Assembly (NCBI GenBank): GCA_963665235.2
Contig: CAXXLX010000001.1
Span: 3,584,001 to 3,648,000, forward strand
Length of the DNA: 64,000 nucleotides
Origin: Candidatus Poribacteria bacterium
Lineage (GTDB): Bacteria > Poribacteria > WGA-4E > WGA-3G
Direction: 5' to 3'
In this document: positions 1-64,000 of the stretch, piece by piece
How the letters are laid out: each line of letters opens with the position of its first letter
Position numbering within the stretch: the stretch's first letter is position 1
Notes under the pieces: model-generated
What the model saw: only the letters and a program-made list of their open reading frames with translations
Databases searched by the model: none
Told to the model about the DNA's origin: nothing
Made by a program: the position numbers and the translations under genes

Positions 1-391
1 GGAGAGCCAATTTCATCAGATGTTGGTGAATTTTATCAAAAATGCAATTGAAGCGATTGATGATTTGGCGTTATTGGATAAACCGTTTCAACCGCCGCGT
101 ATCGAGTGTCATGCCTACAGCAAGGAGGAATTTCTGTATATTGATATTACGGATAACGGGATAGGAATTATGCCTGAAGACGCTGAGCGCATCTTTACCG
201 CGGGATTTACGACCAAGGACCACGGAAGTGGATTAGGGCTGCATTCAAGTGCGAATTTCGTAATCAGTTCCGGCGGGCAAATTGAAGCCCTTAGCGAAGG
301 AAAAGGAAAGGGGACTACAATGCGTATCATGTTACCGCGCGCCTTAATTCAAGCCGGAAGTAGTGAGAATTCAGGGGGAGGTGCTAAATGA
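1..391 (+). CDS. Sensor histidine kinase, C-terminal HATPase domain (5'-truncated by window)
   Basis: N-box NFIKNAIEA, G1 DNGIGI, F-box IFTAGFTTK, G2 GSGLGL; overlaps start of the downstream response regulator. Confidence 0.9.
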   Translation, partial: ESQFHQMLVNFIKNAIEAIDDLALLDKPFQPPRIECHAYSKEEFLYIDITDNGIGIMPEDAERIFTAGFTTKDHGSGLGLHSSANFVISSGGQIEALSEGKGKGTTMRIMLPRALIQAGSSENSGGGAK

Positions 392-2286
392 CCGAACGCA
401 ATACACGTGTTTTAATCGTTGATGACCAACATGAGATTTATACCGATTTTCAGGAGATGTTGAAAGCGAAGAACAAGAAGGTGCTTTCAGACGATTTTGC
501 AGAGACGTTTTTTGCCGAAGAGTCCCAAAATGAGGTGCCGCATCTACCGACGTTTGAACTTTCATACGCTCCAAGTGGCGATGAAGCTTACGCTATGGTG
601 AAAACTGCCAAAGAATCTGGGCATCCATTCGCAGTAGCCTATATCGACATCAGGATGCCGCCGGGCATGGATGGCATTGAAACTATCCGGCGGATAAGAG
701 AATTTGAGCGGGACCTCGAAATCATTATCATGACAGCTTACACCGATAAACCGCTCCCCGAGATTGTCACGAATATGGAGTTACTGCACAAATTGCTCTA
801 TATCCGAAAACCGTTTGCGCGGGAAGAAATTCAGCAGATTACCCACTCCCTCGTTGAAAAGTGGAACATTGAACAAGAAGCGTTAAAACAACAGGAGCAA
901 CTCGCCTTATCAAATCAAAGACTTGAAACTGTCCTTAATGCGTCAGAAGATGCTATCGGACTCTTCGATGGGACGCAGCGGCTCCTGTTCGCAAATGAAC
1001 AGTATTGTGAGCTGTTTGACATCTCAAAAGAGCAGATTCGGCAGATGTCACCAGAAGATCACAGTGCACGCGTCAAGGCACGGTTCCAAAAATTGGAAAG
1101 CCCGGAGGCAATGCACGCCGATCCCTTTGAAAACGGTGAAAATATCCTAGAGACGATTGGAGATACCACTGCCGACAGTCCAGTGCCGGGGCGGTTTTAT
1201 CGCTCAATCCGGCCTGTTGAGGGAAGTGAGCCTGGGGTCACTGGTAAGGTTGTGAGTTATCGGGACATGTCAAAAGATGCTAAGATTCAGCGGATGGAAA
1301 ATGAAATTATGACACTGCGGGCTGAACTTAAAGCTACCTATTCTTTTGATGAAATTATCGGTAAAACCCCAGAGATGAAACGGTTATTCGCGCGAATCCA
1401 ACGGGCAACAGAGGGGGACATCACTGTACTGATTCAAGGGGAAAGTGGTACCGGTAAAGAGTTGGTCGCGAAGTCAATACATTATAATAGCGCACGCAAA
1501 GCCGGGCCATTCGTTGCGATTAATTGTGCTGCTATACCGGAGGCCCTGATTGAAAGTGAACTCTTTGGACATGAGCGGGGTGCTTTCACGGGCGCGCTTG
1601 AACGGCGCATCGGAAAGTTTGAACAAGCTAACACCGGGACGCTGTTTTTAGATGAAATTGGCGATATGCAACCGCCATTGCAAGCGAAATTACTGCGCGT
1701 CCTACAGGACCGGCAGTTTCAGCGTGTCGGCGGAACAGTCAATATCTCCACCGACATTCGTGTGCTGACAGCCACCAACCGAGATTTATCGAACCCTGTT
1801 GAAAAAGACAATTTCCGCGAGGACCTCTATTACCGTATCGCTGCCTTCCTTATTACGATTCCCCCCCTGCGGGAACGGCGTGACGATATTCCAATCTTGG
1901 CGAATTATTTCTTAAAGAAATATGCCGCAACTGCCAAAAAATCGATTACAGCCCTTTCTGCTGAAACCTTAGACGTGTTGAAGCAATACGATTTTCCTGG
2001 CAACGTCCGGGAGCTAGAAAACGCTATTGAAAGTGCTGTCTTGCTCGAAACGACAGAAACGCTGCAACCGGGCAGCCTCCCAAAGCATCTGCTACAAGCG
2101 GATTCACAAAACCTCACAGAATCCGAACCAGATGATACTGACATTTTTACGCTTGACGAAGTTGAACGGAAGACTATTGTTCATGCACTCAAGGTGACAG
2201 ACAATATCTCAAGAGCCGCAGAGGCACTAGGTATCAATAGGTCTACGCTGCATCGGAAATTGAAGAGATATGATATACCCAGCTAA
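388..2286 (+). CDS. Sigma54-dependent response regulator (REC-PAS-AAA+-HTH, NtrC family)
   Basis: VLIVDD and YIDIRMPPGMDG receiver, PAS-like LLFANEQYCELF, GESGTGKE, ESELFGHERGAFTGA, FPGNVRELEN, C-terminal Fis-type HTH. Confidence 0.95.
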   Translation: MTERNTRVLIVDDQHEIYTDFQEMLKAKNKKVLSDDFAETFFAEESQNEVPHLPTFELSYAPSGDEAYAMVKTAKESGHPFAVAYIDIRMPPGMDGIETIRRIREFERDLEIIIMTAYTDKPLPEIVTNMELLHKLLYIRKPFAREEIQQITHSLVEKWNIEQEALKQQEQLALSNQRLETVLNASEDAIGLFDGTQRLLFANEQYCELFDISKEQIRQMSPEDHSARVKARFQKLESPEAMHADPFENGENILETIGDTTADSPVPGRFYRSIRPVEGSEPGVTGKVVSYRDMSKDAKIQRMENEIMTLRAELKATYSFDEIIGKTPEMKRLFARIQRATEGDITVLIQGESGTGKELVAKSIHYNSARKAGPFVAINCAAIPEALIESELFGHERGAFTGALERRIGKFEQANTGTLFLDEIGDMQPPLQAKLLRVLQDRQFQRVGGTVNISTDIRVLTATNRDLSNPVEKDNFREDLYYRIAAFLITIPPLRERRDDIPILANYFLKKYAATAKKSITALSAETLDVLKQYDFPGNVRELENAIESAVLLETTETLQPGSLPKHLLQADSQNLTESEPDDTDIFTLDEVERKTIVHALKVTDNISRAAEALGINRSTLHRKLKRYDIPS

Positions 2287-2316
2287 ATGGTTGAATTGAC
2301 ATAAGGGACGGTCAAA

Positions 2317-2426
2317 TGTTGCAATCTGCTACACTTATTGCATTTTACAACATAACTTGCTATAACCCTTTTACTCTCAACGCTTTCTCCCTATATACAC
2401 TACCGAAACTGTTGCATTTTGAAACA
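2317..2426. promoter_or_regulatory. Putative enhancer array, copy 1 (three imperfect TGTTGCA-N3-TGCAACA palindromes)
   Basis: TGTTGCAATCTGCTACA 2317-2333, TATTGCATTTTACAACA 2336-2352, TGTTGCATTTTGAAACA 2410-2426. Confidence 0.6.
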
Positions 2427-2574
2427 GATTCTTAAAAAACACCTACCGCCAGCCCCTTAATATCGCGAGCACAGCTCGCTCCTACAGAAGAGGGATGTTG
2501 AACAATCACCGAAAAATATGGAGAACTAAATAACCCTACTTTCGGGTATGATTTTTTAGAGGGAGGGCTCTAAC

Positions 2575-3712
2575 GTGCGTAAATTGTGTTCAATTTTAAT
2601 TTTGCTAGTAGCAGTAGTATGCCAAACAGATAGTAGTGCAAACTATCGCCTTTATGATAATGGCACCGGGCATTGTGATTTAAATCCAGATTCTGTGATA
2701 TGCGATATCGGTAAACGCATAGGATTTGTGTCTCACGAGGGTGTAGGTACAACAGGATTTCTGATCGCACCTGATTTGCTTATGTCTTGTGCACATTGTG
2801 CGGCAGGTGACACAATCTCACGAGTTGTGCTAAATGACTTTTTGTCCAACATTATTTCACACAAACAGAACGTTTTGTCCGTGTTTCTCTTATGTTTGGA
2901 CGCTCTTCAGTCCTGTATGGACGATATATTTATAGCGAAGCGTTCCCCCTTTCTCTTTAGTCCCATAGGGACGATATGTTTGTTCGACACCATCCAAATC
3001 TGTGAGAAAAACAAAAACAATCAGTTAACTGACACAAGTCGTAATCTCGCTTGTCATGGAAGGTAACGAGACATTTGCATGGAACGAAGATCATCCGCAT
3101 ACGAAAAAACTGATAGAGTTATCCTCTAATACAGGTGAAGATATCCGCTTGTGGCAGTTACGAGAGCCTATCGGTTTCAAATACGGCTGGTTTTCACTGA
3201 CAAACGTTATTGTGAATTCGAATACAGGTGTGCATGTGGGTCATCCAAATTATCAGCCGAAAACTTATGTAAACCCTGGTGAAATTGGATATGATGCAGA
3301 AAATAGTCCCAAAAGGGTAGGGTGTGCGACATGGGCAGAAGGCGGCAGAAGTGGGTCACCTCTCATAGATTTGGATAGAAACAAAGTGATAGGTGTCGCT
3401 TATTTAGGCGGAAATTATACAACGGCTGCAACTTTTGTCGGGATATGGGATGAGTTGGTAACCCACCTTAATGCCAGCAAGTTAAAATATTTCCCGCAGG
3501 CAGTAGATTTTACCAATATCACAGAGATAACGATCCATGAGGATGCATTACCCTTGAAAATCAAACTGAAGTCTAAAAATAATAACCGTGTTGGCACCGC
3601 ATTGCGATGGCCTACTGGCAACTTCAAATTGGTAGCGAAAAAATGTAAGCGCGCCTTTACAGTGTGCATGAGCTGTCTTTCCAATTTTCTACCCTTCTAC
3701 CTATCCATTTGA
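2575..3712 (+). pseudogene. Secreted trypsin-like serine protease interrupted by a MITE
   Basis: Signal peptide and TGFLI...MSCAHC (His) in ORF 2575-3066; DIRLWQL (Asp) and GGRSGSPL (Ser) in ORF 3056-3712; removing 2820-3048 fuses them in frame. Confidence 0.85.
2820..3042. mobile_element. 223-bp IS982-like MITE with 6-bp target-site duplication AATCTC
   Basis: Ends ACGAGTTGTGCTAAAT / AACTGACACAAGTCGT; AATCTC at 2814-2819 and 3043-3048; ends resemble the IS982-type end at 35769-35784. Confidence 0.8.
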
Positions 3713-3771
3713 CAAAATATTTATACACTTTCCTTACAGCGGGCAATTTTACCGCAACTCGGAAAATATGT

Positions 3772-3879
3772 TGTTGCAATATGCTACACCTATTGTATTT
3801 TACAACAAAACCCGTTGAACCCTTTTACTCTCAACGCTTTTCCCTAATATCCCCCTAAAAACCGTTGCATTTTGAAACA
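3772..3879. promoter_or_regulatory. Putative enhancer array, copy 2, upstream of sigma54 promoter
   Basis: TGTTGCAATATGCTACA 3772-3788, TATTGTATTTTACAACA 3791-3807, CGTTGCATTTTGAAACA 3863-3879; diverged duplicate of 2317-2426. Confidence 0.65.
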
Positions 3880-4002
3880 ACCGCCTAAAAACATCTATCC
3901 CCATTTTTGTAGATATAGATAATTATATATATCCGCTGAAGCCTTGATAGACAAGGCTTTTCAGCAGACTTAATAGCAAATAACAAGCCCGATTTTACTT
4001 GT

Positions 4003-4018
4003 TGGCACGGTTTTTGCA
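4003..4018 (+). promoter_or_regulatory. Sigma54 (-24/-12) promoter
   Basis: TGGCACGGTTTTTGCA, GG-N10-GC consensus, downstream of enhancer array. Confidence 0.85.
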
Positions 4019-4190
4019 CATAGGGTGATTGTGAATATAAATTGATCAATTAACCCGATTATGCAATCCTTCAGATAAAATAGCATAACGGGGAAACCGA
4101 TAAAACTTTCCCAACGAATTGGGTTAATTGGATATTAAAATTTTTTATTAACTTAAACAGTTTTTTAACTTAAAAAGGAGAGTCATTCCA

Positions 4191-6272
4191 ATGAAAATGA
4201 CAAATTTCTATTTTGTTCTCACGTTAACTTTAGTTTTAAGCGTTTGCTTTGTTGTATCACCCTCTCATGCAGGACGTGCTATAGCTTCCGGTAGTGCAGA
4301 TGCCAATTCCGCCTCTGGACAGGTCTATTTGCATCTGTCTGAGGGGGACATGCCTTACGTGACCGGTTTCGGAATGGTCGAAATTGATGTTCAGGATGGA
4401 GACTTTCATATCGTTGAGGGCGAACTTTGGGCAAGCTACGAGGATAGTTTAACCCACAATACGATTTCGGGTGTCGTGGCTGGTACCCCAGCTCAGGTGA
4501 AAATTGTTTTGGCTATGGGTCATATAGGGCATGACCAAACCACAGGCGATACCTTTGAAACGATGTACACGCCATCAGATAATACCGAATCCAATCAACC
4601 CCCCGATAACAATGATTCCAAGGACGAAAATCCACTTGACCCTAACATGATGCGCCCTGGAGATTCCGATGACGAGAATCAGAGTCCTAGCCTGCATCTG
4701 AATAGGGAGAGAAGGGATAGAAACCCCGACGACAATAACCAAAACCCACTTGACCCTAACATGATGCGCCCTGGAGATTCCGATGACGAGAATCAGAGTC
4801 CTAGCCTGCATCTGAATAGGGAGAGAAGGGATGAAAACCCGGATAACAATGACCAAAACCCGTTCGACACTAACATGGCACCGCCTAATAATCGCAACGA
4901 TAACCAAAGTCCGTTGCAAGTCACCCTGAATCCGAATAGCGAGAGAAGGGATGAAAACCCGGATAACAATGACCAAAACCCGTTCGATACTAACATGGCA
5001 CCGCCTAATAATCGCAACGATAACCAAAGTCCGTTGCAAGTCACCCTGAATCCGAATAGCGAGAGAAGGGATGAAAACCCGGATGACAATGACCAAAACC
5101 CGTTCGATACTAACATGGCACCGCCTAATAATCGCAACGATAACCAAAGTCCGTTGCAAGTCACCCTGAATCCGAATAGCGAGAGAAGGGATGAAAACCC
5201 GGATGACAATGACCAAAACCCGTTCGATACTAACATGGCACCGCCTAATAATCGCAACGATAATCAGCCTCCCAGGTTGAATTTGGATAACGAGAGAAGG
5301 GATAGAAACCCGGATAACAATAACCAGAATTCGTTCAACGATCTCATGGCACCGCCTAATCAGGGCAACGATAACGATAATCCGTTGCAAGTCACCCTGA
5401 ATCCGAATGCCGAGACAAAGGATGAAAACCCGGATAACAATAACCAAAACTCATCCAACCCTAACATGGCACCGCCTAATCAGGGCAACGATAACGATAA
5501 TCCGTTGCAAGTCACCCTGAATCCGAATGCCGAGACAAAGGATGAAAACCCGGATAACAATAACCAAAACTCATCCAACCCTAACATGGCACCGCCTAAT
5601 CAGGGCAACGATAACGATAATCCGTTGCAAGTCACCCTGAATCCGAATGCCGAGACAAAGGATGAAAACCCGGATAACAATAACCAAAATCCAGGACCTA
5701 AACCGAACGTCAATAGCGAGACAAAGGATAGAAACCCGGATGACAACAACCAAAACTCATTAAACCGTAGTGGGATGCGCCGTGATGATTCCAATAACGA
5801 GACTCCAGCACTCGGTCCCAACGTCAAAGAGGAGAGAAGGGATAGAGATTCCGGCGATGATAACGAAGATTCATCCGACAATACCAGGAGGCGCTCCAAG
5901 GAGGACGATAACGAAAATCGGGAACGCGGTCCCAACGTCAATGATGAAAAAGTGGTAGATGATGCATGTCGCAACATCGTTGAGTACTTTCAGACCGGCG
6001 AGGGCAAAGCGAAAGCGGTCGATGCAACGGAACGGCTCCTGATGTATGCAGAAAGCATCGCAGCGTCTGAACTTCCGACAAATGCTGAACGGGCCAAGGA
6101 ATATGCTGAGTTTCATGAAGAGTTCGGTAAAGTCCTCACGGAATTCGCTGCAGGCCTTGAACAGGAGGGCGTTTCCGATCAGACGCGCCAACAGTGGGAG
6201 ACCATCGTCCCGTTAGTCAGGCTGGCACAACGCGAATTTAGCCAAAGAGAGGTTGACCCTGAAACCCCATAA
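4191..6272 (+). CDS. Secreted protein with long Asn/Asp/Pro-rich tandem repeat region
   Basis: RBS AAGGAG, signal peptide ending SPSHA, about 11 repeats of 38-40 aa, helical C-terminal domain. Confidence 0.85.
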   Translation: MKMTNFYFVLTLTLVLSVCFVVSPSHAGRAIASGSADANSASGQVYLHLSEGDMPYVTGFGMVEIDVQDGDFHIVEGELWASYEDSLTHNTISGVVAGTPAQVKIVLAMGHIGHDQTTGDTFETMYTPSDNTESNQPPDNNDSKDENPLDPNMMRPGDSDDENQSPSLHLNRERRDRNPDDNNQNPLDPNMMRPGDSDDENQSPSLHLNRERRDENPDNNDQNPFDTNMAPPNNRNDNQSPLQVTLNPNSERRDENPDNNDQNPFDTNMAPPNNRNDNQSPLQVTLNPNSERRDENPDDNDQNPFDTNMAPPNNRNDNQSPLQVTLNPNSERRDENPDDNDQNPFDTNMAPPNNRNDNQPPRLNLDNERRDRNPDNNNQNSFNDLMAPPNQGNDNDNPLQVTLNPNAETKDENPDNNNQNSSNPNMAPPNQGNDNDNPLQVTLNPNAETKDENPDNNNQNSSNPNMAPPNQGNDNDNPLQVTLNPNAETKDENPDNNNQNPGPKPNVNSETKDRNPDDNNQNSLNRSGMRRDDSNNETPALGPNVKEERRDRDSGDDNEDSSDNTRRRSKEDDNENRERGPNVNDEKVVDDACRNIVEYFQTGEGKAKAVDATERLLMYAESIAASELPTNAERAKEYAEFHEEFGKVLTEFAAGLEQEGVSDQTRQQWETIVPLVRLAQREFSQREVDPETP
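4629..5880 (+). repeat. Intragenic tandem repeats (2x114 bp, then two blocks of 120-bp units)
   Basis: ccacttgaccc at 4632 and 4746 (114 bp); cgttcga at 4861/4981/5101/5221; atccgaatgccgagacaaag at 5401/5521/5641. Confidence 0.95.
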
Positions 6273-6284
6273 CCGTTGGAAACA

Positions 6285-6323
6285 TGTAGGGCGGGTTTTG
6301 ACATCCGCCCTGCACGCTTTTTT
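6285..6323 (+). terminator. REP-like hairpin / probable intrinsic terminator
   Basis: TGTAGGGCGG...CCGCCCTGCA stem followed by TTTTTT. Confidence 0.55.
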
Positions 6324-6354
6324 ACTCAAACAATTCAACCCTAAGCACAAAGAG

Positions 6355-6413
6355 AAAGGAGCGGGCATTCCTCACCGCCTTAAAGGGACACGGTTTCCTG
6401 CCCGAACGTTTTG
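6355..6413 (+). mobile_element. Orphan IS200/IS605 (IscB/IsrB-type) element end
   Basis: Same architecture as 16072-16128: AAAGG..CGG-stem-TTCCTC-hairpin(TAAA)-GTTTCC-stem-CCGAA..TTG followed by ATGA. Confidence 0.6.
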
Positions 6414-7445
6414 ATGAACAAGCAAAAAATATTTCTATCTTTCCTAATATTTTGCATTTTCGGGGCAATCTTAACGCTAATGTGGCCTCGAGCGGAAAAA
6501 CAGGACGAAAAACCTGCTATCTCCGAGGTTGTACCTACCCCGAAAGAGCTATCGGAACGTGTCCAACGTGCCGATTCTTCTGGTCAAAAGCAACCCGTTG
6601 ATGTTTGGGAGAGCTGGGTACATGAACGGACTGAGGCAATGCTTCAGTATCTACAAAACAATTCTGAAAGTCAAGGTATCCTGTCGGGCTCTCTTGATGC
6701 GGACCTGCTTGCACAACTGCGGAAATCCTTTTTATCGGAAAACCTTGCCTTTGCCGAAGTGCTGCAGCAAACTACGGATACCCCGCCACCGGTTGACATC
6801 GGTTTCAGTGAGCTTTTCCCAGGTGAGGACTATAGTGCTGAGGACGACAGTGTTGAGGACTATAGGTATAAGGGGCCGCAGGAGGTGGAAGCACTCCTTG
6901 AGACGTTTGGACACAGGGCTGCAGATCCGCTCCTTGATGCGAAGTATCCGCAGGAGGAGTGGCTTCAGCGTACCCTTGCACAAGGTTACACTATAGATAG
7001 TTGGGAAGATTATGCGGGTTTTCTAACAGCACGACGTAATCTCGTCGGTTTGGAAAACGCACCCGACGTGTGGAACTCCGGACGATTAGGCATTTCGCCA
7101 ACCTCGGATTTTGAGACGTATAAAGCAGCGTATATGGACAGGAAAATCTGGGAATATGCGCAGCTGAAGGACGCAAAACAGATTGACTCCCGAGTAAATG
7201 GTGGTTTCTTTAAAGACGATGGAACTTTCCTCCCATTTGCACCACAGCGGGTTTATGTTGAAAGGGTAGGGGCCAGTGCAGCGTTTATCGGTACATCCCT
7301 CTCTGACAGACAGAAATTTGATTTATTGACGCGCGGTGTCAGTCCAGAGGGTTATGAGATTATTTATATCGATAAAGATGGCACACGGCTTTCAGGACCG
7401 CCGCCGCTGCTTTCTCGGCAGGAGCTTCTCACTAATAACGACTGA
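6414..7445 (+). CDS. Hypothetical membrane-anchored protein (N-terminal TM)
   Basis: Hydrophobic N-terminus IFLSFLIFCIFGAILTLMW; C-terminus resembles that of 48406-49161. Confidence 0.8.
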   Translation: MNKQKIFLSFLIFCIFGAILTLMWPRAEKQDEKPAISEVVPTPKELSERVQRADSSGQKQPVDVWESWVHERTEAMLQYLQNNSESQGILSGSLDADLLAQLRKSFLSENLAFAEVLQQTTDTPPPVDIGFSELFPGEDYSAEDDSVEDYRYKGPQEVEALLETFGHRAADPLLDAKYPQEEWLQRTLAQGYTIDSWEDYAGFLTARRNLVGLENAPDVWNSGRLGISPTSDFETYKAAYMDRKIWEYAQLKDAKQIDSRVNGGFFKDDGTFLPFAPQRVYVERVGASAAFIGTSLSDRQKFDLLTRGVSPEGYEIIYIDKDGTRLSGPPPLLSRQELLTNND

Positions 7446-7509
7446 GTATCTTGAGGGCCTGCAACGTCCCCTATTGTTTGTACACATTTCCACCCTCCAC
7501 CCGTTTGTA

Positions 7510-8772
7510 GGCGCGCTTTGATGAAGATTAAGAAATTAATTCGGTAATTTCTGTTTTTATGTTATCCTATTGTCCCAGGAGGTATTGTCTTATGTCAAAA
7601 CGCCATGAACTTGAACTCAGTAAAGATGAACGCCAAAGACTGATTGAACTCCGCGATACAGGGGAACCCGCTTATCTTCGGGAACGTGCGGCTGCCCTGC
7701 TAAAGATAGCCGCGGGAACTTCTCCACACAAAGTCGCCCTCAAAGGGCTGCTAAAGAAGCGAGATCCGGACACTGTTTATGCCTGGCTTCGCCGATACCA
7801 AGAAGAGGGCATTCAAGGATTGTTTCATAGACCGGGCCGTGGCCGCAAACCCGCGTTCGCCCCCAAATCCCCCGAAGAAGCAGAAACCGAGGCGTTGACG
7901 GCTATAGGACAAGACCCGGGACAAGTCAAGGCACATCAAACGCGCTGGACGCTTCGCACGGTTGGCGAGGTTGTGCCGTGGCTTGCTAATATCTCTGTGC
8001 CGGGTATCCATCAAATCTTCTCACGCCTGGGCATCAGCTATAAGCGTGCTAGACTGTATTTGCAGAGTCCGGATACAGACTATGCCAAGAAAATCGAACG
8101 GATACAGCAAGTTTTAGAAGAGACCCATCAAAACCCACAGAACACGGCTGTGCTTTATCAAGATGAGTTCTCATTTTACCGAAACCCCACTATAGCAAAA
8201 GACTGGGCACAGACAGGGACAAAAACGCCATTAGCCCATCAGAGTTATCAATCGGATAAAACTATTTATGGTATCGGTGCTATGAACCCCCATACAGGAG
8301 ACGTTGTTTATCAGCAAGTGCCAAGCTGCACAGTTGTAGCCCTCCATACATTTTATACCGAGATTTGCCAACGCTATCCCGACAAGCAACGGATTTATCT
8401 TATCCAAGATAATCGGGCGATACATTTTCACGCCAATTTGATGGAGGCACTGCTGCCGCAATCGGTCTCCTTTGTGAAACCGACCCCGCCGAATTGGACC
8501 GGAAAACTTTCCGAGAAAATCGGTGAACTGACAAAACTCCCGATTGAAATAGTGCAGCTGCCGACTTATGCGCCGTGGACAAATCCGATTGAGAAGTTAT
8601 GGCGATGGGTGCGGCAATCGGTTCTGCATATCCATCGCCTCTGCGATGAGTGGGAGACCCTCAAAGACAAGGTGCTTGACTTTATGACACAGTTTAGAGG
8701 CGGCTCACAAGCATTGCTACGCTATGTCGGATTATTACCGAATTAATAAATTAATCTTCATGAAAGCACGCC
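7510..8772 (+). mobile_element. IS630-family insertion sequence
   Basis: About 39-bp imperfect TIRs GGCGCGCTTTGATGAAGATTAAGAAATTAATTCGGTAAT / ATTACCGAATTAATAAATTAATCTTCATGAAAGCACGCC; TA duplicated at 7508-7509 and 8773-8774. Confidence 0.9.
7592..8746 (+). CDS. IS630-family transposase
   Basis: HTH N-terminus, DDE motifs YQDE, IQDN, PWTNPIEKLW; GGAGG RBS before ATG 7592. Confidence 0.92.
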   Translation: MSKRHELELSKDERQRLIELRDTGEPAYLRERAAALLKIAAGTSPHKVALKGLLKKRDPDTVYAWLRRYQEEGIQGLFHRPGRGRKPAFAPKSPEEAETEALTAIGQDPGQVKAHQTRWTLRTVGEVVPWLANISVPGIHQIFSRLGISYKRARLYLQSPDTDYAKKIERIQQVLEETHQNPQNTAVLYQDEFSFYRNPTIAKDWAQTGTKTPLAHQSYQSDKTIYGIGAMNPHTGDVVYQQVPSCTVVALHTFYTEICQRYPDKQRIYLIQDNRAIHFHANLMEALLPQSVSFVKPTPPNWTGKLSEKIGELTKLPIEIVQLPTYAPWTNPIEKLWRWVRQSVLHIHRLCDEWETLKDKVLDFMTQFRGGSQALLRYVGLLPN

Positions 8773-8840
8773 TACATCGGTTTTTTACACTCCATCAAAA
8801 GACGGTCTCGATTAGGAGCTCGTTCCTAACCAACCCACCC

Positions 8841-11800
8841 CTATTTTGTCACCTGAACTGTTCCGCTTGATGCAACTGCTGCCTTGGAGGGGTCATACAT
8901 AGCCTCTGCAGCAATCGGCGGCACCGTAAATGTGCCTTGCGTTACCACTCTAAGTGGATAGTAGAACTTTTGCTGCTGTTGGTATCGAAGCGAGCCATAC
9001 AGGATAAGTCTATCATCCCGAATGTCTATATAATCGGGTCTGAAGTCTTGCTGTTGCCTTTGTGATGCTTGTCCGCCAGCGGCTCTCGGAGCCGACCTTT
9101 CCCCCCATAGTCCACGTGCGCTAGAGACCAATCTCGGATTCTCGACCTCAAATCCGGCAGGCAACATATCGACGATGACTACGTTCTCCAGGTCGCTTGT
9201 GAGTGCCTTCACACTTATCTCAGCAATTATCAGTTCACCCTGTTGAAAGACGTTTTTGACTCGGGTGCGGTCTGTCGTAAGATAGCGGCGGTTTATCTGC
9301 AACTCACGTCCATATTCCTCAATATAGGAGTCTCTGCTTATCCCGAAAGCCTCCCAATAAAAGTAACAGGTGCCTTTTCCCTGTACCTTAAGTGCTATCT
9401 GTGCACCATCCCAATCCGAGCCGATATGTTGGGCTCCGGTTGAATCGAAGTTAGCGAGATGTTCGCCGTTTTGGCTAATTGTTCCAGTGAATTTCTGATT
9501 CGGTTGTTTTTTCAAAAACTTACCGAGTGCCAGGAAAGCGAAGGCGTTCTCTTGTGTAGTGCCCCACCGTTGTCCTTTGGATGCTGCGTCGGTTAAACTT
9601 TCAACGAGTTTAGGAATTGCGGGGTGGTCGGCCTTAACTTCTATCAGCACATCCAGCATGATGGCTTGTGCGCGAATAGGGGAGTCAAAATTTCGGCCCG
9701 TATCCCGTCGTGCCTCCTTTTCGAGGTCTACGGAGTCAGGCAACATTGAGAGAGCCATCTTGAGATTGCCGCTGAGCGCGAACGCGCCTGCGAGCTGAAA
9801 TTGGCTATAATCATGAAGTTCGCTTAATCGGTTGTTATTGAGATAGTGCATCACAGGTTTTTCAGGTTGCCCGGCTGCTGCCAGTACGTAGCAGGCATAA
9901 GCAGCACGTGATAGGTCATAGCTATCGGCTTTTTCATTTGGTCTGTGAATGCTTCCAGCACGTTTCGCTTGTCGTCTCAACCCTTCCAACATTCTATTGT
10001 AAACAGTTTCAGGGACTTTGTATCCCGCTTTTCGTGCTTCGACAAGAAAGTGAGAAGCGTAGATGCTACTCCAATTATTGATATAGGCTCTTCCTTGCCA
10101 TCTTCCTTGCCAATAAGCGAAGTAGTGTTCTGGTTGTAACATATCCTCCAATTTTGCGATGCCCACGTCAATATATTCGTCAATTTTTCCATCCGCTGCC
10201 AGTGCCGGTTCAACGATACGGGCAAGCTCGCTGAGATGGAGCAGCGTGAAAATCCGGCTCGTTGTTTGCTCCAGGCACCCGTGCGGATATTGTATTAGAT
10301 AGCGAAGTCCACCTGCAAACCTAACGGTGGGAAGCGGTGACACTGTCAGCATAAATTCAGAGGTATCCGCTCGCAGATTTGAGGGGAAGATGAAATCCGC
10401 AGGTTCACCTGCCCTGACAATCCCTTGACCTGTCTTTGTCACAGGCGGTGCCGCTGACCGAAGCGGTAGCTGAACTGGGGCAGATTGTATCTCTTCGCCA
10501 TTGCCAGTAGCGGACAGGTTAAATGTGACAATACCAACAGCATCGTGTGCAATAACGTCAAAATAGAGTTGCCCCTCCTTGTCGGCTGCAATCTCCATCT
10601 CTTTTTGAAGTGAATTTCCTTGAGCGATAACTACATGGTCAATAGAACCGTCTTCCGCAAGGAGCTGGACGGGCCCGCTTGCATCTAATTTAACGGTGAA
10701 ATTACCGCTTTCACTAGTGCCGTTATAAACTGAAATAGGCACGCGAATCCGATCGCCGCCGGAGAGAAAACGTGGGAATGTCGGTGTTAGCACTACCGGT
10801 TCACGCACCTGAATCTGTCCGGTCCCTGAACCGTAATCCGTGCCAGCGAACGCGACCGCCATTATACGTAGTGTGCCATTGAATTGGGGTATCTTAAAAC
10901 GGACACTGCCATCACCATTCGCGTCGGTTGTCATTAAACCTGACCATAGCGACACAGGTTTCACCCGGATTGCACTGCTTCTGTTAATCCGTCGACCCCC
11001 TGCTATACCCGCACCCACATATCCTGTATAGTCACTAATTGCCATACTAGCCCTAGCCTGCATTAATGCAGGCAACCCTTCTTCATAAAGCATCAGAGTC
11101 GTCAAATCGGCGAGCGATTCAATCGGTTTGATAGGAAAGCGATTGCTCTTCATGATTGCGGTGTAAAATTCATTCGCAGAGGTTTCAAGTCTTCTCTGTT
11201 GATAAAAATAAGCGTGTGGTTCAGGCGTTTCTGTGTTTGTCAATTGAAGAATGCCTTCATCAACAGCGGCAATGCTAACTCGGTAAGGTTTCCCTTCGCT
11301 TTCACCACGCACCCGAAACTTTATCTCCACCTCGCGGTGAGAGCGGGTCTGTTTAGGAGCATCTATTTCTACCTGTAGCTTGCGCGGTTCCGCATCGAGT
11401 TTTAAGGGAACAATCCCGAAAGCCCGAGCGGATGCATGTTTGCCCAGGGACGTTGTAGAACGGATTAGTAGGGCAGAGAGATAAACGTTTGGTGCGTAGG
11501 TGTTCTTAACCGGAATTGTCACCGCTGCCGTGCTGTCTTTCACCATGAATGTCTGATAACTTAACACCTTCTCCTGTTCAATTGTTAGCAGCACCTTACC
11601 GGGGAAGGGGGCTTTAATATGCAACTTCGCCGCTTCTCCGGGACGATACGCGGTTTTATCAAGTGTCATCTCAAGCTTCTCTGGACTTTCCCCTGACCAA
11701 GGCACGCCGCCCCATTCGGAAACAAAGAATTGCATTGAAACTTTTGCACCGCTCTCAACATCCTCGATCGCTACACGATGGACACCATACGCGGTCGGGG

Positions 11801-14387
11801 TGAAACTGAAATTTGCTATTTCCGCCGTTGACGTTAAAGTATAGGATTCCAACTCTGTAGCTATAGGTGAAGAGCGTTGCCTGCTTCTTCGCGACTGGGA
11901 AATAGCAGAAATTGTCGCCTTTAAAGTTCGTCCGGGGACAGTATTCCCCTCCGGATCAATTGAAATATAGTCAAAGGTGGCCTTTTCATTCAATTTGACT
12001 GTTCCCGATTGTGGACGTTTGAGCCCGACATAATGGGAGTACGGATGAACAGAGGCCCATTTTGAATTAGTGACCGAGCGTCCGCCGGGTTCTTGGACAG
12101 TCGCGCCAATATTAACATTGAGTGAAGAGGGCGGTTTCAGGCCTTCAGGAAGTGTAATCTGATATGTAGCTTTTCCATCTACATTCGTTATAGCTTCGTC
12201 AAGGCTCACGCCATCGTGTTCAAAAGTGCGCGTTGGATCGGAGAAGGTGAACGAACGCCACTTCTCAGGCGGGGTATAAGGCACTGCTTGAAGAGCGTAA
12301 TAGGCACTAACTTTTCTACCTACTGCTGGGGTACCGAAGAGATTCATCGCCTTAACCTCCAAATTAATCTCGTCGCCCAGCATATAAACGTCCTTATCTA
12401 CCGCTACTGAAACCTTCATCCGCTCGGGTATAAAATCCTCAATTTGAAACGAACCACCCCCAATCTGTTTTTTATCCACCCACATTCTAGCACTGTACGA
12501 ACCTGTTGGTGTAGCGGCGGAGAACGGTATCTGAATTTCACAAGCACCTTCAGGCCCCGTTTGCGTCTGAAACTCTTTGAACACTGAGTCGTAAGGGGTT
12601 AGAATCTCAACACGTATTGGTAGCGAGGCGGGAGCTTTACTGTACTTGTCGCGTACAATTCCTACAAGATTGACCGTTTCACCGGGACGATACACCTTGC
12701 GTTCCGTATAAAGAAATGCCTCATATCCCTCTGTCAAAAAAGGCGCGCCACTAACATTAAACGCACTTGTTGAGAGATGGTACGAGCTCAATTGGAGAAA
12801 GGAGAAATCATCGCCTTTGGAAACAGTAAGAAGCAGTGAGGCATTCGTAAGGAGCGGTGAGGCCTCCTGAGCTATTTTATCAGCACCCGACGAAAATTTA
12901 AGAAAACCCGCAGCATCCGTTTTGCCTGTGAGTAGTGTTTCTTTCTTATCTCTATTAATCAGTTGAACTGTTGCCTCGGAAATCGGGTCTAAAGAATCCA
13001 GTGAATTGACCCAAACCGATAGGACATCGTCAGTTCTTTTCGTGACAATACCTATATCCGTAACAAGAAGCAATTGCTCTATCTGCACATTATGATGATT
13101 CGCGTTAACCATCACTTTGAAAATACCGCCTTGGGCATCACGGAGTGATTTCTTAAGCGGGAATGGCACAATTATCTCTTCATTCAGTCGTGATGCAATC
13201 TCAAGCTCTTCGTTATGGATGAGTATAGGGAGGTCAAAAAAGGAGAGCTTTGCAATACTGAACAGGACGCGGTCTACGTTAGTTGTTGCTAATTTGAGGT
13301 CGGTAGTGCCTTTACGGGGTAGGAAAAGATTTTGATTGGTAAAACGAATCCGTGGCTGTAAATCTGGAATTTCAAACCTTTTAACATAGCTATCTTTCAA
13401 AATCGAACCGGTTTCCGAAACTAAACCGCGTTTAATGTGAACGGTATATGCTGTTCTACACTTGAAATTACCCCGAATTTCTATCGCGCGATGCGTTTCT
13501 AATAATTGGGACGAAACGGATGGGACAATACTTACGTGTTGACGAAAATTTTCAAGTGGAACGTCTGAATTAAACGAGATTGTGATGGTTGGTATGCCAT
13601 CTCTGTCATAAATATTTTCGCGCTCAATGCGGAGTTCGTTAATCTCACCTAACACTATTGGTAAGATGTTCGTCTCTTTAAGCCCAATTTCGGTCCCTGC
13701 ACATTTAAATCCTTTTTTGACCTGCACCCAAAGATATCGCCCTTCAATAACTCGTGAAATATCACTGATTTCTATGAGGGCGGTTTTTGTAATTGCATTC
13801 TGGGGTTGAAAGGTGTAAGGTATTTCAGTCTCGTTCTCCGTTACAATTGAAAGGAATTCCGATAGACCCTCAATATTGACAGCATAGTTAAAGGTTACCG
13901 TCCCAATAGCCTTCGCCTTTTTCAATTCCTTATCGTATTGGAAACCGAGTTCAGCATGTTCTACCTGAAAGGGGGGGGTTGAATGGGTGAACGTTCGCTC
14001 CCCTGTGAGAACAAAATCCGAGGATGGATTCAGTACTGTTGAGAGTTCAAATGTGTAATCAATAGAGGGTGCCAAAGCCTCTTCTAAGAAGAAACCGATT
14101 TGATTAAATCCTACCCACCGTGCTTTTCCTTCAACCGCAGGTGTGACCTTAATGGCATCGCTCGGCAATTCAGTGAAAAGCAATTCGTTGTTAATTACGG
14201 ATTTAGAGAACGTTATCAAAAAATCTGCCGTGCTATGATTATTCTCAATCTCCGCACCGTGTGCGAACGATTGGACACTGAATTCTGTCTGCTTCTCCTC
14301 ATCTGCATCCACAAACCGGACCGGGAAACACACGATGATGGGAAAAATAAAGGTTATAAAACCGATTAAAAACTTTTTGGATACCAT
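8841..14387 (-). CDS. Bacterial alpha-2-macroglobulin family protein
   Basis: YRPGETV MG2 motif, AAVDEGIL, thioester YPHGCLEQ, WGTTQENA, DMLPAGFEVEN, AEAMYDP. Confidence 0.95.
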   Translation of the reverse strand: MVSKKFLIGFITFIFPIIVCFPVRFVDADEEKQTEFSVQSFAHGAEIENNHSTADFLITFSKSVINNELLFTELPSDAIKVTPAVEGKARWVGFNQIGFFLEEALAPSIDYTFELSTVLNPSSDFVLTGERTFTHSTPPFQVEHAELGFQYDKELKKAKAIGTVTFNYAVNIEGLSEFLSIVTENETEIPYTFQPQNAITKTALIEISDISRVIEGRYLWVQVKKGFKCAGTEIGLKETNILPIVLGEINELRIERENIYDRDGIPTITISFNSDVPLENFRQHVSIVPSVSSQLLETHRAIEIRGNFKCRTAYTVHIKRGLVSETGSILKDSYVKRFEIPDLQPRIRFTNQNLFLPRKGTTDLKLATTNVDRVLFSIAKLSFFDLPILIHNEELEIASRLNEEIIVPFPLKKSLRDAQGGIFKVMVNANHHNVQIEQLLLVTDIGIVTKRTDDVLSVWVNSLDSLDPISEATVQLINRDKKETLLTGKTDAAGFLKFSSGADKIAQEASPLLTNASLLLTVSKGDDFSFLQLSSYHLSTSAFNVSGAPFLTEGYEAFLYTERKVYRPGETVNLVGIVRDKYSKAPASLPIRVEILTPYDSVFKEFQTQTGPEGACEIQIPFSAATPTGSYSARMWVDKKQIGGGSFQIEDFIPERMKVSVAVDKDVYMLGDEINLEVKAMNLFGTPAVGRKVSAYYALQAVPYTPPEKWRSFTFSDPTRTFEHDGVSLDEAITNVDGKATYQITLPEGLKPPSSLNVNIGATVQEPGGRSVTNSKWASVHPYSHYVGLKRPQSGTVKLNEKATFDYISIDPEGNTVPGRTLKATISAISQSRRSRQRSSPIATELESYTLTSTAEIANFSFTPTAYGVHRVAIEDVESGAKVSMQFFVSEWGGVPWSGESPEKLEMTLDKTAYRPGEAAKLHIKAPFPGKVLLTIEQEKVLSYQTFMVKDSTAAVTIPVKNTYAPNVYLSALLIRSTTSLGKHASARAFGIVPLKLDAEPRKLQVEIDAPKQTRSHREVEIKFRVRGESEGKPYRVSIAAVDEGILQLTNTETPEPHAYFYQQRRLETSANEFYTAIMKSNRFPIKPIESLADLTTLMLYEEGLPALMQARASMAISDYTGYVGAGIAGGRRINRSSAIRVKPVSLWSGLMTTDANGDGSVRFKIPQFNGTLRIMAVAFAGTDYGSGTGQIQVREPVVLTPTFPRFLSGGDRIRVPISVYNGTSESGNFTVKLDASGPVQLLAEDGSIDHVVIAQGNSLQKEMEIAADKEGQLYFDVIAHDAVGIVTFNLSATGNGEEIQSAPVQLPLRSAAPPVTKTGQGIVRAGEPADFIFPSNLRADTSEFMLTVSPLPTVRFAGGLRYLIQYPHGCLEQTTSRIFTLLHLSELARIVEPALAADGKIDEYIDVGIAKLEDMLQPEHYFAYWQGRWQGRAYINNWSSIYASHFLVEARKAGYKVPETVYNRMLEGLRRQAKRAGSIHRPNEKADSYDLSRAAYACYVLAAAGQPEKPVMHYLNNNRLSELHDYSQFQLAGAFALSGNLKMALSMLPDSVDLEKEARRDTGRNFDSPIRAQAIMLDVLIEVKADHPAIPKLVESLTDAASKGQRWGTTQENAFAFLALGKFLKKQPNQKFTGTISQNGEHLANFDSTGAQHIGSDWDGAQIALKVQGKGTCYFYWEAFGISRDSYIEEYGRELQINRRYLTTDRTRVKNVFQQGELIIAEISVKALTSDLENVVIVDMLPAGFEVENPRLVSSARGLWGERSAPRAAGGQASQRQQQDFRPDYIDIRDDRLILYGSLRYQQQQKFYYPLRVVTQGTFTVPPIAAEAMYDPSKAAVASSGTVQVTK

Positions 14388-14449
14388 GGAATACCTCCTA
14401 AAGAGTTGGGTGTGCTAAAAGCTATCTGTTGTCCTGTCGCAAGATTTTG

Positions 14450-14465
14450 TGCAAGTTTTATGCCA
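14450..14465 (-). promoter_or_regulatory. Sigma54 promoter of alpha-2-macroglobulin gene
   Basis: Reverse strand TGGCATAAAACTTGCA (GG-N10-GC) about 60 bp before the start codon. Confidence 0.75.
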
Positions 14466-14469
14466 ATAT

Positions 14470-14564
14470 TGATAAGTGCTTATGATAGTAGGATATAGAG
14501 GGAACTCTAGCGGGCGAGGGGACCTCGCCCCTACGAGGTTTAGTGCTAAATTTGCGTCTGTTCT
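14470..14564. repeat. Degenerate partial copy of the 47900-48011 MITE with REP-like hairpin
   Basis: tgataa..tgatagt..tagag..tagcgggc.ggg.ac..cgcccctac.aggttt...taaatttgcgt shared with 47918-48011. Confidence 0.6.
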
Positions 14565-14625
14565 GTTTAACATTATACCACAGCCTTATTTATTATTTGG
14601 GGAATTTTTAAAAAATTCGCTGATG

Positions 14626-14673
14626 CTGCACGAAATGGGGCAGTTATTTTCAATTATGTCCCGTTTCGTGCAG
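14626..14673. promoter_or_regulatory. Inverted repeat between divergent sigma54 promoters (putative enhancer)
   Basis: CTGCACGAAATGGG ... CCCGTTTCGTGCAG (13/14 complementary), resembles NtrC-type TGCAC-N-GTGCA sites. Confidence 0.55.
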
Positions 14674-14736
14674 TTAACACGTACGCTAACCCTTCTGAAA
14701 CCCCCAATATCTCTTATGTCATTGATATGATTAAGG

Positions 14737-14752
14737 TGGCACGGAAATTGCA
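14737..14752 (+). promoter_or_regulatory. Sigma54 promoter (predicted TSS about 14763)
   Basis: TGGCACGGAAATTGCA, consensus -24/-12. Confidence 0.85.
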
Positions 14753-14791
14753 TGTATTATGCTGAATAAGGCTAACAAGTAGGAGTTTATC

Positions 14792-15045
14792 GTAAAGATC
14801 ACCCAGCTAAAGCTTGGGTGCTTTGACACAGCGTAGCCACACACGTTCCCTGTCAAGGATTAAGTTCTTCACTACAGTAATATATCGGGTATTCTGAGCG
14901 TGGCAGCTCATAAGATGTCTCGGATGCTCCCCAAGTCCGACCCCTCTCTGAATACCTGATCTGGATGGGGAAATATACAACCTCTCGGAAGTAAAACAAA
15001 TGACTTACGGTCATCCGTTTTACTTCCGTAGGGAGATTACAAACT
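14792..15045 (+). ncRNA. omegaRNA scaffold (IsrB-associated); guide from the 5' flank about 14763-14791
   Basis: About 250-nt structured non-coding region directly upstream of isrB; includes CGGATGCTCCCCAAGTCCGACCCCTCT and hairpin CGGAAGTAAAAC...GTTTTACTTCCG. Confidence 0.75.
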
Positions 15046-16098
15046 ATGTTTGTTCCGGTTCAAAGCAAGTCTGGCAAACCCTTAATGCCGACACATTCTA
15101 ACAAAGCGGGTGTGCTAATCAAAAAAGGATTGGCAACACCCTATTGGCGTAATGGTATCTTTTGTATTCGGTTAAACTACGAGACGAAAGAACACACACA
15201 GAAAATCTGTGTGGGCGTGGATCCTGGTTCCAAGAAAGAAGGCTTCACGGTGAAGTCTGAGGCTCACACATATCTGAATGTGCAAGCCGATGCACATAAC
15301 AAGGTTGGAAAAAAAGTTAAAAAAAGAGGTATATTGAGACGGGGTCGTAGAACCCGGAAATGTCCAAACCGGAAACATCGAACAAATCGAGTAGCGAAGA
15401 AAGAACGTCTCCCGGCAGGCACCCGTGCCCGTTGGGATTGGAAACTTCGGATATTAGATTGGTTGTCTAAACTCTATCCTGTTACACACGTCTGTGTTGA
15501 GGATATCAAAGCGCGGACTATTGAAAATGCTAAGAAATGGAACACGGCTTTTAGTCCGCTTGAGGTGGGCAAGACATGGTTTTATGGTGAAATAGAAAAG
15601 CGGTGGGAACTGCTAACCCTTCAAGGGTGGCAGACAAAACAGCTGCGTGACAAGCTCGGTTTGAAAAAGTCATCTCAAAAGTTGGCAGAGACTTTTGAGG
15701 CACATTGTGTTGACGCGTGGTGCTTAGCCTACCATACCGTGGGGGGGGATGCGGAAACCGTGGACAATACAGACATATTCTGCATTTCACCGATACCCAT
15801 ACGCAGGCGGGAACTGCATCGGCAGAACCCACAAACTGGGGGAAACAGACCTCGCTATGGCGGAACTGTGCTAACGGATACACTTATCAAAAACACACTG
15901 ATCAAACATGGTAAGCATGGTATCACACGTCCGAGGTCCCACCGAGGACATCCTATTACGGGTATTAATGCGAAAGGGTTGTTTTCTATCTATAGCTTAG
16001 AAGGGGAACGCCTCACAACGGGGGCGAAACGCACAGATTTTCAAGTGCTAACACGCTTGAACTTCAACTATAAAGGCGGATTTTCCTCCCCCGCATAA
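15046..16098 (+). CDS. isrB: IsrB, RNA-guided RuvC nickase (RRXRR/PLMP, no HNH)
   Basis: KPLMP, RuvC-I VGVDPG (D59), Arg-rich bridge helix RRGRRTR, RuvC-II VEDI (E152), RuvC-III HCVDA (H220/D223), 350 aa, no HNH motif. Confidence 0.85.
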   Translation: MFVPVQSKSGKPLMPTHSNKAGVLIKKGLATPYWRNGIFCIRLNYETKEHTQKICVGVDPGSKKEGFTVKSEAHTYLNVQADAHNKVGKKVKKRGILRRGRRTRKCPNRKHRTNRVAKKERLPAGTRARWDWKLRILDWLSKLYPVTHVCVEDIKARTIENAKKWNTAFSPLEVGKTWFYGEIEKRWELLTLQGWQTKQLRDKLGLKKSSQKLAETFEAHCVDAWCLAYHTVGGDAETVDNTDIFCISPIPIRRRELHRQNPQTGGNRPRYGGTVLTDTLIKNTLIKHGKHGITRPRSHRGHPITGINAKGLFSIYSLEGERLTTGAKRTDFQVLTRLNFNYKGGFSSPA

Positions 16099-16128
16099 AT
16101 GCTGGGGGTTTCCAATCCGAAGAACTTG

Positions 16129-17634
16129 ATGATACTTCGAATTCTTCAATTGACCTTTTTAATGGCGGTGTTCTGTGGATGTACCCCGTTTTTGTCACAA
16201 AACGTTGAGAAACCTGGACATGTTGAGAACGATGCAATGACCCCTGACCTAAAAACGATTATCGCCGGGATGCAGCACTATGATGGTTTAATTGCCTCTG
16301 CAACTGGTGAGTTTATCATTGAACGTTACAAACGGGGTGGGGCAGAAACCGAGAAAATTCGATACGCGTTGACGTTCGACGGTGAAAAGGTTCAAATCCA
16401 AAAGAGACGCGGATGGAGCCCTTCGCTTGCAGGAAAAATCCGTGCCATCCGGAAAAAGGTTGTTCCGCTCGTAGGACGTGCTTTTCCCATCGCGGACATT
16501 TACGATGACCAACGGCATTGGAAGATATATAACCGAAAAGAGCCGCTCTTTAGCATTGAGATTCCATCTGACAACGGGAATCTTGGGATAGAGACGATTC
16601 GACAGGCGTTCACACAAAAAGGCGTTGAAATCGGAGACAATATCCGCATCGCCATCGATAAACATATAGATAGTTTCACGCTTACTGATAACGAAACAGA
16701 TAAAACCTACCTTGTTTATCGAGCGGGGGAAACAGGTTGGCAGGTTTATAACCAGCATCTTGAATACACAGAAGCGTACGATGACTCCCAACTCCAATAC
16801 GCCGCTCGACATCAGCAACACACGCTTTATCAACTAGACCCACGATATTGGCTCACTTATCCGACTATTCCTATAAACAGCTATCTAATTGAGCCGATGT
16901 GGCAGCTGCTGAAAAAATATGAGAGTCAACTTTTAGGAACTGAAGTTTTGAATGGCGAACCGACAGCCGTCGTTCAACTCAATTTACCCACTGTTCGTAG
17001 AACGGAAGCCCCACAACATTCACCTTATCAGCCCCTTAAAATCTGGATTGCTTATGAGAAGGGATTCCGGATAGTCAAGTGGGAGCGGACATTTACCGCT
17101 AAAACGTCGGGACCGGGGCCAGGGTTCAAAAAAGGTGTAACCTACACCGAAACGTTGGAATTTGATTATCATGAATATCTGCCGGGCATCTGGTTCCCGC
17201 AGAAGATTGAACGTTCCTTCTCACCAATTAAAGGTGTATTCGTTCCAAAAACCGTCCTTCTCACAAAGCAGTGTCGGTTAAACAGTGATGTCACCGAGTT
17301 ATTCCATTCAGCTCCATCTCCTAGAACGCCGGCGTACGGTAGTTTAAGGACAAACGTTGAAAAACTCGCCGCTTTACATCGGGTATTCCCGCGAGTTCTT
17401 GAACGTCGTGTTGCCGCATTGGAATTGAGTAGGGAAATTGGCGAGGTCCATCGGAAAGACCCGGAACTTACGCTGCTAAGAAAACAAACCCATGAGTTAG
17501 CACGTGACCTGAGGCATGCTATCACGCGGTTCACTACTGCTTATGCTGGGCTTACTCATAATCGTTCGGTTTTTCGCCCAGGGGGGGATTTTCATAAACT
17601 TATGGAGCGAAACCATATCTCCTTCGGCAGATAA
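16129..17634 (+). CDS. Hypothetical lipoprotein
   Basis: MILRILQLTFLMAVFCGC lipobox; KIWIAYEKGFRIVKWE and EYLPGIWFP segments reminiscent of LolA-like sorting folds. Confidence 0.7.
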   Translation: MILRILQLTFLMAVFCGCTPFLSQNVEKPGHVENDAMTPDLKTIIAGMQHYDGLIASATGEFIIERYKRGGAETEKIRYALTFDGEKVQIQKRRGWSPSLAGKIRAIRKKVVPLVGRAFPIADIYDDQRHWKIYNRKEPLFSIEIPSDNGNLGIETIRQAFTQKGVEIGDNIRIAIDKHIDSFTLTDNETDKTYLVYRAGETGWQVYNQHLEYTEAYDDSQLQYAARHQQHTLYQLDPRYWLTYPTIPINSYLIEPMWQLLKKYESQLLGTEVLNGEPTAVVQLNLPTVRRTEAPQHSPYQPLKIWIAYEKGFRIVKWERTFTAKTSGPGPGFKKGVTYTETLEFDYHEYLPGIWFPQKIERSFSPIKGVFVPKTVLLTKQCRLNSDVTELFHSAPSPRTPAYGSLRTNVEKLAALHRVFPRVLERRVAALELSREIGEVHRKDPELTLLRKQTHELARDLRHAITRFTTAYAGLTHNRSVFRPGGDFHKLMERNHISFGR

Positions 17635-17695
17635 ACATAGAAATAGGCGTTAGTCTCTAAAGCGTTAACCAGCATAAATTTAGGGGGGCAACAAC

Positions 17696-18562
17696 ATGAA
17701 AATACCGACAATTTCCATCGCGTCACATCGCGTCACGCGTCTCATTATCGGGGGTAATCCGTATAGCGGCATCTCACACCGCTCCGCCGCGGCGTCGAAA
17801 GCCATGGAGGATTACTATACGACGCACCAAATTATAGCGGACCTCCGGGAAGCGGAACAGAACGGCATTAACACCGTGCTCGCGCGCGCGGATAGGCATA
17901 TCATGCGTACCCTCAACGAATACTGGAACGCAGGCGGCACGCTTCAGTGGATAGCGCAAACCCCCAAGGATACCGAATACGCCAACCTTGACGAATACCT
18001 ACAAATTATTGCACGTTACGCACCTATCGCAATTTATCATCACGGCGGTACTACCGATAAGTTGTATGCCGCCGGACAACTCCATTCGTTGCAAGACAGC
18101 CTCAAACGCATTCGGGACCTCGGCTGTGCTGTCGGACTCGGTACACATGACCCGCACATTCTCAAGTACTGCTACGCGGAAGGATATGACGTTGACTTTT
18201 ATGTGTGTGCATTGTATAATCATACACAGCATAGAGAACTTTATCTGCCGGACGACCGTGATACGGCATTTGCCGCCATCGAAGCGGTACCGCTGCCGAT
18301 AATTGCCATAAAGGTGTTAGCAGCTGGCAGAAATGAACCACGTGAAGCCTTCCAACTCGCGCTTGAAAATATTAAACCGAGTGACGCAATGGCGGTTGGC
18401 ATGTACACACAATTCCATCCCGCTCAGATTCGCCAAAATGCCTCAACCGTCACTAGACTTATCAGGAAATTAGACGATGAACCGAATTGTAGAACCGGAG
18501 GTCATGGATACACAGGAGGCCGCCGAAGCTTACGATGCAATACAACATGGGGAGGTCGATGA
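17696..18562 (+). CDS. Aldo/keto reductase-like TIM-barrel protein
   Basis: VTRLIIGGNP, IKVLAAGR motifs; 3' end overlaps next gene by 86 bp. Confidence 0.65.
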   Translation: MKIPTISIASHRVTRLIIGGNPYSGISHRSAAASKAMEDYYTTHQIIADLREAEQNGINTVLARADRHIMRTLNEYWNAGGTLQWIAQTPKDTEYANLDEYLQIIARYAPIAIYHHGGTTDKLYAAGQLHSLQDSLKRIRDLGCAVGLGTHDPHILKYCYAEGYDVDFYVCALYNHTQHRELYLPDDRDTAFAAIEAVPLPIIAIKVLAAGRNEPREAFQLALENIKPSDAMAVGMYTQFHPAQIRQNASTVTRLIRKLDDEPNCRTGGHGYTGGRRSLRCNTTWGGR

Positions 18563-19130
18563 TGCCTTCGTTACGCGCGCTATTGCACTCGGTGCAAATA
18601 CTGGACGTTTTATAGATGTCGGCACCGGCCCTGCACAAATTCCCATCTTGCTGACGCAACGGTGCCCAAATATCCACATCACCGCAATTGATCTTTCCGA
18701 GGAGATGCTAAAAATAGCAAAGCAGCGCATTGCTGATGCTGACCTCACCGACTGTATCACCCTTGAACGGGTCGACGCAAAAGCCTTACCCTATCCCGAT
18801 AATACCTTTGATGGACTTATCTCTAACAGCATTGTACATCATATCCACGATGCAGTCCGTGTTCTCCATGAGATGGCGCGGGTCGTGAAACCGACCGGTG
18901 CAGTTTTAATCCGCGACCTTATCCGTCCTGAAACGCCAGCGGATGCACAAGCCTTTGTTGACCGTTATGCTGCTGGGGATACGCCTGAGCAACAGAAGCT
19001 GTATTACGATTCTTTCCTTGCCGCGTTCACACTTGCCGAAGTCGATGAGATGTTAGCACAGATAGACATGCCGGGGGCAGTCGTCGTGCAAAGCACCGAT
19101 CGGCATTGGTCCATTGAGCGTGGGGCTTAA
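18477..19130 (+). CDS. Class I SAM-dependent methyltransferase
   Basis: IDVGTGPA, IDLSEEML, LPYPDNTFD, SNSIVHHI. Confidence 0.9.
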   Translation: MNRIVEPEVMDTQEAAEAYDAIQHGEVDDAFVTRAIALGANTGRFIDVGTGPAQIPILLTQRCPNIHITAIDLSEEMLKIAKQRIADADLTDCITLERVDAKALPYPDNTFDGLISNSIVHHIHDAVRVLHEMARVVKPTGAVLIRDLIRPETPADAQAFVDRYAAGDTPEQQKLYYDSFLAAFTLAEVDEMLAQIDMPGAVVVQSTDRHWSIERGA

Positions 19131-19167
19131 GCACCTCGAGATATTTATAGAACTCTGCAAAAAAAGT

Positions 19168-19196
19168 TTGCCATGTTTTGCAAATTATGTTATACT
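19168..19196 (+). promoter_or_regulatory. Sigma70-type promoter
   Basis: TTGCCA-17-TATACT with TG extension. Confidence 0.55.
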
Positions 19197-19200
19197 AAAA

Positions 19201-19320
19201 TGGCTATTGGCTATTGGCTATTGGCTTATGGCAAGAGAAAGAGGACACTGACGCGCAACAGAAAATTGCTTAGAATCATAACCTCTTGCTAATTGCTAAT
19301 CGCTACTTGCCATTTGCTAA
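19201..19320. repeat. Heptamer-flanked dispersed repeat, copy 1
   Basis: (TGGCTAT)n...AAGAGG..TGACGCG...AACCTCTT(GCTAATT)n. Confidence 0.8.
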
Positions 19321-19352
19321 ATAGACGGACACCTACTTTGGAGGTAAATTCA

Positions 19353-19619
19353 ATGAAACGCACAATAGCACATGAGTTGATGGAACAAGGTATAGAAATC
19401 GGTGAACAGCGCGGTGAACAGCGCGGTATAGAAATCGGTGAACAGCGCGGGGTGGTTCGTGCGAAGCGGGAAGATATTCTAAAAGTGCTATATTCCCGTT
19501 TTGACTATGTTCCCGATACACTCACCCGTAAAATCGGCAGAATGCGCAGTCTCGAACGGCTAGATTCAATCCTCATGCAGGCGTTAGAGGTGCAATCCAT
19601 GGAGGATATAGAGTGGTAA
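19353..19619 (+). CDS. Small Rpn C-terminal-like (RpnS/DUF4351-like) protein
   Basis: GGAGG RBS; TIAHELMEQGIEIGEQRGEQRG repeats, ILKVLYSRF, LERLDSILMQAL; resembles C-terminus of 56574-57572. Confidence 0.75.
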   Translation: MKRTIAHELMEQGIEIGEQRGEQRGIEIGEQRGVVRAKREDILKVLYSRFDYVPDTLTRKIGRMRSLERLDSILMQALEVQSMEDIEW

Positions 19620-19628
19620 TGCGGCAGA

Positions 19629-19747
19629 TTGGCTATTGACTTATGGAAACCGTTGATAAGAGAAGAGCCCTCTGACGCGCTTCAGATATGTGCTTAGAGG
19701 CACAAACCTCTTGCTAATTGCTAATCGCTAATTGCCATTTGCTAATT
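19629..19747. repeat. Heptamer-flanked dispersed repeat, copy 2
   Basis: TTGGCTATTGACTTATGGAAACC...TGACGCG...AACCTCTTGCTAATTGCTAATCGCTAATTGCC. Confidence 0.8.
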
Positions 19748-19794
19748 CAATATCAACCCTAATTCCTATACCGTTGTCCTGAGGCACACACGCA

Positions 19795-20046
19795 ATGCTG
19801 TTTATTATTTTTGTCCTTCTACTTCCGCTTGCCTTTTGGGTGATTTTACATTTTGCATCTAAACGGGACGCTGACGAAGAAGCAGAACCGAAAGCACTGA
19901 TGGAAGAATGCGCGCTCTGCCGAAACGAATTTTTGATGAGCGAGCTCCTTGAAAAAGAGGTTGGCAATTACGGCAGAATCTACTGCTTTTGTGGACAGTG
20001 TATTGAAAACCTCTATACTGAGTATCAAGAAAAAGACACACCTTAG
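19795..20046 (+). CDS. Small membrane protein with Cys4 zinc-ribbon
   Basis: N-terminal TM, CALC and CGQC motifs. Confidence 0.65.
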   Translation: MLFIIFVLLLPLAFWVILHFASKRDADEEAEPKALMEECALCRNEFLMSELLEKEVGNYGRIYCFCGQCIENLYTEYQEKDTP

Positions 20047-20062
20047 CACAGGAGAGTAAACT

Positions 20063-21106
20063 ATGTATGATTTGGTCACGTTTGGTGAGGCGATGATTCG
20101 GCTTACCGCCCCGGAGTTTATGCGGCTGGAGCAGGTCACATCGCTTGAAATCACAGCCGGGGGCGCGGAGATGAACGTCGCTGTCAACGCCGCACAACTC
20201 GGTTTACGCACAGCATGGGTCTCGCGACTCGTGGATAATTGGTCCGGCCGCTATATTCGTAACAAGGGACGCGAACTTGGCGTAGACATGTCTAACATCG
20301 TGTGGGTTGATTTCGACGGGGTCGGCTTCGAACGAAATGGGTTTTATCACCTTGAAATGGGAGCGGGCCCGCGAGCGAGTAGCGTGACCTATGACCGCGG
20401 ACATTCGGCAATCTCTAACGTTCAGCCGGGTGAAATTGATTGGGCATCTATATTCAGCAGTGCGCGGTGGTTTCATCTGAGTGGCATCACACCGGCGTTA
20501 TCGGAATCAGCGGCAGCAGTTTCTGCTGAAGCTCTTCAAGCCGCACAGGCAGCAGGTGTCAAAACAAGCTACGACCTTAACTTCCGTTCTAAACTGTGGA
20601 ATGCCGAACAGGCGCAAGCGGTGAACCGGCCGATGATGAAGCACGTCTCTGTGCTCATCGGCAACGAAGAGGATTTCGAAAAATCACTCGGCTTCGCTGC
20701 GGAAGGCGCAACCGAGTCTTACAGTAAACTTGAGCCTGAGAGCTATAAAGCGGTTGCACAGCGAGTCAAAGACGCTTTTCCGAACATCGAGATGATTGGG
20801 ACAACACTACGGGACGCTAAAACTGGATGGCTCAACGATTGGCGCACGCTCCTGTTTGATGGCGAAGAATTTTATCTCTCACGTATCTACGAAAATTTAG
20901 AATTAGTCGATCGAGTCGGCGGGGGGGATAGTTTTTCTTCCGGGTTAATCTACAGCCTATTGAGCGGCAAACCTCCACAGGAGGCGGTTGATTTTGCTGG
21001 CGGGTATTCTGCCCTGGCGCATACCTTCCCCGGTGATTTCAACTGGGCAACAGCAGCGGAAGCGGAAAAAGCGATGCAGGCGGGAGGTGTCCGAATCAGT
21101 CGTTAG
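20063..21106 (+). CDS. PfkB-family sugar kinase (2-keto-3-deoxygluconate kinase-like)
   Basis: FGEAMIRL, GGAEMNVA, HLSGITPALS, DLNFRSKLW, DRVGGGDSF. Confidence 0.9.
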   Translation: MYDLVTFGEAMIRLTAPEFMRLEQVTSLEITAGGAEMNVAVNAAQLGLRTAWVSRLVDNWSGRYIRNKGRELGVDMSNIVWVDFDGVGFERNGFYHLEMGAGPRASSVTYDRGHSAISNVQPGEIDWASIFSSARWFHLSGITPALSESAAAVSAEALQAAQAAGVKTSYDLNFRSKLWNAEQAQAVNRPMMKHVSVLIGNEEDFEKSLGFAAEGATESYSKLEPESYKAVAQRVKDAFPNIEMIGTTLRDAKTGWLNDWRTLLFDGEEFYLSRIYENLELVDRVGGGDSFSSGLIYSLLSGKPPQEAVDFAGGYSALAHTFPGDFNWATAAEAEKAMQAGGVRISR

Positions 21107-22206
21107 CTTTTCTCAAGCAGAAAAAGGAATTCGCGATTCGGTTTTTCGGCTGTGTTCACCCATTCGTCCGTCCATTTCATGCCAGCCATGACGTTCTTTT
21201 TATAGTTAACTTCAAGCACAGCGAGAAGTTTTCCGTTTTTTCGCATGACATCGTTCAATTCTTCGGCAGTGGCGCGCCCCCCGGAGCTGTATGATAGGAG
21301 AATCCAACGAGCCTGTGCTCTCTGTATCAATTGTGCTATTGCCTCAACAGCGATGAAGTGGCCGTCCGCGTTACGGCGGAATTCCTCAAAGATGGAGGCT
21401 GCGAGAACGTCTGATGTATCTTTGCGCCGCTTTGCCTTGCCGAAAAGGGGTGGCGTGTCAAAAAGAATGATGCTCTGCCAGAGATGATAGTAGGCGGCAT
21501 ATCTGACGCGAGAGGCAGGCATCTTTTCGTTGTTGGAACCGTACGGCGGATCGAAATAGGCAAGGTCAACGGAGACACGCGGGAGAAGCTCAAAGATGTC
21601 GCTTCGGAAAACCTGATGCGCTGCTACTGTGCTAACTATATTTGGCACCTTAAGCAGAAGCGATTTATAGGCGCGCGGTGCCCAGGTTTTGAGGTACGCG
21701 GAATGATGTCCGAGGCTGCTGTCAACTGCATCGAGGGCTAAAATGAGGCTTGTCAGTGCCACGGCTTTATCAATTGACGTAAGTTTGAGATTCTCAATTT
21801 CCTGCCGAATTGCATCCAGTTTACGGGTATTGTGTCGCTGCCACGGTTTCTTAAGACCGTCCGCTTGGATTGCACATCCGCTATTGACATCCCCCCCGTA
21901 ATGTTCTGTGAACCAACCATCAATAGGTGGAACACTGTTTAGATGGTCAATAAGGGATTGATAGGCGGAACTCGGTTTGTTGTTGAGCAGATAACACATT
22001 CCGAAAACTTCCGACCAAGGGGCGATGTCGTTGCAAACAACAGTGTAACCGCGTTGGGCGAACGCTTGCGAGACGCGTGTCGTGCCTGCAAAGCCATCTA
22101 GAATTGTCTTAGCGTCGACCCTGTTCGCAAGTTGGAGTATTTGCGGGATAAGCTTTAGCTTGGAACCGATGTACTTTATGCCTTGTGTAGAAGGCACATC
22201 AAGCAT
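21103..22206 (-). CDS. N6-adenine DNA methyltransferase (D12/FokI-like), orphan
   Basis: KYIGSKLKL, DGFAGT, YFDPPY motifs; start uncertain (ORF open to 22278). Confidence 0.88.
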   Translation of the reverse strand: MLDVPSTQGIKYIGSKLKLIPQILQLANRVDAKTILDGFAGTTRVSQAFAQRGYTVVCNDIAPWSEVFGMCYLLNNKPSSAYQSLIDHLNSVPPIDGWFTEHYGGDVNSGCAIQADGLKKPWQRHNTRKLDAIRQEIENLKLTSIDKAVALTSLILALDAVDSSLGHHSAYLKTWAPRAYKSLLLKVPNIVSTVAAHQVFRSDIFELLPRVSVDLAYFDPPYGSNNEKMPASRVRYAAYYHLWQSIILFDTPPLFGKAKRRKDTSDVLAASIFEEFRRNADGHFIAVEAIAQLIQRAQARWILLSYSSGGRATAEELNDVMRKNGKLLAVLEVNYKKNVMAGMKWTDEWVNTAEKPNREFLFLLEKS

Positions 22207-22350
22207 GAGGTTTTCAAAGAGTCGGCGAGTTTGCGTCACGGTTCTATTCCTGAAAAGAAATTTAACCCTTGTGGCCATTGCGTTTACCTAGAACAATCGC
22301 ATGCACCTTTAACATGAGCCGAGACTTGGCAGGCTAAATTTGCGTCTGTC

Positions 22351-23214
22351 CTATCGCACAAAACGGGCAAGAAATTCACGAGACCGTAAAAGACCTTCCG
22401 ACTCCGCTTCCCACGTTCGCCAATAACGGTAGTCTTCCAGCTCCACGCTGAAAATACCATCGAAGCCTTCATCTTCCAGACGTTGCACCACCTTCAGCCA
22501 ATCTACAACGCCATCCCCCGGAATTGTGTATCGCCACCAGTCTTCACCGAAGCCGCGTGCCCCGTGAAAACTTGGGCCCAAATTGCCGTGCAGGTAAAGA
22601 GCCTCCTCGTCAAAAGCGGTGTCTTTTCCGTGGACATGTTTGACATAAGGCGCAAATTCGTTTAGTGCACGAATGTGGTCAATCCCTATTCTGACGAGAT
22701 GTGACGGGTCATAGTTGAGGCCTAAGCCTGGGGATGGACACTCGGTGAACATGGCGCGCCACATTTCTGGCGTACATCCGAGGGCAGGATACGCAGGCGC
22801 GGGGCCGGGCCACCCCTCAACAGCGATAGTTACGCCCTTAGATTCAGCAAATTCAGCAATAGGTGGCACTGTGTCTTTCCAAATATCGAAGTTTTTGGCG
22901 CGGCCGAGGCTTGCATCTTCAGGTACAAAGACACAAAACATGATGTGCACGTCGTTTTCAGCGGCGGCTTGTATAGCAGATTTTGCCTTTTCTGCCCCCG
23001 ATTTTTGTGTAGACCGCTTTGCGCTGAGCAGTTCGCGAACACCGGGCAGGTCTGATGTGCCAATTTCCAAACCAGCATCCCGTGCAGTTTTGACAACTTC
23101 CGGGGTTGCCTCGCCTATGTCAACGGCTTCAAAACCGTTGTCGGCACACCAGCGACAGAACTCCGCGAAAGACAACTGACGGGCTGTGCCGGGAATACGT
23201 AAACCAATTTTCAT
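22351..23214 (-). CDS. Sugar phosphate isomerase/epimerase (xylose isomerase-like TIM barrel)
   Basis: IAVEGWP, GLNYDPSH, HVHGKD, PGDGVVDW, SVELED. Confidence 0.9.
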   Translation of the reverse strand: MKIGLRIPGTARQLSFAEFCRWCADNGFEAVDIGEATPEVVKTARDAGLEIGTSDLPGVRELLSAKRSTQKSGAEKAKSAIQAAAENDVHIMFCVFVPEDASLGRAKNFDIWKDTVPPIAEFAESKGVTIAVEGWPGPAPAYPALGCTPEMWRAMFTECPSPGLGLNYDPSHLVRIGIDHIRALNEFAPYVKHVHGKDTAFDEEALYLHGNLGPSFHGARGFGEDWWRYTIPGDGVVDWLKVVQRLEDEGFDGIFSVELEDYRYWRTWEAESEGLLRSREFLARFVR

Positions 23215-23229
23215 CTAATTCTCCTCTAA

Positions 23230-24453
23230 CTAAAATCCCATCAATCCACAACAACGGCGGCATACCGGCATAGGGCCATCTGTGCTAACGGACTGTCGAA
23301 ATTTTAGTGCTTTTTGATTGTTCCACATATCAACAACCTTGTCCTCTTTGATATTGCCGATGATATAGTCGTGGTAGTCTCGGCAGAGGCTCACATCGCC
23401 GTTGCTATCGATTTCCATGGTCATGTAGATGCTGACACACTGATTGTACCCGAAGGTTTGCTGATGGTCGGTGTAATACCGTTGAATTTCGCCGCGGGTA
23501 TTCAATCTCGGCATCATAATGGGGGGGCAACGTTGCTGCTTGTTAGCAAGATTTTCCATCTCTTCGAACCGGTCGAGAATTACGCCGTGGTCGAAGTCTT
23601 TCCAGGTCCCTATCCATCCGTAGTGGGTTTGCGGCTTGAATCCGAACCGCTCCTCAAAGTCTTCCGTATGTTCCTGCGCGGATTCAGCATCAATCCACCA
23701 AGTCAGATAGAAGATTTGCGCGTCAGCGAATTGACTCGTAAACTTATAGAGGTCAACTACCACGTCGATGTTGTACATCGTGACACAGCTAAGCGGAATG
23801 ATATACGGGAATGCAAGATTTCTACGCTCTTTTTCCGCGCTAAGCGTTTCCAGTGCGGCTTTGACATCCTTGAAGTTGTCATAGTTCTTAGAGACACCGG
23901 GCCGCTGCGTGTTATGAATTTCCTCGTTCGGACCGTCCACGCTCAGATAGATAATTTTGCAGGTCTCCAGAATATCGTCCGCACGCCGTGCAATGTTAGT
24001 GGCGTTGCTGACAAGTGAGATGGGCATGCCGCGTTCTTTGATATAGTGCAACAGTTCGATGATGTCCGGGTAAAGCATCGGCTCGCCGCCCCAGATGTAC
24101 CACACAGGCGACCAGCCTTCATCGACGATTTGGTCGACCAGTTTTTTATAGTATTCTAGCGGCACTTCACGTTGCTTCAATTCCTTGAGCGATTTGCCGA
24201 GCAGATACCCGTTATCCCCCCACTGACCGCAGGAATGACAACGGAGATTACACATGTCGGTGATACGGAGGCTAACCAATTGGATAGCGTCTCCTTTTCC
24301 GTGCTTCGCGCCGAGCGGGTGACGTAAGTTGAAGCTTTCCTTCGCAAGTTGGTAACGCATGAACTTCTGTGAGGTCCGCCAATCCTCCGATATGGCGCTA
24401 GCAAGTTGATTGACAAGAAAGCGAGATGAGATTCGACTTCGTAGTGCCATCAC
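23230..24453 (-). CDS. Radical SAM protein with SPASM/twitch domain
   Basis: CNLRCHSC, GGEPML, C-terminal C...GDVSLC...IGNI...CRRC. Confidence 0.92.
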   Translation of the reverse strand: MMALRSRISSRFLVNQLASAISEDWRTSQKFMRYQLAKESFNLRHPLGAKHGKGDAIQLVSLRITDMCNLRCHSCGQWGDNGYLLGKSLKELKQREVPLEYYKKLVDQIVDEGWSPVWYIWGGEPMLYPDIIELLHYIKERGMPISLVSNATNIARRADDILETCKIIYLSVDGPNEEIHNTQRPGVSKNYDNFKDVKAALETLSAEKERRNLAFPYIIPLSCVTMYNIDVVVDLYKFTSQFADAQIFYLTWWIDAESAQEHTEDFEERFGFKPQTHYGWIGTWKDFDHGVILDRFEEMENLANKQQRCPPIMMPRLNTRGEIQRYYTDHQQTFGYNQCVSIYMTMEIDSNGDVSLCRDYHDYIIGNIKEDKVVDMWNNQKALKFRQSVSTDGPMPVCRRCCGLMGF

Positions 24454-24490
24454 TACTCCTTTTTTCTAATGTCGCCAAAAGTGGCGTGGG

Positions 24491-24904
24491 TTAAGAATTG
24501 TCCGCTGTCTCAACTAATGTAAGTGCTGCTGAATTGAGACAATAACGTTCGCCTGTTGGCTCCGGGCCGTCGCTAAAAACATGCCCGAGATGTGCATCAC
24601 AACGGCTACAGACGACTTCGATTCGCGGCATAAAGAAAAAGCTGCGATCTGGTTTCATTTCAATGCATTCAGGCGTGATAGGTTGCCAAAAACTGGGCCA
24701 CCCAGTACCGGAATCGTATTTGGTTTCCGAACTGAAAAGGGGGGTTCCACAACAGATACAGTGATAGGTCCCCTGCGTTTTGCAATCGTGGTATTTTCCC
24801 GTGAAGGCACGTTCGGTCCCTTTCTTTCGGGTCACCTTAAATTCTTCAGGGGTAAGTTGTTCTTTCCACTCTTTGTCCGATTTAATAACTTTTTCTGCTC
24901 CCAT
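24491..24904 (-). CDS. msrB: Peptide methionine sulfoxide reductase MsrB
   Basis: [32 protein letters not shown]. Confidence 0.95.
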
Positions 24905-25060
24905 TTTTCCCTCCGCTAACAAAAATTGGAGACGTAACCTGTTCCATGAATACTATATCATATTTTAAAAAGAAAAGCAAAACGTTTTTTTGAAGTGGGT
25001 GTGTAAAGTTTTTGTACAAGTTGTTCAGTATTAGTCCAGTATGGGCATTATGTTTATAGC

Positions 25061-25441
25061 ATGTTGGTTGTTGGAAACCTATGGAAACCTCGCTGGCTAT
25101 CGGAAAAAAAGACACCGGCGGATTGCGAAACGGCTATCCGAATGGCAATGCGGGCTGTTGAATCGGTTTGTGTGGAAATTGCAGATGCACCGCAGGCAAA
25201 ATTAGATGAAACATTCAAAAAACTTTCTGCCGAGAACGGACAACTTAAGATGCCGCGTCAGCTGAAAGCCGCATTTAAAAAGTTTTACGGATATACCTCT
25301 GACGATGGAGGCATCCACTCACCGCTCTTGGACGTTGCAGAGCTCGATGTTGAAGATGCGGTTTTTATGCTGGTGGCGTGTTCGGGATTCATCAGCTATC
25401 TGATCGCGAAAGCCTCTAAGGCTGGCATTGAGCTGACTTAG
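25061..25441 (+). pseudogene. Truncated HEPN-like C-terminal domain (AbiJ-associated type)
   Basis: AVESVC...FKKFYGYTSDDGGIHS...FMLVACSGFISYL; N-terminus apparently missing. Confidence 0.5.
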
Positions 25442-25451
25442 GGCCCCTTTG

Positions 25452-25492
25452 TAGGCGTGCTTTGATGAAGATTAGTTTTTAAATTCGGTAAT
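25452..25492 (+). mobile_element. Solo IS630 left end
   Basis: TAGGCGTGCTTTGATGAAGATTAGTTTTTAAATTCGGTAAT, near copy of 7508-7548. Confidence 0.75.
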
Positions 25493-25552
25493 TTTGGAAC
25501 GGGCGATAAATCCCCCTACTACGAGCCCTTATGTTGATAGTGGGGGAACCAT

Positions 25553-26776
25553 TCATTGCCCGTCGATTCCCGATTTATCTTTCTCTTTTACGGGTCCCAA
25601 AACTCTGCATGTTGTTGCTGAGAGGATTTCATATCGCACGCCGCCCCAAACGATTTTTCGCTGGAAAGTTGCGTATACAGCATTGAGTCCTGCAAGAAAC
25701 ATGGAAAAGGGTGTAGCGAAAGAGGTGATGCGAATCGTGTCACGCATTCTCGGCATCTCCCGTACCCACCGCGGCAGGTTCGAACAGAAAATCCGATAAC
25801 TCACTACTTCAAAGAAGGGGATAAGCACAACCGGTAACAGCCCCGGTCGGACCGCTAAGAAAGGAATTGTGCCGAACACTAGCACAGATTTCGGCAGGAA
25901 CAGAAGGAGACTCCCGAGCCACTGTACCCACAGGCCCATGTGACGTGTCATAATCATCTGCCGGTTCGTAAATTCCAATATTTGATGCCATGTCCGGTTA
26001 GCGGTGCGCGTAATCGCCACACAATCCGGCACAAAATGTACTTTACGCTTAACATCTCTGACAGCAAGGGTCGTATTGAGGTCCTCAATTGTTGCATGTT
26101 CCCACCGCTCCAGAATCTGTGCGGTCTCAAGGAGCTCACGTCGGAAAGCGTTAGACCCTCCCCAGACCATAGAAAATTTATGGTCGCCTTGTAATGCCAA
26201 CTGGAAATTGACCCAGATAGCTTCAACGAGTGAGGCAAAGTTCCACGTTTGCGGAAAATAGAATCTTCCGCCAACCGTTGCACCAATCTCTTCTTCTTGA
26301 AGTGGATTGACAAGAAGTGTCAACCAATCCGATTGAATAATCACATCCGCATCTACAAAAGCGATAACTTCAACATCCTCCGGGAGGATTTCTATCACTG
26401 TTATGAGATTCTGCACCTTTTGTGAACGCGGGAGATTGTTATCAACGATATTTGGAGCTAAGACGACATCCGCGTGTGGGACCTCTTTTGTCAGTTCTTG
26501 TAGGTGTGGATACGAGACATCGTACCCATTATCCGCTTTTTGGTGTGTTACAAAGTAGACGTGATACTCGCCGGCGTATTCCTGATGGAGAAGGCTTTTA
26601 GCATGCTCCGCTATTTCGGCATCCCACCCGTAGTGGGGGGCGATAATTGCTGCTTTAGGCGTATAGGCAGCCCGAGCCGCCTTCCGTTCGCGACGCGCAT
26701 ATAGAAAGGATTGGCTAATCATTAACAACTGTAAAATAAAGAAAAAATAGGCAGTTGCGATAATATATGTATCCAT
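25553..26776 (-). CDS. GT2 glycosyltransferase (ceramide glucosyltransferase/HpnI-like)
   Basis: QKVQNL, FVDADV, WGGSNAFRR, IEDL, WGGVRYEI, TM helices. Confidence 0.85.
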   Translation of the reverse strand: MDTYIIATAYFFFILQLLMISQSFLYARRERKAARAAYTPKAAIIAPHYGWDAEIAEHAKSLLHQEYAGEYHVYFVTHQKADNGYDVSYPHLQELTKEVPHADVVLAPNIVDNNLPRSQKVQNLITVIEILPEDVEVIAFVDADVIIQSDWLTLLVNPLQEEEIGATVGGRFYFPQTWNFASLVEAIWVNFQLALQGDHKFSMVWGGSNAFRRELLETAQILERWEHATIEDLNTTLAVRDVKRKVHFVPDCVAITRTANRTWHQILEFTNRQMIMTRHMGLWVQWLGSLLLFLPKSVLVFGTIPFLAVRPGLLPVVLIPFFEVVSYRIFCSNLPRWVREMPRMRDTIRITSFATPFSMFLAGLNAVYATFQRKIVWGGVRYEILSATTCRVLGPVKEKDKSGIDGQ

Positions 26777-26805
26777 AATACGTATTGCGACATACGGGTG
26801 TATGC

Positions 26806-28617
26806 CTATTCCCCTGCTGTCGTCCGAAGTCGTTCCCGGGTTGTTTTAAGTTTGGGAATCAGTTCTGCATCGAGTAGAAAAATTAGATTCGACGTGTGTC
26901 GGAGCCTCGAATAGAAACGGCCGGACGCATCTGTTTTGCCGATTTGCAAGGTATAAACCTTCTGATTTCGCAATTCAACAGTAATCTGTAGGATGGGGGC
27001 ATCCAAACCGGTTGTGGCAGCAGACACATCGTGGGTTTCTCCGCTTACATAAGCCTCAGCCTTCAGGTCGTTAAGTTCATAAATGATAGCATTCACTTCG
27101 GCATTGTTCGCGTCCTCTTTCACAGGAGCGGTTAAACGCCAGTTCGTACTGAGCCGTTTGCATGTGAGCGGCACATCATCCGGTGACGCTAAGGTGAGCC
27201 GGATTGCATCGTCAATGTTGAACTTCAGAATTTGTCTATCTCTTAGCCACGTGACCCCCATCGCAATTTTGTCAATGAGACCCCGTTTGACACGGACAAC
27301 CCGCTCCGAACCCTTCGCTTTGACATAGACGGTATCGTCTTGTCGGTAGTTGCCGATGTGCAGAACTGCGGGTGTTTTCTGACCGTGTAACGTGAACCTT
27401 ACCTGCATTGCTGGGGTTTTTAGTCCATATTGTGATAGGTTTTCAGTAGAATTGCTAACAAACGCAACGGCTTCAAGCGAATCAACCCCGTAAAGCAGGT
27501 CACTCACTGCTTGTGCGTCCGCTTTTATTTTAATCGGGGTTTGCAGCTCCCATATTTCATCGTTCCCTGCAATTGTCTCCGTTTTGATACCGACAATTTT
27601 TTCAGTCCCGCGTTGAATTTCAAAACGAATTGTGTCCCCGCGTTGAAAGTCGAGGACGCGTTTATCGCGCAGCTCAAAAACGGATTTATTAAGAAGTGTG
27701 TAGATGTCACTGCTAACCGTATAGATTCCACCTTGATGGATGGGCTTCACATAGACCTGCCGTGGACCCAAGTTTTCTTGACCCTGAGGCGGAGGAACAG
27801 CTGCCCCGATGTTGAGCTCCTGTGTACCTGTATTATCTATAAGTGCGAACCGGATGCGTGGCGTATCTAACCCGTATTTTTTCAGCTCTGTGCTATCCGC
27901 TTCAAAGGTTGACACCTGTAGCGAATGCAATTCCGCGAGGATGTTCTCAATTTCGGGTGAATCTGCTGCTACAGCGAGGGGGTATGTCATTTTCCAGATT
28001 CCCCTTTCCTTCTTACACACGATTTTCTCAGGGTGCTGAAACTGAATTTCAGAGACCGTGTCTAGGTTGAACTTAAGGACAGCGCGGTCGCGCAGATCCG
28101 TTGGCGACTTTGTTAAATCATCCAGCGCACTGGCTTCTATTAGGAAGATGTCCGCCTCCGATTTCTCTTTGATATAGACAGAAAAGTTGATTCCCTTTTT
28201 ACCGACAAAGAAGGTTTTAGATGAATTATTCATATCCGTATAGAGTTCAGCTGTTATGCTCGGTGTCTGTAGTCCGTACTGCTCTAATTCTGTCGCTTCA
28301 AAGGTTTGCCTGACGCGTTTGTTGACGAAATCCGCTAACATTTCGTTAACTTTTGTGGTGTCAGCGTGTGCTTGGAAGGGTGCTGTTATCTTCCAACTAC
28401 CATCCGCATCTTTCGCCAGTGTCAACGGTTGATAGGCTTTATCGGAAAATGTGAGGCGAACCTGTGTAATTTTTTGCAGCGGCAAATCGTATACCTCATG
28501 GATACGGGGTTTGTCCTGAGTGCCCGGCTTCTCTGTTGGGTTTTGAAAAAATAGCAGGTACGCGCCTGCAACGGCTATTAAGAGGAGGATAATGAAAAGG
28601 GTTGTTCGGAAATTCAC
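26806..28617 (-). CDS. DUF4340-like protein (three repeated domains)
   Basis: Repeated W...P...AD...V..LL, YGL..P and LRD.R motifs; GTG start at 28617 after GGAG. Confidence 0.8.
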   Translation of the reverse strand: MNFRTTLFIILLLIAVAGAYLLFFQNPTEKPGTQDKPRIHEVYDLPLQKITQVRLTFSDKAYQPLTLAKDADGSWKITAPFQAHADTTKVNEMLADFVNKRVRQTFEATELEQYGLQTPSITAELYTDMNNSSKTFFVGKKGINFSVYIKEKSEADIFLIEASALDDLTKSPTDLRDRAVLKFNLDTVSEIQFQHPEKIVCKKERGIWKMTYPLAVAADSPEIENILAELHSLQVSTFEADSTELKKYGLDTPRIRFALIDNTGTQELNIGAAVPPPQGQENLGPRQVYVKPIHQGGIYTVSSDIYTLLNKSVFELRDKRVLDFQRGDTIRFEIQRGTEKIVGIKTETIAGNDEIWELQTPIKIKADAQAVSDLLYGVDSLEAVAFVSNSTENLSQYGLKTPAMQVRFTLHGQKTPAVLHIGNYRQDDTVYVKAKGSERVVRVKRGLIDKIAMGVTWLRDRQILKFNIDDAIRLTLASPDDVPLTCKRLSTNWRLTAPVKEDANNAEVNAIIYELNDLKAEAYVSGETHDVSAATTGLDAPILQITVELRNQKVYTLQIGKTDASGRFYSRLRHTSNLIFLLDAELIPKLKTTRERLRTTAGE

Positions 28618-30242
28618 AAGCTCCCTCCTTCCCGGCGTTGCCACCAGACAATCAATCCCGCAGTAAAAACGATGAAAGGGATAAGAAAAATGGAGGTTAG
28701 CTGCACAAGCCGCGCATCTTGACCGGTCATCTGACGTAAGGTTTGCTGCTGCGAATCGGCTTGTGGAAGCGCAATAAGGTCCTCTTCTGCTGTCAACCAA
28801 TTGATTGTGGATAGGAGGAGATTATAATTTAAACCTATTCTACTGAAAACGTTAGTTGCGAACTGTGAACCCCCGAAGACGACGATTCGGGTTTGCTTCT
28901 CCTCGGTTGTACCCGCATCTTCATCCCCCTGTCCGTGGGTGGCGGCTATGTTTCTATCGGTTTTCTTTTCAACCGCCACGGCAAGAGACACAGGGGCAGG
29001 TGTGTCTACACCAAGGGTATAACCGTTATTACTAAAAGTGCCATCTGCTTCACGTCCTGTCTCCCCCCAGCTTACGCCTTTTTCAGGACCGGTCCTTGCA
29101 AGGGATTTAACGCTGAGATTCGCTTTAATATTTGTCATCGGTGTAATAGAACGTGTATAAGGGAACGGGAGGCGGGATTGTGGCATGAAGCGAGTAATTT
29201 CGTGAAATTCAAAGTCCGGGACCGGGGCACTGGGGCCCATGAGAATAGCGAACCGACTGGGAGCACGGTCGAATACCAAATCGTTTCCTATTGTCACGCC
29301 CCATCTTTTCATAAGTTGAACGAGCCCGTTATTTACATCTACTGCGGAAGGGGATGGGTCCAATAGCAGCAGCAGCTTTCCATTCTGTGCAAGGTATTTC
29401 TCCACCATCCTAATTTCATTGGGTTCCAATGGAGTTTTGGGAGCGGCAATGACAAGCAGTTCACAATCTACAGGGATAGCAGGTTGTGTCAGCAGTGAGA
29501 GCGGGGATGCCGCGTAATGTTGGTTCTCTAGTACTGTTTTCACACCCGAATACCCAGCAGGGCTCAGGTCATCAATCTCACGTTCGCCATGCCCAATCAT
29601 AAAGTAAACCTTTTTGATTCTATTTTGGATAAGTTTGAGCAGCGCGCCCGTGAATTTCTGTTCATCCACGGCCGTTACCTTCTCTTGTCGTTCGGCACTT
29701 TCAAAAACAGTCGTTCCAGATAGTGTAATATTATACTTTGTCGTAAGGGCGACATCGATGTAAGGATTTTTAAAGGATACCGTTAGCAGGTCGGTTTCGC
29801 GTTGATACAACGCTAGCAATTCTTTAGCACTTTCTGTTAGATACGGGTCATTGTTGTTAAAAAATGCTGTTACCTGAATGTTTTTATCGAGATTTTTGAG
29901 AATCTGCTTTGTGCGTTCAGAAAGCGTATGACGTTTCAGTGCTGTTAAATCTATCCGTTTATCGAACCGCTGGACAACAATAACGTTGACAAAAACGGCT
30001 ATGCCTATAACCCCAAGAATACTGAGGGTTACGTTAATGCCGTATCGGAGTTGTCGACTAGCAAAAAAACTAACAAATTCCCTAAAGCGCGTCCCCGCAA
30101 AAACGGCAAATGTACCAGCGCAGAGCAGTAACAAAATCCAAAATGCAAGACGTGCTCCGAGAAACCAACTGGCGATTGAAACGAAACTGAGAATTAGCGC
30201 AAGAAACCCGAACAGCGGGCCTATAACCTTTTTGTAAGACAT
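28614..30242 (-). CDS. GldG-like ABC-type uncharacterized transport auxiliary component
   Basis: RIDLT..HTLS, VYFMIGHGE, YLAQNGKLLLLLDP, C-terminal TM ending WWQRR. Confidence 0.85.
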   Translation of the reverse strand: MSYKKVIGPLFGFLALILSFVSIASWFLGARLAFWILLLLCAGTFAVFAGTRFREFVSFFASRQLRYGINVTLSILGVIGIAVFVNVIVVQRFDKRIDLTALKRHTLSERTKQILKNLDKNIQVTAFFNNNDPYLTESAKELLALYQRETDLLTVSFKNPYIDVALTTKYNITLSGTTVFESAERQEKVTAVDEQKFTGALLKLIQNRIKKVYFMIGHGEREIDDLSPAGYSGVKTVLENQHYAASPLSLLTQPAIPVDCELLVIAAPKTPLEPNEIRMVEKYLAQNGKLLLLLDPSPSAVDVNNGLVQLMKRWGVTIGNDLVFDRAPSRFAILMGPSAPVPDFEFHEITRFMPQSRLPFPYTRSITPMTNIKANLSVKSLARTGPEKGVSWGETGREADGTFSNNGYTLGVDTPAPVSLAVAVEKKTDRNIAATHGQGDEDAGTTEEKQTRIVVFGGSQFATNVFSRIGLNYNLLLSTINWLTAEEDLIALPQADSQQQTLRQMTGQDARLVQLTSIFLIPFIVFTAGLIVWWQRREGGSL

Positions 30243-30292
30243 ATTTATCTTTGCGCTCGGAAGCGCACTCCTACACGCTCAGGAGCACGCGC

Positions 30293-31018
30293 CTACCTCC
30301 ATTTTGACGACTCTACCGACTTAAACGTCGCAAATAGGCACACACACGTGAAACTTATATAGTAAACAACATCTTGCAGCAGGATAACCCCGCGTGAAAA
30401 GTCGTTATAATGCTCAAGAAATGAGAGATAACTCAAAAATTTTCCGATTGTCCCAAAACGGGTGGAGATTGACCCGATAACCCATAATGCTAAAAAAAAA
30501 CCGAAACTTGTCAGGGCAGCAACGATTTGATTTTTGCTCATTGAGGACATTAGTAAACCGAAGGATAGGAACGAGGAACTAATCAGGATGAGACCTACGT
30601 AACCGCTCAGCAGCAGCCCCACATCTAGGGGACCGAAACGTTGTGTTACAAATGGAAAGAGGAACGTCAAGGCAAGCATGATTAAAACGAGGAACCAGCT
30701 TGCAAAAAATTTGCCAAAAACCACCTGACTATCTGTAATGGGGGAGGTTAGCAGCAACTCAATCGTTCCAGATTTCCGCTCTTCGGCAAAGAGTTTCATC
30801 GTTAGCACTGGCGTGAAAAAGAGAAGGATGACTGCCAGATTACCGAAAAGCGTCTCCATGACATATTCTCCCTTATTGCCGTAAGCACTTCCCCCGATTA
30901 ACATGAGAGAAAAAAGAAATCCTGAAATCGCAGAAAAGACGAAACAGACGAAATAGGCAATCGGTGAAACGAAATAGGTGTAAAGTTCTTTTGTGCAAAC
31001 AGCAATAATGTTCTTCAT
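30293..31018 (-). CDS. GldF-like ABC-2 permease
   Basis: KELYTYFVSPIAY, EERKSGTIELLLTSP, GKFF, NQIVAA. Confidence 0.9.
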   Translation of the reverse strand: MKNIIAVCTKELYTYFVSPIAYFVCFVFSAISGFLFSLMLIGGSAYGNKGEYVMETLFGNLAVILLFFTPVLTMKLFAEERKSGTIELLLTSPITDSQVVFGKFFASWFLVLIMLALTFLFPFVTQRFGPLDVGLLLSGYVGLILISSSFLSFGLLMSSMSKNQIVAALTSFGFFLALWVIGSISTRFGTIGKFLSYLSFLEHYNDFSRGVILLQDVVYYISFTCVCLFATFKSVESSKWR

Positions 31019-31057
31019 TTTGATAGTTGGCTATTATGAATCTATAACGGGTCATTT

Positions 31058-31858
31058 CTAAGAATCTTTAACCCATTGCTCCCGAACCCTTCCGACAAAG
31101 AAGGGGCCGAGTGACTCAATATATTTGGTTGTCTGCTCTGTTTTTCGCATATCCTGTATCAAACGCGAGAGCGGGTATAACTCAGGGCCGACTAAGCCGA
31201 TAACAAATTCGTTGTCGTTCGTATCTAATCCGAAGCATGCAAGTCGGATGTCGCTGGCGTATCCACTAGCCGCGTAACTGCGGCCGAGCATGGCATGCTC
31301 CGCCAGAATTTTGCCACGTTCGCTGGGTTCGTATACCCCATTTTTGAGGAAAAGTCAAATTAAAATTTCAACTCATGCACCGCTACTTCGATAAAATTCG
31401 GGGTTTCGGCGCAGCGGATACCAAATCGCCCATGGAAATTCGGGGTTGAGAACGTTTCGGAGCGGTTTATTGATAAGCCATTCCTCCAAATCGGGCTCCC
31501 TACCGCTTGAGTAGGTACGACCTATCATCGTCATTTCTGGACGATATAAAATCTCACCTTTACGTTGCATGGTTTGTAGGGCATGCGATTGGAGCATCAG
31601 GTGTGTCGGACTCTCGTCGATAAACAGTACGCCGAGACCTGTAGGATTATTCAAATCGTCGTAGAAAACGGCAGTTTGACTGGAACGACTCGATTGAATG
31701 TTTTTAACAATCACTTCTGGAATCACACGGCACTCAAAAACGTGAAGTTGAAAGAATAGTCTCTTATCGCTAACCTGTGGTTCGCCATCAATTGGGGCAC
31801 CGGTTTCTCGAAGGTCTACCGGTTCTGGACGCGGCGGTCTCTTTCCTTCAGTGTTCAT
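31058..31858 (-). pseudogene. Chlorite dismutase / coproheme decarboxylase-family gene split by a 57-nt insert
   Basis: WYPLRRNPEFYR then, same frame, EPSERGKILAEHAMLGRSY...DIRLACFGLDTNDNEF; insert 31331-31387 contains two TGA stops. Confidence 0.8.
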
Positions 31859-31895
31859 AATTTTCGGACTACCTTCTCTCTAAAAATAATTCGAT

Positions 31896-33476
31896 TTAAC
31901 GTTTTGTGGTATAAGAATCCCGAATCCACTGTTCAAGAACCGGGTCGGGTGTTTCTACTACCTGCTTCGGGAACTTAAACGATGACTGCTTCGTGTTCTG
32001 CTTGATGAGATTCAGGCCGTGCTGATAACTTTTCAGGATTTCATCACAAACCTGTTGGACAGATTTTTCCTGTGTCGCTGCGCGTTCACAGATGGCTTCG
32101 GTTGCTTCCGCATCGAACTCAATTTTTAGTCCGTGGTCCGTATAGAACTGCGCCTCGTACCTACGTACCTGCTCCCGCATAACGATATTGCGATTGTAAT
32201 TGGCATCTTCAATAATCTTCTTGAGCTGGACATCCGGGGTATCGACCACCTCAGCGGTGACGACGAATTCTGTGAGGCTTGTGGATGGAAGTTCGAACTT
32301 ATAGTTACGCAGCGTCTTTTCACAGACTGTCATTAAGGCACGGGCCCCGGTTTTTTGTTCAATGGCACTTTCGGCAATTTTGCGTAACCCGTTGTCAGCG
32401 AAAAGCACGTTAATGCCGTAAGCCCGGAAAGCGTTCTCATATTGCCGAACGATTGAGCCTTCGGAATGCTTCAGGATATGAAAAAGATCATCGGTTTCTA
32501 ACTCGTTACAAATGACGTGGACCGGCAGTCTTCCGATGAACTCCGGTTCGAAACCGAAATCGATAAAGTCTTTTGGGGTAACCTGCTCAAAATATCGCGC
32601 GACATCCTCCTTTTGGCTCACAACATCGGCGTTAAAACCGATACGGCTTTGATGCAGGCGTTTCTTGATAATCTTCTCTATGCCGGTGAACGCTCCGCTG
32701 ATAATAAACAGAATATGCCGGGTGTTGATAACCTCTTTTTCGACCTTGCCACGTTTCTGAAATTCCAGAGCCGCTCGCATCTGAGAGGCGACATCGTGCC
32801 CAGACCGAAGGTCTACCTCGGTCTCTTCCATCAATTTGAGAAGCCCAATTTGAACACCGCGTCCGCTAACATCGCGCCCGATAATATTCGGAGGGGTCGC
32901 AATTTTGTCCGCTTCATCAAGATAGATAATCCCATATTGTGCAAGTTCAAGATTATCCTCCGCTTGCGCCACTAATTCACGAATTAAGTCGTCTACATTT
33001 GCCCCAACGTAACCGGTTTCGCTAAATCGGGTAGCATCCGCTTTGACAAACGGCACGCCGATTAACTTCGCAATGTGGCGAATCAGATAGGTCTTGCCAA
33101 CGCCGGTCGGCCCGAGCATAACGATGTTCTGCTTTGAGTAATCAACATCTGTGATGTCAGGGTTTTCATGGCACTCCCGGACATGGTTGTAGTGGTCACA
33201 GACCGCAATAGCGAGGGCTTTCTTCGCATCATCCTGTTTGATGACATACCGGTCCAAATACTGCTTAATATCTTTCGGTTTGAGGTCGAATTTCAAATCG
33301 AAGGTTTTCTGCGGTTCCGGCTCTTCCTCTATTTCATCTGGGGAGACCTCCTTTGTCCCCACGTATCCCAAGCCAACGCCTATGTTTCCGCCGTATTTCT
33401 TCTGCAAATTCTTCTCAAATTCTTGAATTTCCTTTTGCATCTCTTCTGGAGTTGGTATTTTTCTATTCGTTGTCAT
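31896..33476 (-). CDS. clpX: ClpX-like ATPase lacking N-terminal zinc finger
   Basis: GPTGVGKT, ETGYVG, DEADKI, RDVSGRGVQ, IGF loop, PEFIGRLP, TGARAL. Confidence 0.85.
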   Translation of the reverse strand: MTTNRKIPTPEEMQKEIQEFEKNLQKKYGGNIGVGLGYVGTKEVSPDEIEEEPEPQKTFDLKFDLKPKDIKQYLDRYVIKQDDAKKALAIAVCDHYNHVRECHENPDITDVDYSKQNIVMLGPTGVGKTYLIRHIAKLIGVPFVKADATRFSETGYVGANVDDLIRELVAQAEDNLELAQYGIIYLDEADKIATPPNIIGRDVSGRGVQIGLLKLMEETEVDLRSGHDVASQMRAALEFQKRGKVEKEVINTRHILFIISGAFTGIEKIIKKRLHQSRIGFNADVVSQKEDVARYFEQVTPKDFIDFGFEPEFIGRLPVHVICNELETDDLFHILKHSEGSIVRQYENAFRAYGINVLFADNGLRKIAESAIEQKTGARALMTVCEKTLRNYKFELPSTSLTEFVVTAEVVDTPDVQLKKIIEDANYNRNIVMREQVRRYEAQFYTDHGLKIEFDAEATEAICERAATQEKSVQQVCDEILKSYQHGLNLIKQNTKQSSFKFPKQVVETPDPVLEQWIRDSYTTKR

Positions 33477-33592
33477 GACTTTCCTAGTGATTGGTATTCA
33501 CCCCTTAATAGTCATCAATTAGATAGTAGCGACAAAGGAGAAGCAATAGTCACAACATATCTGCTGATGGTTTCCGTTAGCTATTTGTGCTA

Positions 33593-35161
33593 TTAATCCC
33601 CGACATTTGCATAAAAGAATGGGGGCATTGTCAACGCAACGACATCGTCATCTCCAGAGATTTCGCGTGCCATTGCGAGTGCATCGTCTAAATTTTTTGC
33701 CCAGTCAACGCCTAACCGCTGGGCCACCTGTGGGTCTTTCGGCCCCACTAAAATAACCTTAGATAGATATTTCAACGGATACGTCGCCCAATACCAGACA
33801 GTGAACGGGTGGAATCCGTGGTGTGCGAACCTATTCCGGTAGCAATCTATTAAGTACTCGTCCTTTGCATATTTTTCCTGATATTTCCGTTGCATTTCAA
33901 AAGGTTCAGTTGTATCTGCTAGTACTTCATCGTAAAACATTCTGTAAGCGACGTGATATTCCTCGTGAAAAATTTCGTAGGTTGGATTCAGAATGATAAC
34001 AACCCCGTTCTCTTTGATAAGCGGTTTGTTATAGAACCAATTGAAAACATATCCGAGTATATCGCTGACGACCAAAACCGGGTTAATCCGTGCATCGACA
34101 GCATAAGGGCTCATGTCAGGTAATCCGAACACAAGCGTACTATACTGCCGCGGAATATCTATTGCCAATTGTTCTTTCATCAGCGTCAACGTTTTGGCGT
34201 GTACTGCATCGATGTCGCCTGCGTTTAGTGCTATCGGTTCGTAGTCGGTTCGAACGCTTTTTAAGATTTTATACCGTACCGTTTCTGGGAGTATAGACAA
34301 AGTTGCGGGGGTAAAAGTTTTAAGAATCCGCTCGGCAATATTGCAGTCACGGTTCGGTTTTCCAACATAACGGAGATGAAACGGATATATTGCTCCGTTC
34401 ATCGCGGCTTCAAGAATGAGTATCGGTGTCTCTTTCTGAATAAGACGACTCATCTGTTCAATGCAGGCGTGCATGTGTGAACCGTCCGGTTGCATCACGT
34501 GTGGGCTCTCCGATGTCATGTGTGGCGAGTGATGTGGTGCGATGGAGTTATACGTGCCGAGCCCAACTGCGACAGATTTATGCCCCCCGTTAAGCGGAAT
34601 TTGCACCGTATCCACGTAAATCACCAGGTCGGCTTCAAGGACAGCCTTATCTGTTTCGACGATTTCGTCATTTTCTGTTCTTCCTACTTCGACAATCTGT
34701 TCAATGTCTTCTGCGTCAAAATTTCGGAGTTGATGCGGATAGAACTCATCCATGATGTTTTTTCCTAACATATAGGTGAGTTCATGCTCTTTCATCTTCC
34801 GGTGCAGCGCGACCGCGCACATTAGCTGAATGTTCTTTTTTTCTACCCCATACTCGTCCAACATTTTCAGGAGCGTTTCAAGCATAATTTGCCGCATATC
34901 CGGCTTTTTGGTAGCTGGAAACGGTTGACAGTTGTCATCAAAAAGGATGAGCACCTTCGAATTGCCATCGACGAGTTCCCGCAAAGGGGGCATCTCTAGC
35001 GGATTTTCAAAGGCATGCTGTGTATGCTCAGCCAATGCAGTCCGCTTAATCCCGGGCAGAGGTGGTTTCGCATAGAATACCTCCGAATTGTCCGGTATTT
35101 TCGCATTGATTAAATGGTTTCCAAAGTAGGTAAAGTATTTCATCAAAATAACCTTTTTCAC
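33593..35161 (-). CDS. LarA (lactate racemase)-superfamily / DUF2088 protein
   Basis: NPLEMPPL, LFDD, AVALHRKM, GGHKSVAVGLG. Confidence 0.75.
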   Translation of the reverse strand: MKKVILMKYFTYFGNHLINAKIPDNSEVFYAKPPLPGIKRTALAEHTQHAFENPLEMPPLRELVDGNSKVLILFDDNCQPFPATKKPDMRQIMLETLLKMLDEYGVEKKNIQLMCAVALHRKMKEHELTYMLGKNIMDEFYPHQLRNFDAEDIEQIVEVGRTENDEIVETDKAVLEADLVIYVDTVQIPLNGGHKSVAVGLGTYNSIAPHHSPHMTSESPHVMQPDGSHMHACIEQMSRLIQKETPILILEAAMNGAIYPFHLRYVGKPNRDCNIAERILKTFTPATLSILPETVRYKILKSVRTDYEPIALNAGDIDAVHAKTLTLMKEQLAIDIPRQYSTLVFGLPDMSPYAVDARINPVLVVSDILGYVFNWFYNKPLIKENGVVIILNPTYEIFHEEYHVAYRMFYDEVLADTTEPFEMQRKYQEKYAKDEYLIDCYRNRFAHHGFHPFTVWYWATYPLKYLSKVILVGPKDPQVAQRLGVDWAKNLDDALAMAREISGDDDVVALTMPPFFYANVGD

Positions 35162-35284
35162 ATTTTATGTCTTCTATAATTTATTTTAGCACAGTTGATG
35201 GAAAGATTGCAAGTTTTTTTTGTTTGAGGGCAAGGCTATTTAGCTCTTCCTATTTTTCGTCTTTTTTTCAACCCCTCTCTTATA

Positions 35285-35784
35285 GTATGAGGAGCGGGCT
35301 TCTCTACTGGACCTAATGGGTTTACTATATTGCAGAGCCATATATTTTATCATCGGAGATAAAGGATATGTTTCCGAACAACTTGATAGGGAATTACTGC
35401 GAAACTTCAACGAACGCCGCTTCTCCCCAAGCGGCTGACGGCTGCAAGCCACTTGGGGAGAAGCGGCGTTCTGTCTATTACCGCCCGGCGAAAGAACCAG
35501 AAAGCACAATATCCAGAAGACTTCCGAAAACCGCATCAAAAAATGAGAAGGCGGGTTGAAACAACGATAAGTCAACTGACATAACAGTTCAATGTTTGCC
35601 GCATTCGTGCAAGGTCTCATTGGGGATTTCGGACACGTCTTAGCAACAAGTTTGGCGGTTTTACCCTCGGTGTTTTCATCAATAAATGTTTAGGACGCAA
35701 GCTAATGGCACTAAAAGATGTTGTCTACACATAAAAAACTAAACAGTAATAGGTATAGGACAAATACGAACTAGCACAACCCGT
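35285..35784 (+). mobile_element. IS982-family transposase remnant with right terminal repeat
   Basis: Frameshifted YEERASLLDL..IIGDKGY..RRRVETTISQL*QFNVCRIRARSHWG; end AACTAGCACAACCCGT 35769-35784. Confidence 0.8.
35412..35471. repeat. 60-bp hairpin with 20-bp perfect arms inside the IS982 remnant
   Basis: GAACGCCGCTTCTCCCCAAG ... CTTGGGGAGAAGCGGCGTTC. Confidence 0.9.
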
Positions 35785-35926
35785 AATTAATGGAAAATGA
35801 TGTCAAATTACGAAAAAATTGCGATTTTTTAGAAAAAATTTAACATTCACCGGAATTTATGGTATAATATATTTGTTACAAGTCATAAGTTCAATAATCT
35901 GCTATCAAAGCAGAAGGAGAAAATCT

Positions 35927-36036
35927 AATGAAAACGCTAAAACTTGCCATCCTAAGTGTCGCAATAATATGCTTGTTCGGGAATGAAAACGCTAAAACTT
36001 GCCATCCTAAGTGTCGCAATAATATGCTTGTTCGGG
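35927..36036 (+). repeat. Exact 55-bp tandem duplication covering start codon and signal peptide
   Basis: aatgaaaacgctaaaacttgccatcctaagtgtcgcaataatatgcttgttcggg x2. Confidence 0.95.
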
Positions 36037-36801
36037 ATGGTAACGAGTAGTGAAGGGTTTGAAATTGTGTCCTTTCAATCAGATACGGAGGTGTAGGGTT
36101 CTTACACATATCACACGGCATCTCTGACAACGGATGTACCTTTTTATTGTGTATGGTGGTATGTTAATGGAGCTTTCGCAGGATATAGTTATGGTGGTAA
36201 TAGAACGACTCAAGCTTATTTCAGTCCTAACGGGCTGACTGGCAGTGTTCATGGGGTTAATCACACGATCAAAGCAGAAGTTGGATGGATTGCGGCTGAT
36301 GGCACTTCCCACTTTGCTACCGATTCCTACGTTTTGAGGATGTTTCAATCGAAAATAATTAGCGGCTCAAAATATCCTTCTGAGATGGTAAAACCTAAAC
36401 GCGGCACGGGGATATACGGCCACGTAGAACTCTATCGCCACTATCATGATGGACAAAGTATCGTCGTGGACGCATCTGTGTATGCCTCTAATGGGACAAT
36501 GGTAGAACTTAATGCCGCTTCGTGGTACCGACATACGCAATTCGGAATAGATAATGGTGTAACGCTATGGGAGCTAGAGGTCCAGGGGCCCAGCGAGCAG
36601 CTGTCCTCGGGTGAAAGCTATAACTCCTACGGCTCTCCAATGATCAGCTATTGGGTCGGCGGAAATATAGAAGTGGGTCAAGAGATTAAGTTAAATGCGC
36701 ATGTTCACCTACAGGTGGGTGGGCGTGTGTGGCACGAAGAGAATAATGCGTGGACGCATACGTTTGATCGCACGCACAACAAAGACTATCAACCCGATTA
36801 A
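35983..36801 (+). pseudogene. Secreted hypothetical protein, disrupted
   Basis: MKTLKLAILSVAIICLFGMVTSSEG signal peptide in frame with ORF 36334-36801; in-frame TAG at 36094. Confidence 0.75.
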
Positions 36802-36945
36802 TAACCGATTTTGATGGCAGGGGACAATGTGCCCCTGCCACACTTTTATCCAAGGGGAGGTGAACCCCCTTGCCACACTTGTCAGGGGGGAATGTGGAGA
36901 ACCCCCCTTTATCCCCCCGCAAGCGAGGGGAATAGGAGTCCAACT

Positions 36946-38007
36946 ATGCTTATGAACAGAGTTGTTTTGCTTTGCCTGTTAGGACTGATTTTATCAACCG
37001 CAGCGCATGCGAAAATTGTTTTTAGCTCAGAACGCAACGGTGTGAAGGGTATCTACGTGATGGACGATGATGGCAGCAACCAGACACTTCTCATCGAAGG
37101 TAGGGGGGGGGCCGTCCCATGGAGTTGGTCTCCCGATGGCACACGGATTCTGTTTACGAAAGGTGTTAGGAGAGGTGTGCAGCAGAGCGTCATCCTCTTC
37201 CTGATAGATCCGGATGGCACGAACATTCGGCAACTGACAGAAAACGATGGGAGTTATATCGGTAGAGCTTCATTTTCACCGGACGGTAAATTTATCGTTT
37301 ATCATAGACGTTGGAATGAAAATAACAAGGAGAAACGTAGCGTAGAAGTGCTGAATATTGAGACGGGGAAGCGGAAAGTCATATTAGCGGATCATCTGGC
37401 AATCGACGCAATCAACTGTGATTGGTCTCCGGAGGGTCGGCATATTCTCTTTGCGGAGCCTACCAGTCCTGGCAAGAGCAACACGATTTGGATTATGGGT
37501 GCGGATGGACATAACCCCCGTGAGCTTATACCGAATCCGGGTCCGCAACGTGACAATTTTCATATTTACCGAGAAAGACCGCGTTGGTCGCCGGATGGTC
37601 GGCAAGTTGTATTCACAGAGAGAGAACAAAAATGGGAGCATGTGCCCAATGTCGTTAACGGGCTTATCTTTAAAGCGTTTCGGTATATGATTTACGATTT
37701 CGCCAGTGATAGCATCCGAAAGCTCTCTATACCGAGAGACTGGATATGCTATGGCATTGACTGGATGGATGATGGTGAATCTGTTGTTTTCGCTGCCCGG
37801 GCTGACATGCCTATGGACAAACTGCTAATGGGACGTATTGACTTTCCCCCGTGCTATGTGTATAAGTATCATATCAAAACGCGTGAGAGGACGCAGCTGA
37901 CACATGATCCGGGCTGGGATCAGACAATAGATTGGATCAGTGATGATGTGTTGTCGGTCACTCCGCAGGGTAAAAAAAAAGTGACGTGGGGAGCGATTAA
38001 GAGATAA
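36946..38007 (+). CDS. TolB-like beta-propeller (PD40 repeats), secreted, with C-terminal TWG motif
   Basis: Signal peptide ...TAAHAKIVF, repeated WSPDG, C-terminal LSVTPQGKKKVTWGAIKR. Confidence 0.88.
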   Translation: MLMNRVVLLCLLGLILSTAAHAKIVFSSERNGVKGIYVMDDDGSNQTLLIEGRGGAVPWSWSPDGTRILFTKGVRRGVQQSVILFLIDPDGTNIRQLTENDGSYIGRASFSPDGKFIVYHRRWNENNKEKRSVEVLNIETGKRKVILADHLAIDAINCDWSPEGRHILFAEPTSPGKSNTIWIMGADGHNPRELIPNPGPQRDNFHIYRERPRWSPDGRQVVFTEREQKWEHVPNVVNGLIFKAFRYMIYDFASDSIRKLSIPRDWICYGIDWMDDGESVVFAARADMPMDKLLMGRIDFPPCYVYKYHIKTRERTQLTHDPGWDQTIDWISDDVLSVTPQGKKKVTWGAIKR

Positions 38008-38188
38008 AGTGGAACCCTCGCTGGCAGAGGTGTCAAATTATCCGTTGTGTAAGACGCTCTGTAATACGAAAGCCGTTGACATCTCAAGTCATGACACCGC
38101 CTAGCACAACCTGTCTTAGTAATACCGTCGTTTTTTTTCGCCATGTGTGTTCGTCTCCTTTTTGAAAACTTCGCCTATAGTAGTTCCC

Positions 38189-38827
38189 TTACCCCGAATC
38201 AGGCATTTCGCCTGCCACTGCGCGAACGTAACGACCCGCCTGTTTCCCTGCATCTGTTGTCGACATAATCCCTGACATCACAGCGACTCCGAAAGCCGAT
38301 GCCGCCAAACATTCGGCAACGCGCAACGGTGTAATGCCCCCCAGTGCAAAGACAGGCAACCGGACCTGCTTCGTTAGCTGTGCCAGACTTGCAATGCCGA
38401 CAGCGGGCCCATACCCCGGTTTGCTTACTGTCGGGTAGATAGGGCTATACGTCACGAAATCGGCACCCTCCGCCGCCCGTTTTTGTGCTGCTGCGACACG
38501 ATGTACCGAGCAGCCGACCCGCAATTCGTTGTCTGTTTGTGCCTTCACAGCATCTACAGCCCCCGCATTCGCTGGCAGATGAACCCCCGTGGCTCCGACA
38601 TCCAGCGCGACACGTATATCGGTGTTGATGAAAAGGTGCGCGTTGTAACGTTGACACCGCGCCGCTATCGGTCGCGCGAGGTGGTACAACGCTAAACTGT
38701 CCAAATCCTTTTCCCGCAACTGAATAGCACGCACCCCCGCATCCAACACCTCCGAAATAACTGTGAATAACGGTGTAGGGGTACAGCGATGTCTATCTGT
38801 AATGACGTACAGCTTAAAATCGAGCAT
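38189..38827 (-). CDS. thiE: Thiamine-phosphate synthase
   Basis: LYVITD, IQLREK, GVHL, GCSVH, PIYPTVSK, ALGGIT. Confidence 0.92.
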   Translation of the reverse strand: MLDFKLYVITDRHRCTPTPLFTVISEVLDAGVRAIQLREKDLDSLALYHLARPIAARCQRYNAHLFINTDIRVALDVGATGVHLPANAGAVDAVKAQTDNELRVGCSVHRVAAAQKRAAEGADFVTYSPIYPTVSKPGYGPAVGIASLAQLTKQVRLPVFALGGITPLRVAECLAASAFGVAVMSGIMSTTDAGKQAGRYVRAVAGEMPDSG

Positions 38828-38830
38828 GGG

Positions 38831-40204
38831 CTAAACGGAAATCTTACGGAGGCGCGCCGCAAACGCACCATCAACGCCATGTTCATGTGGAAACGTCTGG
38901 AGAAAACCGTCCGGGGTTATCGCGCTTTGTGGAACATCAGGCAAAAACGGATGGCCGTTCTCCACTGCATACATCGGAAAATTCTTTAGAAATCGACGAA
39001 TGACTTCCTCATTCTCCATCGGTTCAATGCTACAGGTGCTGTAAACTAAAATACCGCCATGTTTAATGTATTGTGCTGCGTTCTTGAGTAGATTATACTG
39101 TAGTTCAGTGAGGGTGCGGAGCTGCTCGGGTGTTTTGTTCCATCGGATATCGGGGTGCCGACGAAGTGTCCCAAACCCTGAACACGGCACATCAAGCAGC
39201 ACTGCATCAGCAGTGTTAATAAAGCTGAGGTCGGCTTTTGTTGCATCCAATGTTCGGGTTTGGACATTGCGTGCCCCGATACGTCGGCAGTTCTCTTCCA
39301 GTAGCGAGAGTTTTTTCTCTGAAATATCTACGGCGATAATTTTTCCTGAATTCTCCATCAGGCATGCAAGGTGCGTTGTCTTGCCCCCCGGGGCGGCACA
39401 CAAATCTACCACGTATTGTGGCGATTCTGACATAAGCAGGTACGGCACTAACATCGCACTCTCATCTTGCACATAGACATCAGCGCGGTTGAGCACATCC
39501 TTTAGTGTCTTCTCATCGGGAGTGTTAGAGGCAGCATCATAAGCGGTAATCGAGCGATTGGCAATTACGATGCCATCCGGGGCAATTTCGGAAACTTTAG
39601 TAGGCAGCCCATTCGCCATGAACGATTGCTGGAGGTCTTCACAGGATATTAGGAGGGAATTCACACGGAAAGCGAGCGGTGCAACCTGATTGCTCGCGCG
39701 ACAGAATGCCAAAGTCCAATTGACCCCGCGTGTCTCAATCCATCTTTTCACTAACCACTCCGGATAGGACAAAGAGAACGTTATATGTTCTATCGGATTC
39801 GTCTCAAGCGATGGGTAGGCAAGCGTCGACGCTTTGCGTTGTACAGCACGCAAAACCGCATTGACGAAGCCGGCTGTCTTCCGACTGCGTTTGGCAAGTT
39901 GAACGGTCTCAAAAATCGCAGCGTGCGGCGGAATACCATCGAGATGTAGCAGTTGGAACGCACCGAGCCGCAAGATAGCTCGATGTCTTGCATCCAACCG
40001 GAACTGTGGATTGATGAAGTGTTCTAACACCCAATCCAATTGCTGCTGCCAACGGATAACCCCGTAGACCAAACCGTTTGCCAATCGGCGTTCGCGGCCG
40101 TCCAGACCGTGCTTCCGAAATGCATCGTCAACCACAGAAGCAATTGACGCTTGGGTCTTGGAAAGGTGCAGAAGGCATTCGAGGGCAACTTCACGAACGT
40201 TCAT
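38831..40204 (-). CDS. rsmB: 16S rRNA m5C967 methyltransferase
   Basis: NusB-like N-domain, VQDESA, DLCAAPGGKT, DVPCSGFG, YSTCS. Confidence 0.95.
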   Translation of the reverse strand: MNVREVALECLLHLSKTQASIASVVDDAFRKHGLDGRERRLANGLVYGVIRWQQQLDWVLEHFINPQFRLDARHRAILRLGAFQLLHLDGIPPHAAIFETVQLAKRSRKTAGFVNAVLRAVQRKASTLAYPSLETNPIEHITFSLSYPEWLVKRWIETRGVNWTLAFCRASNQVAPLAFRVNSLLISCEDLQQSFMANGLPTKVSEIAPDGIVIANRSITAYDAASNTPDEKTLKDVLNRADVYVQDESAMLVPYLLMSESPQYVVDLCAAPGGKTTHLACLMENSGKIIAVDISEKKLSLLEENCRRIGARNVQTRTLDATKADLSFINTADAVLLDVPCSGFGTLRRHPDIRWNKTPEQLRTLTELQYNLLKNAAQYIKHGGILVYSTCSIEPMENEEVIRRFLKNFPMYAVENGHPFLPDVPQSAITPDGFLQTFPHEHGVDGAFAARLRKISV

Positions 40205-40251
40205 ATCTTATCTTCCGAGCCATGCTAAGGGCTTCAAGGTAGGGCATGGCA

Positions 40252-40524
40252 CTAGGCATTTTGTGCTATGAGCGCGTTCAGCTGGCGGGTAAGCCGTGAC
40301 TTTTGTCGATTTGCTGTACCCTTTTTGATAACACCCTTACCGGCAGCTCTATCTAAGAGGCTTGACGTGGTCCTGCATAGTTGCTGTGCCGTTTCAACGT
40401 TCCCTTCAGCCAGCGCGCGTTCTGTATTTTTCAGCGATGTCCTGAGCGTCGCTTTACGATGTCGATTCCGTGCACGTTTTGTTTTATCCGAGCGTACACG
40501 TTTCATTGCTGATTGTCTATTCAA
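40252..40524 (-). CDS. rpsT: 30S ribosomal protein S20
   Basis: SAMKRVR...RNRHRK, LDRAAGKGVIKKGTANRQKSRL. Confidence 0.93.
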   Translation of the reverse strand: MNRQSAMKRVRSDKTKRARNRHRKATLRTSLKNTERALAEGNVETAQQLCRTTSSLLDRAAGKGVIKKGTANRQKSRLTRQLNALIAQNA

Positions 40525-40649
40525 AACAGTAAACTCCTTTTAAATTTTTACGTAGCGATTTGTCTCCTTTAATGATACCACAAAAATTGACGTTTGTCCA
40601 CATTTTTTTTCGACTCGGCAGAGACATTCGCTAAGCAGCATGATCTGTC

Positions 40650-42254
40650 TCACCGCAAAATCGCCAACTTTTTCATAAGGGTATATGTTTCCCCCTTCGC
40701 CACCACCGAAATCTGACAGATATACACCCCCGGTGAGACAGCTAATCCGTAAGCGGTTTGCTGATTCCACCACGTCCGCCATATACGGCCGTCGAGCCGA
40801 TCGGAGACCCCATCAATCCGTTTAATTAGATTGCCTTGTGCATCATAGATTAACACCTGCATACTCGTCATCTCCAGATTCGCCTCAACGCGAAATTCGG
40901 TTGGCGTGTCAGAGCGCACCGGGTTCGGAAATAGCACAACCTCTTTCCATGCAAACGCCTCCGTTAAGACGACAGTCTGCGACACAGATGCCGCACCGAG
41001 TGGATACCGCACCGTCACGAGCACGACGTTCTTCCCCGATGCTAACGGCACTTTCGCCGTATAAGTTTGCGTTTCTCTATTCAATTCCGCCATTACATTG
41101 CTTGGATAGACGATAATATCGATAGGAAAATCTGACCGGAACGTGCCACTAATCTCCACAGGACTCTTTTTGACTGTGGCTGGCAGCGCAAACGTTATTT
41201 CCGGCATCTGTAGCGTCGGGTCGAACATATCGGTAAGAAGACTATCCACTGTAACCAGGACCAGCTGCGTCACCTTTCGGACCAGCCCGAAGTTGACTTT
41301 GTCTACGGTATCGCGGAAGGTATGATAGAACGGATTGGCATCGTAGTTTTGCGAATCGCGCCACGGCGTAGAACTCTCAATTAGCGTGACCGCCGGATAA
41401 CCTGAATCCCAGAAAGGTTTATGAGAGGAAATATCGACAAACTCATCCTGCGTGCGGCGGATTTTCAAGCCGATGTCATACCAAGCATTGGCAATCGTGA
41501 GGGCACTGCTTATCCAGGCAGATTCCCTATTTGTGATAACCTCAACCAGGTCGCTTTTCCAATTGAAACCGAGCATGTCTAAGTTGAGCACAGCAGCAAT
41601 TTTTTCGGAGGCAGGTGTCCGCTTGGGATTTGAAAAGTCGTCATTGCTGTTTCCAGTAGCGAGGGCTTGACGGATATAGTGTCGACTGCCGAGAAAACCG
41701 AGCTCTTCACCACCGAGCGCAACAAATTTTAACGTATGTTCATATTCATATTGGCTTAAGAGGGACGCGATTTCCAGCAGGGCTGCTACACCAGTCCCGT
41801 TATTGTTCGCCCCCGGTGCGCGAGAAGCTAGCGGATTCCAATTCGGCTCGCGCCCCGCCTGCGTATCGTAATGGGCACATATTATAAAAACACGTTTGCT
41901 AGCGGAGGTCGCCTTCGGGGGTAGGACCGCCACAACGTTCCGGATACCACCTGCCACCTGCTCGCTCACTTGGAGCCGCCGAGAACGCCGAAACTGATTT
42001 GTAATGTAACGTACCACGTTCTCCGTCGCCTCGCGGTGATGTGCACTGCGGGTGCGGTACGCGTGTTTACGTGGGAAAAATTCCACATTTTCCTGCAACG
42101 CTGTAACATGCCCCTCAAGTGCATTGGACTGCACCAACGTAAGCAATTCATCGCCCCGCATCTGTGCCGCTGAACTCACACTACGCAACTCGCCTGTGAA
42201 GAGAAAGGTAAAAAATGAAATAGAGAAAAAAAATATGTAAAATTGCCTTGACAT
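40650..42254 (-). CDS. M28-family metallopeptidase with C-terminal Ig/FlgD-like domain
   Basis: ICAHYD, PGANNNGTG, GEELGFLGS, LNLDM, YHTFRD; C-terminal FPNP...IYDAQG...PGVYI. Confidence 0.85.
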   Translation of the reverse strand: MSRQFYIFFFSISFFTFLFTGELRSVSSAAQMRGDELLTLVQSNALEGHVTALQENVEFFPRKHAYRTRSAHHREATENVVRYITNQFRRSRRLQVSEQVAGGIRNVVAVLPPKATSASKRVFIICAHYDTQAGREPNWNPLASRAPGANNNGTGVAALLEIASLLSQYEYEHTLKFVALGGEELGFLGSRHYIRQALATGNSNDDFSNPKRTPASEKIAAVLNLDMLGFNWKSDLVEVITNRESAWISSALTIANAWYDIGLKIRRTQDEFVDISSHKPFWDSGYPAVTLIESSTPWRDSQNYDANPFYHTFRDTVDKVNFGLVRKVTQLVLVTVDSLLTDMFDPTLQMPEITFALPATVKKSPVEISGTFRSDFPIDIIVYPSNVMAELNRETQTYTAKVPLASGKNVVLVTVRYPLGAASVSQTVVLTEAFAWKEVVLFPNPVRSDTPTEFRVEANLEMTSMQVLIYDAQGNLIKRIDGVSDRLDGRIWRTWWNQQTAYGLAVSPGVYICQISVVAKGETYTLMKKLAILR

Positions 42255-42317
42255 ATTACTGAAATTTTTGTATCCTATTAATTGAAATAATCACGGTGCT
42301 GGGCATGCCCCATCATC

Positions 42318-42464
42318 TATTGGCTAATTGGCTGTTGGCTGTTGGAAACTTATGGAAACCATTAGCAAAGAGGAAGAGGGGTTTGACGCGCGTCAAAAAT
42401 CTGATTATAATCGCAACATCTTGCTAATTGCTAATTGCCAATCGCCAATCGCCAATCGCCAATT
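42318..42464. repeat. Heptamer-flanked dispersed repeat, copy 3
   Basis: (TTGGCTG)n TTATGGAAACC...AAGAGG..TGACGCG...CTT(GCTAATT/GCCAATC)n. Confidence 0.75.
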
Positions 42465-42516
42465 ATCATTTTAGCAGCTCTTCCGAGGCACTGCAACAAA
42501 AATTTGGAGTTTCATC

Positions 42517-43464
42517 ATGCCAGCTAATTTACCGCCGACGTACTACAAACTCAAACATCAACATGAAGCCGCTAAAACGGATGAAGAACGGCTTATCTTG
42601 TTAGAAGAGATGTTGCGTATCGCCCCAAAACACAAAGGCACAGAAAAGGTTGTTTCCGACCTCCGCAAACGTATCGCAAAATTGAGAAAGACGGTATCCG
42701 GCACTGCTGGCGGTAAGGGAGGCCGAAAAAAGGGGTACAGTCAGCATATTCCAAAACAGGGGGCAGGGCAAATTGTCCTCCTCGGGCCACCGAATAGCGG
42801 TAAATCGCTAATCCTTGCAACCTTCACAAAAGCAAAGGCTGAGGTTTCACCAACACCTTATACAACAACGACACCAACAGTCGGCATGCTCCCATATCAA
42901 AATATTCAATTTCAGCTGATTGACACCCCCTCTCTCATGCCGGACTTTGTTCCGCCCTTTTTTATAGTTTTGATTAGAAACGTTGAGCTGCTTGCCATAG
43001 TCATTAGCCTTGCCAGCGATAATCTGTTAGATGACTTAGACATGACTCGCTCAGTTTTACAAGAAGCAGAAGTAGACACACAGGTCATCATCGTGGCGAA
43101 CCAATTGGACGAAGCCGGGGCAGAGGACAGATTGGAGATTCTTCAGGAATTTTATGCGGACACATTGCCGATTTACCCGCTCTCTGCCAAGACTAACGTT
43201 GGCATTGATGCTTTATCGAAGGCGTTCTATGAAACGTTAGACATCATGCGGGTGTATCCTAAAGCCCCTGGGCAATCCGTTGAACGTGATGCCCCAATTG
43301 TCCTCCCCAACGGTGCGACCGTCCTTGATGCTGCCCTCGGTTTACACAAAGATTTTGCTGACTTCAAGTTTGCACGAATATGGGGCCCCCAATGGCACGA
43401 TGGGCAACCTGTCAGCCGCAGCGATGTTATTCATGATGGAGACGTGGTTGAATTTCATTTGTAG
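42517..43464 (+). CDS. DRG/OBG-like GTP-binding protein with TGS domain
   Basis: MPANLPP, PKHKGTEK, GPPNSGKS, PYTTT, QLIDTP, C-terminal TGS ARIWG...DGDVVEFH. Confidence 0.88.
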   Translation: MPANLPPTYYKLKHQHEAAKTDEERLILLEEMLRIAPKHKGTEKVVSDLRKRIAKLRKTVSGTAGGKGGRKKGYSQHIPKQGAGQIVLLGPPNSGKSLILATFTKAKAEVSPTPYTTTTPTVGMLPYQNIQFQLIDTPSLMPDFVPPFFIVLIRNVELLAIVISLASDNLLDDLDMTRSVLQEAEVDTQVIIVANQLDEAGAEDRLEILQEFYADTLPIYPLSAKTNVGIDALSKAFYETLDIMRVYPKAPGQSVERDAPIVLPNGATVLDAALGLHKDFADFKFARIWGPQWHDGQPVSRSDVIHDGDVVEFHL

Positions 43465-43531
43465 ATAACCGATGCTTACCAGCGGAAAATCATCGGCAAT
43501 TTGGAAATCGGATTACCTTGGAGGCAGAAAC

Positions 43532-45127
43532 ATGAGAAGTAGGAAAAGAACACATCCATATCTAGTATATTCGTTCTTCATTCACCTTGTCATTTTGATT
43601 GGTGTGTGGTGGATATCGCCGAAAAATCTACCGGTGCCAGATGCGAACCCAGAGTTTTTCGTTGAGGCGATTTTCGAGGTACCACGTCCTGTTGTGGCAC
43701 CCTCGAAGGAAATCGAAGAATCGCCGCCTGCTCCGCCCCCAGCTGAACCTGTCACGCCATCGGTAGCAGCAGTTGAGAGCCCCCCCACGCCAGCGAAACC
43801 GACATCCGGGCTGGGCACCGAATGGTTAGCCGTTAGCAATGAACCGGCACTTGCTACTCACAATCGGGAGAACACGTCTACGAAGCAGACTGAAGTCCGC
43901 CTGCAAGAAAAACTTGGAGCCCCTCGAAATCCTAACGACATAACCACACAGCGGAACGTGCCTACTGCCTTAACACCTAGCAGTCGAGACATGCTTAAAC
44001 TGCCAACGGCATCTACAACTGCCGCTGCAGCACCACAAGCAGAAGCAAATCCTATTGTGCTCAATATAGATAACGCCTTAAAAAGCGAGTCCCCAACGGT
44101 AGGTACCCCAAAAGTTCGATATGGGAGCCAACGTGGCGACGCGCTTCAAGCGACAGCGATAGGCAACTCCTGGGGAGGTGGAAGCAGCTCGGGGAATTCA
44201 CATACAGGCGGAATTTATGTTACGATGATGAAGGACATCGCGCGAGAAATCGCAGCAGCTGCGACAAGTCGTAAGGTAGATGTTGTTTTTGTCCTGGATG
44301 AAACCGCAAGCATGATAGACAATCTCCGCGGCATCCGAGCTTACCTCGGAGATTTCCTCATGGAAACGTTTGAACGAGAAAAACACGATGCCGCCTTCGG
44401 ATTGGTGACCTTTACAGATAAACCGAAAATGCACGGACACACGACCGATTTTGGAACCTTCAAAAACTGGCTCTTTAAAATAAACGTTGCGGGCGGAGGG
44501 GATATATCCGAAGCGGGCTTGGACGCACTGATGACAGCCGTAGCAATGATGAAATTTCGACACGGCGCACAACGATTCTTTATCCTCGCAAGTGACAGCT
44601 CCTTTCACGATGCGGATTACGATGGAAAGTCTGTCTATAGTTTAGATAGAGTTATTGAAACCTTGCAAAGTGAAAAGATTCGCGTCGACGTTATTGGGCT
44701 CGATTATCTTCCAATCAAACAAATTGCCAAGGCGACAGGTGGCACCTGGCGCGCAATCCCCGGCAGAGGCTATCTAGAGTATATTCCCCCGCTAACCTTA
44801 ACGGTAAAAATGTTATCCAAATTAGGGACGCTCAGCGTTGATGGAGGTACCCTCGGCGATAAGATTACGGTGCATCTTAACAACAACACTGCGCGCCCGA
44901 AACAACTGACCCTAACCTATAAGGTGCTTAACCCGCTAGGCGAGCGGTGCTACGGCCCCTTCACAGAGAAGCGAAATATTCCGGATGATGCCTCAGCGGC
45001 ACTGGAATTAACACCTGAATTGAATAGAGCCGCTTTTCAGACGATACCGGGCATCTACACTGTCATTTATCGTCTTGAAAACGAGAAGGGACACCGAAGT
45101 ATCCTCCGCAGAACCCTAACATATTAA
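43532..45127 (+). CDS. Membrane-anchored vWA-domain protein
   Basis: TM, Pro-rich linker, DVVFVLDETASM (MIDAS-like), GGGDISE. Confidence 0.8.
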   Translation: MRSRKRTHPYLVYSFFIHLVILIGVWWISPKNLPVPDANPEFFVEAIFEVPRPVVAPSKEIEESPPAPPPAEPVTPSVAAVESPPTPAKPTSGLGTEWLAVSNEPALATHNRENTSTKQTEVRLQEKLGAPRNPNDITTQRNVPTALTPSSRDMLKLPTASTTAAAAPQAEANPIVLNIDNALKSESPTVGTPKVRYGSQRGDALQATAIGNSWGGGSSSGNSHTGGIYVTMMKDIAREIAAAATSRKVDVVFVLDETASMIDNLRGIRAYLGDFLMETFEREKHDAAFGLVTFTDKPKMHGHTTDFGTFKNWLFKINVAGGGDISEAGLDALMTAVAMMKFRHGAQRFFILASDSSFHDADYDGKSVYSLDRVIETLQSEKIRVDVIGLDYLPIKQIAKATGGTWRAIPGRGYLEYIPPLTLTVKMLSKLGTLSVDGGTLGDKITVHLNNNTARPKQLTLTYKVLNPLGERCYGPFTEKRNIPDDASAALELTPELNRAAFQTIPGIYTVIYRLENEKGHRSILRRTLTY

Positions 45128-45128
45128 A

Positions 45129-46313
45129 ATGAAAAATTTAATTTTTGAGCAGTGTCATCATCATTTTAACGATATTGTCGCTATCCGCCGCGATATTCAT
45201 CAACACCCGGAATTGGAATTTGATGTTCAACGCACTGCCGGTATCGCCGCTGATGCACTTCATGCACTTGGCATCCCTGTGAAAACCGGTATCGGCAAAA
45301 CAGGCGTTGTTGGCGACTTAGAGGTCCCAGGGGCAACAAAACGTATCGCGCTCCGAGCAGACATGGACGCGCTCCCAATTCAGGAATACACCGATGTCCC
45401 CTATAAATCAAAAATTGATGGCAAAGCACACCTGTGTGGACACGATGCACACACTGCAATGCTCATCGGTACTGCAAGAATTCTAGCACATTTCAGAAGC
45501 AGCCTCAAAGCGAACATCAGATTTGTCTTTCAACCGTGTGAAGAAGCATTCCCCTGCGGTGCCCCCGCAATGATAGCAGATGGCGTACTGGAAGATGTAG
45601 ATGAAATCTACGGTTTACATGTCTTTCCGCTCTATCCGGTAGGCAAATTCGCTACCTGTGTTGGCCCTATGCTTGCCCAATCAGATACGTTTGAGATTAC
45701 ACTCATCGGAAAGGGGGGACATGCCGCATTCCCACATCTCACCGCCGACCCGATTCTTATTGGCGCGCAATTTGTAACGGCGGTGCAGTCCATAGTCTCA
45801 AGGAATGTCAATCCGTTAGACCCCGCGGTTGTCAGCATTACACAGTTCCACGCGGGGGATGCTAAAAACGTCATTCCACCTGCGGTCACTCTCGGTGGAA
45901 CAGTTCGGACGTTGAACGAAGGGGTGCAGACACAAGTTAAAGCACAGTTAGAAAAGCACCTCGCTGGCATTACAGCTGCCCACGATGCGACTTATACGTT
46001 CGCTTACCGAGAGGGATGCCCGGTGACATATAACCATGAACCTTGCGTCGCTACAGCAGTCGCTGCAGCACGAGAGCTAGTCGGCACGGACAACGTCATG
46101 TTCCCGATACCGCCAATACTTGGTGGTGAAGATTTCGCCTATTATTCGCAACGGATTCCTGCCTGTTTCATTATGGTAGGCGCAGGCAATGAATCAAAAG
46201 GCATCGTCAACATGTGTCATCACCCGCAATTTGATATTGACGAAATCTGCATGATATACGGCATGGCACTCACTGTGAGCATTGCGTTGGCCGGAGGCGA
46301 TGCTAAATCCTAA
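45129..46313 (+). CDS. M20D-family amidohydrolase
   Basis: HQHPEL, LRADMDALP, HLCGHDAH, QPCEE, GGEDF, HHPQFD. Confidence 0.93.
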   Translation: MKNLIFEQCHHHFNDIVAIRRDIHQHPELEFDVQRTAGIAADALHALGIPVKTGIGKTGVVGDLEVPGATKRIALRADMDALPIQEYTDVPYKSKIDGKAHLCGHDAHTAMLIGTARILAHFRSSLKANIRFVFQPCEEAFPCGAPAMIADGVLEDVDEIYGLHVFPLYPVGKFATCVGPMLAQSDTFEITLIGKGGHAAFPHLTADPILIGAQFVTAVQSIVSRNVNPLDPAVVSITQFHAGDAKNVIPPAVTLGGTVRTLNEGVQTQVKAQLEKHLAGITAAHDATYTFAYREGCPVTYNHEPCVATAVAAARELVGTDNVMFPIPPILGGEDFAYYSQRIPACFIMVGAGNESKGIVNMCHHPQFDIDEICMIYGMALTVSIALAGGDAKS

Positions 46314-47254
46314 TACCCCTTCTGTTTATCAATGACACTGAGAAGCGGTTTTCCGACTATAAATCGTGCTAGGTTATCGCAAAAGAGTTTTACCGTCCGG
46401 TCCAATCGAATTGGGGAGCCGCCAGCGACGTGCGGTGTAATGATTACGTTGGGCATGTCCCATAACGGGCTATCCGCTGGTAAGGGCTCTTCTGGCGTAA
46501 CATCTAGCCCCGCCCCCCCGATAAGTCCGGCGTTGAGTGCGTGAAGCAGCGCGGGCCCGTCAACAATCTTCCCGCGCGTGACGTTGATAAGTAGTGCATG
46601 CGGTTTCATAGCACGGAACGCTGCATTGTCAAACATGCCCAACGTTTCCGGCGTCAACGGCGCGCAGATAGAAACGATGTCGGATGCGGAGAGTAGTTCA
46701 TGGAATCGGTCCATCTGCCAAACTTCGTGGACAAATGTGGGGGGCTCTACCGCCTCCGGGTCAACAGCGATGACGTGCATGTCGAACCCTGCTGCTCGCC
46801 TTGCCACTTCAATACCGGTGCCGCCGAGTCCAACAATACCGAGCGTACGTTCGCTTAATTCCCACGTCGATTCTCGGATAGACATACGGTTATTCCAGGT
46901 CCGTTCACGCACCGAACGGCCAACGCCGCGGAGCAGCCCGAGAGCTAACGCCCACGCCTGGTCAGCCAGATGCGTCCCGACGAACCCTTTTGCACTGGTT
47001 AGGATAATATCACTCTCAACGAATTCCGGAAACAGGATACCATCAACCCCTGCTGCCCATACTTGTACCCACTTAAGTTGTTCAGCTTTCTCAAAAAGTG
47101 CGCGGCTGAACCCCCCGAAAACGATGTCGGTATCCACAATTTCTTGCAACGTCGCTTCCGAATTCTGTGGTTTAGCGAGCTGCAATGTATCAGAAACGGC
47201 GGTTATCTGTTGCTGTTGTGCCGAAGTGATATCGGTTGTAATTAAAATTTTCAT
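46310..47254 (-). CDS. D-2-hydroxyacid dehydrogenase
   Basis: GIVGLGGTG, PLTPET, INVTRG, LDVTPEEPL, TPHVAG. Confidence 0.93.
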   Translation of the reverse strand: MKILITTDITSAQQQQITAVSDTLQLAKPQNSEATLQEIVDTDIVFGGFSRALFEKAEQLKWVQVWAAGVDGILFPEFVESDIILTSAKGFVGTHLADQAWALALGLLRGVGRSVRERTWNNRMSIRESTWELSERTLGIVGLGGTGIEVARRAAGFDMHVIAVDPEAVEPPTFVHEVWQMDRFHELLSASDIVSICAPLTPETLGMFDNAAFRAMKPHALLINVTRGKIVDGPALLHALNAGLIGGAGLDVTPEEPLPADSPLWDMPNVIITPHVAGGSPIRLDRTVKLFCDNLARFIVGKPLLSVIDKQKGY

Positions 47255-47315
47255 GTTGACATTCCTTCTGTTTGGTGGTATTCTATATGCTAAACGACAT
47301 ATAAGGAGAACTATA

Positions 47316-47819
47316 ATGATACATTCAGATTTAAGGCGATTATGTTCCGTGCTGTTCACCATTTTTTCCATCAGCCTCATACTCGCTACAGGTTTCATCG
47401 CCGGGTGCGGAGACGAAGGCGATTCTGCCACAGATATAGTCAACGGAGATAACACCAACGGTACCGTTGACCCACCTGACGACCCAACAGTTGAGGAACC
47501 TGACGACCCGGTGGTTGTGGAACCGAAAGTTTCCTATAAGGATGAAATTTCACCGCTACTCACCCAGAAATGTGCGTTCGTCGGATGCCACTCTGTTAAC
47601 GCTCCAGCGGGAGGGCTTGACCTCACTAACTACGATGCCTTCAAAAAGGGAGGAAACAGTGGGGCCGCATTCATCGCGAAAGATGGCAAGGGAAGCCTAA
47701 TTGTAACACGTATAGATGGCACTAAACTCCCAATAATGCCTCTTGGGGGTGTTCCTCTAAACCAAGATGAAGTCCAACTTTTTATTGACTGGATTGATGA
47801 AGGTGCCGAGAACAATTAG
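47316..47819 (+). CDS. Lipoprotein with planctomycete-type cytochrome c domain
   Basis: RBS AAGGAG, lipobox FIAGC, CAFVGCH, GLDL, MPLGG, WIDEGA. Confidence 0.8.
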   Translation: MIHSDLRRLCSVLFTIFSISLILATGFIAGCGDEGDSATDIVNGDNTNGTVDPPDDPTVEEPDDPVVVEPKVSYKDEISPLLTQKCAFVGCHSVNAPAGGLDLTNYDAFKKGGNSGAAFIAKDGKGSLIVTRIDGTKLPIMPLGGVPLNQDEVQLFIDWIDEGAENN

Positions 47820-47899
47820 CTGATGTTGGCGCGTCCAATGCCTCTATAGCGTGTTAATAGCTCGAAAACGGTTTCCAATAGTGAAATTTTTGAACCTTC

Positions 47900-48011
47900 A
47901 GGACTTACGCAGCGCGTTGATAAACCCTAATGATAGTGGAATCTAGAGCAAGACGTAGCGGGCAGGGAGACCCCGCCCCTACAAGGTTTCTGATAAATTT
48001 GCGTAAGTCCT
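47900..48011. mobile_element. 112-bp MITE containing a REP-like hairpin
   Basis: TIRs AGGACTTACGCA / TGCGTAAGTCCT; direct repeat AACCTTC at 47893-47899 and 48012-48018. Confidence 0.85.
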
Positions 48012-48130
48012 AACCTTCATGAAACGTACTCCACCTCTTTGTATCGTAGCACTGTTTGACGTTCATGTCAAGGCGAAAAAATTTGCCGTTATCCAGACAA
48101 TTTACAATGCAGTCATCTTGTAGGATACTA

Positions 48131-48185
48131 CGCAGAATATGCAGTGTTAATCATGCAAAATATGCTAACTATGCAAAATATGCAG
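48131..48185. promoter_or_regulatory. Putative enhancer array (3x GCA(A/G)AATATGC)
   Basis: cgcagaatatgcag, tgcaaaatatgcta, tgcaaaatatgcag upstream of sigma54 promoter. Confidence 0.6.
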
Positions 48186-48232
48186 AGTTGGAAAGTGGCT
48201 GATATGCTTTAGCAGTAGGAGTTCTTAAAATT

Positions 48233-48248
48233 TGGCACGAGAATTGCT
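48233..48248 (+). promoter_or_regulatory. Sigma54 promoter
   Basis: TGGCACGAGAATTGCT, GG-N10-GC. Confidence 0.85.
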
Positions 48249-48405
48249 AATAGGCATATAGAAATTCTTTGTGTGTTGAAACCGTTTTCTATCCAAAGAT
48301 GTTTAACGTCAGGCACGCCACGATAAATTGCACAACCTCTCACCAAGGGGCTATTAAATCCAGTCTCTTATCATAGGTGTGTCGTACGAAATTTGGAGGT
48401 ATAAG

Positions 48406-49161
48406 ATGCTTCGTGATTTGTTAAGTAGCAAGTTATTCCTTGGCTGCTTCGGACTCTTCGTCCTTTTTGCAGTTGGATGTTTCCTTTGGTATCAGCACGA
48501 AACAATGAAAATCCAAAAGGAGGGAGCGGAATCTGCCGAGATACGCCGACAATCGGAGCTGTCTCAAAAAGTAGACACTCTCAAATCAGCAGGAAAGACA
48601 GACGTTGTGAAAACCAGGGTACCGGCTCCCCAAAAACAGGAAACTCCATCGATAGAAGCAGCAACCGTTCCCGATGCTGTGACAGAGAACACATCAGACG
48701 TTCCAAAAACCGTCCTGTCAGAAACGGATGCAACAGAAAACACCGAGGTACGCGTCTCACCACACGGCCTCGGGCCCTATCCTGAAGTTCCAGAAGATTT
48801 CATTTTTGGGTCCGGACCGTGGCAGGATGGAGATTTCAGCCTTGGACAGGAATTGATTTCTCGTGTTCTTATCAAGTTGTGGAATGATGGTGATAGAAAT
48901 TTTAGGGGTGCCACCTTTGAAAACGGAAAAGTCTATGTCTATTATCCAAATCAGGTGCATGTTCGTTATGATACGGTTAAGAACCCCGATGGAACAACGA
49001 CCCGTTATATTGCAGGGTGGAGCTCTACTGGAGATATACCCCAACCGACACTAGAACAGCAGCTTAGCGGCTATATTCCACCTGCTGGGGTTGAGATCAT
49101 TGACTTAGACATCGAAGACCCCGGCATTGAACCCTACTCGTTTTTAGGATTACACAAATAA
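48406..49161 (+). CDS. Hypothetical membrane-anchored protein
   Basis: GGAGG RBS, N-terminal TM, RVSPHGLGPYPEVP, ELISRVLIKLW, C-terminal PAGVEIIDLD. Confidence 0.8.
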   Translation: MLRDLLSSKLFLGCFGLFVLFAVGCFLWYQHETMKIQKEGAESAEIRRQSELSQKVDTLKSAGKTDVVKTRVPAPQKQETPSIEAATVPDAVTENTSDVPKTVLSETDATENTEVRVSPHGLGPYPEVPEDFIFGSGPWQDGDFSLGQELISRVLIKLWNDGDRNFRGATFENGKVYVYYPNQVHVRYDTVKNPDGTTTRYIAGWSSTGDIPQPTLEQQLSGYIPPAGVEIIDLDIEDPGIEPYSFLGLHK

Positions 49162-49200
49162 AACTGATCGGACGCAAATTCAGCGAAAGGAGTCAACAAC

Positions 49201-49779
49201 ATGCTTTATAAACAGCTTTCTATACTTCTTTTACTCTCACTTACGGTTTTTCTCAATAAAGGTGCGTCGCACCCCGCAGTGGTTCGTTCTGATGTTATTC
49301 ATCTCCTTGATGGAGGCATTTATGCATGGGAAACTGCTGTTGATGAATCTCAGGGCCATAGTGAGATTTTCAGTAAAGCTCGCGCGACTAAATCCTTAAT
49401 GCCCCTCCCACCCTACGGAAAATCCCTCTACCTATACGCAAGCGCGAACGTCAAGGCAGATGAGTACGTAGTCTGGGAGAGAAAAGATGCTGACGGTTTA
49501 CTTCTACCCAGAGTGGTATTCCCTCGTGGAACCTATTATTTACACACACGTATTGACAAGAAGGACGAAAAGGGGAGATTTCGCGGTCTAAGGTATGGGC
49601 TTGAAAATACAATCATACCTTTATCCTACGCGGGTGAAATAGATAAGTCTGCATCTGTCTACTACTCCGAAATTGTCCATTCTGTTAATCTTGGCGATTA
49701 CGTCGCCTATGGCATTGGAAATGTCGTGAATACAGAACCGGACCCGCGCCGGAGCGCAGGCGCATCAGCCTCTCGGTAA
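49201..49779 (+). CDS. Secreted hypothetical protein
   Basis: AAGGAG RBS, signal-peptide-like N-terminus. Confidence 0.75.
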   Translation: MLYKQLSILLLLSLTVFLNKGASHPAVVRSDVIHLLDGGIYAWETAVDESQGHSEIFSKARATKSLMPLPPYGKSLYLYASANVKADEYVVWERKDADGLLLPRVVFPRGTYYLHTRIDKKDEKGRFRGLRYGLENTIIPLSYAGEIDKSASVYYSEIVHSVNLGDYVAYGIGNVVNTEPDPRRSAGASASR

Positions 49780-50186
49780 CGTGCTGCTAGTAGATTTGCA
49801 TAAGTCATTTTAAGTAATGTTAACTTTAAGGCAGGTAACCCTCTCGTTATCTGCCTTTTCCCTTTCAGCTTCAGCAAAACCTTGCGTAATACCTTAGTCA
49901 AAATATGCATTTCCTATTACAACACAAAGATACAGTGGAAGTGGGAACCGCGGCACGAGTTTACCATAGGCATATTGCTCTGATGGGGCGAGAGATTTAA
50001 GATGCAGCCCATGCTTCCTTTGCCTCGCAGCATACCTTGTGTATACACCAAAAACTTGATTCGACAAATTTTTGGTTGCCCCAAAATCCATGGCACCAGG
50101 GCCCCCGTGGTTCAGACAATTTCTCCTTTTCCCCCTTCTACTCAACCTTTTGACAACATATTTGGGCACTTATTGTAATATTTCAT

Positions 50187-50214
50187 TTGACATTTTTTGA
50201 GAATATGCTATACT
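50187..50214 (+). promoter_or_regulatory. Sigma70-type promoter
   Basis: TTGACA-16-TATACT with TG extension. Confidence 0.55.
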
Positions 50215-50262
50215 ATCTGATGTGAGGGGACGCGTCCGAAAAAACTACTTTCTTGTCGATAC

Positions 50263-51710
50263 CAATACCTTCACCAAAAAAAAGTTGACGAGATAGTGTA
50301 TATATCTTAAAATGATGGGTGAATCAAATAATAAAATCCTAAATAAAGGAAATTCACCCATGCAAGAGATTATATCAGTTTTATCGTTTTTGTGTCAATA
50401 TTTATGTTCAACAACGTTGCGTCAGTTATGTCGTGTAGTATTCGGTATGTTATCGATGACGGGTCGTGTGACGATGCGAAATATATCTCGTTGGACTCCG
50501 GAGGGCGGTAGTTACCGAACGGTTCAAAGACTTTTCAATACGGTCTTCCCGTGGCCTGTGCTATTTTGGGCATTTTTTCGTGAACATTTTCTGAATGTGG
50601 GTTACACCTATATTTTAGCCTGTGATGAGTGCGTAGCGTCGAAGTCAGGTTCGAAGACTTAGGGTTTAGATCGTTTTTTTCATCGGTGTATGGTAAATGT
50701 GTTAAGGGTATCTCGTTTTTTTCGGTATCGCTGGTATGTGTTGAGGAGAGAAAGTCTTATCCGATGTGTGTCCAGCAGTTAGTGCGTGGGACATCATCCG
50801 CGGGTGCTGAACCGGTGCGGGTTTCGAAAAGCGGTGGCAAACCGGGTCGTCCGAAAGGGAGCCGAAACAAGAACAAATGTGAGGTTGTTCTGGCCGATAG
50901 TTTGAAACAAGTTCAAACTATGGTGAAAGGTTTGTTAGCAGATATAGGTTGCAGTTTCCCCGTCAGTTACCTTGTGCTTGATGGTTTCTTCGGACATAAT
51001 AACGCTTTACAGATGACCAAACAGTGTGGGTTGTTTCTGATTTCCAAGTTACGCAGCAATGCTGCACTTTATTTTAGTCCTGAAAAGTCGCCTCACGGAC
51101 AGCGGGGGAGACCGGCGATTTATGGACCAACGCTTCAATCCATACCAAATAGCAGCCAAATACCGCGTCTGTATAGAGACAATAGGAAATATCACAACTG
51201 AGATTTATCAGATGCCTCTCCGAAGCAAAGCCTTCGCAGATGTGCTGAATGTCGTCTGCATTCAAAAGACGAACCTGACAACGAAACAGACATCATACGT
51301 CTTATTATTCAGCAACGACCTCGCTTTGGAAGCGGACAAAATGATTGGCTATTATGCCCTGCGTTTCCAAATAGAGTTCAACTTCCGGGATGCGAAACAG
51401 TATTGGGGATTGGCAGATTTTATGAATACCGGACAGACCCAAGTCACGAATGCACTCAACCTTTCATTATTTATGGTCAATGTCACAGAGAAACTTATGG
51501 CACCCTTTCGAAGACAGAACCCCGAGTTTAGCGTTTTAGACCTCAAAGCACACTATAGAGGGGCGAAGTATGTAGCGGAGGTATTAAAAATACTTCCGCA
51601 GGAACCTGAACTGATTGTTATTCAACAACTCAACGAACATATAGGAACCATTGGGGCCATACATCAAATACAACCCCGTATCGATACAGGGTAATTTGGT
51701 GAAGGTATTC
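50263..51710 (+). mobile_element. IS4/IS701-like insertion sequence with doubly frameshifted DDE transposase (50360-51694)
   Basis: TIRs CAATACCTTCACCAAA / TTTGGTGAAGGTATTC; ORF pieces with ACDE, VLDGFFG, YALRFQIEFNFRDAKQYWG. Confidence 0.85.
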
Positions 51711-51803
51711 ACAGGAAAATGACCCAAAAACCGGGCATTTTTGGCGAACGTATTGCGATACGAGAGGATATTCAAATGCCTGAGAAGGAGGAGGACAATC
51801 AAA

Positions 51804-53081
51804 ATGCAAACTGAAGAAAACAGGTCCCATCATCAGAAGTACATTGTTATTGTTGGTGAGTCATCCGATACCCTGAAAAGTTTAAGCAATTTCCTTGAAC
51901 AGAACGGGTATGAAGTCTCTATCGATGCAGAGGGCAGTGATATACTGCGTCAACTTGTGAGCACAAATCCAGGTGTGCATCTGTATCTATTAGCACCTCA
52001 GGTCATGTCTACCTCTCCTGTGGTGCAGAAAGAGAAAGACGAAGCACTTTCTACAAGAAATCTATTGCACGGGGATTACACAGAAATCGTAGGTGAAAGT
52101 TCACAACTTTTTAAAGTTTTCACCCAAATTGAGCAGGTTGCACATACGGATGCAAAGGTGCACATTTATGGCGAGACAGGAACTGGCAAAGAGTTGGTAG
52201 CGCGTGCCTTGCACCGAAACAGCAATCGCTCGGGGGAAGCGATGGTTACTGTCAATTGTGCTGCATTTCCAGAGAACTTGATGGAAGATGAACTCTTTGG
52301 GCATGAAAAGGGGGCCTTTACCGGTGCAAACACACAACGTATCGGTAAGTTTGAAAGAGCGCATAAAGGGACGTTATTCCTTGATGAAATCGGGGCGATG
52401 CCGCTCTCACTTCAACCGAAGTTGTTACGGGTGGTTGAGGCAGGTGAGATTGAACGCATCGGGGCCGAAAAACCAATTCCGGTGGATGTCAGAATTGTGT
52501 CAGCTACTAACCAAAACCTTCAGCAAGCTGTTGAAAACGGTATGTTCCGCGAGGACCTCTATTATCGGTTAAATGTATTTTCTATCTTCTTACCCCCTTT
52601 GCGAGAACGGAGACAGGACATTCGCTGTTTAGCTGAACACTTTTTAAAAAAATATAACGAAAACTCTAAGCAAACACATCGTAAAATAGCATTGCAGACG
52701 CATATTTTGCTCCAAAACTACGCCTGGCCCGGAAATGTCCGCGAACTTGAGAACGCCATGAAAAGCGCGGTTATTCGTGCACAGGGCGGAGATATTTTAC
52801 CAGAACACTTTCTGGAAAGAATATGGACAAGGCAATCGAGGAACCTGGACTTATCGGGGGAGAGACAAATCCCTGGAGCAGAACGCACACTCAGTCTTCC
52901 TATCGGAACATCCATGAAACAGATAGAGAAAGCATTTATCTTGAACACTTTAGCAGAAATGGATGGAAATCGCACGAAAACCGCAGCGGTACTGCAAATT
53001 AGCTTGCGTTCGTTGCAAAACAAATTAAAAACTTACTCTCAAAGGGAGGAAGTAGACAAGCACAGAGACCTACCCTTGTAG
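51804..53081 (+). CDS. Sigma54-dependent transcriptional activator (degenerate receiver)
   Basis: GETGTGKE, DELFGHEKGAFTGA, WPGNVRELEN, HTH; N-domain lacks canonical acidic pocket. Confidence 0.92.
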   Translation: MQTEENRSHHQKYIVIVGESSDTLKSLSNFLEQNGYEVSIDAEGSDILRQLVSTNPGVHLYLLAPQVMSTSPVVQKEKDEALSTRNLLHGDYTEIVGESSQLFKVFTQIEQVAHTDAKVHIYGETGTGKELVARALHRNSNRSGEAMVTVNCAAFPENLMEDELFGHEKGAFTGANTQRIGKFERAHKGTLFLDEIGAMPLSLQPKLLRVVEAGEIERIGAEKPIPVDVRIVSATNQNLQQAVENGMFREDLYYRLNVFSIFLPPLRERRQDIRCLAEHFLKKYNENSKQTHRKIALQTHILLQNYAWPGNVRELENAMKSAVIRAQGGDILPEHFLERIWTRQSRNLDLSGERQIPGAERTLSLPIGTSMKQIEKAFILNTLAEMDGNRTKTAAVLQISLRSLQNKLKTYSQREEVDKHRDLPL

Positions 53082-53097
53082 TAGAAGGAGTTTACCC

Positions 53098-54369
53098 ATG
53101 AAAGTCACAAATGTAGAACGGGTCATCGTTGATGTGCCCTTTACATCACGTCAACAAGAAATTACGACCCAAAGCGTCTCAACTGTTTACAACTGGTCAC
53201 TTCTCGAACTGTGCAAGGTGACGACAGACACTGGACATATCGGATGGGGGGAGACCGTCATCCACTATACCTACCGCCGCGTGAGTGACGGAAGCGTGCA
53301 ACGCGTGCTTGGACAGAGTCCCGCGGCACACATGAACGACGATTCACTCGGTGCTGGACTACAGATGGCACTCTTTGATGTCGTCGGTAAAATCTTAGAG
53401 GTGCCAGTTTATCAACTGCTCGGCACACAGTGTCGCGAGGCTGTGCCTATCTCATGGTGGAGCATCGATGCATCACCGGAGAATTGGGCAGCGGAAGCAG
53501 CGGAAGCAGTGGAGAAGGGGTATACCAGCTTTAAAAACAAACCGCGCCCCTGGTGGGATATTGTCAAGCAGGTGGAGGCGGTCGCTGAAGTCGTTCCCAC
53601 TGACTTCAAATTGGATTTAGACCCGAACGCCTCGCTGCGTGATGCTGCGACCGCTATCCCAATTCTGCGAAAACTCGCCGCCCACCCAAACGTAGCCATC
53701 TTTGAATCTCCAATTCCGCAGAGCGATGTGGAAGGGAATAAACAGATTCGGCAAACGATTGATTGTCCAATTGCGATGCATTTCGGGTCACCGCCCTATA
53801 CCACCTGTGTGCGTGAAGACGTATGCAACGGTTTTGTCATCGGTGGGGGCAAGTCGCAGGTGATGCGTGAGGGATACCTCAGCGCAGCAGCGGATATGCC
53901 GTTTTGGCTCCAAATCGTCGGCAACGGTCTGACGACAACCTGGGCCGCGCACCTCGGAAGCGTGCTCACCCATGCCACTTGGCCAGCAATTACCTGTATC
54001 AATCTTTACAGCGAACATCTGCTCACAAAACCGATTCAAGTTTCAGAGGGGGGCCATACCGTTCCCGATTCACCCGGCTTAGGGGTTGAGGTGGATGAAG
54101 CGGCGATAGAACGTTTCCGTGTGCCTACTGAAAAATTGGATGCAGATGGTTACACCATTCACCCGGAACCGCGGATACTCAAGACAGCCGTTTATCCGGA
54201 TGGAAGTTGTATCCATATAGCCGGCGACGGTTTGAGCTATTTCAACGCAGGAAACGGCCACGCTTATGTTGAAGGCGCACGGCTTGAACTCACCTTTGAC
54301 GATGGCACAAAAGAATGGACGGACCTGTTTGAGAAGGCGCGGGAAACACCCGTGCATGCACAGTGGTAA
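53098..54369 (+). CDS. Mandelate racemase/muconate lactonizing enzyme family protein
   Basis: GWGE, PVYQLLG, FKNK, LDPN, FESP, PGLGVEVD. Confidence 0.88.
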   Translation: MKVTNVERVIVDVPFTSRQQEITTQSVSTVYNWSLLELCKVTTDTGHIGWGETVIHYTYRRVSDGSVQRVLGQSPAAHMNDDSLGAGLQMALFDVVGKILEVPVYQLLGTQCREAVPISWWSIDASPENWAAEAAEAVEKGYTSFKNKPRPWWDIVKQVEAVAEVVPTDFKLDLDPNASLRDAATAIPILRKLAAHPNVAIFESPIPQSDVEGNKQIRQTIDCPIAMHFGSPPYTTCVREDVCNGFVIGGGKSQVMREGYLSAAADMPFWLQIVGNGLTTTWAAHLGSVLTHATWPAITCINLYSEHLLTKPIQVSEGGHTVPDSPGLGVEVDEAAIERFRVPTEKLDADGYTIHPEPRILKTAVYPDGSCIHIAGDGLSYFNAGNGHAYVEGARLELTFDDGTKEWTDLFEKARETPVHAQW

Positions 54370-54391
54370 GCGAAAGTCGAGGACACACAAA

Positions 54392-54420
54392 TTGACATAA
54401 GTTGCGAAATAGGGTACTAT
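54392..54420 (+). promoter_or_regulatory. Sigma70-type promoter
   Basis: TTGACA-17-TACTAT. Confidence 0.55.
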
Positions 54421-54455
54421 TAAACGAAATAGCACTTACATGATAGGAGGGATTA

Positions 54456-55613
54456 GTGAAAACATATCGCGTTGCTATCTTAGGATGCCGGAGCCGCGGC
54501 ACGTCCGCAGCAAAGGCATATCATGCGCATCCGCGCACAGAAATCGTGGCACTCTGCGACCTCGTTCAGGAACGGTTAGAAGCACTCGGTAATCTCGTGA
54601 ACGTCTCAACGCATTTCACAGATTTGGACGAGATGATTCAGCAGACCGCCCCAGATATTGTTGTAATCCCGACAGCAACAAATCTGCATTATCCGCTTTG
54701 CATGCGTGTCCTTGAACACGGCGTGAACATTGAAGTAGAGAAACCGCTCTGCGTTGATTTAGTCCAAGCGGATGCAATTATAGCGAAAGCGGAAGAGAAA
54801 AACGCCCGCGTTGTCGTCCATCATCAACGGCGGGTCGGCCCGACGATGCAGGCAGTTGCAAAAGCGGTTGAAGAAGGAAAAATCGGCCAGCTACGGTATA
54901 TCTATGCCAGCGGCAAAGGGTATTATGCTGGCTACGGGTTGATGAACATCGGCACACATGTTGTCAACAATATGCTCCGTTTCGGCGGGCATTGTCGGAG
55001 CGTTGTAACACAGGCAACCGCAGGTGGGCGTTCACTCATGCCTGAAGATGTTATCCCCTCCCCAGCTGGCATGGGAACAGTTGCTGGCGAATACACGACC
55101 TCAACGTTTCAGTTCGATGGAAATGTCACGGGCACCCTGATTCAACACCGTTTTCCAAAGGTGGATACCGATGCGTATGTCATGGAACTCTACGGCACTG
55201 AAGGCAGACTCTTCTGGTCTGAACTGAAAGGTTCATGGTGGTTACCTACACCCCACTTTGTTCCGGATGGTACACATGACCGATGGGAAAAACTTGCCCC
55301 TATCCATCCCGAAAGTTTTGACGCGGGTAAAGGGGCAGATGCTGATGACTACGGTATCGTTGAAGAATATGTGAACGCGCTCGACGAGAACCGCGAACAC
55401 GAATGCAGCGGAGAAGAGGGCCGCCACGTCATTGAAATACTCATGGGTATCTTTGAGTCTGCTATCTACGGCATACGGGTAGACCTGCCACAGAAAAACC
55501 GGGAGCACCCTTTGCTAAAATGGCGAGATGAGCTTGGACTCGGTGCCCCGAACGAGATGCCGCGCGACTACGGCAGCTGGTTATCACAAGAGGATAAACG
55601 GTTGTACCGATAA
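54456..55613 (+). CDS. Gfo/Idh/MocA-family oxidoreductase
   Basis: VAILGCRSRG, EVEKPL, HQRR, GTH, YGTEG. Confidence 0.9.
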   Translation: MKTYRVAILGCRSRGTSAAKAYHAHPRTEIVALCDLVQERLEALGNLVNVSTHFTDLDEMIQQTAPDIVVIPTATNLHYPLCMRVLEHGVNIEVEKPLCVDLVQADAIIAKAEEKNARVVVHHQRRVGPTMQAVAKAVEEGKIGQLRYIYASGKGYYAGYGLMNIGTHVVNNMLRFGGHCRSVVTQATAGGRSLMPEDVIPSPAGMGTVAGEYTTSTFQFDGNVTGTLIQHRFPKVDTDAYVMELYGTEGRLFWSELKGSWWLPTPHFVPDGTHDRWEKLAPIHPESFDAGKGADADDYGIVEEYVNALDENREHECSGEEGRHVIEILMGIFESAIYGIRVDLPQKNREHPLLKWRDELGLGAPNEMPRDYGSWLSQEDKRLYR

Positions 55614-55671
55614 CTAAGGACATCGTAGCAACATCCCGGTCAATGCAAAATGTTTAGAGGAGGAGTAATTT

Positions 55672-56478
55672 ATGCCAAATCCTACGACGAATGCTGACAA
55701 TTTATCGCCAATACCGTTGACAGAAGAACAGAGATTTCTCTTTGACACCCGCGGCTGGTTATTAATTCCGGGCGTGTTAAGCGAAACAGAGGTCAAAGAG
55801 ATGCGCGAATTCTGTTATCAACTTAAACGGGAACCGGAAACAATCCCAGAACATCATCGTTCCTCCATCGGAGGTCCCCTGGAATCGTTGACAGACCACC
55901 CGGTTGTGTTCGGTTTCATGAACGAATTTTTGACATCCGGGTACGCGAACGAGAACTGCTACGGTTTCCGGTTGGAGGGCACATTCCTTACAATCCGCGG
56001 AAACGGACACGACAACTTTCGACCGCACGGGGGCCGCGGGATGCTCAATTTTCCGGGCAACTCACACACGTATCACTTACATCATGATAGAGCACACAGC
56101 GGTTTGACGAGAGTCGTCTGGGAACTAAACCCTGTTAAAGAACGTGGCGGCGGAACGATGTTCCTGACCGGCAGCCATAAAGGTGCGTTTCCGTCCCCCA
56201 AATCAACTGCCGACAGGAATTCGCCGCTATGGGAGGATTACAATTGTCCCGCTGGTTCAGTCCTTATTTTTACGGAAGCCATCACGCATACCGGCGCGAA
56301 ATGGACAGACGACACGGTTGACCGCGTTGCAATTTTTCACTGCTATAATACCGTCGGCAACAAGTGGCACAAGTGGCAGCCGCATCCGAAACATGTCGAA
56401 GAGATGCCGTTCAAACGTCAGACGCTTTTCCGTCCGGTGTATTGTCAGGATAATACGCCAACGTTGGATGCAGTGTAG
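55672..56478 (+). CDS. Phytanoyl-CoA dioxygenase (PhyH) family protein
   Basis: FDTRGWLLIPGVL, GSHK, PAGSVLIFTEAITH. Confidence 0.85.
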   Translation: MPNPTTNADNLSPIPLTEEQRFLFDTRGWLLIPGVLSETEVKEMREFCYQLKREPETIPEHHRSSIGGPLESLTDHPVVFGFMNEFLTSGYANENCYGFRLEGTFLTIRGNGHDNFRPHGGRGMLNFPGNSHTYHLHHDRAHSGLTRVVWELNPVKERGGGTMFLTGSHKGAFPSPKSTADRNSPLWEDYNCPAGSVLIFTEAITHTGAKWTDDTVDRVAIFHCYNTVGNKWHKWQPHPKHVEEMPFKRQTLFRPVYCQDNTPTLDAV

Positions 56479-56518
56479 TTCCCCCGCGTTTGTTTATTAG
56501 GGGACGGGTCCCAAAAAT

Positions 56519-56547
56519 TTGACAGGACCGGCGGATTTTGGTATAAT
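56519..56547 (+). promoter_or_regulatory. Consensus sigma70 promoter of Rpn gene
   Basis: TTGACA-17-TATAAT. Confidence 0.7.
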
Positions 56548-56573
56548 ACATTAGATCCGTATAACCGAAAAGG

Positions 56574-57572
56574 ATGTTCTCTATGATGATAGGAAATGTA
56601 AATCCGCCACTAATACGCGAACGGAAAATCATATTGCCCGATAGGCAACTTGTCCTTCCAAAGCGGTTCGACCATGTCACAAAACGGCGCATCCGCAGGG
56701 ACCCCCAGGGCTTCCTTGCAAATATCCTCGGCATAGAGACTGAAGCGTCTGAAATCATTGAAACCGAACAGCTTTCAATGAAGACACACCTTGCCGATAG
56801 CTTCATACTTGTGACTATTGGCGGGAAACAAGCGATTGTGCACTGTGAGTTTCAGACACACGATAGTAGAGACGTGCCGATGCCGTTCCGCATGGCTGGT
56901 TACATCGGCACGGGTATTGAGGCTTACAAACTCCCTATCTATTCTCATGTCATCTATCTGCATCCAAAAGCAGGAGCTACCGACCCGGGGCAATACGTAC
57001 AGGAAATTCCGGGGTATAATATTTTTATCCAATATCGCGTGCTTAGACTCGCGAAAATTGATGGACAACCCCTTCTAGATGCGAATCGGATAGGGCTTGT
57101 TCCGTTCGCTATATTGATGAAACCGCCTGCACAGGTAGATATGCCGGAATGGATTCGACGATGTGTGCGGACAGTTGAGGCAAGTTCACAAGATGAATCA
57201 CAGAAAATAGAGTCGCTCGCAGACCTAGCTATTCTGGGCGGCTTAGCCCACGAGTATGAAAGTATTCGTGAAATTATAATGGAGGAAGCCGTGCAAGAAT
57301 CTTCTACCATCCAATACTTTACTGAAAAAGGGTTCGAACAAGGACGAGAAGAAGGCATTCAACTCGGTATCCAGCAAGCCGAAAAAATGAGTATCCGCAA
57401 AGTCGTGCTAGCGACATTAGCTGCGAAATTTGAACCCGATGTAGCGGACACGTTAAAACCGCACCTTGAGGTCATTGACGATATTGAACGTCTGAATGCG
57501 CTCATAGAAGCCGCCGTACAAGCAGATAGCCTTGATGACTTCACACGCGCCTTGCTCGGCCTCAAAAACTGA
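56574..57572 (+). CDS. Rpn-family (PD-(D/E)XK-like) protein
   Basis: FDHVTK, LADSF, HCEFQT, MPFRMAGY, VIYL, C-terminal EQGREEGIQLG; start uncertain. Confidence 0.85.
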   Translation: MFSMMIGNVNPPLIRERKIILPDRQLVLPKRFDHVTKRRIRRDPQGFLANILGIETEASEIIETEQLSMKTHLADSFILVTIGGKQAIVHCEFQTHDSRDVPMPFRMAGYIGTGIEAYKLPIYSHVIYLHPKAGATDPGQYVQEIPGYNIFIQYRVLRLAKIDGQPLLDANRIGLVPFAILMKPPAQVDMPEWIRRCVRTVEASSQDESQKIESLADLAILGGLAHEYESIREIIMEEAVQESSTIQYFTEKGFEQGREEGIQLGIQQAEKMSIRKVVLATLAAKFEPDVADTLKPHLEVIDDIERLNALIEAAVQADSLDDFTRALLGLKN

Positions 57573-57594
57573 ATTCGATAAGAGGCAGGATAAA

Positions 57595-58728
57595 ATGGAA
57601 ATTACTGAAGTCAAATCGTTTGTTTCATCAACAGGACATTTCTTCGTCAAGGTAGAAACCGATGCCGGTATATTCGGCCTTGGGGAGGGAGGTTTACGCC
57701 GCCGCGCCCTTGCCTTAGCTGAGGTCGTTCGCTCGTTTGAACCCTTCCTTATCGGTGCTGACCCGTTTCAGATTGAGCATCTGTGGCAGGTCATGTTCCG
57801 TGGTGGATTCTTCCCGGGTGGTGTCGTTCAATCGGCAGCGGTCAGTGCTGTAGATATTGCACTGTGGGACATCAAGGGAAAGGCACTAAATGTCCCTGTT
57901 TATGAGCTGTTAGGCGGGCGCACAAGAGACAAGGTCGTCTGCTATCCGCATAATGGCGGCGGTACAATTGATGCCCTCGTTGAGAGCTGCCGTCAAACGC
58001 ACGAGGCTGGTTGGAAATTTGTACGATGGGGGTTAGCAGATAGTGCCGGCGGGGGAACATTTGAACCGAGACGCGCTGTGCAATACGGCATCCAACAGGT
58101 GCAGGCAGTCCGTGAAGCATTAGGCGATGCTGTTGAAATTCTCGTCGATGTGCACACCCGTCTTGACCCCGCAGACAGTCTCGAATTTTGTAAGAAGGTT
58201 GAGCCCTATACCCCATTTTTCATCGAAGACCCGCTTCGGAGCGAAAACCCGGCAAGCCTTAAACGTCTTCGCCAACAGACCTCTGTCCCGATTGCTGTCG
58301 GCGAGCAATTTGATAGCAAATGGGCATTCCGACAAGCAATTGAAGAGGACCTGATGGATTATTGTCGTGTTGACGTGTGTATTGCTGGAGGTTTGACAGA
58401 AGCGCGTAAAATTGCTGGTTGGTGCGAAACGCATTATATCCATTTGGCACCACACAATCCGCTCGGGCCGGTTTCTACGGCAGCGTGTCTGCATCTCTGT
58501 TTATCATCCTCACTTGTCGGTGTGCAGGAGCTCCCGCGCGCGCCGATGTCTTCACTAACGGATGTGTTCCCAGTGCAGGTACCGTTTGAAGCGGGGTACC
58601 TCTTACCGCCTGAAGCCCCCGGGCTCGGTATTGAATTCAACGAAGCAGCACTCACCGATGTATCAACACAAGAATATGGGGCCCCTTACGGTTATCAACG
58701 CGATGACGGTTCTTATACCAACTGGTAG
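57595..58728 (+). CDS. Galactonate dehydratase-like enolase-superfamily protein
   Basis: SAVDIALWDIKGK, VDVHTRL, FIEDP, VGEQ, PHNPLGP, DGSYTNW. Confidence 0.9.
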   Translation: MEITEVKSFVSSTGHFFVKVETDAGIFGLGEGGLRRRALALAEVVRSFEPFLIGADPFQIEHLWQVMFRGGFFPGGVVQSAAVSAVDIALWDIKGKALNVPVYELLGGRTRDKVVCYPHNGGGTIDALVESCRQTHEAGWKFVRWGLADSAGGGTFEPRRAVQYGIQQVQAVREALGDAVEILVDVHTRLDPADSLEFCKKVEPYTPFFIEDPLRSENPASLKRLRQQTSVPIAVGEQFDSKWAFRQAIEEDLMDYCRVDVCIAGGLTEARKIAGWCETHYIHLAPHNPLGPVSTAACLHLCLSSSLVGVQELPRAPMSSLTDVFPVQVPFEAGYLLPPEAPGLGIEFNEAALTDVSTQEYGAPYGYQRDDGSYTNW

Positions 58729-58785
58729 GGAAAAGTTTTTTGAGTGGATTCAACTTGGAAAAACCCGACAAAAAGGAGAAATATT

Positions 58786-59976
58786 ATGACAACTGCTGAA
58801 ATTAAAGCGATGGCGACAGAATATATTATTAACACCTACGGTGACAGAAGCCTTGCATTCGCTAAAGGTGAGGGGCCCTATTTGTGGGACGCGGAGGGGA
58901 AGAAATATCTTGACTTCCTCGGTGGGCTCGCTGTCAACGGTTTGGGGCATTGCCACCCAAACGTCGTCGCCGCTATCCGTGAGCAGGCAGGCAAACTGTT
59001 GCACACATCTAATCTTTACTATATACAACCGCAGGCAGAACTAGCGAAACTTCTGATTGACAACTCCGATATGCATCAGTGCTTTTTCTGTAATAGCGGG
59101 GCTGAAGCAAACGAGGCTGCAATTAAACTCGCGCGGAAATACACCAAAGACAGCGGTAGAACGGATGCTTACGAAATCATTACGATGGAGAATTCGTTCC
59201 ACGGACGTACGATGGCAACTATCACTGCCACCGCACAAACGAAATACCACGTCGGCTTTGAACCGATGCTTGAAGGTTTTAAGTACGTCCCGTTTGATGA
59301 CTTGGAATCAACCGAAGCGGCTATTAGCGAAAAAACCTGTGCTATTCTCGTAGAACCGATTCAATCTGAAGGCGGAGTCAATATGCCCAGCCAAGGTTAC
59401 CTAAATGGCCTCCGCAATCTATGTGATGAAAACAATCTGTTGCTCATCTTCGACGAGGTCCAAACCGCTATGGGCAGATTGGGCACCTTTTTCGGATACC
59501 AAAGCTACGGTGTTGTCCCCGATGTGATTACAATGGCAAAGGCACTCGGAAGCGGTGTCCCTATCGGGGCTATGCTGGCGAAACGGGAGATAGCAGCGAG
59601 TTTCGTCCCGGGCACCCACGCGGCAACTTTCGGTGGCAATCCATTGGTCACTGCAGCCGCAGCAGCAACCGTCAGAACCATTTTGGAAGAAAATCTCGCT
59701 GTGAATGCCGTTAAAATGGGAAATTATCTCGCTGGCGGACTGATGGAACTCAAGGAGAACTACCCGGTTAAAGAGGTCCGCGGAAAAGGGTTGCTGCGCG
59801 GCTTAGTCATGGAGGTCGATGCTAAACCGCTCGCCGCAAAGTGTATTGAAAACGGGTTGGTCACTATTTGCACTAACGATTACGTCCTACGTTTCCTACC
59901 CCCACTCAATATCAATTCTGGCCATGTTGAAGAAGCTGTTAATATCGTTGAAAAATCGATGTCCGAGGTCCTGTAG
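58786..59976 (+). CDS. argD: Acetylornithine aminotransferase
   Basis: HTSNLY, NSGAEANEAAIKLARK, SFHGRT, FDEVQT, MAKALGSG, TFGGNPL. Confidence 0.9.
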   Translation: MTTAEIKAMATEYIINTYGDRSLAFAKGEGPYLWDAEGKKYLDFLGGLAVNGLGHCHPNVVAAIREQAGKLLHTSNLYYIQPQAELAKLLIDNSDMHQCFFCNSGAEANEAAIKLARKYTKDSGRTDAYEIITMENSFHGRTMATITATAQTKYHVGFEPMLEGFKYVPFDDLESTEAAISEKTCAILVEPIQSEGGVNMPSQGYLNGLRNLCDENNLLLIFDEVQTAMGRLGTFFGYQSYGVVPDVITMAKALGSGVPIGAMLAKREIAASFVPGTHAATFGGNPLVTAAAAATVRTILEENLAVNAVKMGNYLAGGLMELKENYPVKEVRGKGLLRGLVMEVDAKPLAAKCIENGLVTICTNDYVLRFLPPLNINSGHVEEAVNIVEKSMSEVL

Positions 59977-60858
59977 ATGAGATATCCCTCCTCACCATTT
60001 GTAGGCGTGAGCTTCAGTGCGCCATGGCAACGTTTCATGCTCTGTCTACTTTTCTTAGTGGCGATAACCAGCAGCGGTTGTGGAGGTAAGGCTCCTAATG
60101 TTGGTCCATCTACAACGAATATGTCCCGATTTGACGCGCTCCGGGGTACACTGCAGGAAAGATATGACCTCACAGGCTCTCTAAAAATTACGAAGATGAA
60201 GGTAGTAATTGCTGAGGGCGACCGGCATGACGAACTCCGCGAGTTGCTATGGTATAAAAGGGCTGAAGATGGGAGTGAACTCCTCCACATCCAAGCGTTG
60301 GGTGTGCCACTCTATGAAACAAGGGCAGTTGTTATTGCAAATCGCAATCAATTTATGCTCCGCCTTATCAATGAACAGGAGGCATATTTAGGTGAATTAT
60401 CCGATGGCGTTTTGCGCCAAATCTTCGGTATTGACCTGCGCGTGTCGGATGTGCTCAGTGCTATTTTCGCCAACCCGTTTCTGGATGGCCGCATTGCGGA
60501 GCTGAAGGTTGTCACATCAGGTAACAAATTCGTTGTAACGCGCCCGGGTGCGGAAGAGGGAGCCGTAGAAACGATTGTGCTCTTCGTCCGAGATGACGAA
60601 CCGCGTGTGACAGAATGGCGTATCAGCGATAAAAATGGTGAACTTCAACAGCGCATCGTTTTCTCAGACTATCAGGAGGTTGATGGTATCCTCCGACCCC
60701 ACACGGTTGAAATTGAGCGGCCCCTCGAAGAGACTCAAGTCGTTGTGAAAATCGCTGAGGTACAACTGAACGTTGAGATTAAGGACAGCAAATTCGACTT
60801 CACCCCGTTTCTCACAGAGGATGTCACAATTAAATTGTTGACAGATGTGCCGAAATGA
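59977..60858 (+). CDS. Lipoprotein of LolB/DUF4292-like type
   Basis: Lipobox SSGC, FSDYQEVDG..RP motif, position directly upstream of ispE. Confidence 0.6.
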   Translation: MRYPSSPFVGVSFSAPWQRFMLCLLFLVAITSSGCGGKAPNVGPSTTNMSRFDALRGTLQERYDLTGSLKITKMKVVIAEGDRHDELRELLWYKRAEDGSELLHIQALGVPLYETRAVVIANRNQFMLRLINEQEAYLGELSDGVLRQIFGIDLRVSDVLSAIFANPFLDGRIAELKVVTSGNKFVVTRPGAEEGAVETIVLFVRDDEPRVTEWRISDKNGELQQRIVFSDYQEVDGILRPHTVEIERPLEETQVVVKIAEVQLNVEIKDSKFDFTPFLTEDVTIKLLTDVPK

Positions 60859-61745
60859 AGAGATTAGATAGTTTACGGGTTCGCGCGCATGCCAAAATCA
60901 ACCTCTATTTGGATGTTATCGGCAAACGTGCGGATGGATACCATGAACTTGAGACAGTTTTCCATTCCATCGACTTGCACGATGTTATTATCATTTGCAG
61001 GCGGGACAGGCAGGGGATAACAGTTCACTGTGAACATCCAGAGGTGCCGTGTGATGAAAGCAATATAGTCTATCGGGCGGCGCAATCCCTCAGCGATACA
61101 GTGGGTGGATTCGGGGGTGTTGAGATACAGATTCATAAGCGAATACCTGTCGCAGCAGGGCTCGGGGGGGGAAGCGCAAACGCTGCGGCTGTCCTCCACG
61201 GTATCAATCAACTTTTTTCGTTGGGTTTACCCCAGGACACGCTGATGCAACTCGGGGTACAATTAGGGGCAGATGTTCCGTTTTGCCTATTAGGGGGGGC
61301 AGCACTCGGACACGGTATCGGTGAGATTTTAACCCCATTACCCGCGCTTGTGAATGTGCCGCTACTCCTTTTAAACCGAGGTGTAGCGATTTTAACAGCG
61401 AATGTCTTCAAAAATTTACATTTTTTCTTGACAAATGAGAAAAAAGTAGGTATAATTATAAAGACTTATGTTGAGAAGGGTGATGTCGTTGGAATTTCAG
61501 AAAACCTGTACAATCTGCTTGAAGTGCCGGTTTTCTCCAAATATCCCGAACTTGCCACGCTTAAAACCGAACTAGCGAAACAGCCGGGCTGTTCCGGCGC
61601 GCTGATGTCGGGAAGTGGGGCCACGGTGTTTGGCGTGATGGAAGACATCGCTGCAGCACAACAGGCCGAATCACACTTCAAAAACAACGTCAACTTTCAC
61701 ACAACGACTGCCACAAGTGCTGTCGGTGTGTACATCGATAATTGA
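60855..61745 (+). CDS. ispE: 4-diphosphocytidyl-2-C-methyl-D-erythritol kinase
   Basis: AKINLYL, DGYHEL, KRIPVAAGLGGGSANAA, LGADVPF, MSGSG. Confidence 0.96.
   Translation: MKRLDSLRVRAHAKINLYLDVIGKRADGYHELETVFHSIDLHDVIIICRRDRQGITVHCEHPEVPCDESNIVYRAAQSLSDTVGGFGGVEIQIHKRIPVAAGLGGGSANAAAVLHGINQLFSLGLPQDTLMQLGVQLGADVPFCLLGGAALGHGIGEILTPLPALVNVPLLLLNRGVAILTANVFKNLHFFLTNEKKVGIIIKTYVEKGDVVGISENLYNLLEVPVFSKYPELATLKTELAKQPGCSGALMSGSGATVFGVMEDIAAAQQAESHFKNNVNFHTTTATSAVGVYIDN
61428..61456 (+). promoter_or_regulatory. Consensus sigma70 promoter inside ispE
   Basis: TTGACA-17-TATAAT, upstream of tRNA-Gln and rplY. Confidence 0.7.
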
Positions 61746-61817
61746 AGGGCGGTGGCCAAGCGGTAAGGCACAGGTCTTTGGAACCTGCATGCGTAGGTTC
61801 GAATCCTACCCGCCCTG
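61746..61817 (+). tRNA. tRNA-Gln (anticodon TTG), CCA not encoded
   Basis: Acceptor AGGGCGG/CCGCCCT, D-arm GCCAAGCGGTAAGGC, anticodon arm CAGGT-CTTTGGA-ACCTG, T-loop GTTCGAATC. Confidence 0.95.
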
Positions 61818-61855
61818 TTCTTTATTTACTAAGACAAAAGGTTTAAAAGTATAAA

Positions 61856-62572
61856 ATGCAACAAGCGAAATTAGAAATTCAACAACGAGACACCTTCGGA
61901 AAACAAGGGGCCCGTGCCCTCCGACGCGCGGGGGATGTGCCAGCTGTCCTCTACGGACGCAAGCAGGGGACCGTAGCAATCCAACTCAACGAACGCACAT
62001 TCAAACAATTCCTCCGAACCTACGGTGAAAACGTCATCATTAATATGGAAGTCACCGAAGGCAATCCGGAACCTGTCATTATCAAAGAAATTCAACGTGA
62101 CCCTGTGGAAAAACAGACTATCCTTCATGCAGATTTTATTAGAATCTCGTTGGATGAACCTGTAACATCAACTGTCCCTGTTGTTTTGGTAGGCACTCCC
62201 GCAGGGGCACAGCACGGCGGGGTCGTCGAATTCCCACTCCGATACTTAACACTAAGATGCCTGCCCGAGCTGATGCCCAATGAAATTCCCATCGACATTA
62301 ATCAGATGGAAATTGGCGATAGCGTCTATGTCCGAGACTTAGAACTTGCCGAAGAAATCGATATTTTAGATGAACTTCAACGGATGATTGTTACGGTCAG
62401 TCAGCCGCGTGTCCAGGTCGAAGAAGAGATTGAGCCAGAAGAAGGCGAAGAAGGCGAAGAAGGTGAAGAAGGTGAAGGTGAAGAAGGCGCAGCGGAAGCG
62501 GAAGAAAATGAAGAGCCAACTGAACCTGAAGTAATTTCACGTAGACGGCGTGGCGATGATGACGAAGATTGA
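61856..62572 (+). CDS. rplY: 50S ribosomal protein L25/CTC
   Basis: GKQGARALRR, VPAVLYG, IQRDP, HADF, acidic tail. Confidence 0.95.
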   Translation: MQQAKLEIQQRDTFGKQGARALRRAGDVPAVLYGRKQGTVAIQLNERTFKQFLRTYGENVIINMEVTEGNPEPVIIKEIQRDPVEKQTILHADFIRISLDEPVTSTVPVVLVGTPAGAQHGGVVEFPLRYLTLRCLPELMPNEIPIDINQMEIGDSVYVRDLELAEEIDILDELQRMIVTVSQPRVQVEEEIEPEEGEEGEEGEEGEGEEGAAEAEENEEPTEPEVISRRRRGDDDED

Positions 62573-62596
62573 TAACACAGCTGGAGTACCACCCGT

Positions 62597-63766
62597 TTGG
62601 AGAAAAATGTGAAAATCAAAGATTTTCATATCTTTTTTTTATTCATTGGCGTAGTCGGCTACGCAATATACAGCGTTGCACAAATGCCAACTGTCCGATT
62701 CGTTGACAGTGAGGGAAAAACGCTCGACGAGGCACAAGCTGTTCTGCATGCCGAACAGCTTTACGTGCCGCTTGATACCGTCAAAACCGTTTTTGACCCG
62801 GAGATGACACACCGTTATAGTCTCCCTACAAAACAGCTCACTTTGAAAACGAAAGGCAAACAGCTCCTCTTACAGATAAACGACTCTAGCGTCTCCATCG
62901 ATTCCGGAAGACAAATTGTTACGCTCCCAGCACCCCCCCGGGTGATTCGGGGAGAACCGATGTTACCCATCGCTTTCTTTTACCAACTGCTCCCACTCCT
63001 TGATAACGTTGAGGTACGCTACAACTCTAACCTTCAACGTATTCGGATAATGTCCAAAACGGAACAGGCACCCAACGCCTCCGAAGACAAGCAGGAATGG
63101 ACAGTTATTATTGACCCCGGACACGGCGGGGAGGATGACCTCGGTTGTGAAAGTCAGGCGGGACTCCTTGAAAAGGATATCGTTCTTTTACTCGCTAAAG
63201 AAATTCAAATTCTCAGCGAACAGCAAGGGCTCTCGATTCGGCTCACGCGTGCCCGGGATGTCAAAAAGACGCGTATTCAACGTATTCAAAGTGCAAACCG
63301 AAATCGGGGACAACTGTTTCTGAGTTTGCATTGTAACGCCTCCTTTTCGCCAAATGACAGCGGCATGCAGCTTTACCTCAATAACCCGAACGGGCTGCTT
63401 CGATTCCAAAACCCTGTCAAATCAGCATTCAGCCGGGAACGTCTGAGACTTCTGCCGCAACCCAATTTTCTGTCGCAGAGCCGAGAATTTGCTACCTTGC
63501 TTCAGAAAGAGTTGGATTTCATGGCAGAAAAACCGGTTGTTATAAACGAATTACCTATAGTCGCGCTAGCGGATGCGTCTATGCCTGCTGTGCTGCTGGA
63601 GCTCGGTTTTCTCACTAATACAGCAGATGTTATATTACTTTCCAACCATGACCATATCAATGAACTCGCGGCAGCTATTCTCCGCGCCATACAGGTATAT
63701 TCCGCAGCGGCTAAACCGCCAGCCGATGCTGCTGAGCAGCAGGAAAACGAACAGCACCAGGAGTAA
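62597..63766 (+). CDS. N-acetylmuramoyl-L-alanine amidase (Amidase_3)
   Basis: IIDPGHGG, LEKD, FLSLHCNA, AVLLELGFLTN. Confidence 0.9.
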   Translation: MEKNVKIKDFHIFFLFIGVVGYAIYSVAQMPTVRFVDSEGKTLDEAQAVLHAEQLYVPLDTVKTVFDPEMTHRYSLPTKQLTLKTKGKQLLLQINDSSVSIDSGRQIVTLPAPPRVIRGEPMLPIAFFYQLLPLLDNVEVRYNSNLQRIRIMSKTEQAPNASEDKQEWTVIIDPGHGGEDDLGCESQAGLLEKDIVLLLAKEIQILSEQQGLSIRLTRARDVKKTRIQRIQSANRNRGQLFLSLHCNASFSPNDSGMQLYLNNPNGLLRFQNPVKSAFSRERLRLLPQPNFLSQSREFATLLQKELDFMAEKPVVINELPIVALADASMPAVLLELGFLTNTADVILLSNHDHINELAAAILRAIQVYSAAAKPPADAAEQQENEQHQE

Positions 63767-63774
63767 TCTAGATT

Positions 63775-64000
63775 GTGAAGGATAACACTAAAATTATTCT
63801 TTCAAGACTCTCCGTGATATGGGGCATAACCCTGGTAGGTATTATTATCGGGCTTGCTATCACCCTCCTGCTGATTTCCCGGACGAAGCAGCATGCACCA
63901 CAACCCCCACCCCGACTGCCGGATGCTGCTAGTCCCTCAGATAACCCACCGCCCCCACAACAGGCAAACCTATTTCTTTTGGACGCGACATCCCTTGAAA
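63775..64000 (+). CDS. Membrane-anchored protein, possibly GerMN-type (3'-truncated by window)
   Basis: GTG start, MKDNTKIILSRLSVIWGITLVGIIIGLAITLLL TM then Pro-rich linker; open to window end; GerMN guess from synteny with amidase only. Confidence 0.5.
   Translation, partial: MKDNTKIILSRLSVIWGITLVGIIIGLAITLLLISRTKQHAPQPPPRLPDAASPSDNPPPPQQANLFLLDATSLE

Follow-up and report, generated by a model that had tools for sequence, protein, structure and literature searches.

Two families of predicted membrane-anchored proteins usually adjoin small, variable secreted proteins in Poribacteria genomes

Poribacteria are uncultured, largely sponge-associated bacteria. In a 64,000-nucleotide stretch of one Candidatus Poribacteria genome (hereafter the window; all its features given below lie on the + strand), a gene pair behind a sigma-54 promoter encodes a secreted repeat protein and a protein with a single hydrophobic anchor. 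The question is whether this pair is a local curiosity or one copy of a system that recurs in the phylum. The initial annotation proposed a sigma-54-controlled cassette, made of a variable secreted protein and a conserved anchored partner, and pointed to a second cassette of the same logic further along the window.

We first consider the regulatory half of locus 1. The window opens within a histidine kinase gene, of which the C-terminal ATPase domain is present (2..391; Pfam HATPase_c, E 3.6e-18), the gene being cut by the window start. The next gene encodes a sigma-54 AAA+ activator of 632 aa (388..2286) with Response_reg, PAS_8, Sigma54_activat (E 1e-70), AAA_lid_14 and HTH_8 domains in Pfam, the last of Fis type. 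By pattern scan, a sigma-54 -24/-12 consensus, TGGCACGGTTTTTGCA, was found at 4003..4018, 173 nt upstream of ATG 4191. An enhancer-like module of about 120 nt is present twice, as copy 1 (2317..2438; direct repeat families D1-D3) and copy 2 (3772..3891), with 80-88% identity between them. Weaker copies of the module together with the promoter were observed at C1:3374042, C1:4249886 and C2:60400 (69-70% over about 258 nt), and a 16-mer identical to TGGCACGGTTTTTGCA also occurs at C1:4249648. The whole 5.3-Mb genome contains 54 strict -24/-12 matches on both strands and one match to rpoN (C1:1876116-1876589; PF04552, 191.8 bits); the same promoter pattern also stands 95 nt upstream of another ORF, which by eye we take to be a glnA-type glutamine synthetase gene. 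Locus 1 fits NtrC-type two-component/sigma-54 control, with a kinase, a receiver-AAA+-HTH activator whose translation contains GAFTGA, a repeated module 112-231 nt 5' of the -24 element, a TGGCAC-N5-TTGCA promoter and rpoN. The sole oddity is the duplication of the enhancer module: copy 1 stands upstream of a disrupted protease gene, and the pattern scan gave no -24/-12 consensus after this copy. The gene pair is placed behind a sigma-54 promoter, with an enhancer module probably served by the adjacent kinase and activator. The elements listed in the initial annotation (kinase, sigma-54 activator, enhancer array, -24/-12 promoter, secreted repeat protein and TM-anchored protein) are all present.

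That annotation had not reported the gene lying between the activator and the promoter, which encodes a trypsin-like serine protease with a signal peptide (2575..3712; Trypsin_2 in Pfam on the second ORF). A repeat element of about 225 nt (~2814-3042), inserted in this gene, separates it into two ORFs (2575-3066 and 3056-3712); copies of the element are found at five other places of the genome with 92-100% identity and at two more with 82-84%.

The secreted repeat protein (4191..6272, 693 aa) has a signal-peptide-like N-terminus followed by a beta-rich domain of about 110 aa, then D/N/P/Q-rich tandem repeats (DNA 4627-5689) in units of 114 or 120 nt, the 120-nt unit being present in 7.4 copies with 90% matches, and finally a helical C-terminal domain of about 116 aa (5916-6269), of which two paralogues were found. 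Its neighbour, the anchored protein that we call family A (6411..7445, 344 aa; gene start probably ATG 6414), was recognised as an ORF with homologues and gave a model with a pLDDT of 93.4. It consists of an N-terminal TM segment, its single N-terminal hydrophobic segment, a linker, a helical domain and a C-terminal alpha/beta domain. It is a short form that lacks the tail of about 100-150 aa present in most homologues. Family A occurs at seven places in this genome and has matches in 137 of the 176 genomes sampled from the phylum, with 591 representatives at E<=1e-3. An IS630-type insertion sequence follows (7519..8760; transposase ORF 7559-8746 with DDE_3 and HTH domains). It is missing in some related populations, where the X3 and X7 DNA contigs join position 7518 to 8761, and it is outside the two-gene module. 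Contigs from two metatranscriptome runs, 90-99% alike, map to 4233-4442, 6156-6428 and 7310-7521, the second of them running over the repeat-gene stop and through the spacer and ending 18 nt within the family A gene. They show no transcription starts and are a weak hint of expression of locus 1; DNA may be present in such libraries.

At the second locus we observed a sigma-54 -24/-12 consensus, TGGCACGAGAATTGCT, at 48233..48248 by pattern scan, with ATGCAAAATATGC repeats upstream. It precedes the gene of a second anchored protein, family B (48379..49161, an ORF with homologues; gene start probably M10 at 48406), which comprises a TM segment with a long helix, a disordered linker, an SPxGxGPYP motif and a C-terminal alpha/beta domain (model pLDDT >90 in this domain). 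The next ORF starts 39 nt past the family B stop and encodes a signal-peptide protein of 192 aa (49201..49779), the variable partner at this locus, for which only two or three distant relatives were found, in other Poribacteria. A second sigma-54 activator, of 446 aa, is encoded further downstream (51741..53081; Pfam Sigma54_activat, E 5e-72; GAFTGA read in translation); the ORFs in between are, judging by eye from the ORF list, presumably transposase fragments. Family B was found at 17 places of this genome at E<=1, of which the 15 best were carried forward, and its paralogues here are only 32-41% identical. It has matches in 131 of the 176 phylum genomes. A search of genome contigs gave 331 relatives, and 76 loci were kept, from entries titled Poribacteria and a few titled 'uncultured bacterium'. 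Families A and B are both multi-copy and confined to Poribacteria. The idea of a second cassette of the same logic stands for the promoter, the anchor, the secreted gene and the activator, but the anchor belongs to a different family and the gene order is opposite.

The two anchors were said to resemble each other at the C-terminus (6414-7445 against 48406-49161). BLASTP missed the claimed match and gave alignments out of register. By contrast, profile comparison recovered it in the register first read by eye: hhalign of the family A and B profiles (A1 vs A2) gave 93.8%, E 1.8e-7, over 88 columns, and a more diverse family A profile (A3 vs A2) gave 83%, E 9e-6, over 64 columns. The hhalign score of 48.7 is above the maximum of 25.6 obtained over 60 column shuffles and above that of the reversed alignment (26.2). 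In the models of A and B, both confident, the order of helices and strands in the C-terminal domains is identical, namely helix, four-strand meander, helix, strand, helix. The likeness that had been proposed is significant at the profile level and is accompanied by the same secondary-structure order. A and B are two distinct families, having in common only this domain of about 65-90 residues. Neither Cys nor His is conserved in the domain, nor is there a conserved acidic cluster from which catalysis or metal binding might be suspected; this is compatible with a binding role, without being proof of it.

None of the four window proteins (6411-7442, 48379-49158, 4191-6269 and 49201-49776) has a match in Pfam at E<=0.01 or in NCBIfam, and PADLOC returned no family at E<=0.1. 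A search of solved folds gave no clear structural match for family A or B, and none of the known folds or families hints at a function. An NTF2-like or cystatin-like alpha+beta cone, as in VirB8-type periplasmic domains, was considered for the C-terminal domain: with residues 153-260 cut from the whole B model, the best rows were 5kuy_G, a designed protein, and 3k7c_A, an NTF2-like one (both Z 2.6, rmsd 2.9-3.0, 53 aligned), and 7vwd_C had a Z of 2.0. We also considered the Lif foldase of Pseudomonas and Burkholderia (lipA-lipB), a membrane-anchored periplasmic protein encoded beside its one lipase. The likeness lies in an N-terminally anchored protein encoded beside a secreted one on the same strand, with one-to-one pairing. 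However, there is no relation in sequence or fold, with neither a lipase-chaperone match nor a lipase neighbour in Pfam and NCBIfam; the clients would be hypervariable proteins other than lipases, with up to 15 or more pairs per genome, and binding is here a conjecture.

The neighbourhood was examined for both families, at 76 family B loci that hold 114 genes and, in other genomes, at 29 family A loci with 34 ORFs. Genes and signal peptides were called by crude ORF and hydrophobicity rules instead of a trained predictor. Downstream of 76 of the 114 family B genes, within 300 nt and on the same strand, we observed a secreted-type ORF, that is, one with a hydrophobic N-terminus or one belonging to either of two recurrent neighbour clusters, whose N-termini were unscored; with a stricter filter (<=330 aa), 68 family B genes have such a neighbour. 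About one third of the family B genes are without one. The gaps are mostly 0-40 nt among those listed, and some genes overlap. For family A, 19 of the 34 ORFs have a small signal-peptide ORF directly upstream, so that the order is reversed between the families: partner then A, B then partner. In this genome, a genuine small secreted gene is absent upstream of all six remaining family A paralogues; the sole flagged neighbour looks like the N-terminal fragment of a family A gene that has been split. The anchors form a single BLAST cluster, whereas 89 partners fall into 26 clusters, few of which are linked by hhalign (75-91%). No toxin, enzyme or defence family was found among 85 partners compared with Pfam (E<=0.05), and the surroundings of the modules showed no machinery for export or assembly. 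Since both families usually adjoin a small, very diverse signal-peptide protein, the evidence supports the proposed pairing of conserved anchor and variable secreted neighbour, and the arrangement is real and widespread, with a neighbourhood conserved among the homologues of each family. Neither of the two outcomes that the initial annotation named as refuting, a lack of profile or structural similarity and a lack of a conserved neighbourhood, was observed.

The description as a sigma-54-controlled cassette holds for both loci of the window, each of which has its promoter, but not for the class. A consensus sigma-54 promoter was found at 9 of 92 family B genes, which is an enrichment, the 29 sites present in 887 kb predicting about 0.7, and at 4 of 29 family A loci, while ECF sigma genes flank other copies of the module, including some family A loci. 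Sigma-54 being confined to a minority of copies and ECF sigma genes flanking others, it does not define the cassette; it is one of several alternative-sigma inputs to such modules. The anchors were also considered as single-pass anti-sigma factors of an ECF sigma, a candidate that we rejected because only about 5-12 residues precede the hydrophobic segment (in A, and in B counted from M10).

We tentatively favour the reading that locus 1 represents a module which recurs in many copies, restricted to Poribacteria, and in which the anchor tethers or chaperones its own neighbour. We infer that the anchor is a bitopic protein of the inner membrane, crossing it by one TM helix, with a very short N-terminal end in the cytoplasm and its bulk outside. 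It would most likely bind its neighbour in the periplasm by this outward-facing part, acting as a dedicated tether or as a folding or holding partner. Each genome would thereby keep a set of matched pairs. The partners evolve so fast that those of different copies are beyond alignment. At locus 1 the partner would have grown to 693 aa by taking on D/N/P-rich repeats and, at its end, a further helical domain. The roles put forward in the initial annotation, in which the anchor chaperones, nucleates or displays the secreted subunit, perhaps at a host interface, are likewise conjectural.

Anchor and neighbour could instead be co-expressed envelope proteins that never touch, their adjacency coming from shared regulation and duplication of the unit. 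Binding is indeed deduced only, block duplication alone would keep the genes adjacent, as in tandem arrays, and the partnerless third of the B genes and the six other A paralogues of this genome fit such a scheme. On the other hand, the rule spans two families with reversed order and many mutually unalignable partner clusters, the two genes are separated by very little DNA or overlap, and adjacency persists during partner turnover, which functional coupling predicts. We regard this alternative as unlikely, though a serious one.

It is improbable, to our mind, that the adjacency at locus 1 is fortuitous, the repeat protein being an unrelated sigma-54-driven product and 6411-7445 an orphan short-form A whose true partner was lost. 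Locus 1 is certainly atypical: its partner has 693 aa and bears repeats, where 120-260 aa is usual, and the family A protein is in its short form. The N-terminal domain of the repeat protein resembles the usual family A partners only weakly and without significance (hhalign 10.9%, E 0.0028, 27 columns), the spacer of 138 nt is above most, the other A paralogues of this genome are partnerless, and mobile elements are active locally, the protease gene having received a MITE and the IS being polymorphic. Yet a secreted gene followed by an A gene on the same strand is the usual family A order, the short form is kept in the close relatives P0001-P0003, neither a -24/-12 consensus nor another evident promoter was seen between the two genes, and a contig of a relative, from an RNA library, spans the repeat-gene stop and the spacer.

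In the biofilm fibres of Bacillus subtilis, TapA is a cell-anchored accessory protein encoded beside the secreted beta-rich subunit TasA. A fibre or surface-layer pair of this logic, in which the secreted protein polymerises by edge-strand exchange and the anchor nucleates or tethers it, would agree with the beta-rich pattern of the partners and with their short stretches of small residues in alternation (xAxAx). Such stretches are present in 32 of the 89 partners, compared with 23 of 330 control ORFs, and frequently lie close to the mature N-terminus or at the extreme C-terminus. Several B partners also end in [VI]P[FW], an ending shared here by 17 of 7650 six-frame ORFs of at least 100 aa, two of the 17 being B partners. 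We nevertheless consider it very unlikely: neither the window proteins nor the 85 partners contain TasA/camelysin (Peptidase_M73; Pfam, E<=0.05), there is no homology to pilins or chaperone-usher parts, we noticed neither an usher nor a sortase nor a signal peptidase dedicated to the pair, a hypervariable self-assembling subunit is unexpected, and the bacterium is a diderm with many divergent pairs, not one. A polymorphic effector/immunity-type pair, with an antagonistic or host-directed effector and an anchor guarding its own envelope, is just as hard to believe, for although the multiplicity of divergent two-gene copies within a genome, which often form arrays, a hypervariable secreted member and anchor paralogues as dissimilar as matched specificity predicts all recall such systems, no toxin or immunity family was recognised in the partners or the four window proteins, no secretion or delivery genes were noticed beside the modules, and the 'immunity' member would, unusually, be the more conserved one, keeping a recognisable domain throughout.

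The tether or chaperone module that we favour can be extended to a bolder picture, which we find doubtful as a whole: a heavily expanded periplasmic pairing system of Poribacteria, in which new-fold tethers and co-diverging hypervariable partners would make up matched pairs by the dozen in each genome (15 or more of B type, up to 10 or more of A type), each pair gated by a separate alternative-sigma input, a sigma-54 activator or an ECF sigma, as a repertoire directed at host, phages or neighbours. Variable surface protein systems would then be functionally comparable, but here each variant would have a dedicated anchor.

Families A and B are both unnamed, lack a family model and have no clear counterpart among solved folds, and the two-gene unit is undescribed. 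For annotation, the outcome is a definition of both families, of the domain they share and of a rule for their neighbourhood, and sigma-54 no longer defines the cassette. Each family occurs in about three quarters of the sampled phylum genomes and in many copies, and the constancy with which both are paired with fast-evolving secreted proteins suggests an envelope system that escapes current annotation. Diversifying exported proteins with dedicated anchors are a candidate for interplay with host or phage and, if the pairing system exists, it would give these bacteria a switchable and diversifiable repertoire of envelope or released proteins towards the sponge host, phages and neighbours.

The C-terminal parts of the two anchored proteins, A0 (family A, locus 1, 6411-7445) and B0 (family B, locus 2, 48406-49161), had been aligned by eye in the initial annotation. 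When we compared the two proteins by BLASTP, we obtained only out-of-register matches and did not recover this alignment; we therefore compared profiles, which the likeness requires. The profile of 17 family A sequences matched that of 49 family B sequences with a probability of 93.8% and an E-value of 1.8e-7 over 88 columns, and the alignment pairs GGFFKDDGTFLPFAPQRVYV... with GATFENGKVYVYYPNQVHV... and PEGYEIIYID with PAGVEIIDLD, which is the register that had been read by eye. With a more diverse family A profile (36 sequences) we obtained 83%, E 9e-6 and 64 columns. The real profile score was 48.7; 60 column-shuffled controls averaged 15.2 (sd 2.8) and never exceeded 25.6, and reversing the alignment gave 26.2. 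AlphaFold2 modelled the C-terminal domain of B with a pLDDT above 90 and residues 150-344 of A with a pLDDT of 93.4 and a pTM of 0.84, and the elements follow the same order in both models: helix, four strands, helix, strand, short helix. Profiles and predicted models together indicate that the domain shared by the two families is real and probably homologous.

Family A (344-aa type) occurs at 7 places in the genome of the window (G000) and in 137 of the 176 genomes of the phylum: in each of the 111 other genomes scored within the window's own family, in 4/11 and 19/29 of two sister families, in 2/8 of one more family and in 0/16 elsewhere. A search of 1.84 billion clusters yielded 591 family A representatives at E<=1e-3. 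Family B (260-aa type) was found at 17 places at E<=1 in G000, the 15 best of which were analysed further (B0-B14); the species-genome collection contains 331 relatives, matches were obtained in 131/176 phylum genomes, all inside the same three families, and all named relatives of the window's family B proteins come from Candidatus Poribacteria MAGs. At its N-terminus, family B has a highly conserved segment (MLREYFTNRW followed by the TM helix) that also heads B11, B12 and B14, whose C-terminal parts are unrelated (C1:935886-936932, 938239-939261 and 878539-879444) and one of which comes after an ORF resembling, by eye, an ECF sigma gene; the TM module of family B may be an independent unit.

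Pfam, NCBIfam and PADLOC gave no match for the module proteins, and family libraries gave none either for the 47 family A representatives searched, out of 148 listed. Sequence search of solved structures with families A and B returned only TM and coiled-coil noise, and the ESM Atlas held a usable match for neither C-terminal region. Foldseek found nothing in the PDB at E<=1e-3 for either model, a wide VIA-align search reached Z 5.0 for A (driven by the helical domain) and Z 6.8 for B (coiled coils, driven by the long helix), and second-look structure searches gave at best Z 3.8 and 4.2; on the B C-domain, an NTF2-like protein matched at Z 2.6. These searches used the longer models, so that 'no known fold' does not extend to the shared beta domain taken alone. 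Full-text literature searches on Poribacteria brought up no account of families A or B. Both the two-gene module and the domain common to the two families are new as far as the searched libraries go.

We then considered the neighbours of the anchor genes, using classes that rest on crude in-house ORF calls and a hydrophobic-N-terminus rule. Among 114 family B genes from 76 loci of other genomes, 76 have a same-strand ORF at most 300 nt downstream that either has a hydrophobic N-terminus or belongs to one of two recurrent neighbour clusters (counted here with their N-termini unscored), and 68 qualify under a stricter filter (hydrophobic N-terminus, <=330 aa). The next gene lies on the opposite strand in 20 cases, is a close downstream ORF lacking a hydrophobic N-terminus in 7, is another family B gene in 5 and lies more than 300 nt away in 4; a contig edge intervenes in 2. 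The printed gaps between B genes and partners are mostly 0-40 nt, with several gene overlaps. In family A the order is reversed, the partner being upstream of the anchor: directly upstream of 19/34 family A ORFs (29 loci, other genomes) we found a signal-peptide ORF of 116-196 aa with gaps of -3 to 233 nt, although for one of the 19 (L123) this ORF is probably the detached N-terminus of its own family A gene. Of the remaining ORFs, 5 stand behind another family A ORF, 5 behind ORFs of other kinds, 4 next to a gene on the opposite strand and 1 at an edge. The pairing of an anchored with a secreted protein, as initially proposed, thus recurs across genomes, but it involves two families with opposite gene orders.

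In G000 itself, B0, B5, B6, B7 and B11 have partners, and at B4 and B12 a 371-aa ORF resembling the window's RRXRR ORF is wedged between anchor and partner. The six other family A paralogues of G000 have no true partner. Locus 2 is a textbook B module, with a promoter, the anchor and, 39 nt on, a partner of 192 aa (49201-49779). Upstream of it, at 47899-48011, lies an element of ~113 nt bounded by inverted ends (AGGACTTACGCA...TGCGTAAGTCCT), of which more than 60 copies (72-95% identity) are scattered over the genome. At three places (window 14737-17634, C1:673102-674850 and C1:933607-935703) the RRXRR-family ORF (PF14239) directly abuts a downstream gene for an exported protein, the frame of which opens with the same MLGVSNPK(I/N)LM prefix; in two of the three the RRXRR ORF separates a family B gene from its partner.

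The anchors group into a single BLAST cluster, whereas their 89 partners make up 26. Few profile links join the partner clusters: the two A-linked clusters are connected at 91%, and certain B-linked clusters at 91%, 84% and 75%. Since hhalign did not connect the A-linked partners with the B-linked ones, we dropped the idea of a common origin for them. No Pfam family exceeded its cut-off in 85 partners, and a word-indexed search with the 192-aa partner gave back only the protein itself. A copper 'histidine brace' formed by an N-terminal histidine was also considered and abandoned because the excess was too weak (a histidine near the signal-peptide end in 42/89 partners versus 45/159 controls). 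Two features recur among the partners. Strands of alternating small residues were observed in 32/89 of them versus 23/330 controls, and many family B partners that do not align elsewhere share the C-terminus ...[VI]P[FW] (in loci L025, L033, L036, L040, L045, L053, L065, L069, L076, L078, L085, L086, L089 and L091-L093, and in G000 at C1:3216572-3217078 and 3981226-3981684), an ending found in only 17 of the 7650 six-frame ORFs (>=100 aa) of this genome, two of which are B partners.

At locus 1 (388..7445), within a window that is part of a 5.3-Mb genome (G000:C1:3584001-3648000), every element initially listed was found. These are a kinase ATPase domain (HATPase_c, 2-391), a sigma-54 activator with receiver, PAS, AAA+ and HTH domains in Pfam and a readable GAFTGA (388-2286), a ~120-nt enhancer module at 2317-2438 and again at 3772-3891 (80-88% identity between copies), a sigma-54 promoter 16-mer, TGGCACGGTTTTTGCA, at 4003 (pattern match and sequence), a secreted 693-aa protein whose ORF carries detected 114/120-nt tandem repeats (4191-6272) and A0, an ORF of 344 aa with a single N-terminal hydrophobic segment. 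The regulatory half is an ordinary example of an NtrC-type sigma-54 unit. Between activator and promoter lies a trypsin-like gene with a signal peptide (2575-3712, Pfam), cut into two ORFs by a repeat element of ~225 nt at about 2814-3042; copies of the element with 92-100% identity lie at C1:2387485, 3231945, 2446207, 2010866 and 2607564. The inner unit of the element is found in many tandem arrays. An IS630-type element, recognised by its domains (7519-8760), is polymorphic: DNA contigs from runs X3 (0 differences) and X7 lack it and connect 7518 straight to 8761. It begins 74 nt past the stop codon of A0 and therefore did not truncate this protein, which is a short form; most homologues run ~100-150 residues further at the C-terminus, and its nearest relatives (84-96% identity) stop at the same point as A0.

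The layout of locus 1, a secreted gene then the family A gene on one strand with a 138-nt spacer, is the usual family A order. Its adjacency could nevertheless be fortuitous, as the partner is unusual: a beta-patterned N-terminal domain of ~110 aa is followed by D/N/P-rich repeats and a helical domain. By hhalign, the likeness of the N-terminal domain to typical family A partners is only weak (10.9%, E 0.0028; 8.8-10.9% with partner cluster 2), the pattern being GFGMVEIDV...GELWAS against G.G..V.V...G.IWA. Because of this unusual partner and weak likeness, we rated locus 1 below locus 2 as a member of the module. The helical C-terminal domain (~116 aa, 5916-6269), for which no Pfam family exceeded its cut-off, has two further copies elsewhere in the genome at 50-56% identity (L017 892-1866 and L018 385-1866), where it forms the C-terminus of a cytochrome b protein and of an FMN_bind-domain protein.

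Two metatranscriptome runs yielded contigs, 90-99% alike, that cover parts of the repeat gene, its junction with the family A gene and the 3' end of the latter. They give a weak hint of expression, because they may stem from relatives or from library DNA. In the RNA libraries, bins 3001-3900 and 5401-5700 have zero cover in runs X1 and X2, and further bins are empty in X2 alone; we read nothing into these gaps.

The sigma-54 promoter pattern is credible because rpoN is present in the genome, the same pattern stands before other genes and the enhancer module recurs with its promoter. The pattern occurs 95 nt ahead of an ORF that we take, by eye, to be a glnA-type glutamine synthetase gene, and also precedes chaperone-like and alpha-2-macroglobulin genes. 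Module and promoter together recur at three further loci (C1:3374042-3374295, C1:4249633-4249886 on the minus strand and C2:60400-60659) with 69-70% identity over about 258 nt, ahead of genes for exported or membrane proteins. By eye, one of these proteins is secreted and has YWTD-like repeats, another is small and has a T9SS-type tail, and the third is a membrane protein of 612 aa; the -24/-12 16-mer is identical in one copy and the other two have TGGCAA variants. Within the window, consensus sites at 14465 (-) and 14737 (+) point outward from one shared spacer, one of them 63 nt ahead of the 1848-aa alpha-2-macroglobulin gene (8841-14387, Pfam) and the site at 14737 lying 294 nt upstream of the RRXRR ORF. 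A second alpha-2-macroglobulin gene elsewhere in the genome likewise has a sigma-54 site.

Control by sigma-54, which the initial annotation had made part of the cassette, did not extend to the class. The consensus lies at most 400 nt upstream of 9/92 motif-bearing B genes of other genomes, an enrichment over the roughly 0.7 that 29 sites in 887 kb would predict, and within 1.5 kb upstream at 4/29 family A loci (4 of the 7 sites in those loci). In G000 it stands directly before B0 and B4, and before B2 with two genes between. ECF sigma genes stand next to family A modules at no fewer than 5/29 loci (L106, L111, L118, L123 and L124), the same ORF being seen by eye in L108, a near-duplicate of L106; ECF-like long fusion proteins were seen by eye in 10/76 B loci, the one in L091 being confirmed by Pfam. 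Activator genes adjoin L110 and L083. Based on these promoter counts and neighbours, the modules tend to sit under alternative sigma factors, of which sigma-54 is a minority input and not class-defining.

Anchor and partner could be envelope proteins that are co-regulated yet independent. However, the pairing persists in two families despite complete turnover of the partners, with tight spacing, which argues for a functional coupling of the two. A fibre subunit with its nucleator is another reading, for which the alternating small-residue strands and the shared ending of many B partners give a hint, and the pairs could also be effector/immunity-like. The anchored proteins cannot be classical anti-sigma factors, since only 5-12 residues precede their TM segment. 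Lif-lipase and TapA-TasA are alike in logic only, as every testable feature of membership in these systems failed.

As for direct binding, the simplest form of such a coupling, nearly the whole anchored protein would lie on the far side of the membrane and, as the partner has a signal peptide, the two should meet in the periplasm. Binding of the pair is a tentative proposal, somewhat short of an even chance, and yet the best-supported guess; the anchor would then be a dedicated tether, or a folding or holding factor, for its own partner. The observation of the initial annotation was confirmed and its interpretation partly supported: in these Poribacteria, a conserved anchor may serve an ever-changing secreted protein encoded beside it.

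What the first reader, a model, noticed from the sequence alone, without database searches (positions are those of the whole stretch)
14737..16132. IsrB OMEGA element wedged between an RBS and its start codon, with a sigma54 promoter positioned to write the guide
Seen: deleting 14792-16128 gives ...AGGAGTTTATC|ATGATACTTCGA, an RBS 6 nt before the ATG of the lipoprotein gene. The ORF has PLMP, RuvC D59/E152/D223 and no HNH, preceded by about 250 nt of hairpin-rich DNA. A sigma54 promoter (14737-14752) predicts a TSS near 14763, about 29 nt before the element. Established: IsrB/IscB guides come from the 5' flank of the omegaRNA, the TAM lies 3' of the target, and NTGA/ATGA-type TAMs are reported. 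Inference: guide = ...ATAAGGCTAACAAGTAGGAGTTTATC, TAM = ATGA (the host start codon), and this RNA-guided nickase is expressed under enhancer-dependent sigma54 control.
Basis: partly seen in the sequence, partly recalled or inferred. Interest (0 to 1): 0.85.

Follow-up and report, generated by a model that had tools for sequence, protein, structure and literature searches.

The report
IsrB transposon parked at a start codon
A small mobile element that carries an RNA-guided DNA nickase (IsrB) and its guide-RNA scaffold sits exactly between the ribosome-binding site and the start codon of a bacterial lipoprotein gene; it is a clear example of a known kind of element, not a new system.

Summary
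Window 14792-16128 is a 1337-bp non-autonomous IS200/IS605-superfamily element of the ISC1/IsrB type. It has a 254-nt structured RNA (14792-15045), a 350-aa IsrB gene (15046-16098) and a terminal hairpin. ATGA follows it (16129-16132), and that ATG is the start codon of a 501-aa putative lipoprotein.

Fifteen of 15 paralogous 5' ends begin at 14792, and 34 of 38 3' ends are followed by ATGA. Public contigs of two studies join 14791 directly to 16129, which is the predicted empty allele.

The protein matches solved DtIsrB (E 2.4e-36; Foldseek TM 0.69/0.73), with D59, E152 and D223 invariant and no HNH domain. The RNA shows strong covariation, including a pseudoknot.

The sigma54 consensus at 14737-14752 is real and non-random. 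rpoN and activator genes are present. Its use was not tested, and a sigma70-like site lies upstream.

N|ATGA targeting (Kapitonov 2016) and the need for outside transcription of the guide (Meers 2023) are already in print, so this is a new member of a known kind.

One thing goes beyond the finding. The family, abundant in Candidatus Poribacteria, often sits at true start codons (16 of 29 here), including murJ, argJ and an aconitase-family gene. How those genes are then translated is unexplained.

The parts
14737..14752 (+). Sigma54-type promoter consensus TGGCACGGAAATTGCA (GG at -24, GC at -12). Predicted start near 14763. Most likely the lipoprotein gene's own promoter.
   Evidence: Exact match, 3 in the window against 0.07 expected; 33 in the genome. 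rpoN present. 11 strong activator genes, two of them in the window. Its use was not tested.
14763..14791 (+). Host 5' leader that holds the SD (AGGAG, 14781-14785). Its last ~20 nt (14772-14791) are the inferred IsrB guide.
   Evidence: Direct reading. Flanks differ at every copy. The guide role is inferred from IsrB/IscB literature.
14792..16128 (+). Non-autonomous ISC1/IsrB element of the IS200/IS605 superfamily, 1337 bp, with no terminal inverted repeats and no target duplication.
   Evidence: Ends shared with paralogs. Empty-allele contigs skip exactly 14792-16128.
14792..15045 (+). OmegaRNA-like scaffold, 254 nt. It includes the transposon-end hairpin (14800-20) and a copy-specific 48-nt hairpin insertion (about 14983-15030) in the SD stem-loop.
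   Evidence: z -4.09. 86.9% of cells paired against 30-50% with partners slid; 33 of 52 pairs change on both sides; pseudoknot pair AU:44/UA:30. The insertion is seen against paralogs. RNA contigs cover 14792-15080.
15046..16098 (+). isrB gene, 350 aa: PLMP domain, split RuvC (D59, E152, H220, D223), no HNH.
16088..16108 (+). Subterminal hairpin of the other transposon end (CCCCCGCA-TAAA-TGCTGGGGG). The isrB stop TAA (16096-98) is in its loop and is directly followed by ATG 16099.
   Evidence: Direct reading. A compensated variant CCCCGTGC-TAAA-GCAACGGGG occurs in 10 of 30 listed ends.
16129..16132 (+). ATGA: conserved target of insertion, inferred TAM, and start codon plus first base of codon 2 of the host gene.
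   Evidence: ATGA after 34 of 38 own 3' ends. In 73 relatives' elements, 68 ATGA and 5 GTGA. N|ATGA target known for ISC1-1_MA.
16129..17634 (+). Host gene, 501 aa, with an N-terminal signal peptide and a Cys-containing lipobox-like motif (MILRILQLTFLMAVFCGC). No Pfam family.
   Evidence: Only distant homologs (<= 47% identity) in 10 of 40 related genomes.
14450..14465 (-). Second, divergent sigma54-like site (TGGCAT-N5-TTGCA) facing the 1848-aa alpha-2-macroglobulin-like gene (8841-14387, minus strand).
   Evidence: Relaxed pattern list (C1:3598465 minus). Direct reading.

Best explanation
Window 14792-16128 is a non-autonomous IS200/IS605-superfamily insertion sequence of the ISC1/IsrB type.

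How it got there. A Y1 (HUH) transposase encoded elsewhere in the genome moved it as single-stranded DNA. It inserted immediately 5' of an ATGA that happens to be the start codon of a lipoprotein gene. No bases were duplicated or lost, so the gene's Shine-Dalgarno sequence now lies 1337 bp from its ATG.

How it probably works. The element has no recognisable promoter of its own. Transcription from the host gene's promoter region reads through the 5' leader into the element. The most likely source is the sigma54-type promoter 55 bp upstream. This produces an RNA whose 5' part is the flank (the guide) and whose next 254 nt fold into the omegaRNA scaffold, followed by the isrB mRNA.

IsrB bound to this RNA would recognise the empty site, that is, flank followed by ATGA (an NTGA-type TAM), and nick it. 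That would favour recombinational re-copying of the element after excision or into empty alleles. The occupied site escapes because GTAA, not NTGA, follows the guide match.

What is shown: the identity of the parts, the exact ends, the conserved ATGA, the empty allele, the RNA structure and the promoter motif. What is inferred: guide usage, nicking, homing and promoter choice.
For: Protein:
- RRXRR 1e-30.
- 8dmb IsrB E 2.4e-36.
- AF2 model (pLDDT 72) with 8dmb_P as best fold, E 7.5e-24, TM 0.69/0.73 over 352 columns.
- Catalytic D59/E152/D223 invariant in 40 of 40.
- No HNH.

Ends: 15 of 15 5' ends and 34 of 38 3' ends as predicted. Both ends carry TAAA-loop hairpins with compensated stems.

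Empty allele: the 14791|16129 joint in X1 and X7, two studies.

RNA:
- Covariation in 11 helices, 0 of 500 shuffles reach any of the five measures.
- An HMM of it hits the first ~210-257 nt of 21 of 21 full-length own elements. It hits most of its length (HMM positions 1-189 or further) in 7 of 8 short ones, and positions 1-130 in the eighth.
- Metatranscriptome contigs cover 14792-15080.

Transposase: 13 Y1_Tnp matches in the genome. One of them sits in an IS whose end hairpin is CCCCCAGCTAAAGCTTGGGGG, close to the hairpins here.

Promoter. No sigma70-like site on the + strand inside 14792-15045.

Literature: NTGA TAM, ~300-nt omegaRNA, SD inside the last hairpin (PMC9581776, passages and section 6). 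Outside transcription needed (Meers preprint, passages). N|ATGA, 5'-GTCA... termini (PMC4810608, passages).
Against: - No activity was measured.
- No raw RNA reads were on hand, so no 5' end, no guide length and no promoter use are known.
- Rfam has no match here, so homology of this RNA to the solved DtIsrB omegaRNA is argued from position, size and architecture only.
- The C-terminal (TAM-reading) part of the model is of low confidence (pLDDT < 50 at 250-275, 300-305 and 336-350), and phmmer aligned only residues 3-279 to DtIsrB.
- This copy carries a 48-nt hairpin insertion in the SD stem-loop and a 24-nt in-frame insertion in isrB. Either could impair it.
- The partner TnpA was not identified. 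The one related IS end found is followed by ATAA, not ATGA, and a motif search of ten TnpA loci found no shared termini.
- The nearest paralogs are only 92-93% identical, so no recent donor copy is visible in this genome.
Confidence: 0.85

Rival explanations
1. The anatomy is the same, but the guide-bearing transcript does not come from the sigma54 promoter. It starts at a sigma70-type or other promoter further upstream, or comes from read-through, and the RNA is trimmed to guide length by host nucleases. Sigma54 and enhancer control are then irrelevant to IsrB.
For: A sigma70-like site TTAACA-18-TATTAT (10 of 12) lies at 14567-14596 on the + strand. Only 2 of 30 own elements have a sigma54-type match within 3 kb upstream, so the family does not depend on such promoters. 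Meers et al. (passages) argue only for 'transcriptionally active sites'.
Against: The sigma70 scan found 5 sites against 3.1 +/- 1.5 expected, so it is not above chance. The sigma54 match is exact, rare (0.07 expected per window) and correctly placed for the host gene (29-nt leader with SD). A second, divergent sigma54-like site and two activator genes lie in the window.
Confidence: 0.3
2. This copy is an inactive relic. The element inserted long ago and is no longer mobile or guided, and the empty allele in other samples is simply the ancestral, never-occupied state.
For: This copy has a 48-nt insertion in the omegaRNA and a 24-nt insertion in isrB. Its nearest paralogs are 92-93% identical. 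The diverged X7 relative is empty.
Against: The ORF is intact with all catalytic residues. 19 own copies span residues 1-346 or more without stops. The site is also empty in X1, a run of the same coded organism with 0 differences on the flanks. The insertion is therefore polymorphic within a near-identical population, which needs recent gain or loss. The same 24-nt insertion is present in copies of three subfamilies with open frames.
Confidence: 0.15
3. The element has been co-opted as a regulatory cassette of the host gene, for example as a reversible on/off switch of lipoprotein translation through excision and re-insertion. It would then not be a purely selfish insertion.
For: The insertion separates SD from ATG. 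The occupied/empty polymorphism exists. Many family members sit at start codons.
Against: The same family sits at the start codons of housekeeping genes such as murJ, argJ and an aconitase-family gene, where switching off would be harmful. With a null restricted to sites outside gene interiors, relatives show no excess (19 of 71 against 20.7%, p 0.24). There are no expression data.
Confidence: 0.05

Closest known systems
DtIsrB-omegaRNA of Desulfovirgula thermocuniculi (PDB 8DMB; Hirano et al. 2022, PMC9581776)
   Same: About 350 aa; PLMP + split RuvC + C-terminal domain; no HNH. Best sequence hit (E 2.4e-36) and best fold hit (TM 0.69/0.73). A structured RNA of a few hundred nt directly upstream, starting with a transposon-end hairpin and ending in a hairpin that holds the SD. 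A pseudoknot is supported by covariation. The flank is ATGA/GTGA, which fits the NTGA TAM.
   Different: Only 29% identity in the structural alignment. The family scaffold is ~205-215 nt (254 here) against 262 nt. RNA homology was not tested directly, because I could not obtain the Dt RNA. There is no biochemical evidence here.
ISC1-1_MA of Microcystis aeruginosa and other ISC transposons (Kapitonov et al. 2016, PMC4810608)
   Same: Non-autonomous, encodes only the HNH-less Cas9 homolog; 5'-GT(C/A)A... terminus, subterminal hairpins, inserts N|ATGA without duplication; empty orthologous loci confirm the ends.
   Different: A different phylum: the best 80 loci are all Candidatus Poribacteria. 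Two terminal subfamilies occur (GTAAAG..., GTCAAT...). That paper's text holds no mention of start codons (0 occurrences of the term). Its supplementary figures were not seen.
IscB/TnpB IS200/IS605 elements of Geobacillus stearothermophilus (Meers et al. 2023, preprint 10.1101/2023.03.14.532601)
   Same: OmegaRNA bounded by the transposon end with the guide outside it. Transcription must start outside the IS. Elements are co-oriented with upstream genes. Transposase target and nuclease TAM coincide. The nuclease restores the element at the donor joint.
   Different: Those are IscB (with HNH, double-strand cutters) or TnpB. Here the enzyme is a presumed nickase, so how a nick leads to re-copying is open. 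Here a specific promoter and a 29-nt leader can be named.
Standalone omegaRNA loci / PATE-like miniature IS200/IS605 derivatives
   Same: 8 own elements of 450-652 nt lack isrB. Seven keep most of the omegaRNA (HMM positions 1-189 or further of 211; the eighth only 1-130). All 8 keep both ends and the ATGA flank.
   Different: Their function in trans with IsrB is assumed from what PMC9581776 section 6 says of IscB.

Membership tests
IsrB (HNH-less IscB1, OMEGA nickase) | N-terminal PLMP domain | tested here: met
   Pfam RRXRR E 1e-30 on residues 3-155. P12-L13-M14-P15 present; L13, M14 and P15 are invariant or >= 90% conserved in 40 sequences. Model pLDDT 81-96 over residues 1-60.
IsrB (HNH-less IscB1, OMEGA nickase) | Split RuvC with acidic catalytic residues in motifs I, II, III | tested here: met
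   D59, E152 and D223 (and H220) are invariant in 40 of 40. They align with the DPG, ED and D motifs of 8dmb. RuvC folds appear as further hits.
IsrB (HNH-less IscB1, OMEGA nickase) | No HNH insertion | tested here: met
   No HNH family at E <= 0.1. The NCBIfam IscB model matches only its positions 3-157 of 314, at 89.3 bits below the cut-off of 175. Length 350 aa.
IsrB (HNH-less IscB1, OMEGA nickase) | C-terminal TAM-interacting domain like that of DtIsrB | tested here: inconclusive
   Foldseek aligns 352 columns to 8dmb_P. But phmmer stops at residue 279, and the model is below pLDDT 50 at 250-275, 300-305 and 336-350.
IsrB (HNH-less IscB1, OMEGA nickase) | Structured omegaRNA encoded directly upstream, beginning at the transposon end | tested here: met
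   On 81 distinct sequences, 86.9% of cells are paired and 33 of 52 pairs have compensatory change, against slid-partner controls of 30-50% and 10-19.
IsrB (HNH-less IscB1, OMEGA nickase) | RNA-guided nicking of the non-target strand next to an NTGA TAM | not testable with these tools
   Genomic proxy only: ATGA after 34 of 38 own 3' ends; 68 ATGA + 5 GTGA of 73 in relatives.
Rfam HEARO / any Rfam RNA family | Covariance-model match | tested here: not met
   cmscan of 14000-17000 at E <= 1 gives only a chance miRNA hit, 22 bits against a gathering score of 90. The RNA is therefore not filed under an Rfam family.
IS200/IS605 superfamily, ISC1 group | Subterminal hairpins, no terminal inverted repeats, no target-site duplication, fixed 4-nt target beside one end | tested here: met
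   Hairpins at 14800-20 and 16088-108 with compensated variants. The empty allele is seamless. ATGA flank.
IS200/IS605 superfamily, ISC1 group | Y1 (HUH) transposase available in trans with matching ends | tested here: inconclusive
   13 PF01797 matches. One lies in an IS with a near-identical hairpin but an ATAA flank. A motif search found no TnpA locus with the same termini.
Sigma54-dependent promoter | -24 GG / -12 GC elements with correct spacing | tested here: met
   TGGCAC-N5-TTGCA at 14737-14752. 3 in the window against 0.07 expected.
Sigma54-dependent promoter | rpoN and enhancer-binding activators in the genome | tested here: met
   One Sigma54_DBD match, E 2e-56. 11 Sigma54_activat matches at E <= 1e-40, two inside the window.
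Sigma54-dependent promoter | Transcription start about 12 nt after the GC element, dependent on sigma54 and an activator | not testable with these tools
   All runs laid were assembled contigs, which cannot show RNA ends.

The most novel reading that the evidence does not exclude
This Poribacteria IsrB family is adapted to live as a leader cassette in front of host genes. By inserting N|ATGA at start codons, it borrows the host promoter and 5' leader to make its guide, omegaRNA and isrB mRNA. Its A/U-rich 3' tail, or in some subfamilies a TAA|ATG stop-start in the end hairpin, then supplies a replacement translation start.

That would explain how even essential genes (murJ, argJ, an aconitase-family gene) tolerate it. 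It would also explain why orthologous start codons stay occupied across species. The sigma54 case in the window would be one instance in which the nickase and its guide inherit the regulation of the gene they occupy.
Probability: 0.25. Interest if true: 0.7.

Novelty: new member of a known kind. Interest (0 to 1): 0.45.

Why it matters
As a single locus it is an unusually clean natural specimen. Every part of an IsrB OMEGA element can be placed to the base: the guide source, scaffold, nuclease, end hairpins and TAM. The matching empty allele is found in public data, and a named promoter lies 55 bp upstream. That makes it a good test case for how IscB/IsrB guides are transcribed and trimmed in nature, a point that the literature I read infers rather than shows.

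The wider pattern raises a concrete question: how is a gene translated when a transposon separates it from its ribosome-binding site? Dozens of copies in sponge-symbiont genomes show it, many exactly at the start codons of real and partly essential genes.

It does not change what is known about the mechanism of OMEGA systems.

Tried and rejected
1. Empty allele in related genomes. The 40 relatives searched contain no genome of the same genus. The host gene has only <= 47% identical partial homologs, in 10 of 40, so no orthologous locus could be compared. The question was answered with public runs instead.

2. Rfam: no family hit.

3. Frame constraint between isrB and the host ATG: rejected. 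In 73 relatives the stop-to-ATG gap is mostly 27-31 nt (68 of 73) and takes all three frames: 36, 19 and 18. The open frame 16099-17634, fused to the host gene, is therefore a property of this subfamily and not a rule.

4. General translational coupling to isrB: doubtful. Huber et al. 2023 (PMC10666635, abstract only) report that gaps of ~20 nt nearly abolish reinitiation. In addition, 8 isrB-less mini elements exist, and 5 of them sit at start-like sites.

5. Idea that the element's GTAA restores a stop for an upstream gene overlapping at ATGA: 0 of 29 elements lie at such overlaps; the genome rate is 2.7%.

6. Start-codon excess as a special targeting rule.
- Against all 39,677 ATGA sites the excess is large: own genome 16 of 29 against 4.4%, p 8e-15; relatives 19 of 71, p 1.7e-10.
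- Against a null restricted to sites outside gene interiors (20.7%), it stays significant only in the own genome (p 4.7e-5) and not in relatives (p 0.24).
- Copies and genomes are not independent, and the null uses crude ORF calls.

7. TnpA partner: a motif search of ten TnpA loci found no shared termini.

8. Sigma54 link across the family: only 2 of 30 own elements have a match within 3 kb upstream.

9. RNA depth in X8 (97-367 on 14792-15080 against 0-24 on the ORF and the 3' end) comes from contigs of paralogs or relatives. It cannot rank expression, and the contig that starts at 14792 marks a graph break, not an RNA end. Parts without cover in X5 and X8 are not interpreted.

10. A second X7 joint (14791 to 16136, with 10 other letters between, depth 11.1, side 27) was not pursued.

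12. Supplementary files of the papers were not opened. Figs S2-S6 of Kapitonov 2016 and Extended Data of Meers 2023 may bear on target context.


Full report
**What is there.**
- The window between 14737 and 16132 reads, left to right: an exact sigma54-type motif TGGCACGGAAATTGCA (14737-14752); a short leader with AGGAG (14781-14785); then GTAAAGATCACCC... from 14792.
- A 350-codon ORF runs 15046-16098.
- The sequence ...CCGAAGAACTTG ends at 16128, and ATGATACTTCGA begins a 501-codon ORF with a signal-peptide-like N-terminus (16129-17634).

**Are the ends real?**
- The window's genome (G000, 5.31 Mb, 4 contigs) holds many relatives of this stretch. A DNA search gave 58 matches, whose homology starts at query base 33 (= 14792) and stops at 1373 (= 16132).
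- A protein search gave 30 matches. Nineteen of them span residues 1-346 or more without stops.
- All 15 of 15 5' ends that reach the terminus start GTAAAGATCACCC after unrelated flanks. A second terminal type starts GTCAATAACCCCC.
- Of 38 distinct 3' ends, 34 are followed by ATGA and then by unrelated sequence. Four degenerate ones are not.
- Pairing gave 29 complete elements from 30 5' ends: 21 of about 1260-1410 bp and 8 of 450-652 bp.
- Both ends carry a hairpin with a TAAA loop whose stem changes in a compensated way between subfamilies.

**The empty allele.**
- No related genome of the same genus was available, and the host gene has only distant homologs. I therefore laid public runs on 13800-17200.
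- Contigs join 14791 directly to 16129, skipping 1337 bases, in two runs of two studies.
- In X1 (same coded organism as the best holders; flanks without differences), a 294-nt contig holds 14528-14791 plus 30 letters of 16129 onward. Its depth is 22.2, against flank depths of 28 and 23.2.
- In X7 (another coded organism), a 1740-nt contig about 7.5% diverged carries 93 letters across the joint.
It also shows that the insertion is polymorphic among near-identical genomes.
- These are assembled contigs, so proportions of cells cannot be given. X1 may be the sample the genome came from.

**The protein.**
- Pfam RRXRR (the PLMP/RuvC-I region) matches at E 1e-30.
- The NCBIfam IscB model matches only its first half and stays below its cut-off.
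- The best solved relative is DtIsrB, 8dmb, E 2.4e-36 over residues 3-279. IscB chains match only the N-terminal ~110-150 residues.
- In alignments of 11 and 40 family members, D59, E152, H220 and D223 are invariant.
- An AlphaFold2 model (mean pLDDT 72, pTM 0.64) finds 8dmb_P first, at E 7.5e-24 and TM 0.69/0.73 over 352 columns. IscB structures come next, followed by RuvC.
- The C-terminal part, which reads the TAM in DtIsrB, is poorly modelled, so I leave that feature open.

**The RNA.**
- 14763-15050 folds at -90.3 kcal/mol, z -4.09.
- RNAalifold on 25 family members predicted 28 pairs, 14 of them with compensatory changes.
- On 83 sequences (81 distinct) from this genome and other Poribacteria, I wrote a 52-pair structure. 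It has a stem between the first bases and a downstream strand, the end hairpin, a two-level stem, a three-pair helix closing a large domain, two inner hairpins, a CCCCA/UGGGG pseudoknot and the SD hairpin.
- 86.9% of cells pair, against 30-50% when partners are slid by 1-3 columns. 33 of 52 pairs change on both sides, against 10-19. None of 500 shuffles reaches any measure. The variable pseudoknot pair is AU in 44 and UA in 30 sequences.
- The structure was derived from these sequences, which favours it over the slid versions. The two-sided changes are nevertheless numerous.
- In outline it resembles the DtIsrB omegaRNA as described in section 6 of PMC9581776: guide adaptor with a dispensable transposon-end stem-loop, pseudoknots, and a last hairpin holding the SD.
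- I could not compare sequences, and Rfam gives no hit.
- The family scaffold is ~205-215 nt. This copy is 254 nt because of a 48-nt hairpin inserted in the SD stem-loop.
- Metatranscriptome contigs (X8) cover 14792-15080.

**Guide, TAM, self-avoidance.**
- IsrB is reported to use a 5' guide and to nick next to 5'-NTGA-3' (PMC9581776, passages).
- Here the base after the element is A or G, followed by TGA, in 34 of 38 own ends and 73 of 73 parsed relatives (68 ATGA, 5 GTGA). Two further loci were not parsed.
- In the occupied locus the guide match is followed by GTAA (or GTCA in the other subfamily). That differs from NTGA at the third base, so the element would not target itself. This is direct reading plus inference.

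**The promoter.**
- The motif occurs 3 times in the window against 0.07 expected, with 0 of 100 shuffles reaching 3. It occurs 33 times in the genome. From base composition I estimate about 5 by chance; that is my own arithmetic.
- rpoN is present. There are 14 Sigma54_activat matches, 11 of them strong, and two lie in the window.
- A TGGCAT-N5-TTGCA site on the other strand faces the neighbouring 1848-aa gene.
- With GC at -12 (14750-14751), the start would be near 14763, leaving 29 nt of flank before the element.
- This is almost certainly the lipoprotein gene's own promoter. Whether it fires, and whether it makes the guide, is untested.
- A sigma70-like site lies at 14567-14596, but that scan is not above chance.
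- Only 2 of 30 own elements have a sigma54-type site within 3 kb upstream.

**What is already known.**
- Kapitonov et al. 2016 (PMC4810608, passages read) described ISC1 elements with 5'-GTCA termini inserted N|ATGA and verified them by empty loci.
- Meers et al. 2023 (preprint, passages read) state that IscB omegaRNAs end at the transposon end, that the guide lies outside, that transcription must therefore start outside the IS, and that upstream genes are co-oriented.
- A 2026 review (PMC13565253, passages) treats IsrB as part of transposon restorative homing.

**Beyond the finding.**
- The best 80 of 341 related loci in a scan of one genome per species are all Candidatus Poribacteria, so the window's organism is probably one too (inference).
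- After rebuilding the empty sites, 19 of 29 own elements have an ORF of >= 100 aa starting at the flanking ATG. Of these, 16 also have <= 20 open codons upstream, and 9 also have an SD 4-mer. The corresponding rates among all 39,677 ATGA sites are 17.5%, 4.4% and 2.2%.
- Pfam profiles begin at the first residues of several of these proteins: ArgJ, aconitase family, MurJ, BatA and 5-FTHF cyclo-ligase. Seven of the 10 tested have a family. These are therefore true start codons.
- In other genomes the start-like share is 19 of 71.
- Against a stricter null that allows only sites outside gene interiors (20.7% start-like), the own genome is still enriched (p 4.7e-5) but the relatives are not (p 0.24).
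- Most of the pattern thus follows from an ATGA target plus loss of intragenic insertions.
- What remains unexplained is how genes such as murJ are translated behind the element. The isrB stop lies mostly 27-31 nt before the host ATG, in any frame. Mini elements without isrB also sit at start codons. About half of start-like sites lack an SD 4-mer anyway (895 of 1749).
- In the window's subfamily a TAA|ATG in the end hairpin opens a 10-codon leader in frame with the host gene.
- Two orthologous start codons are occupied in different species by elements of different terminal type: argJ, with host proteins 81% and IsrB 74% identical; and an ABC-ATPase-like gene, 86% and 79%. This fits long residence, but the numbers are small.

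**Verdict.** This is a new member of a known kind, of moderate interest.

Noticed in passing
G000-wide; e.g. C1:3542271-3543561 (murJ), C2:342218-343511 (argJ), C1:1196978-1198239 (aconitase family): IsrB and mini elements of this family sit exactly before true start codons of housekeeping genes: 16 of 29 own elements are start-like. How these genes are translated once separated from their SD is unexplained.
   Followed up: partly
window about 15930-15955 (inside isrB); also C1:892827-893144 and at least four other contexts in G000: A 24-nt in-frame insertion (adds PRSHRGHP) is present in some IsrB copies of three subfamilies and absent from close relatives. The same ~28 nt occur at 96-100% identity in unrelated places, and an 18-nt unit of it forms a tandem array of about 17 copies.
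   Followed up: partly
window about 14508-14540: A GC-rich hairpin repeat (GGGCGAGGGGACCTCGCCCC core) has about 90 copies in the genome and a summed contig depth of 4318 in run X1, against ~28 for its flanks. It looks like a REP-type element, and it lies between the two divergent sigma54-like sites.
   Followed up: partly
window 14983-15030; L025, L086, L147: The apical loop of the SD-containing last hairpin of the omegaRNA is a hot spot for insertions of long hairpins: 48 nt here, longer in L025, and a different ~42 nt in L086 and L147.
   Followed up: no
window 8841-14387 (minus strand): An 1848-aa protein with a GCLEQ thioester-like motif looks like a bacterial alpha-2-macroglobulin (recalled, not tested). 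It is preceded by its own sigma54-like site at 14450-14465.
   Followed up: no
C2:340285, C1:646531, C1:4266710, C1:1142365 in G000: A sibling IS family has an end hairpin CCCCCAGCTAAAGCTTGGGGG and a similar tail, but it is flanked by ATAA instead of ATGA. One copy lies next to a Y1 transposase gene at C2:339792-340142.
   Followed up: partly
own C2:342218-343511 vs L096/L117; L074 vs L121: The same orthologous start codons (argJ; an ABC-ATPase-like gene) are occupied in different Poribacteria genomes by elements of different terminal subfamily. IsrB is 74-79% identical and the host proteins 81-86%. Either this reflects long residence or repeated hits on the same site.
   Followed up: partly
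window 4003-4018 and 48233-48248; ORF 388-2286 and about 52086-52586: There are two more exact sigma54 consensus sites and two sigma54-activator genes in the same 64-kb window. The region is rich in sigma54 features.
   Followed up: no
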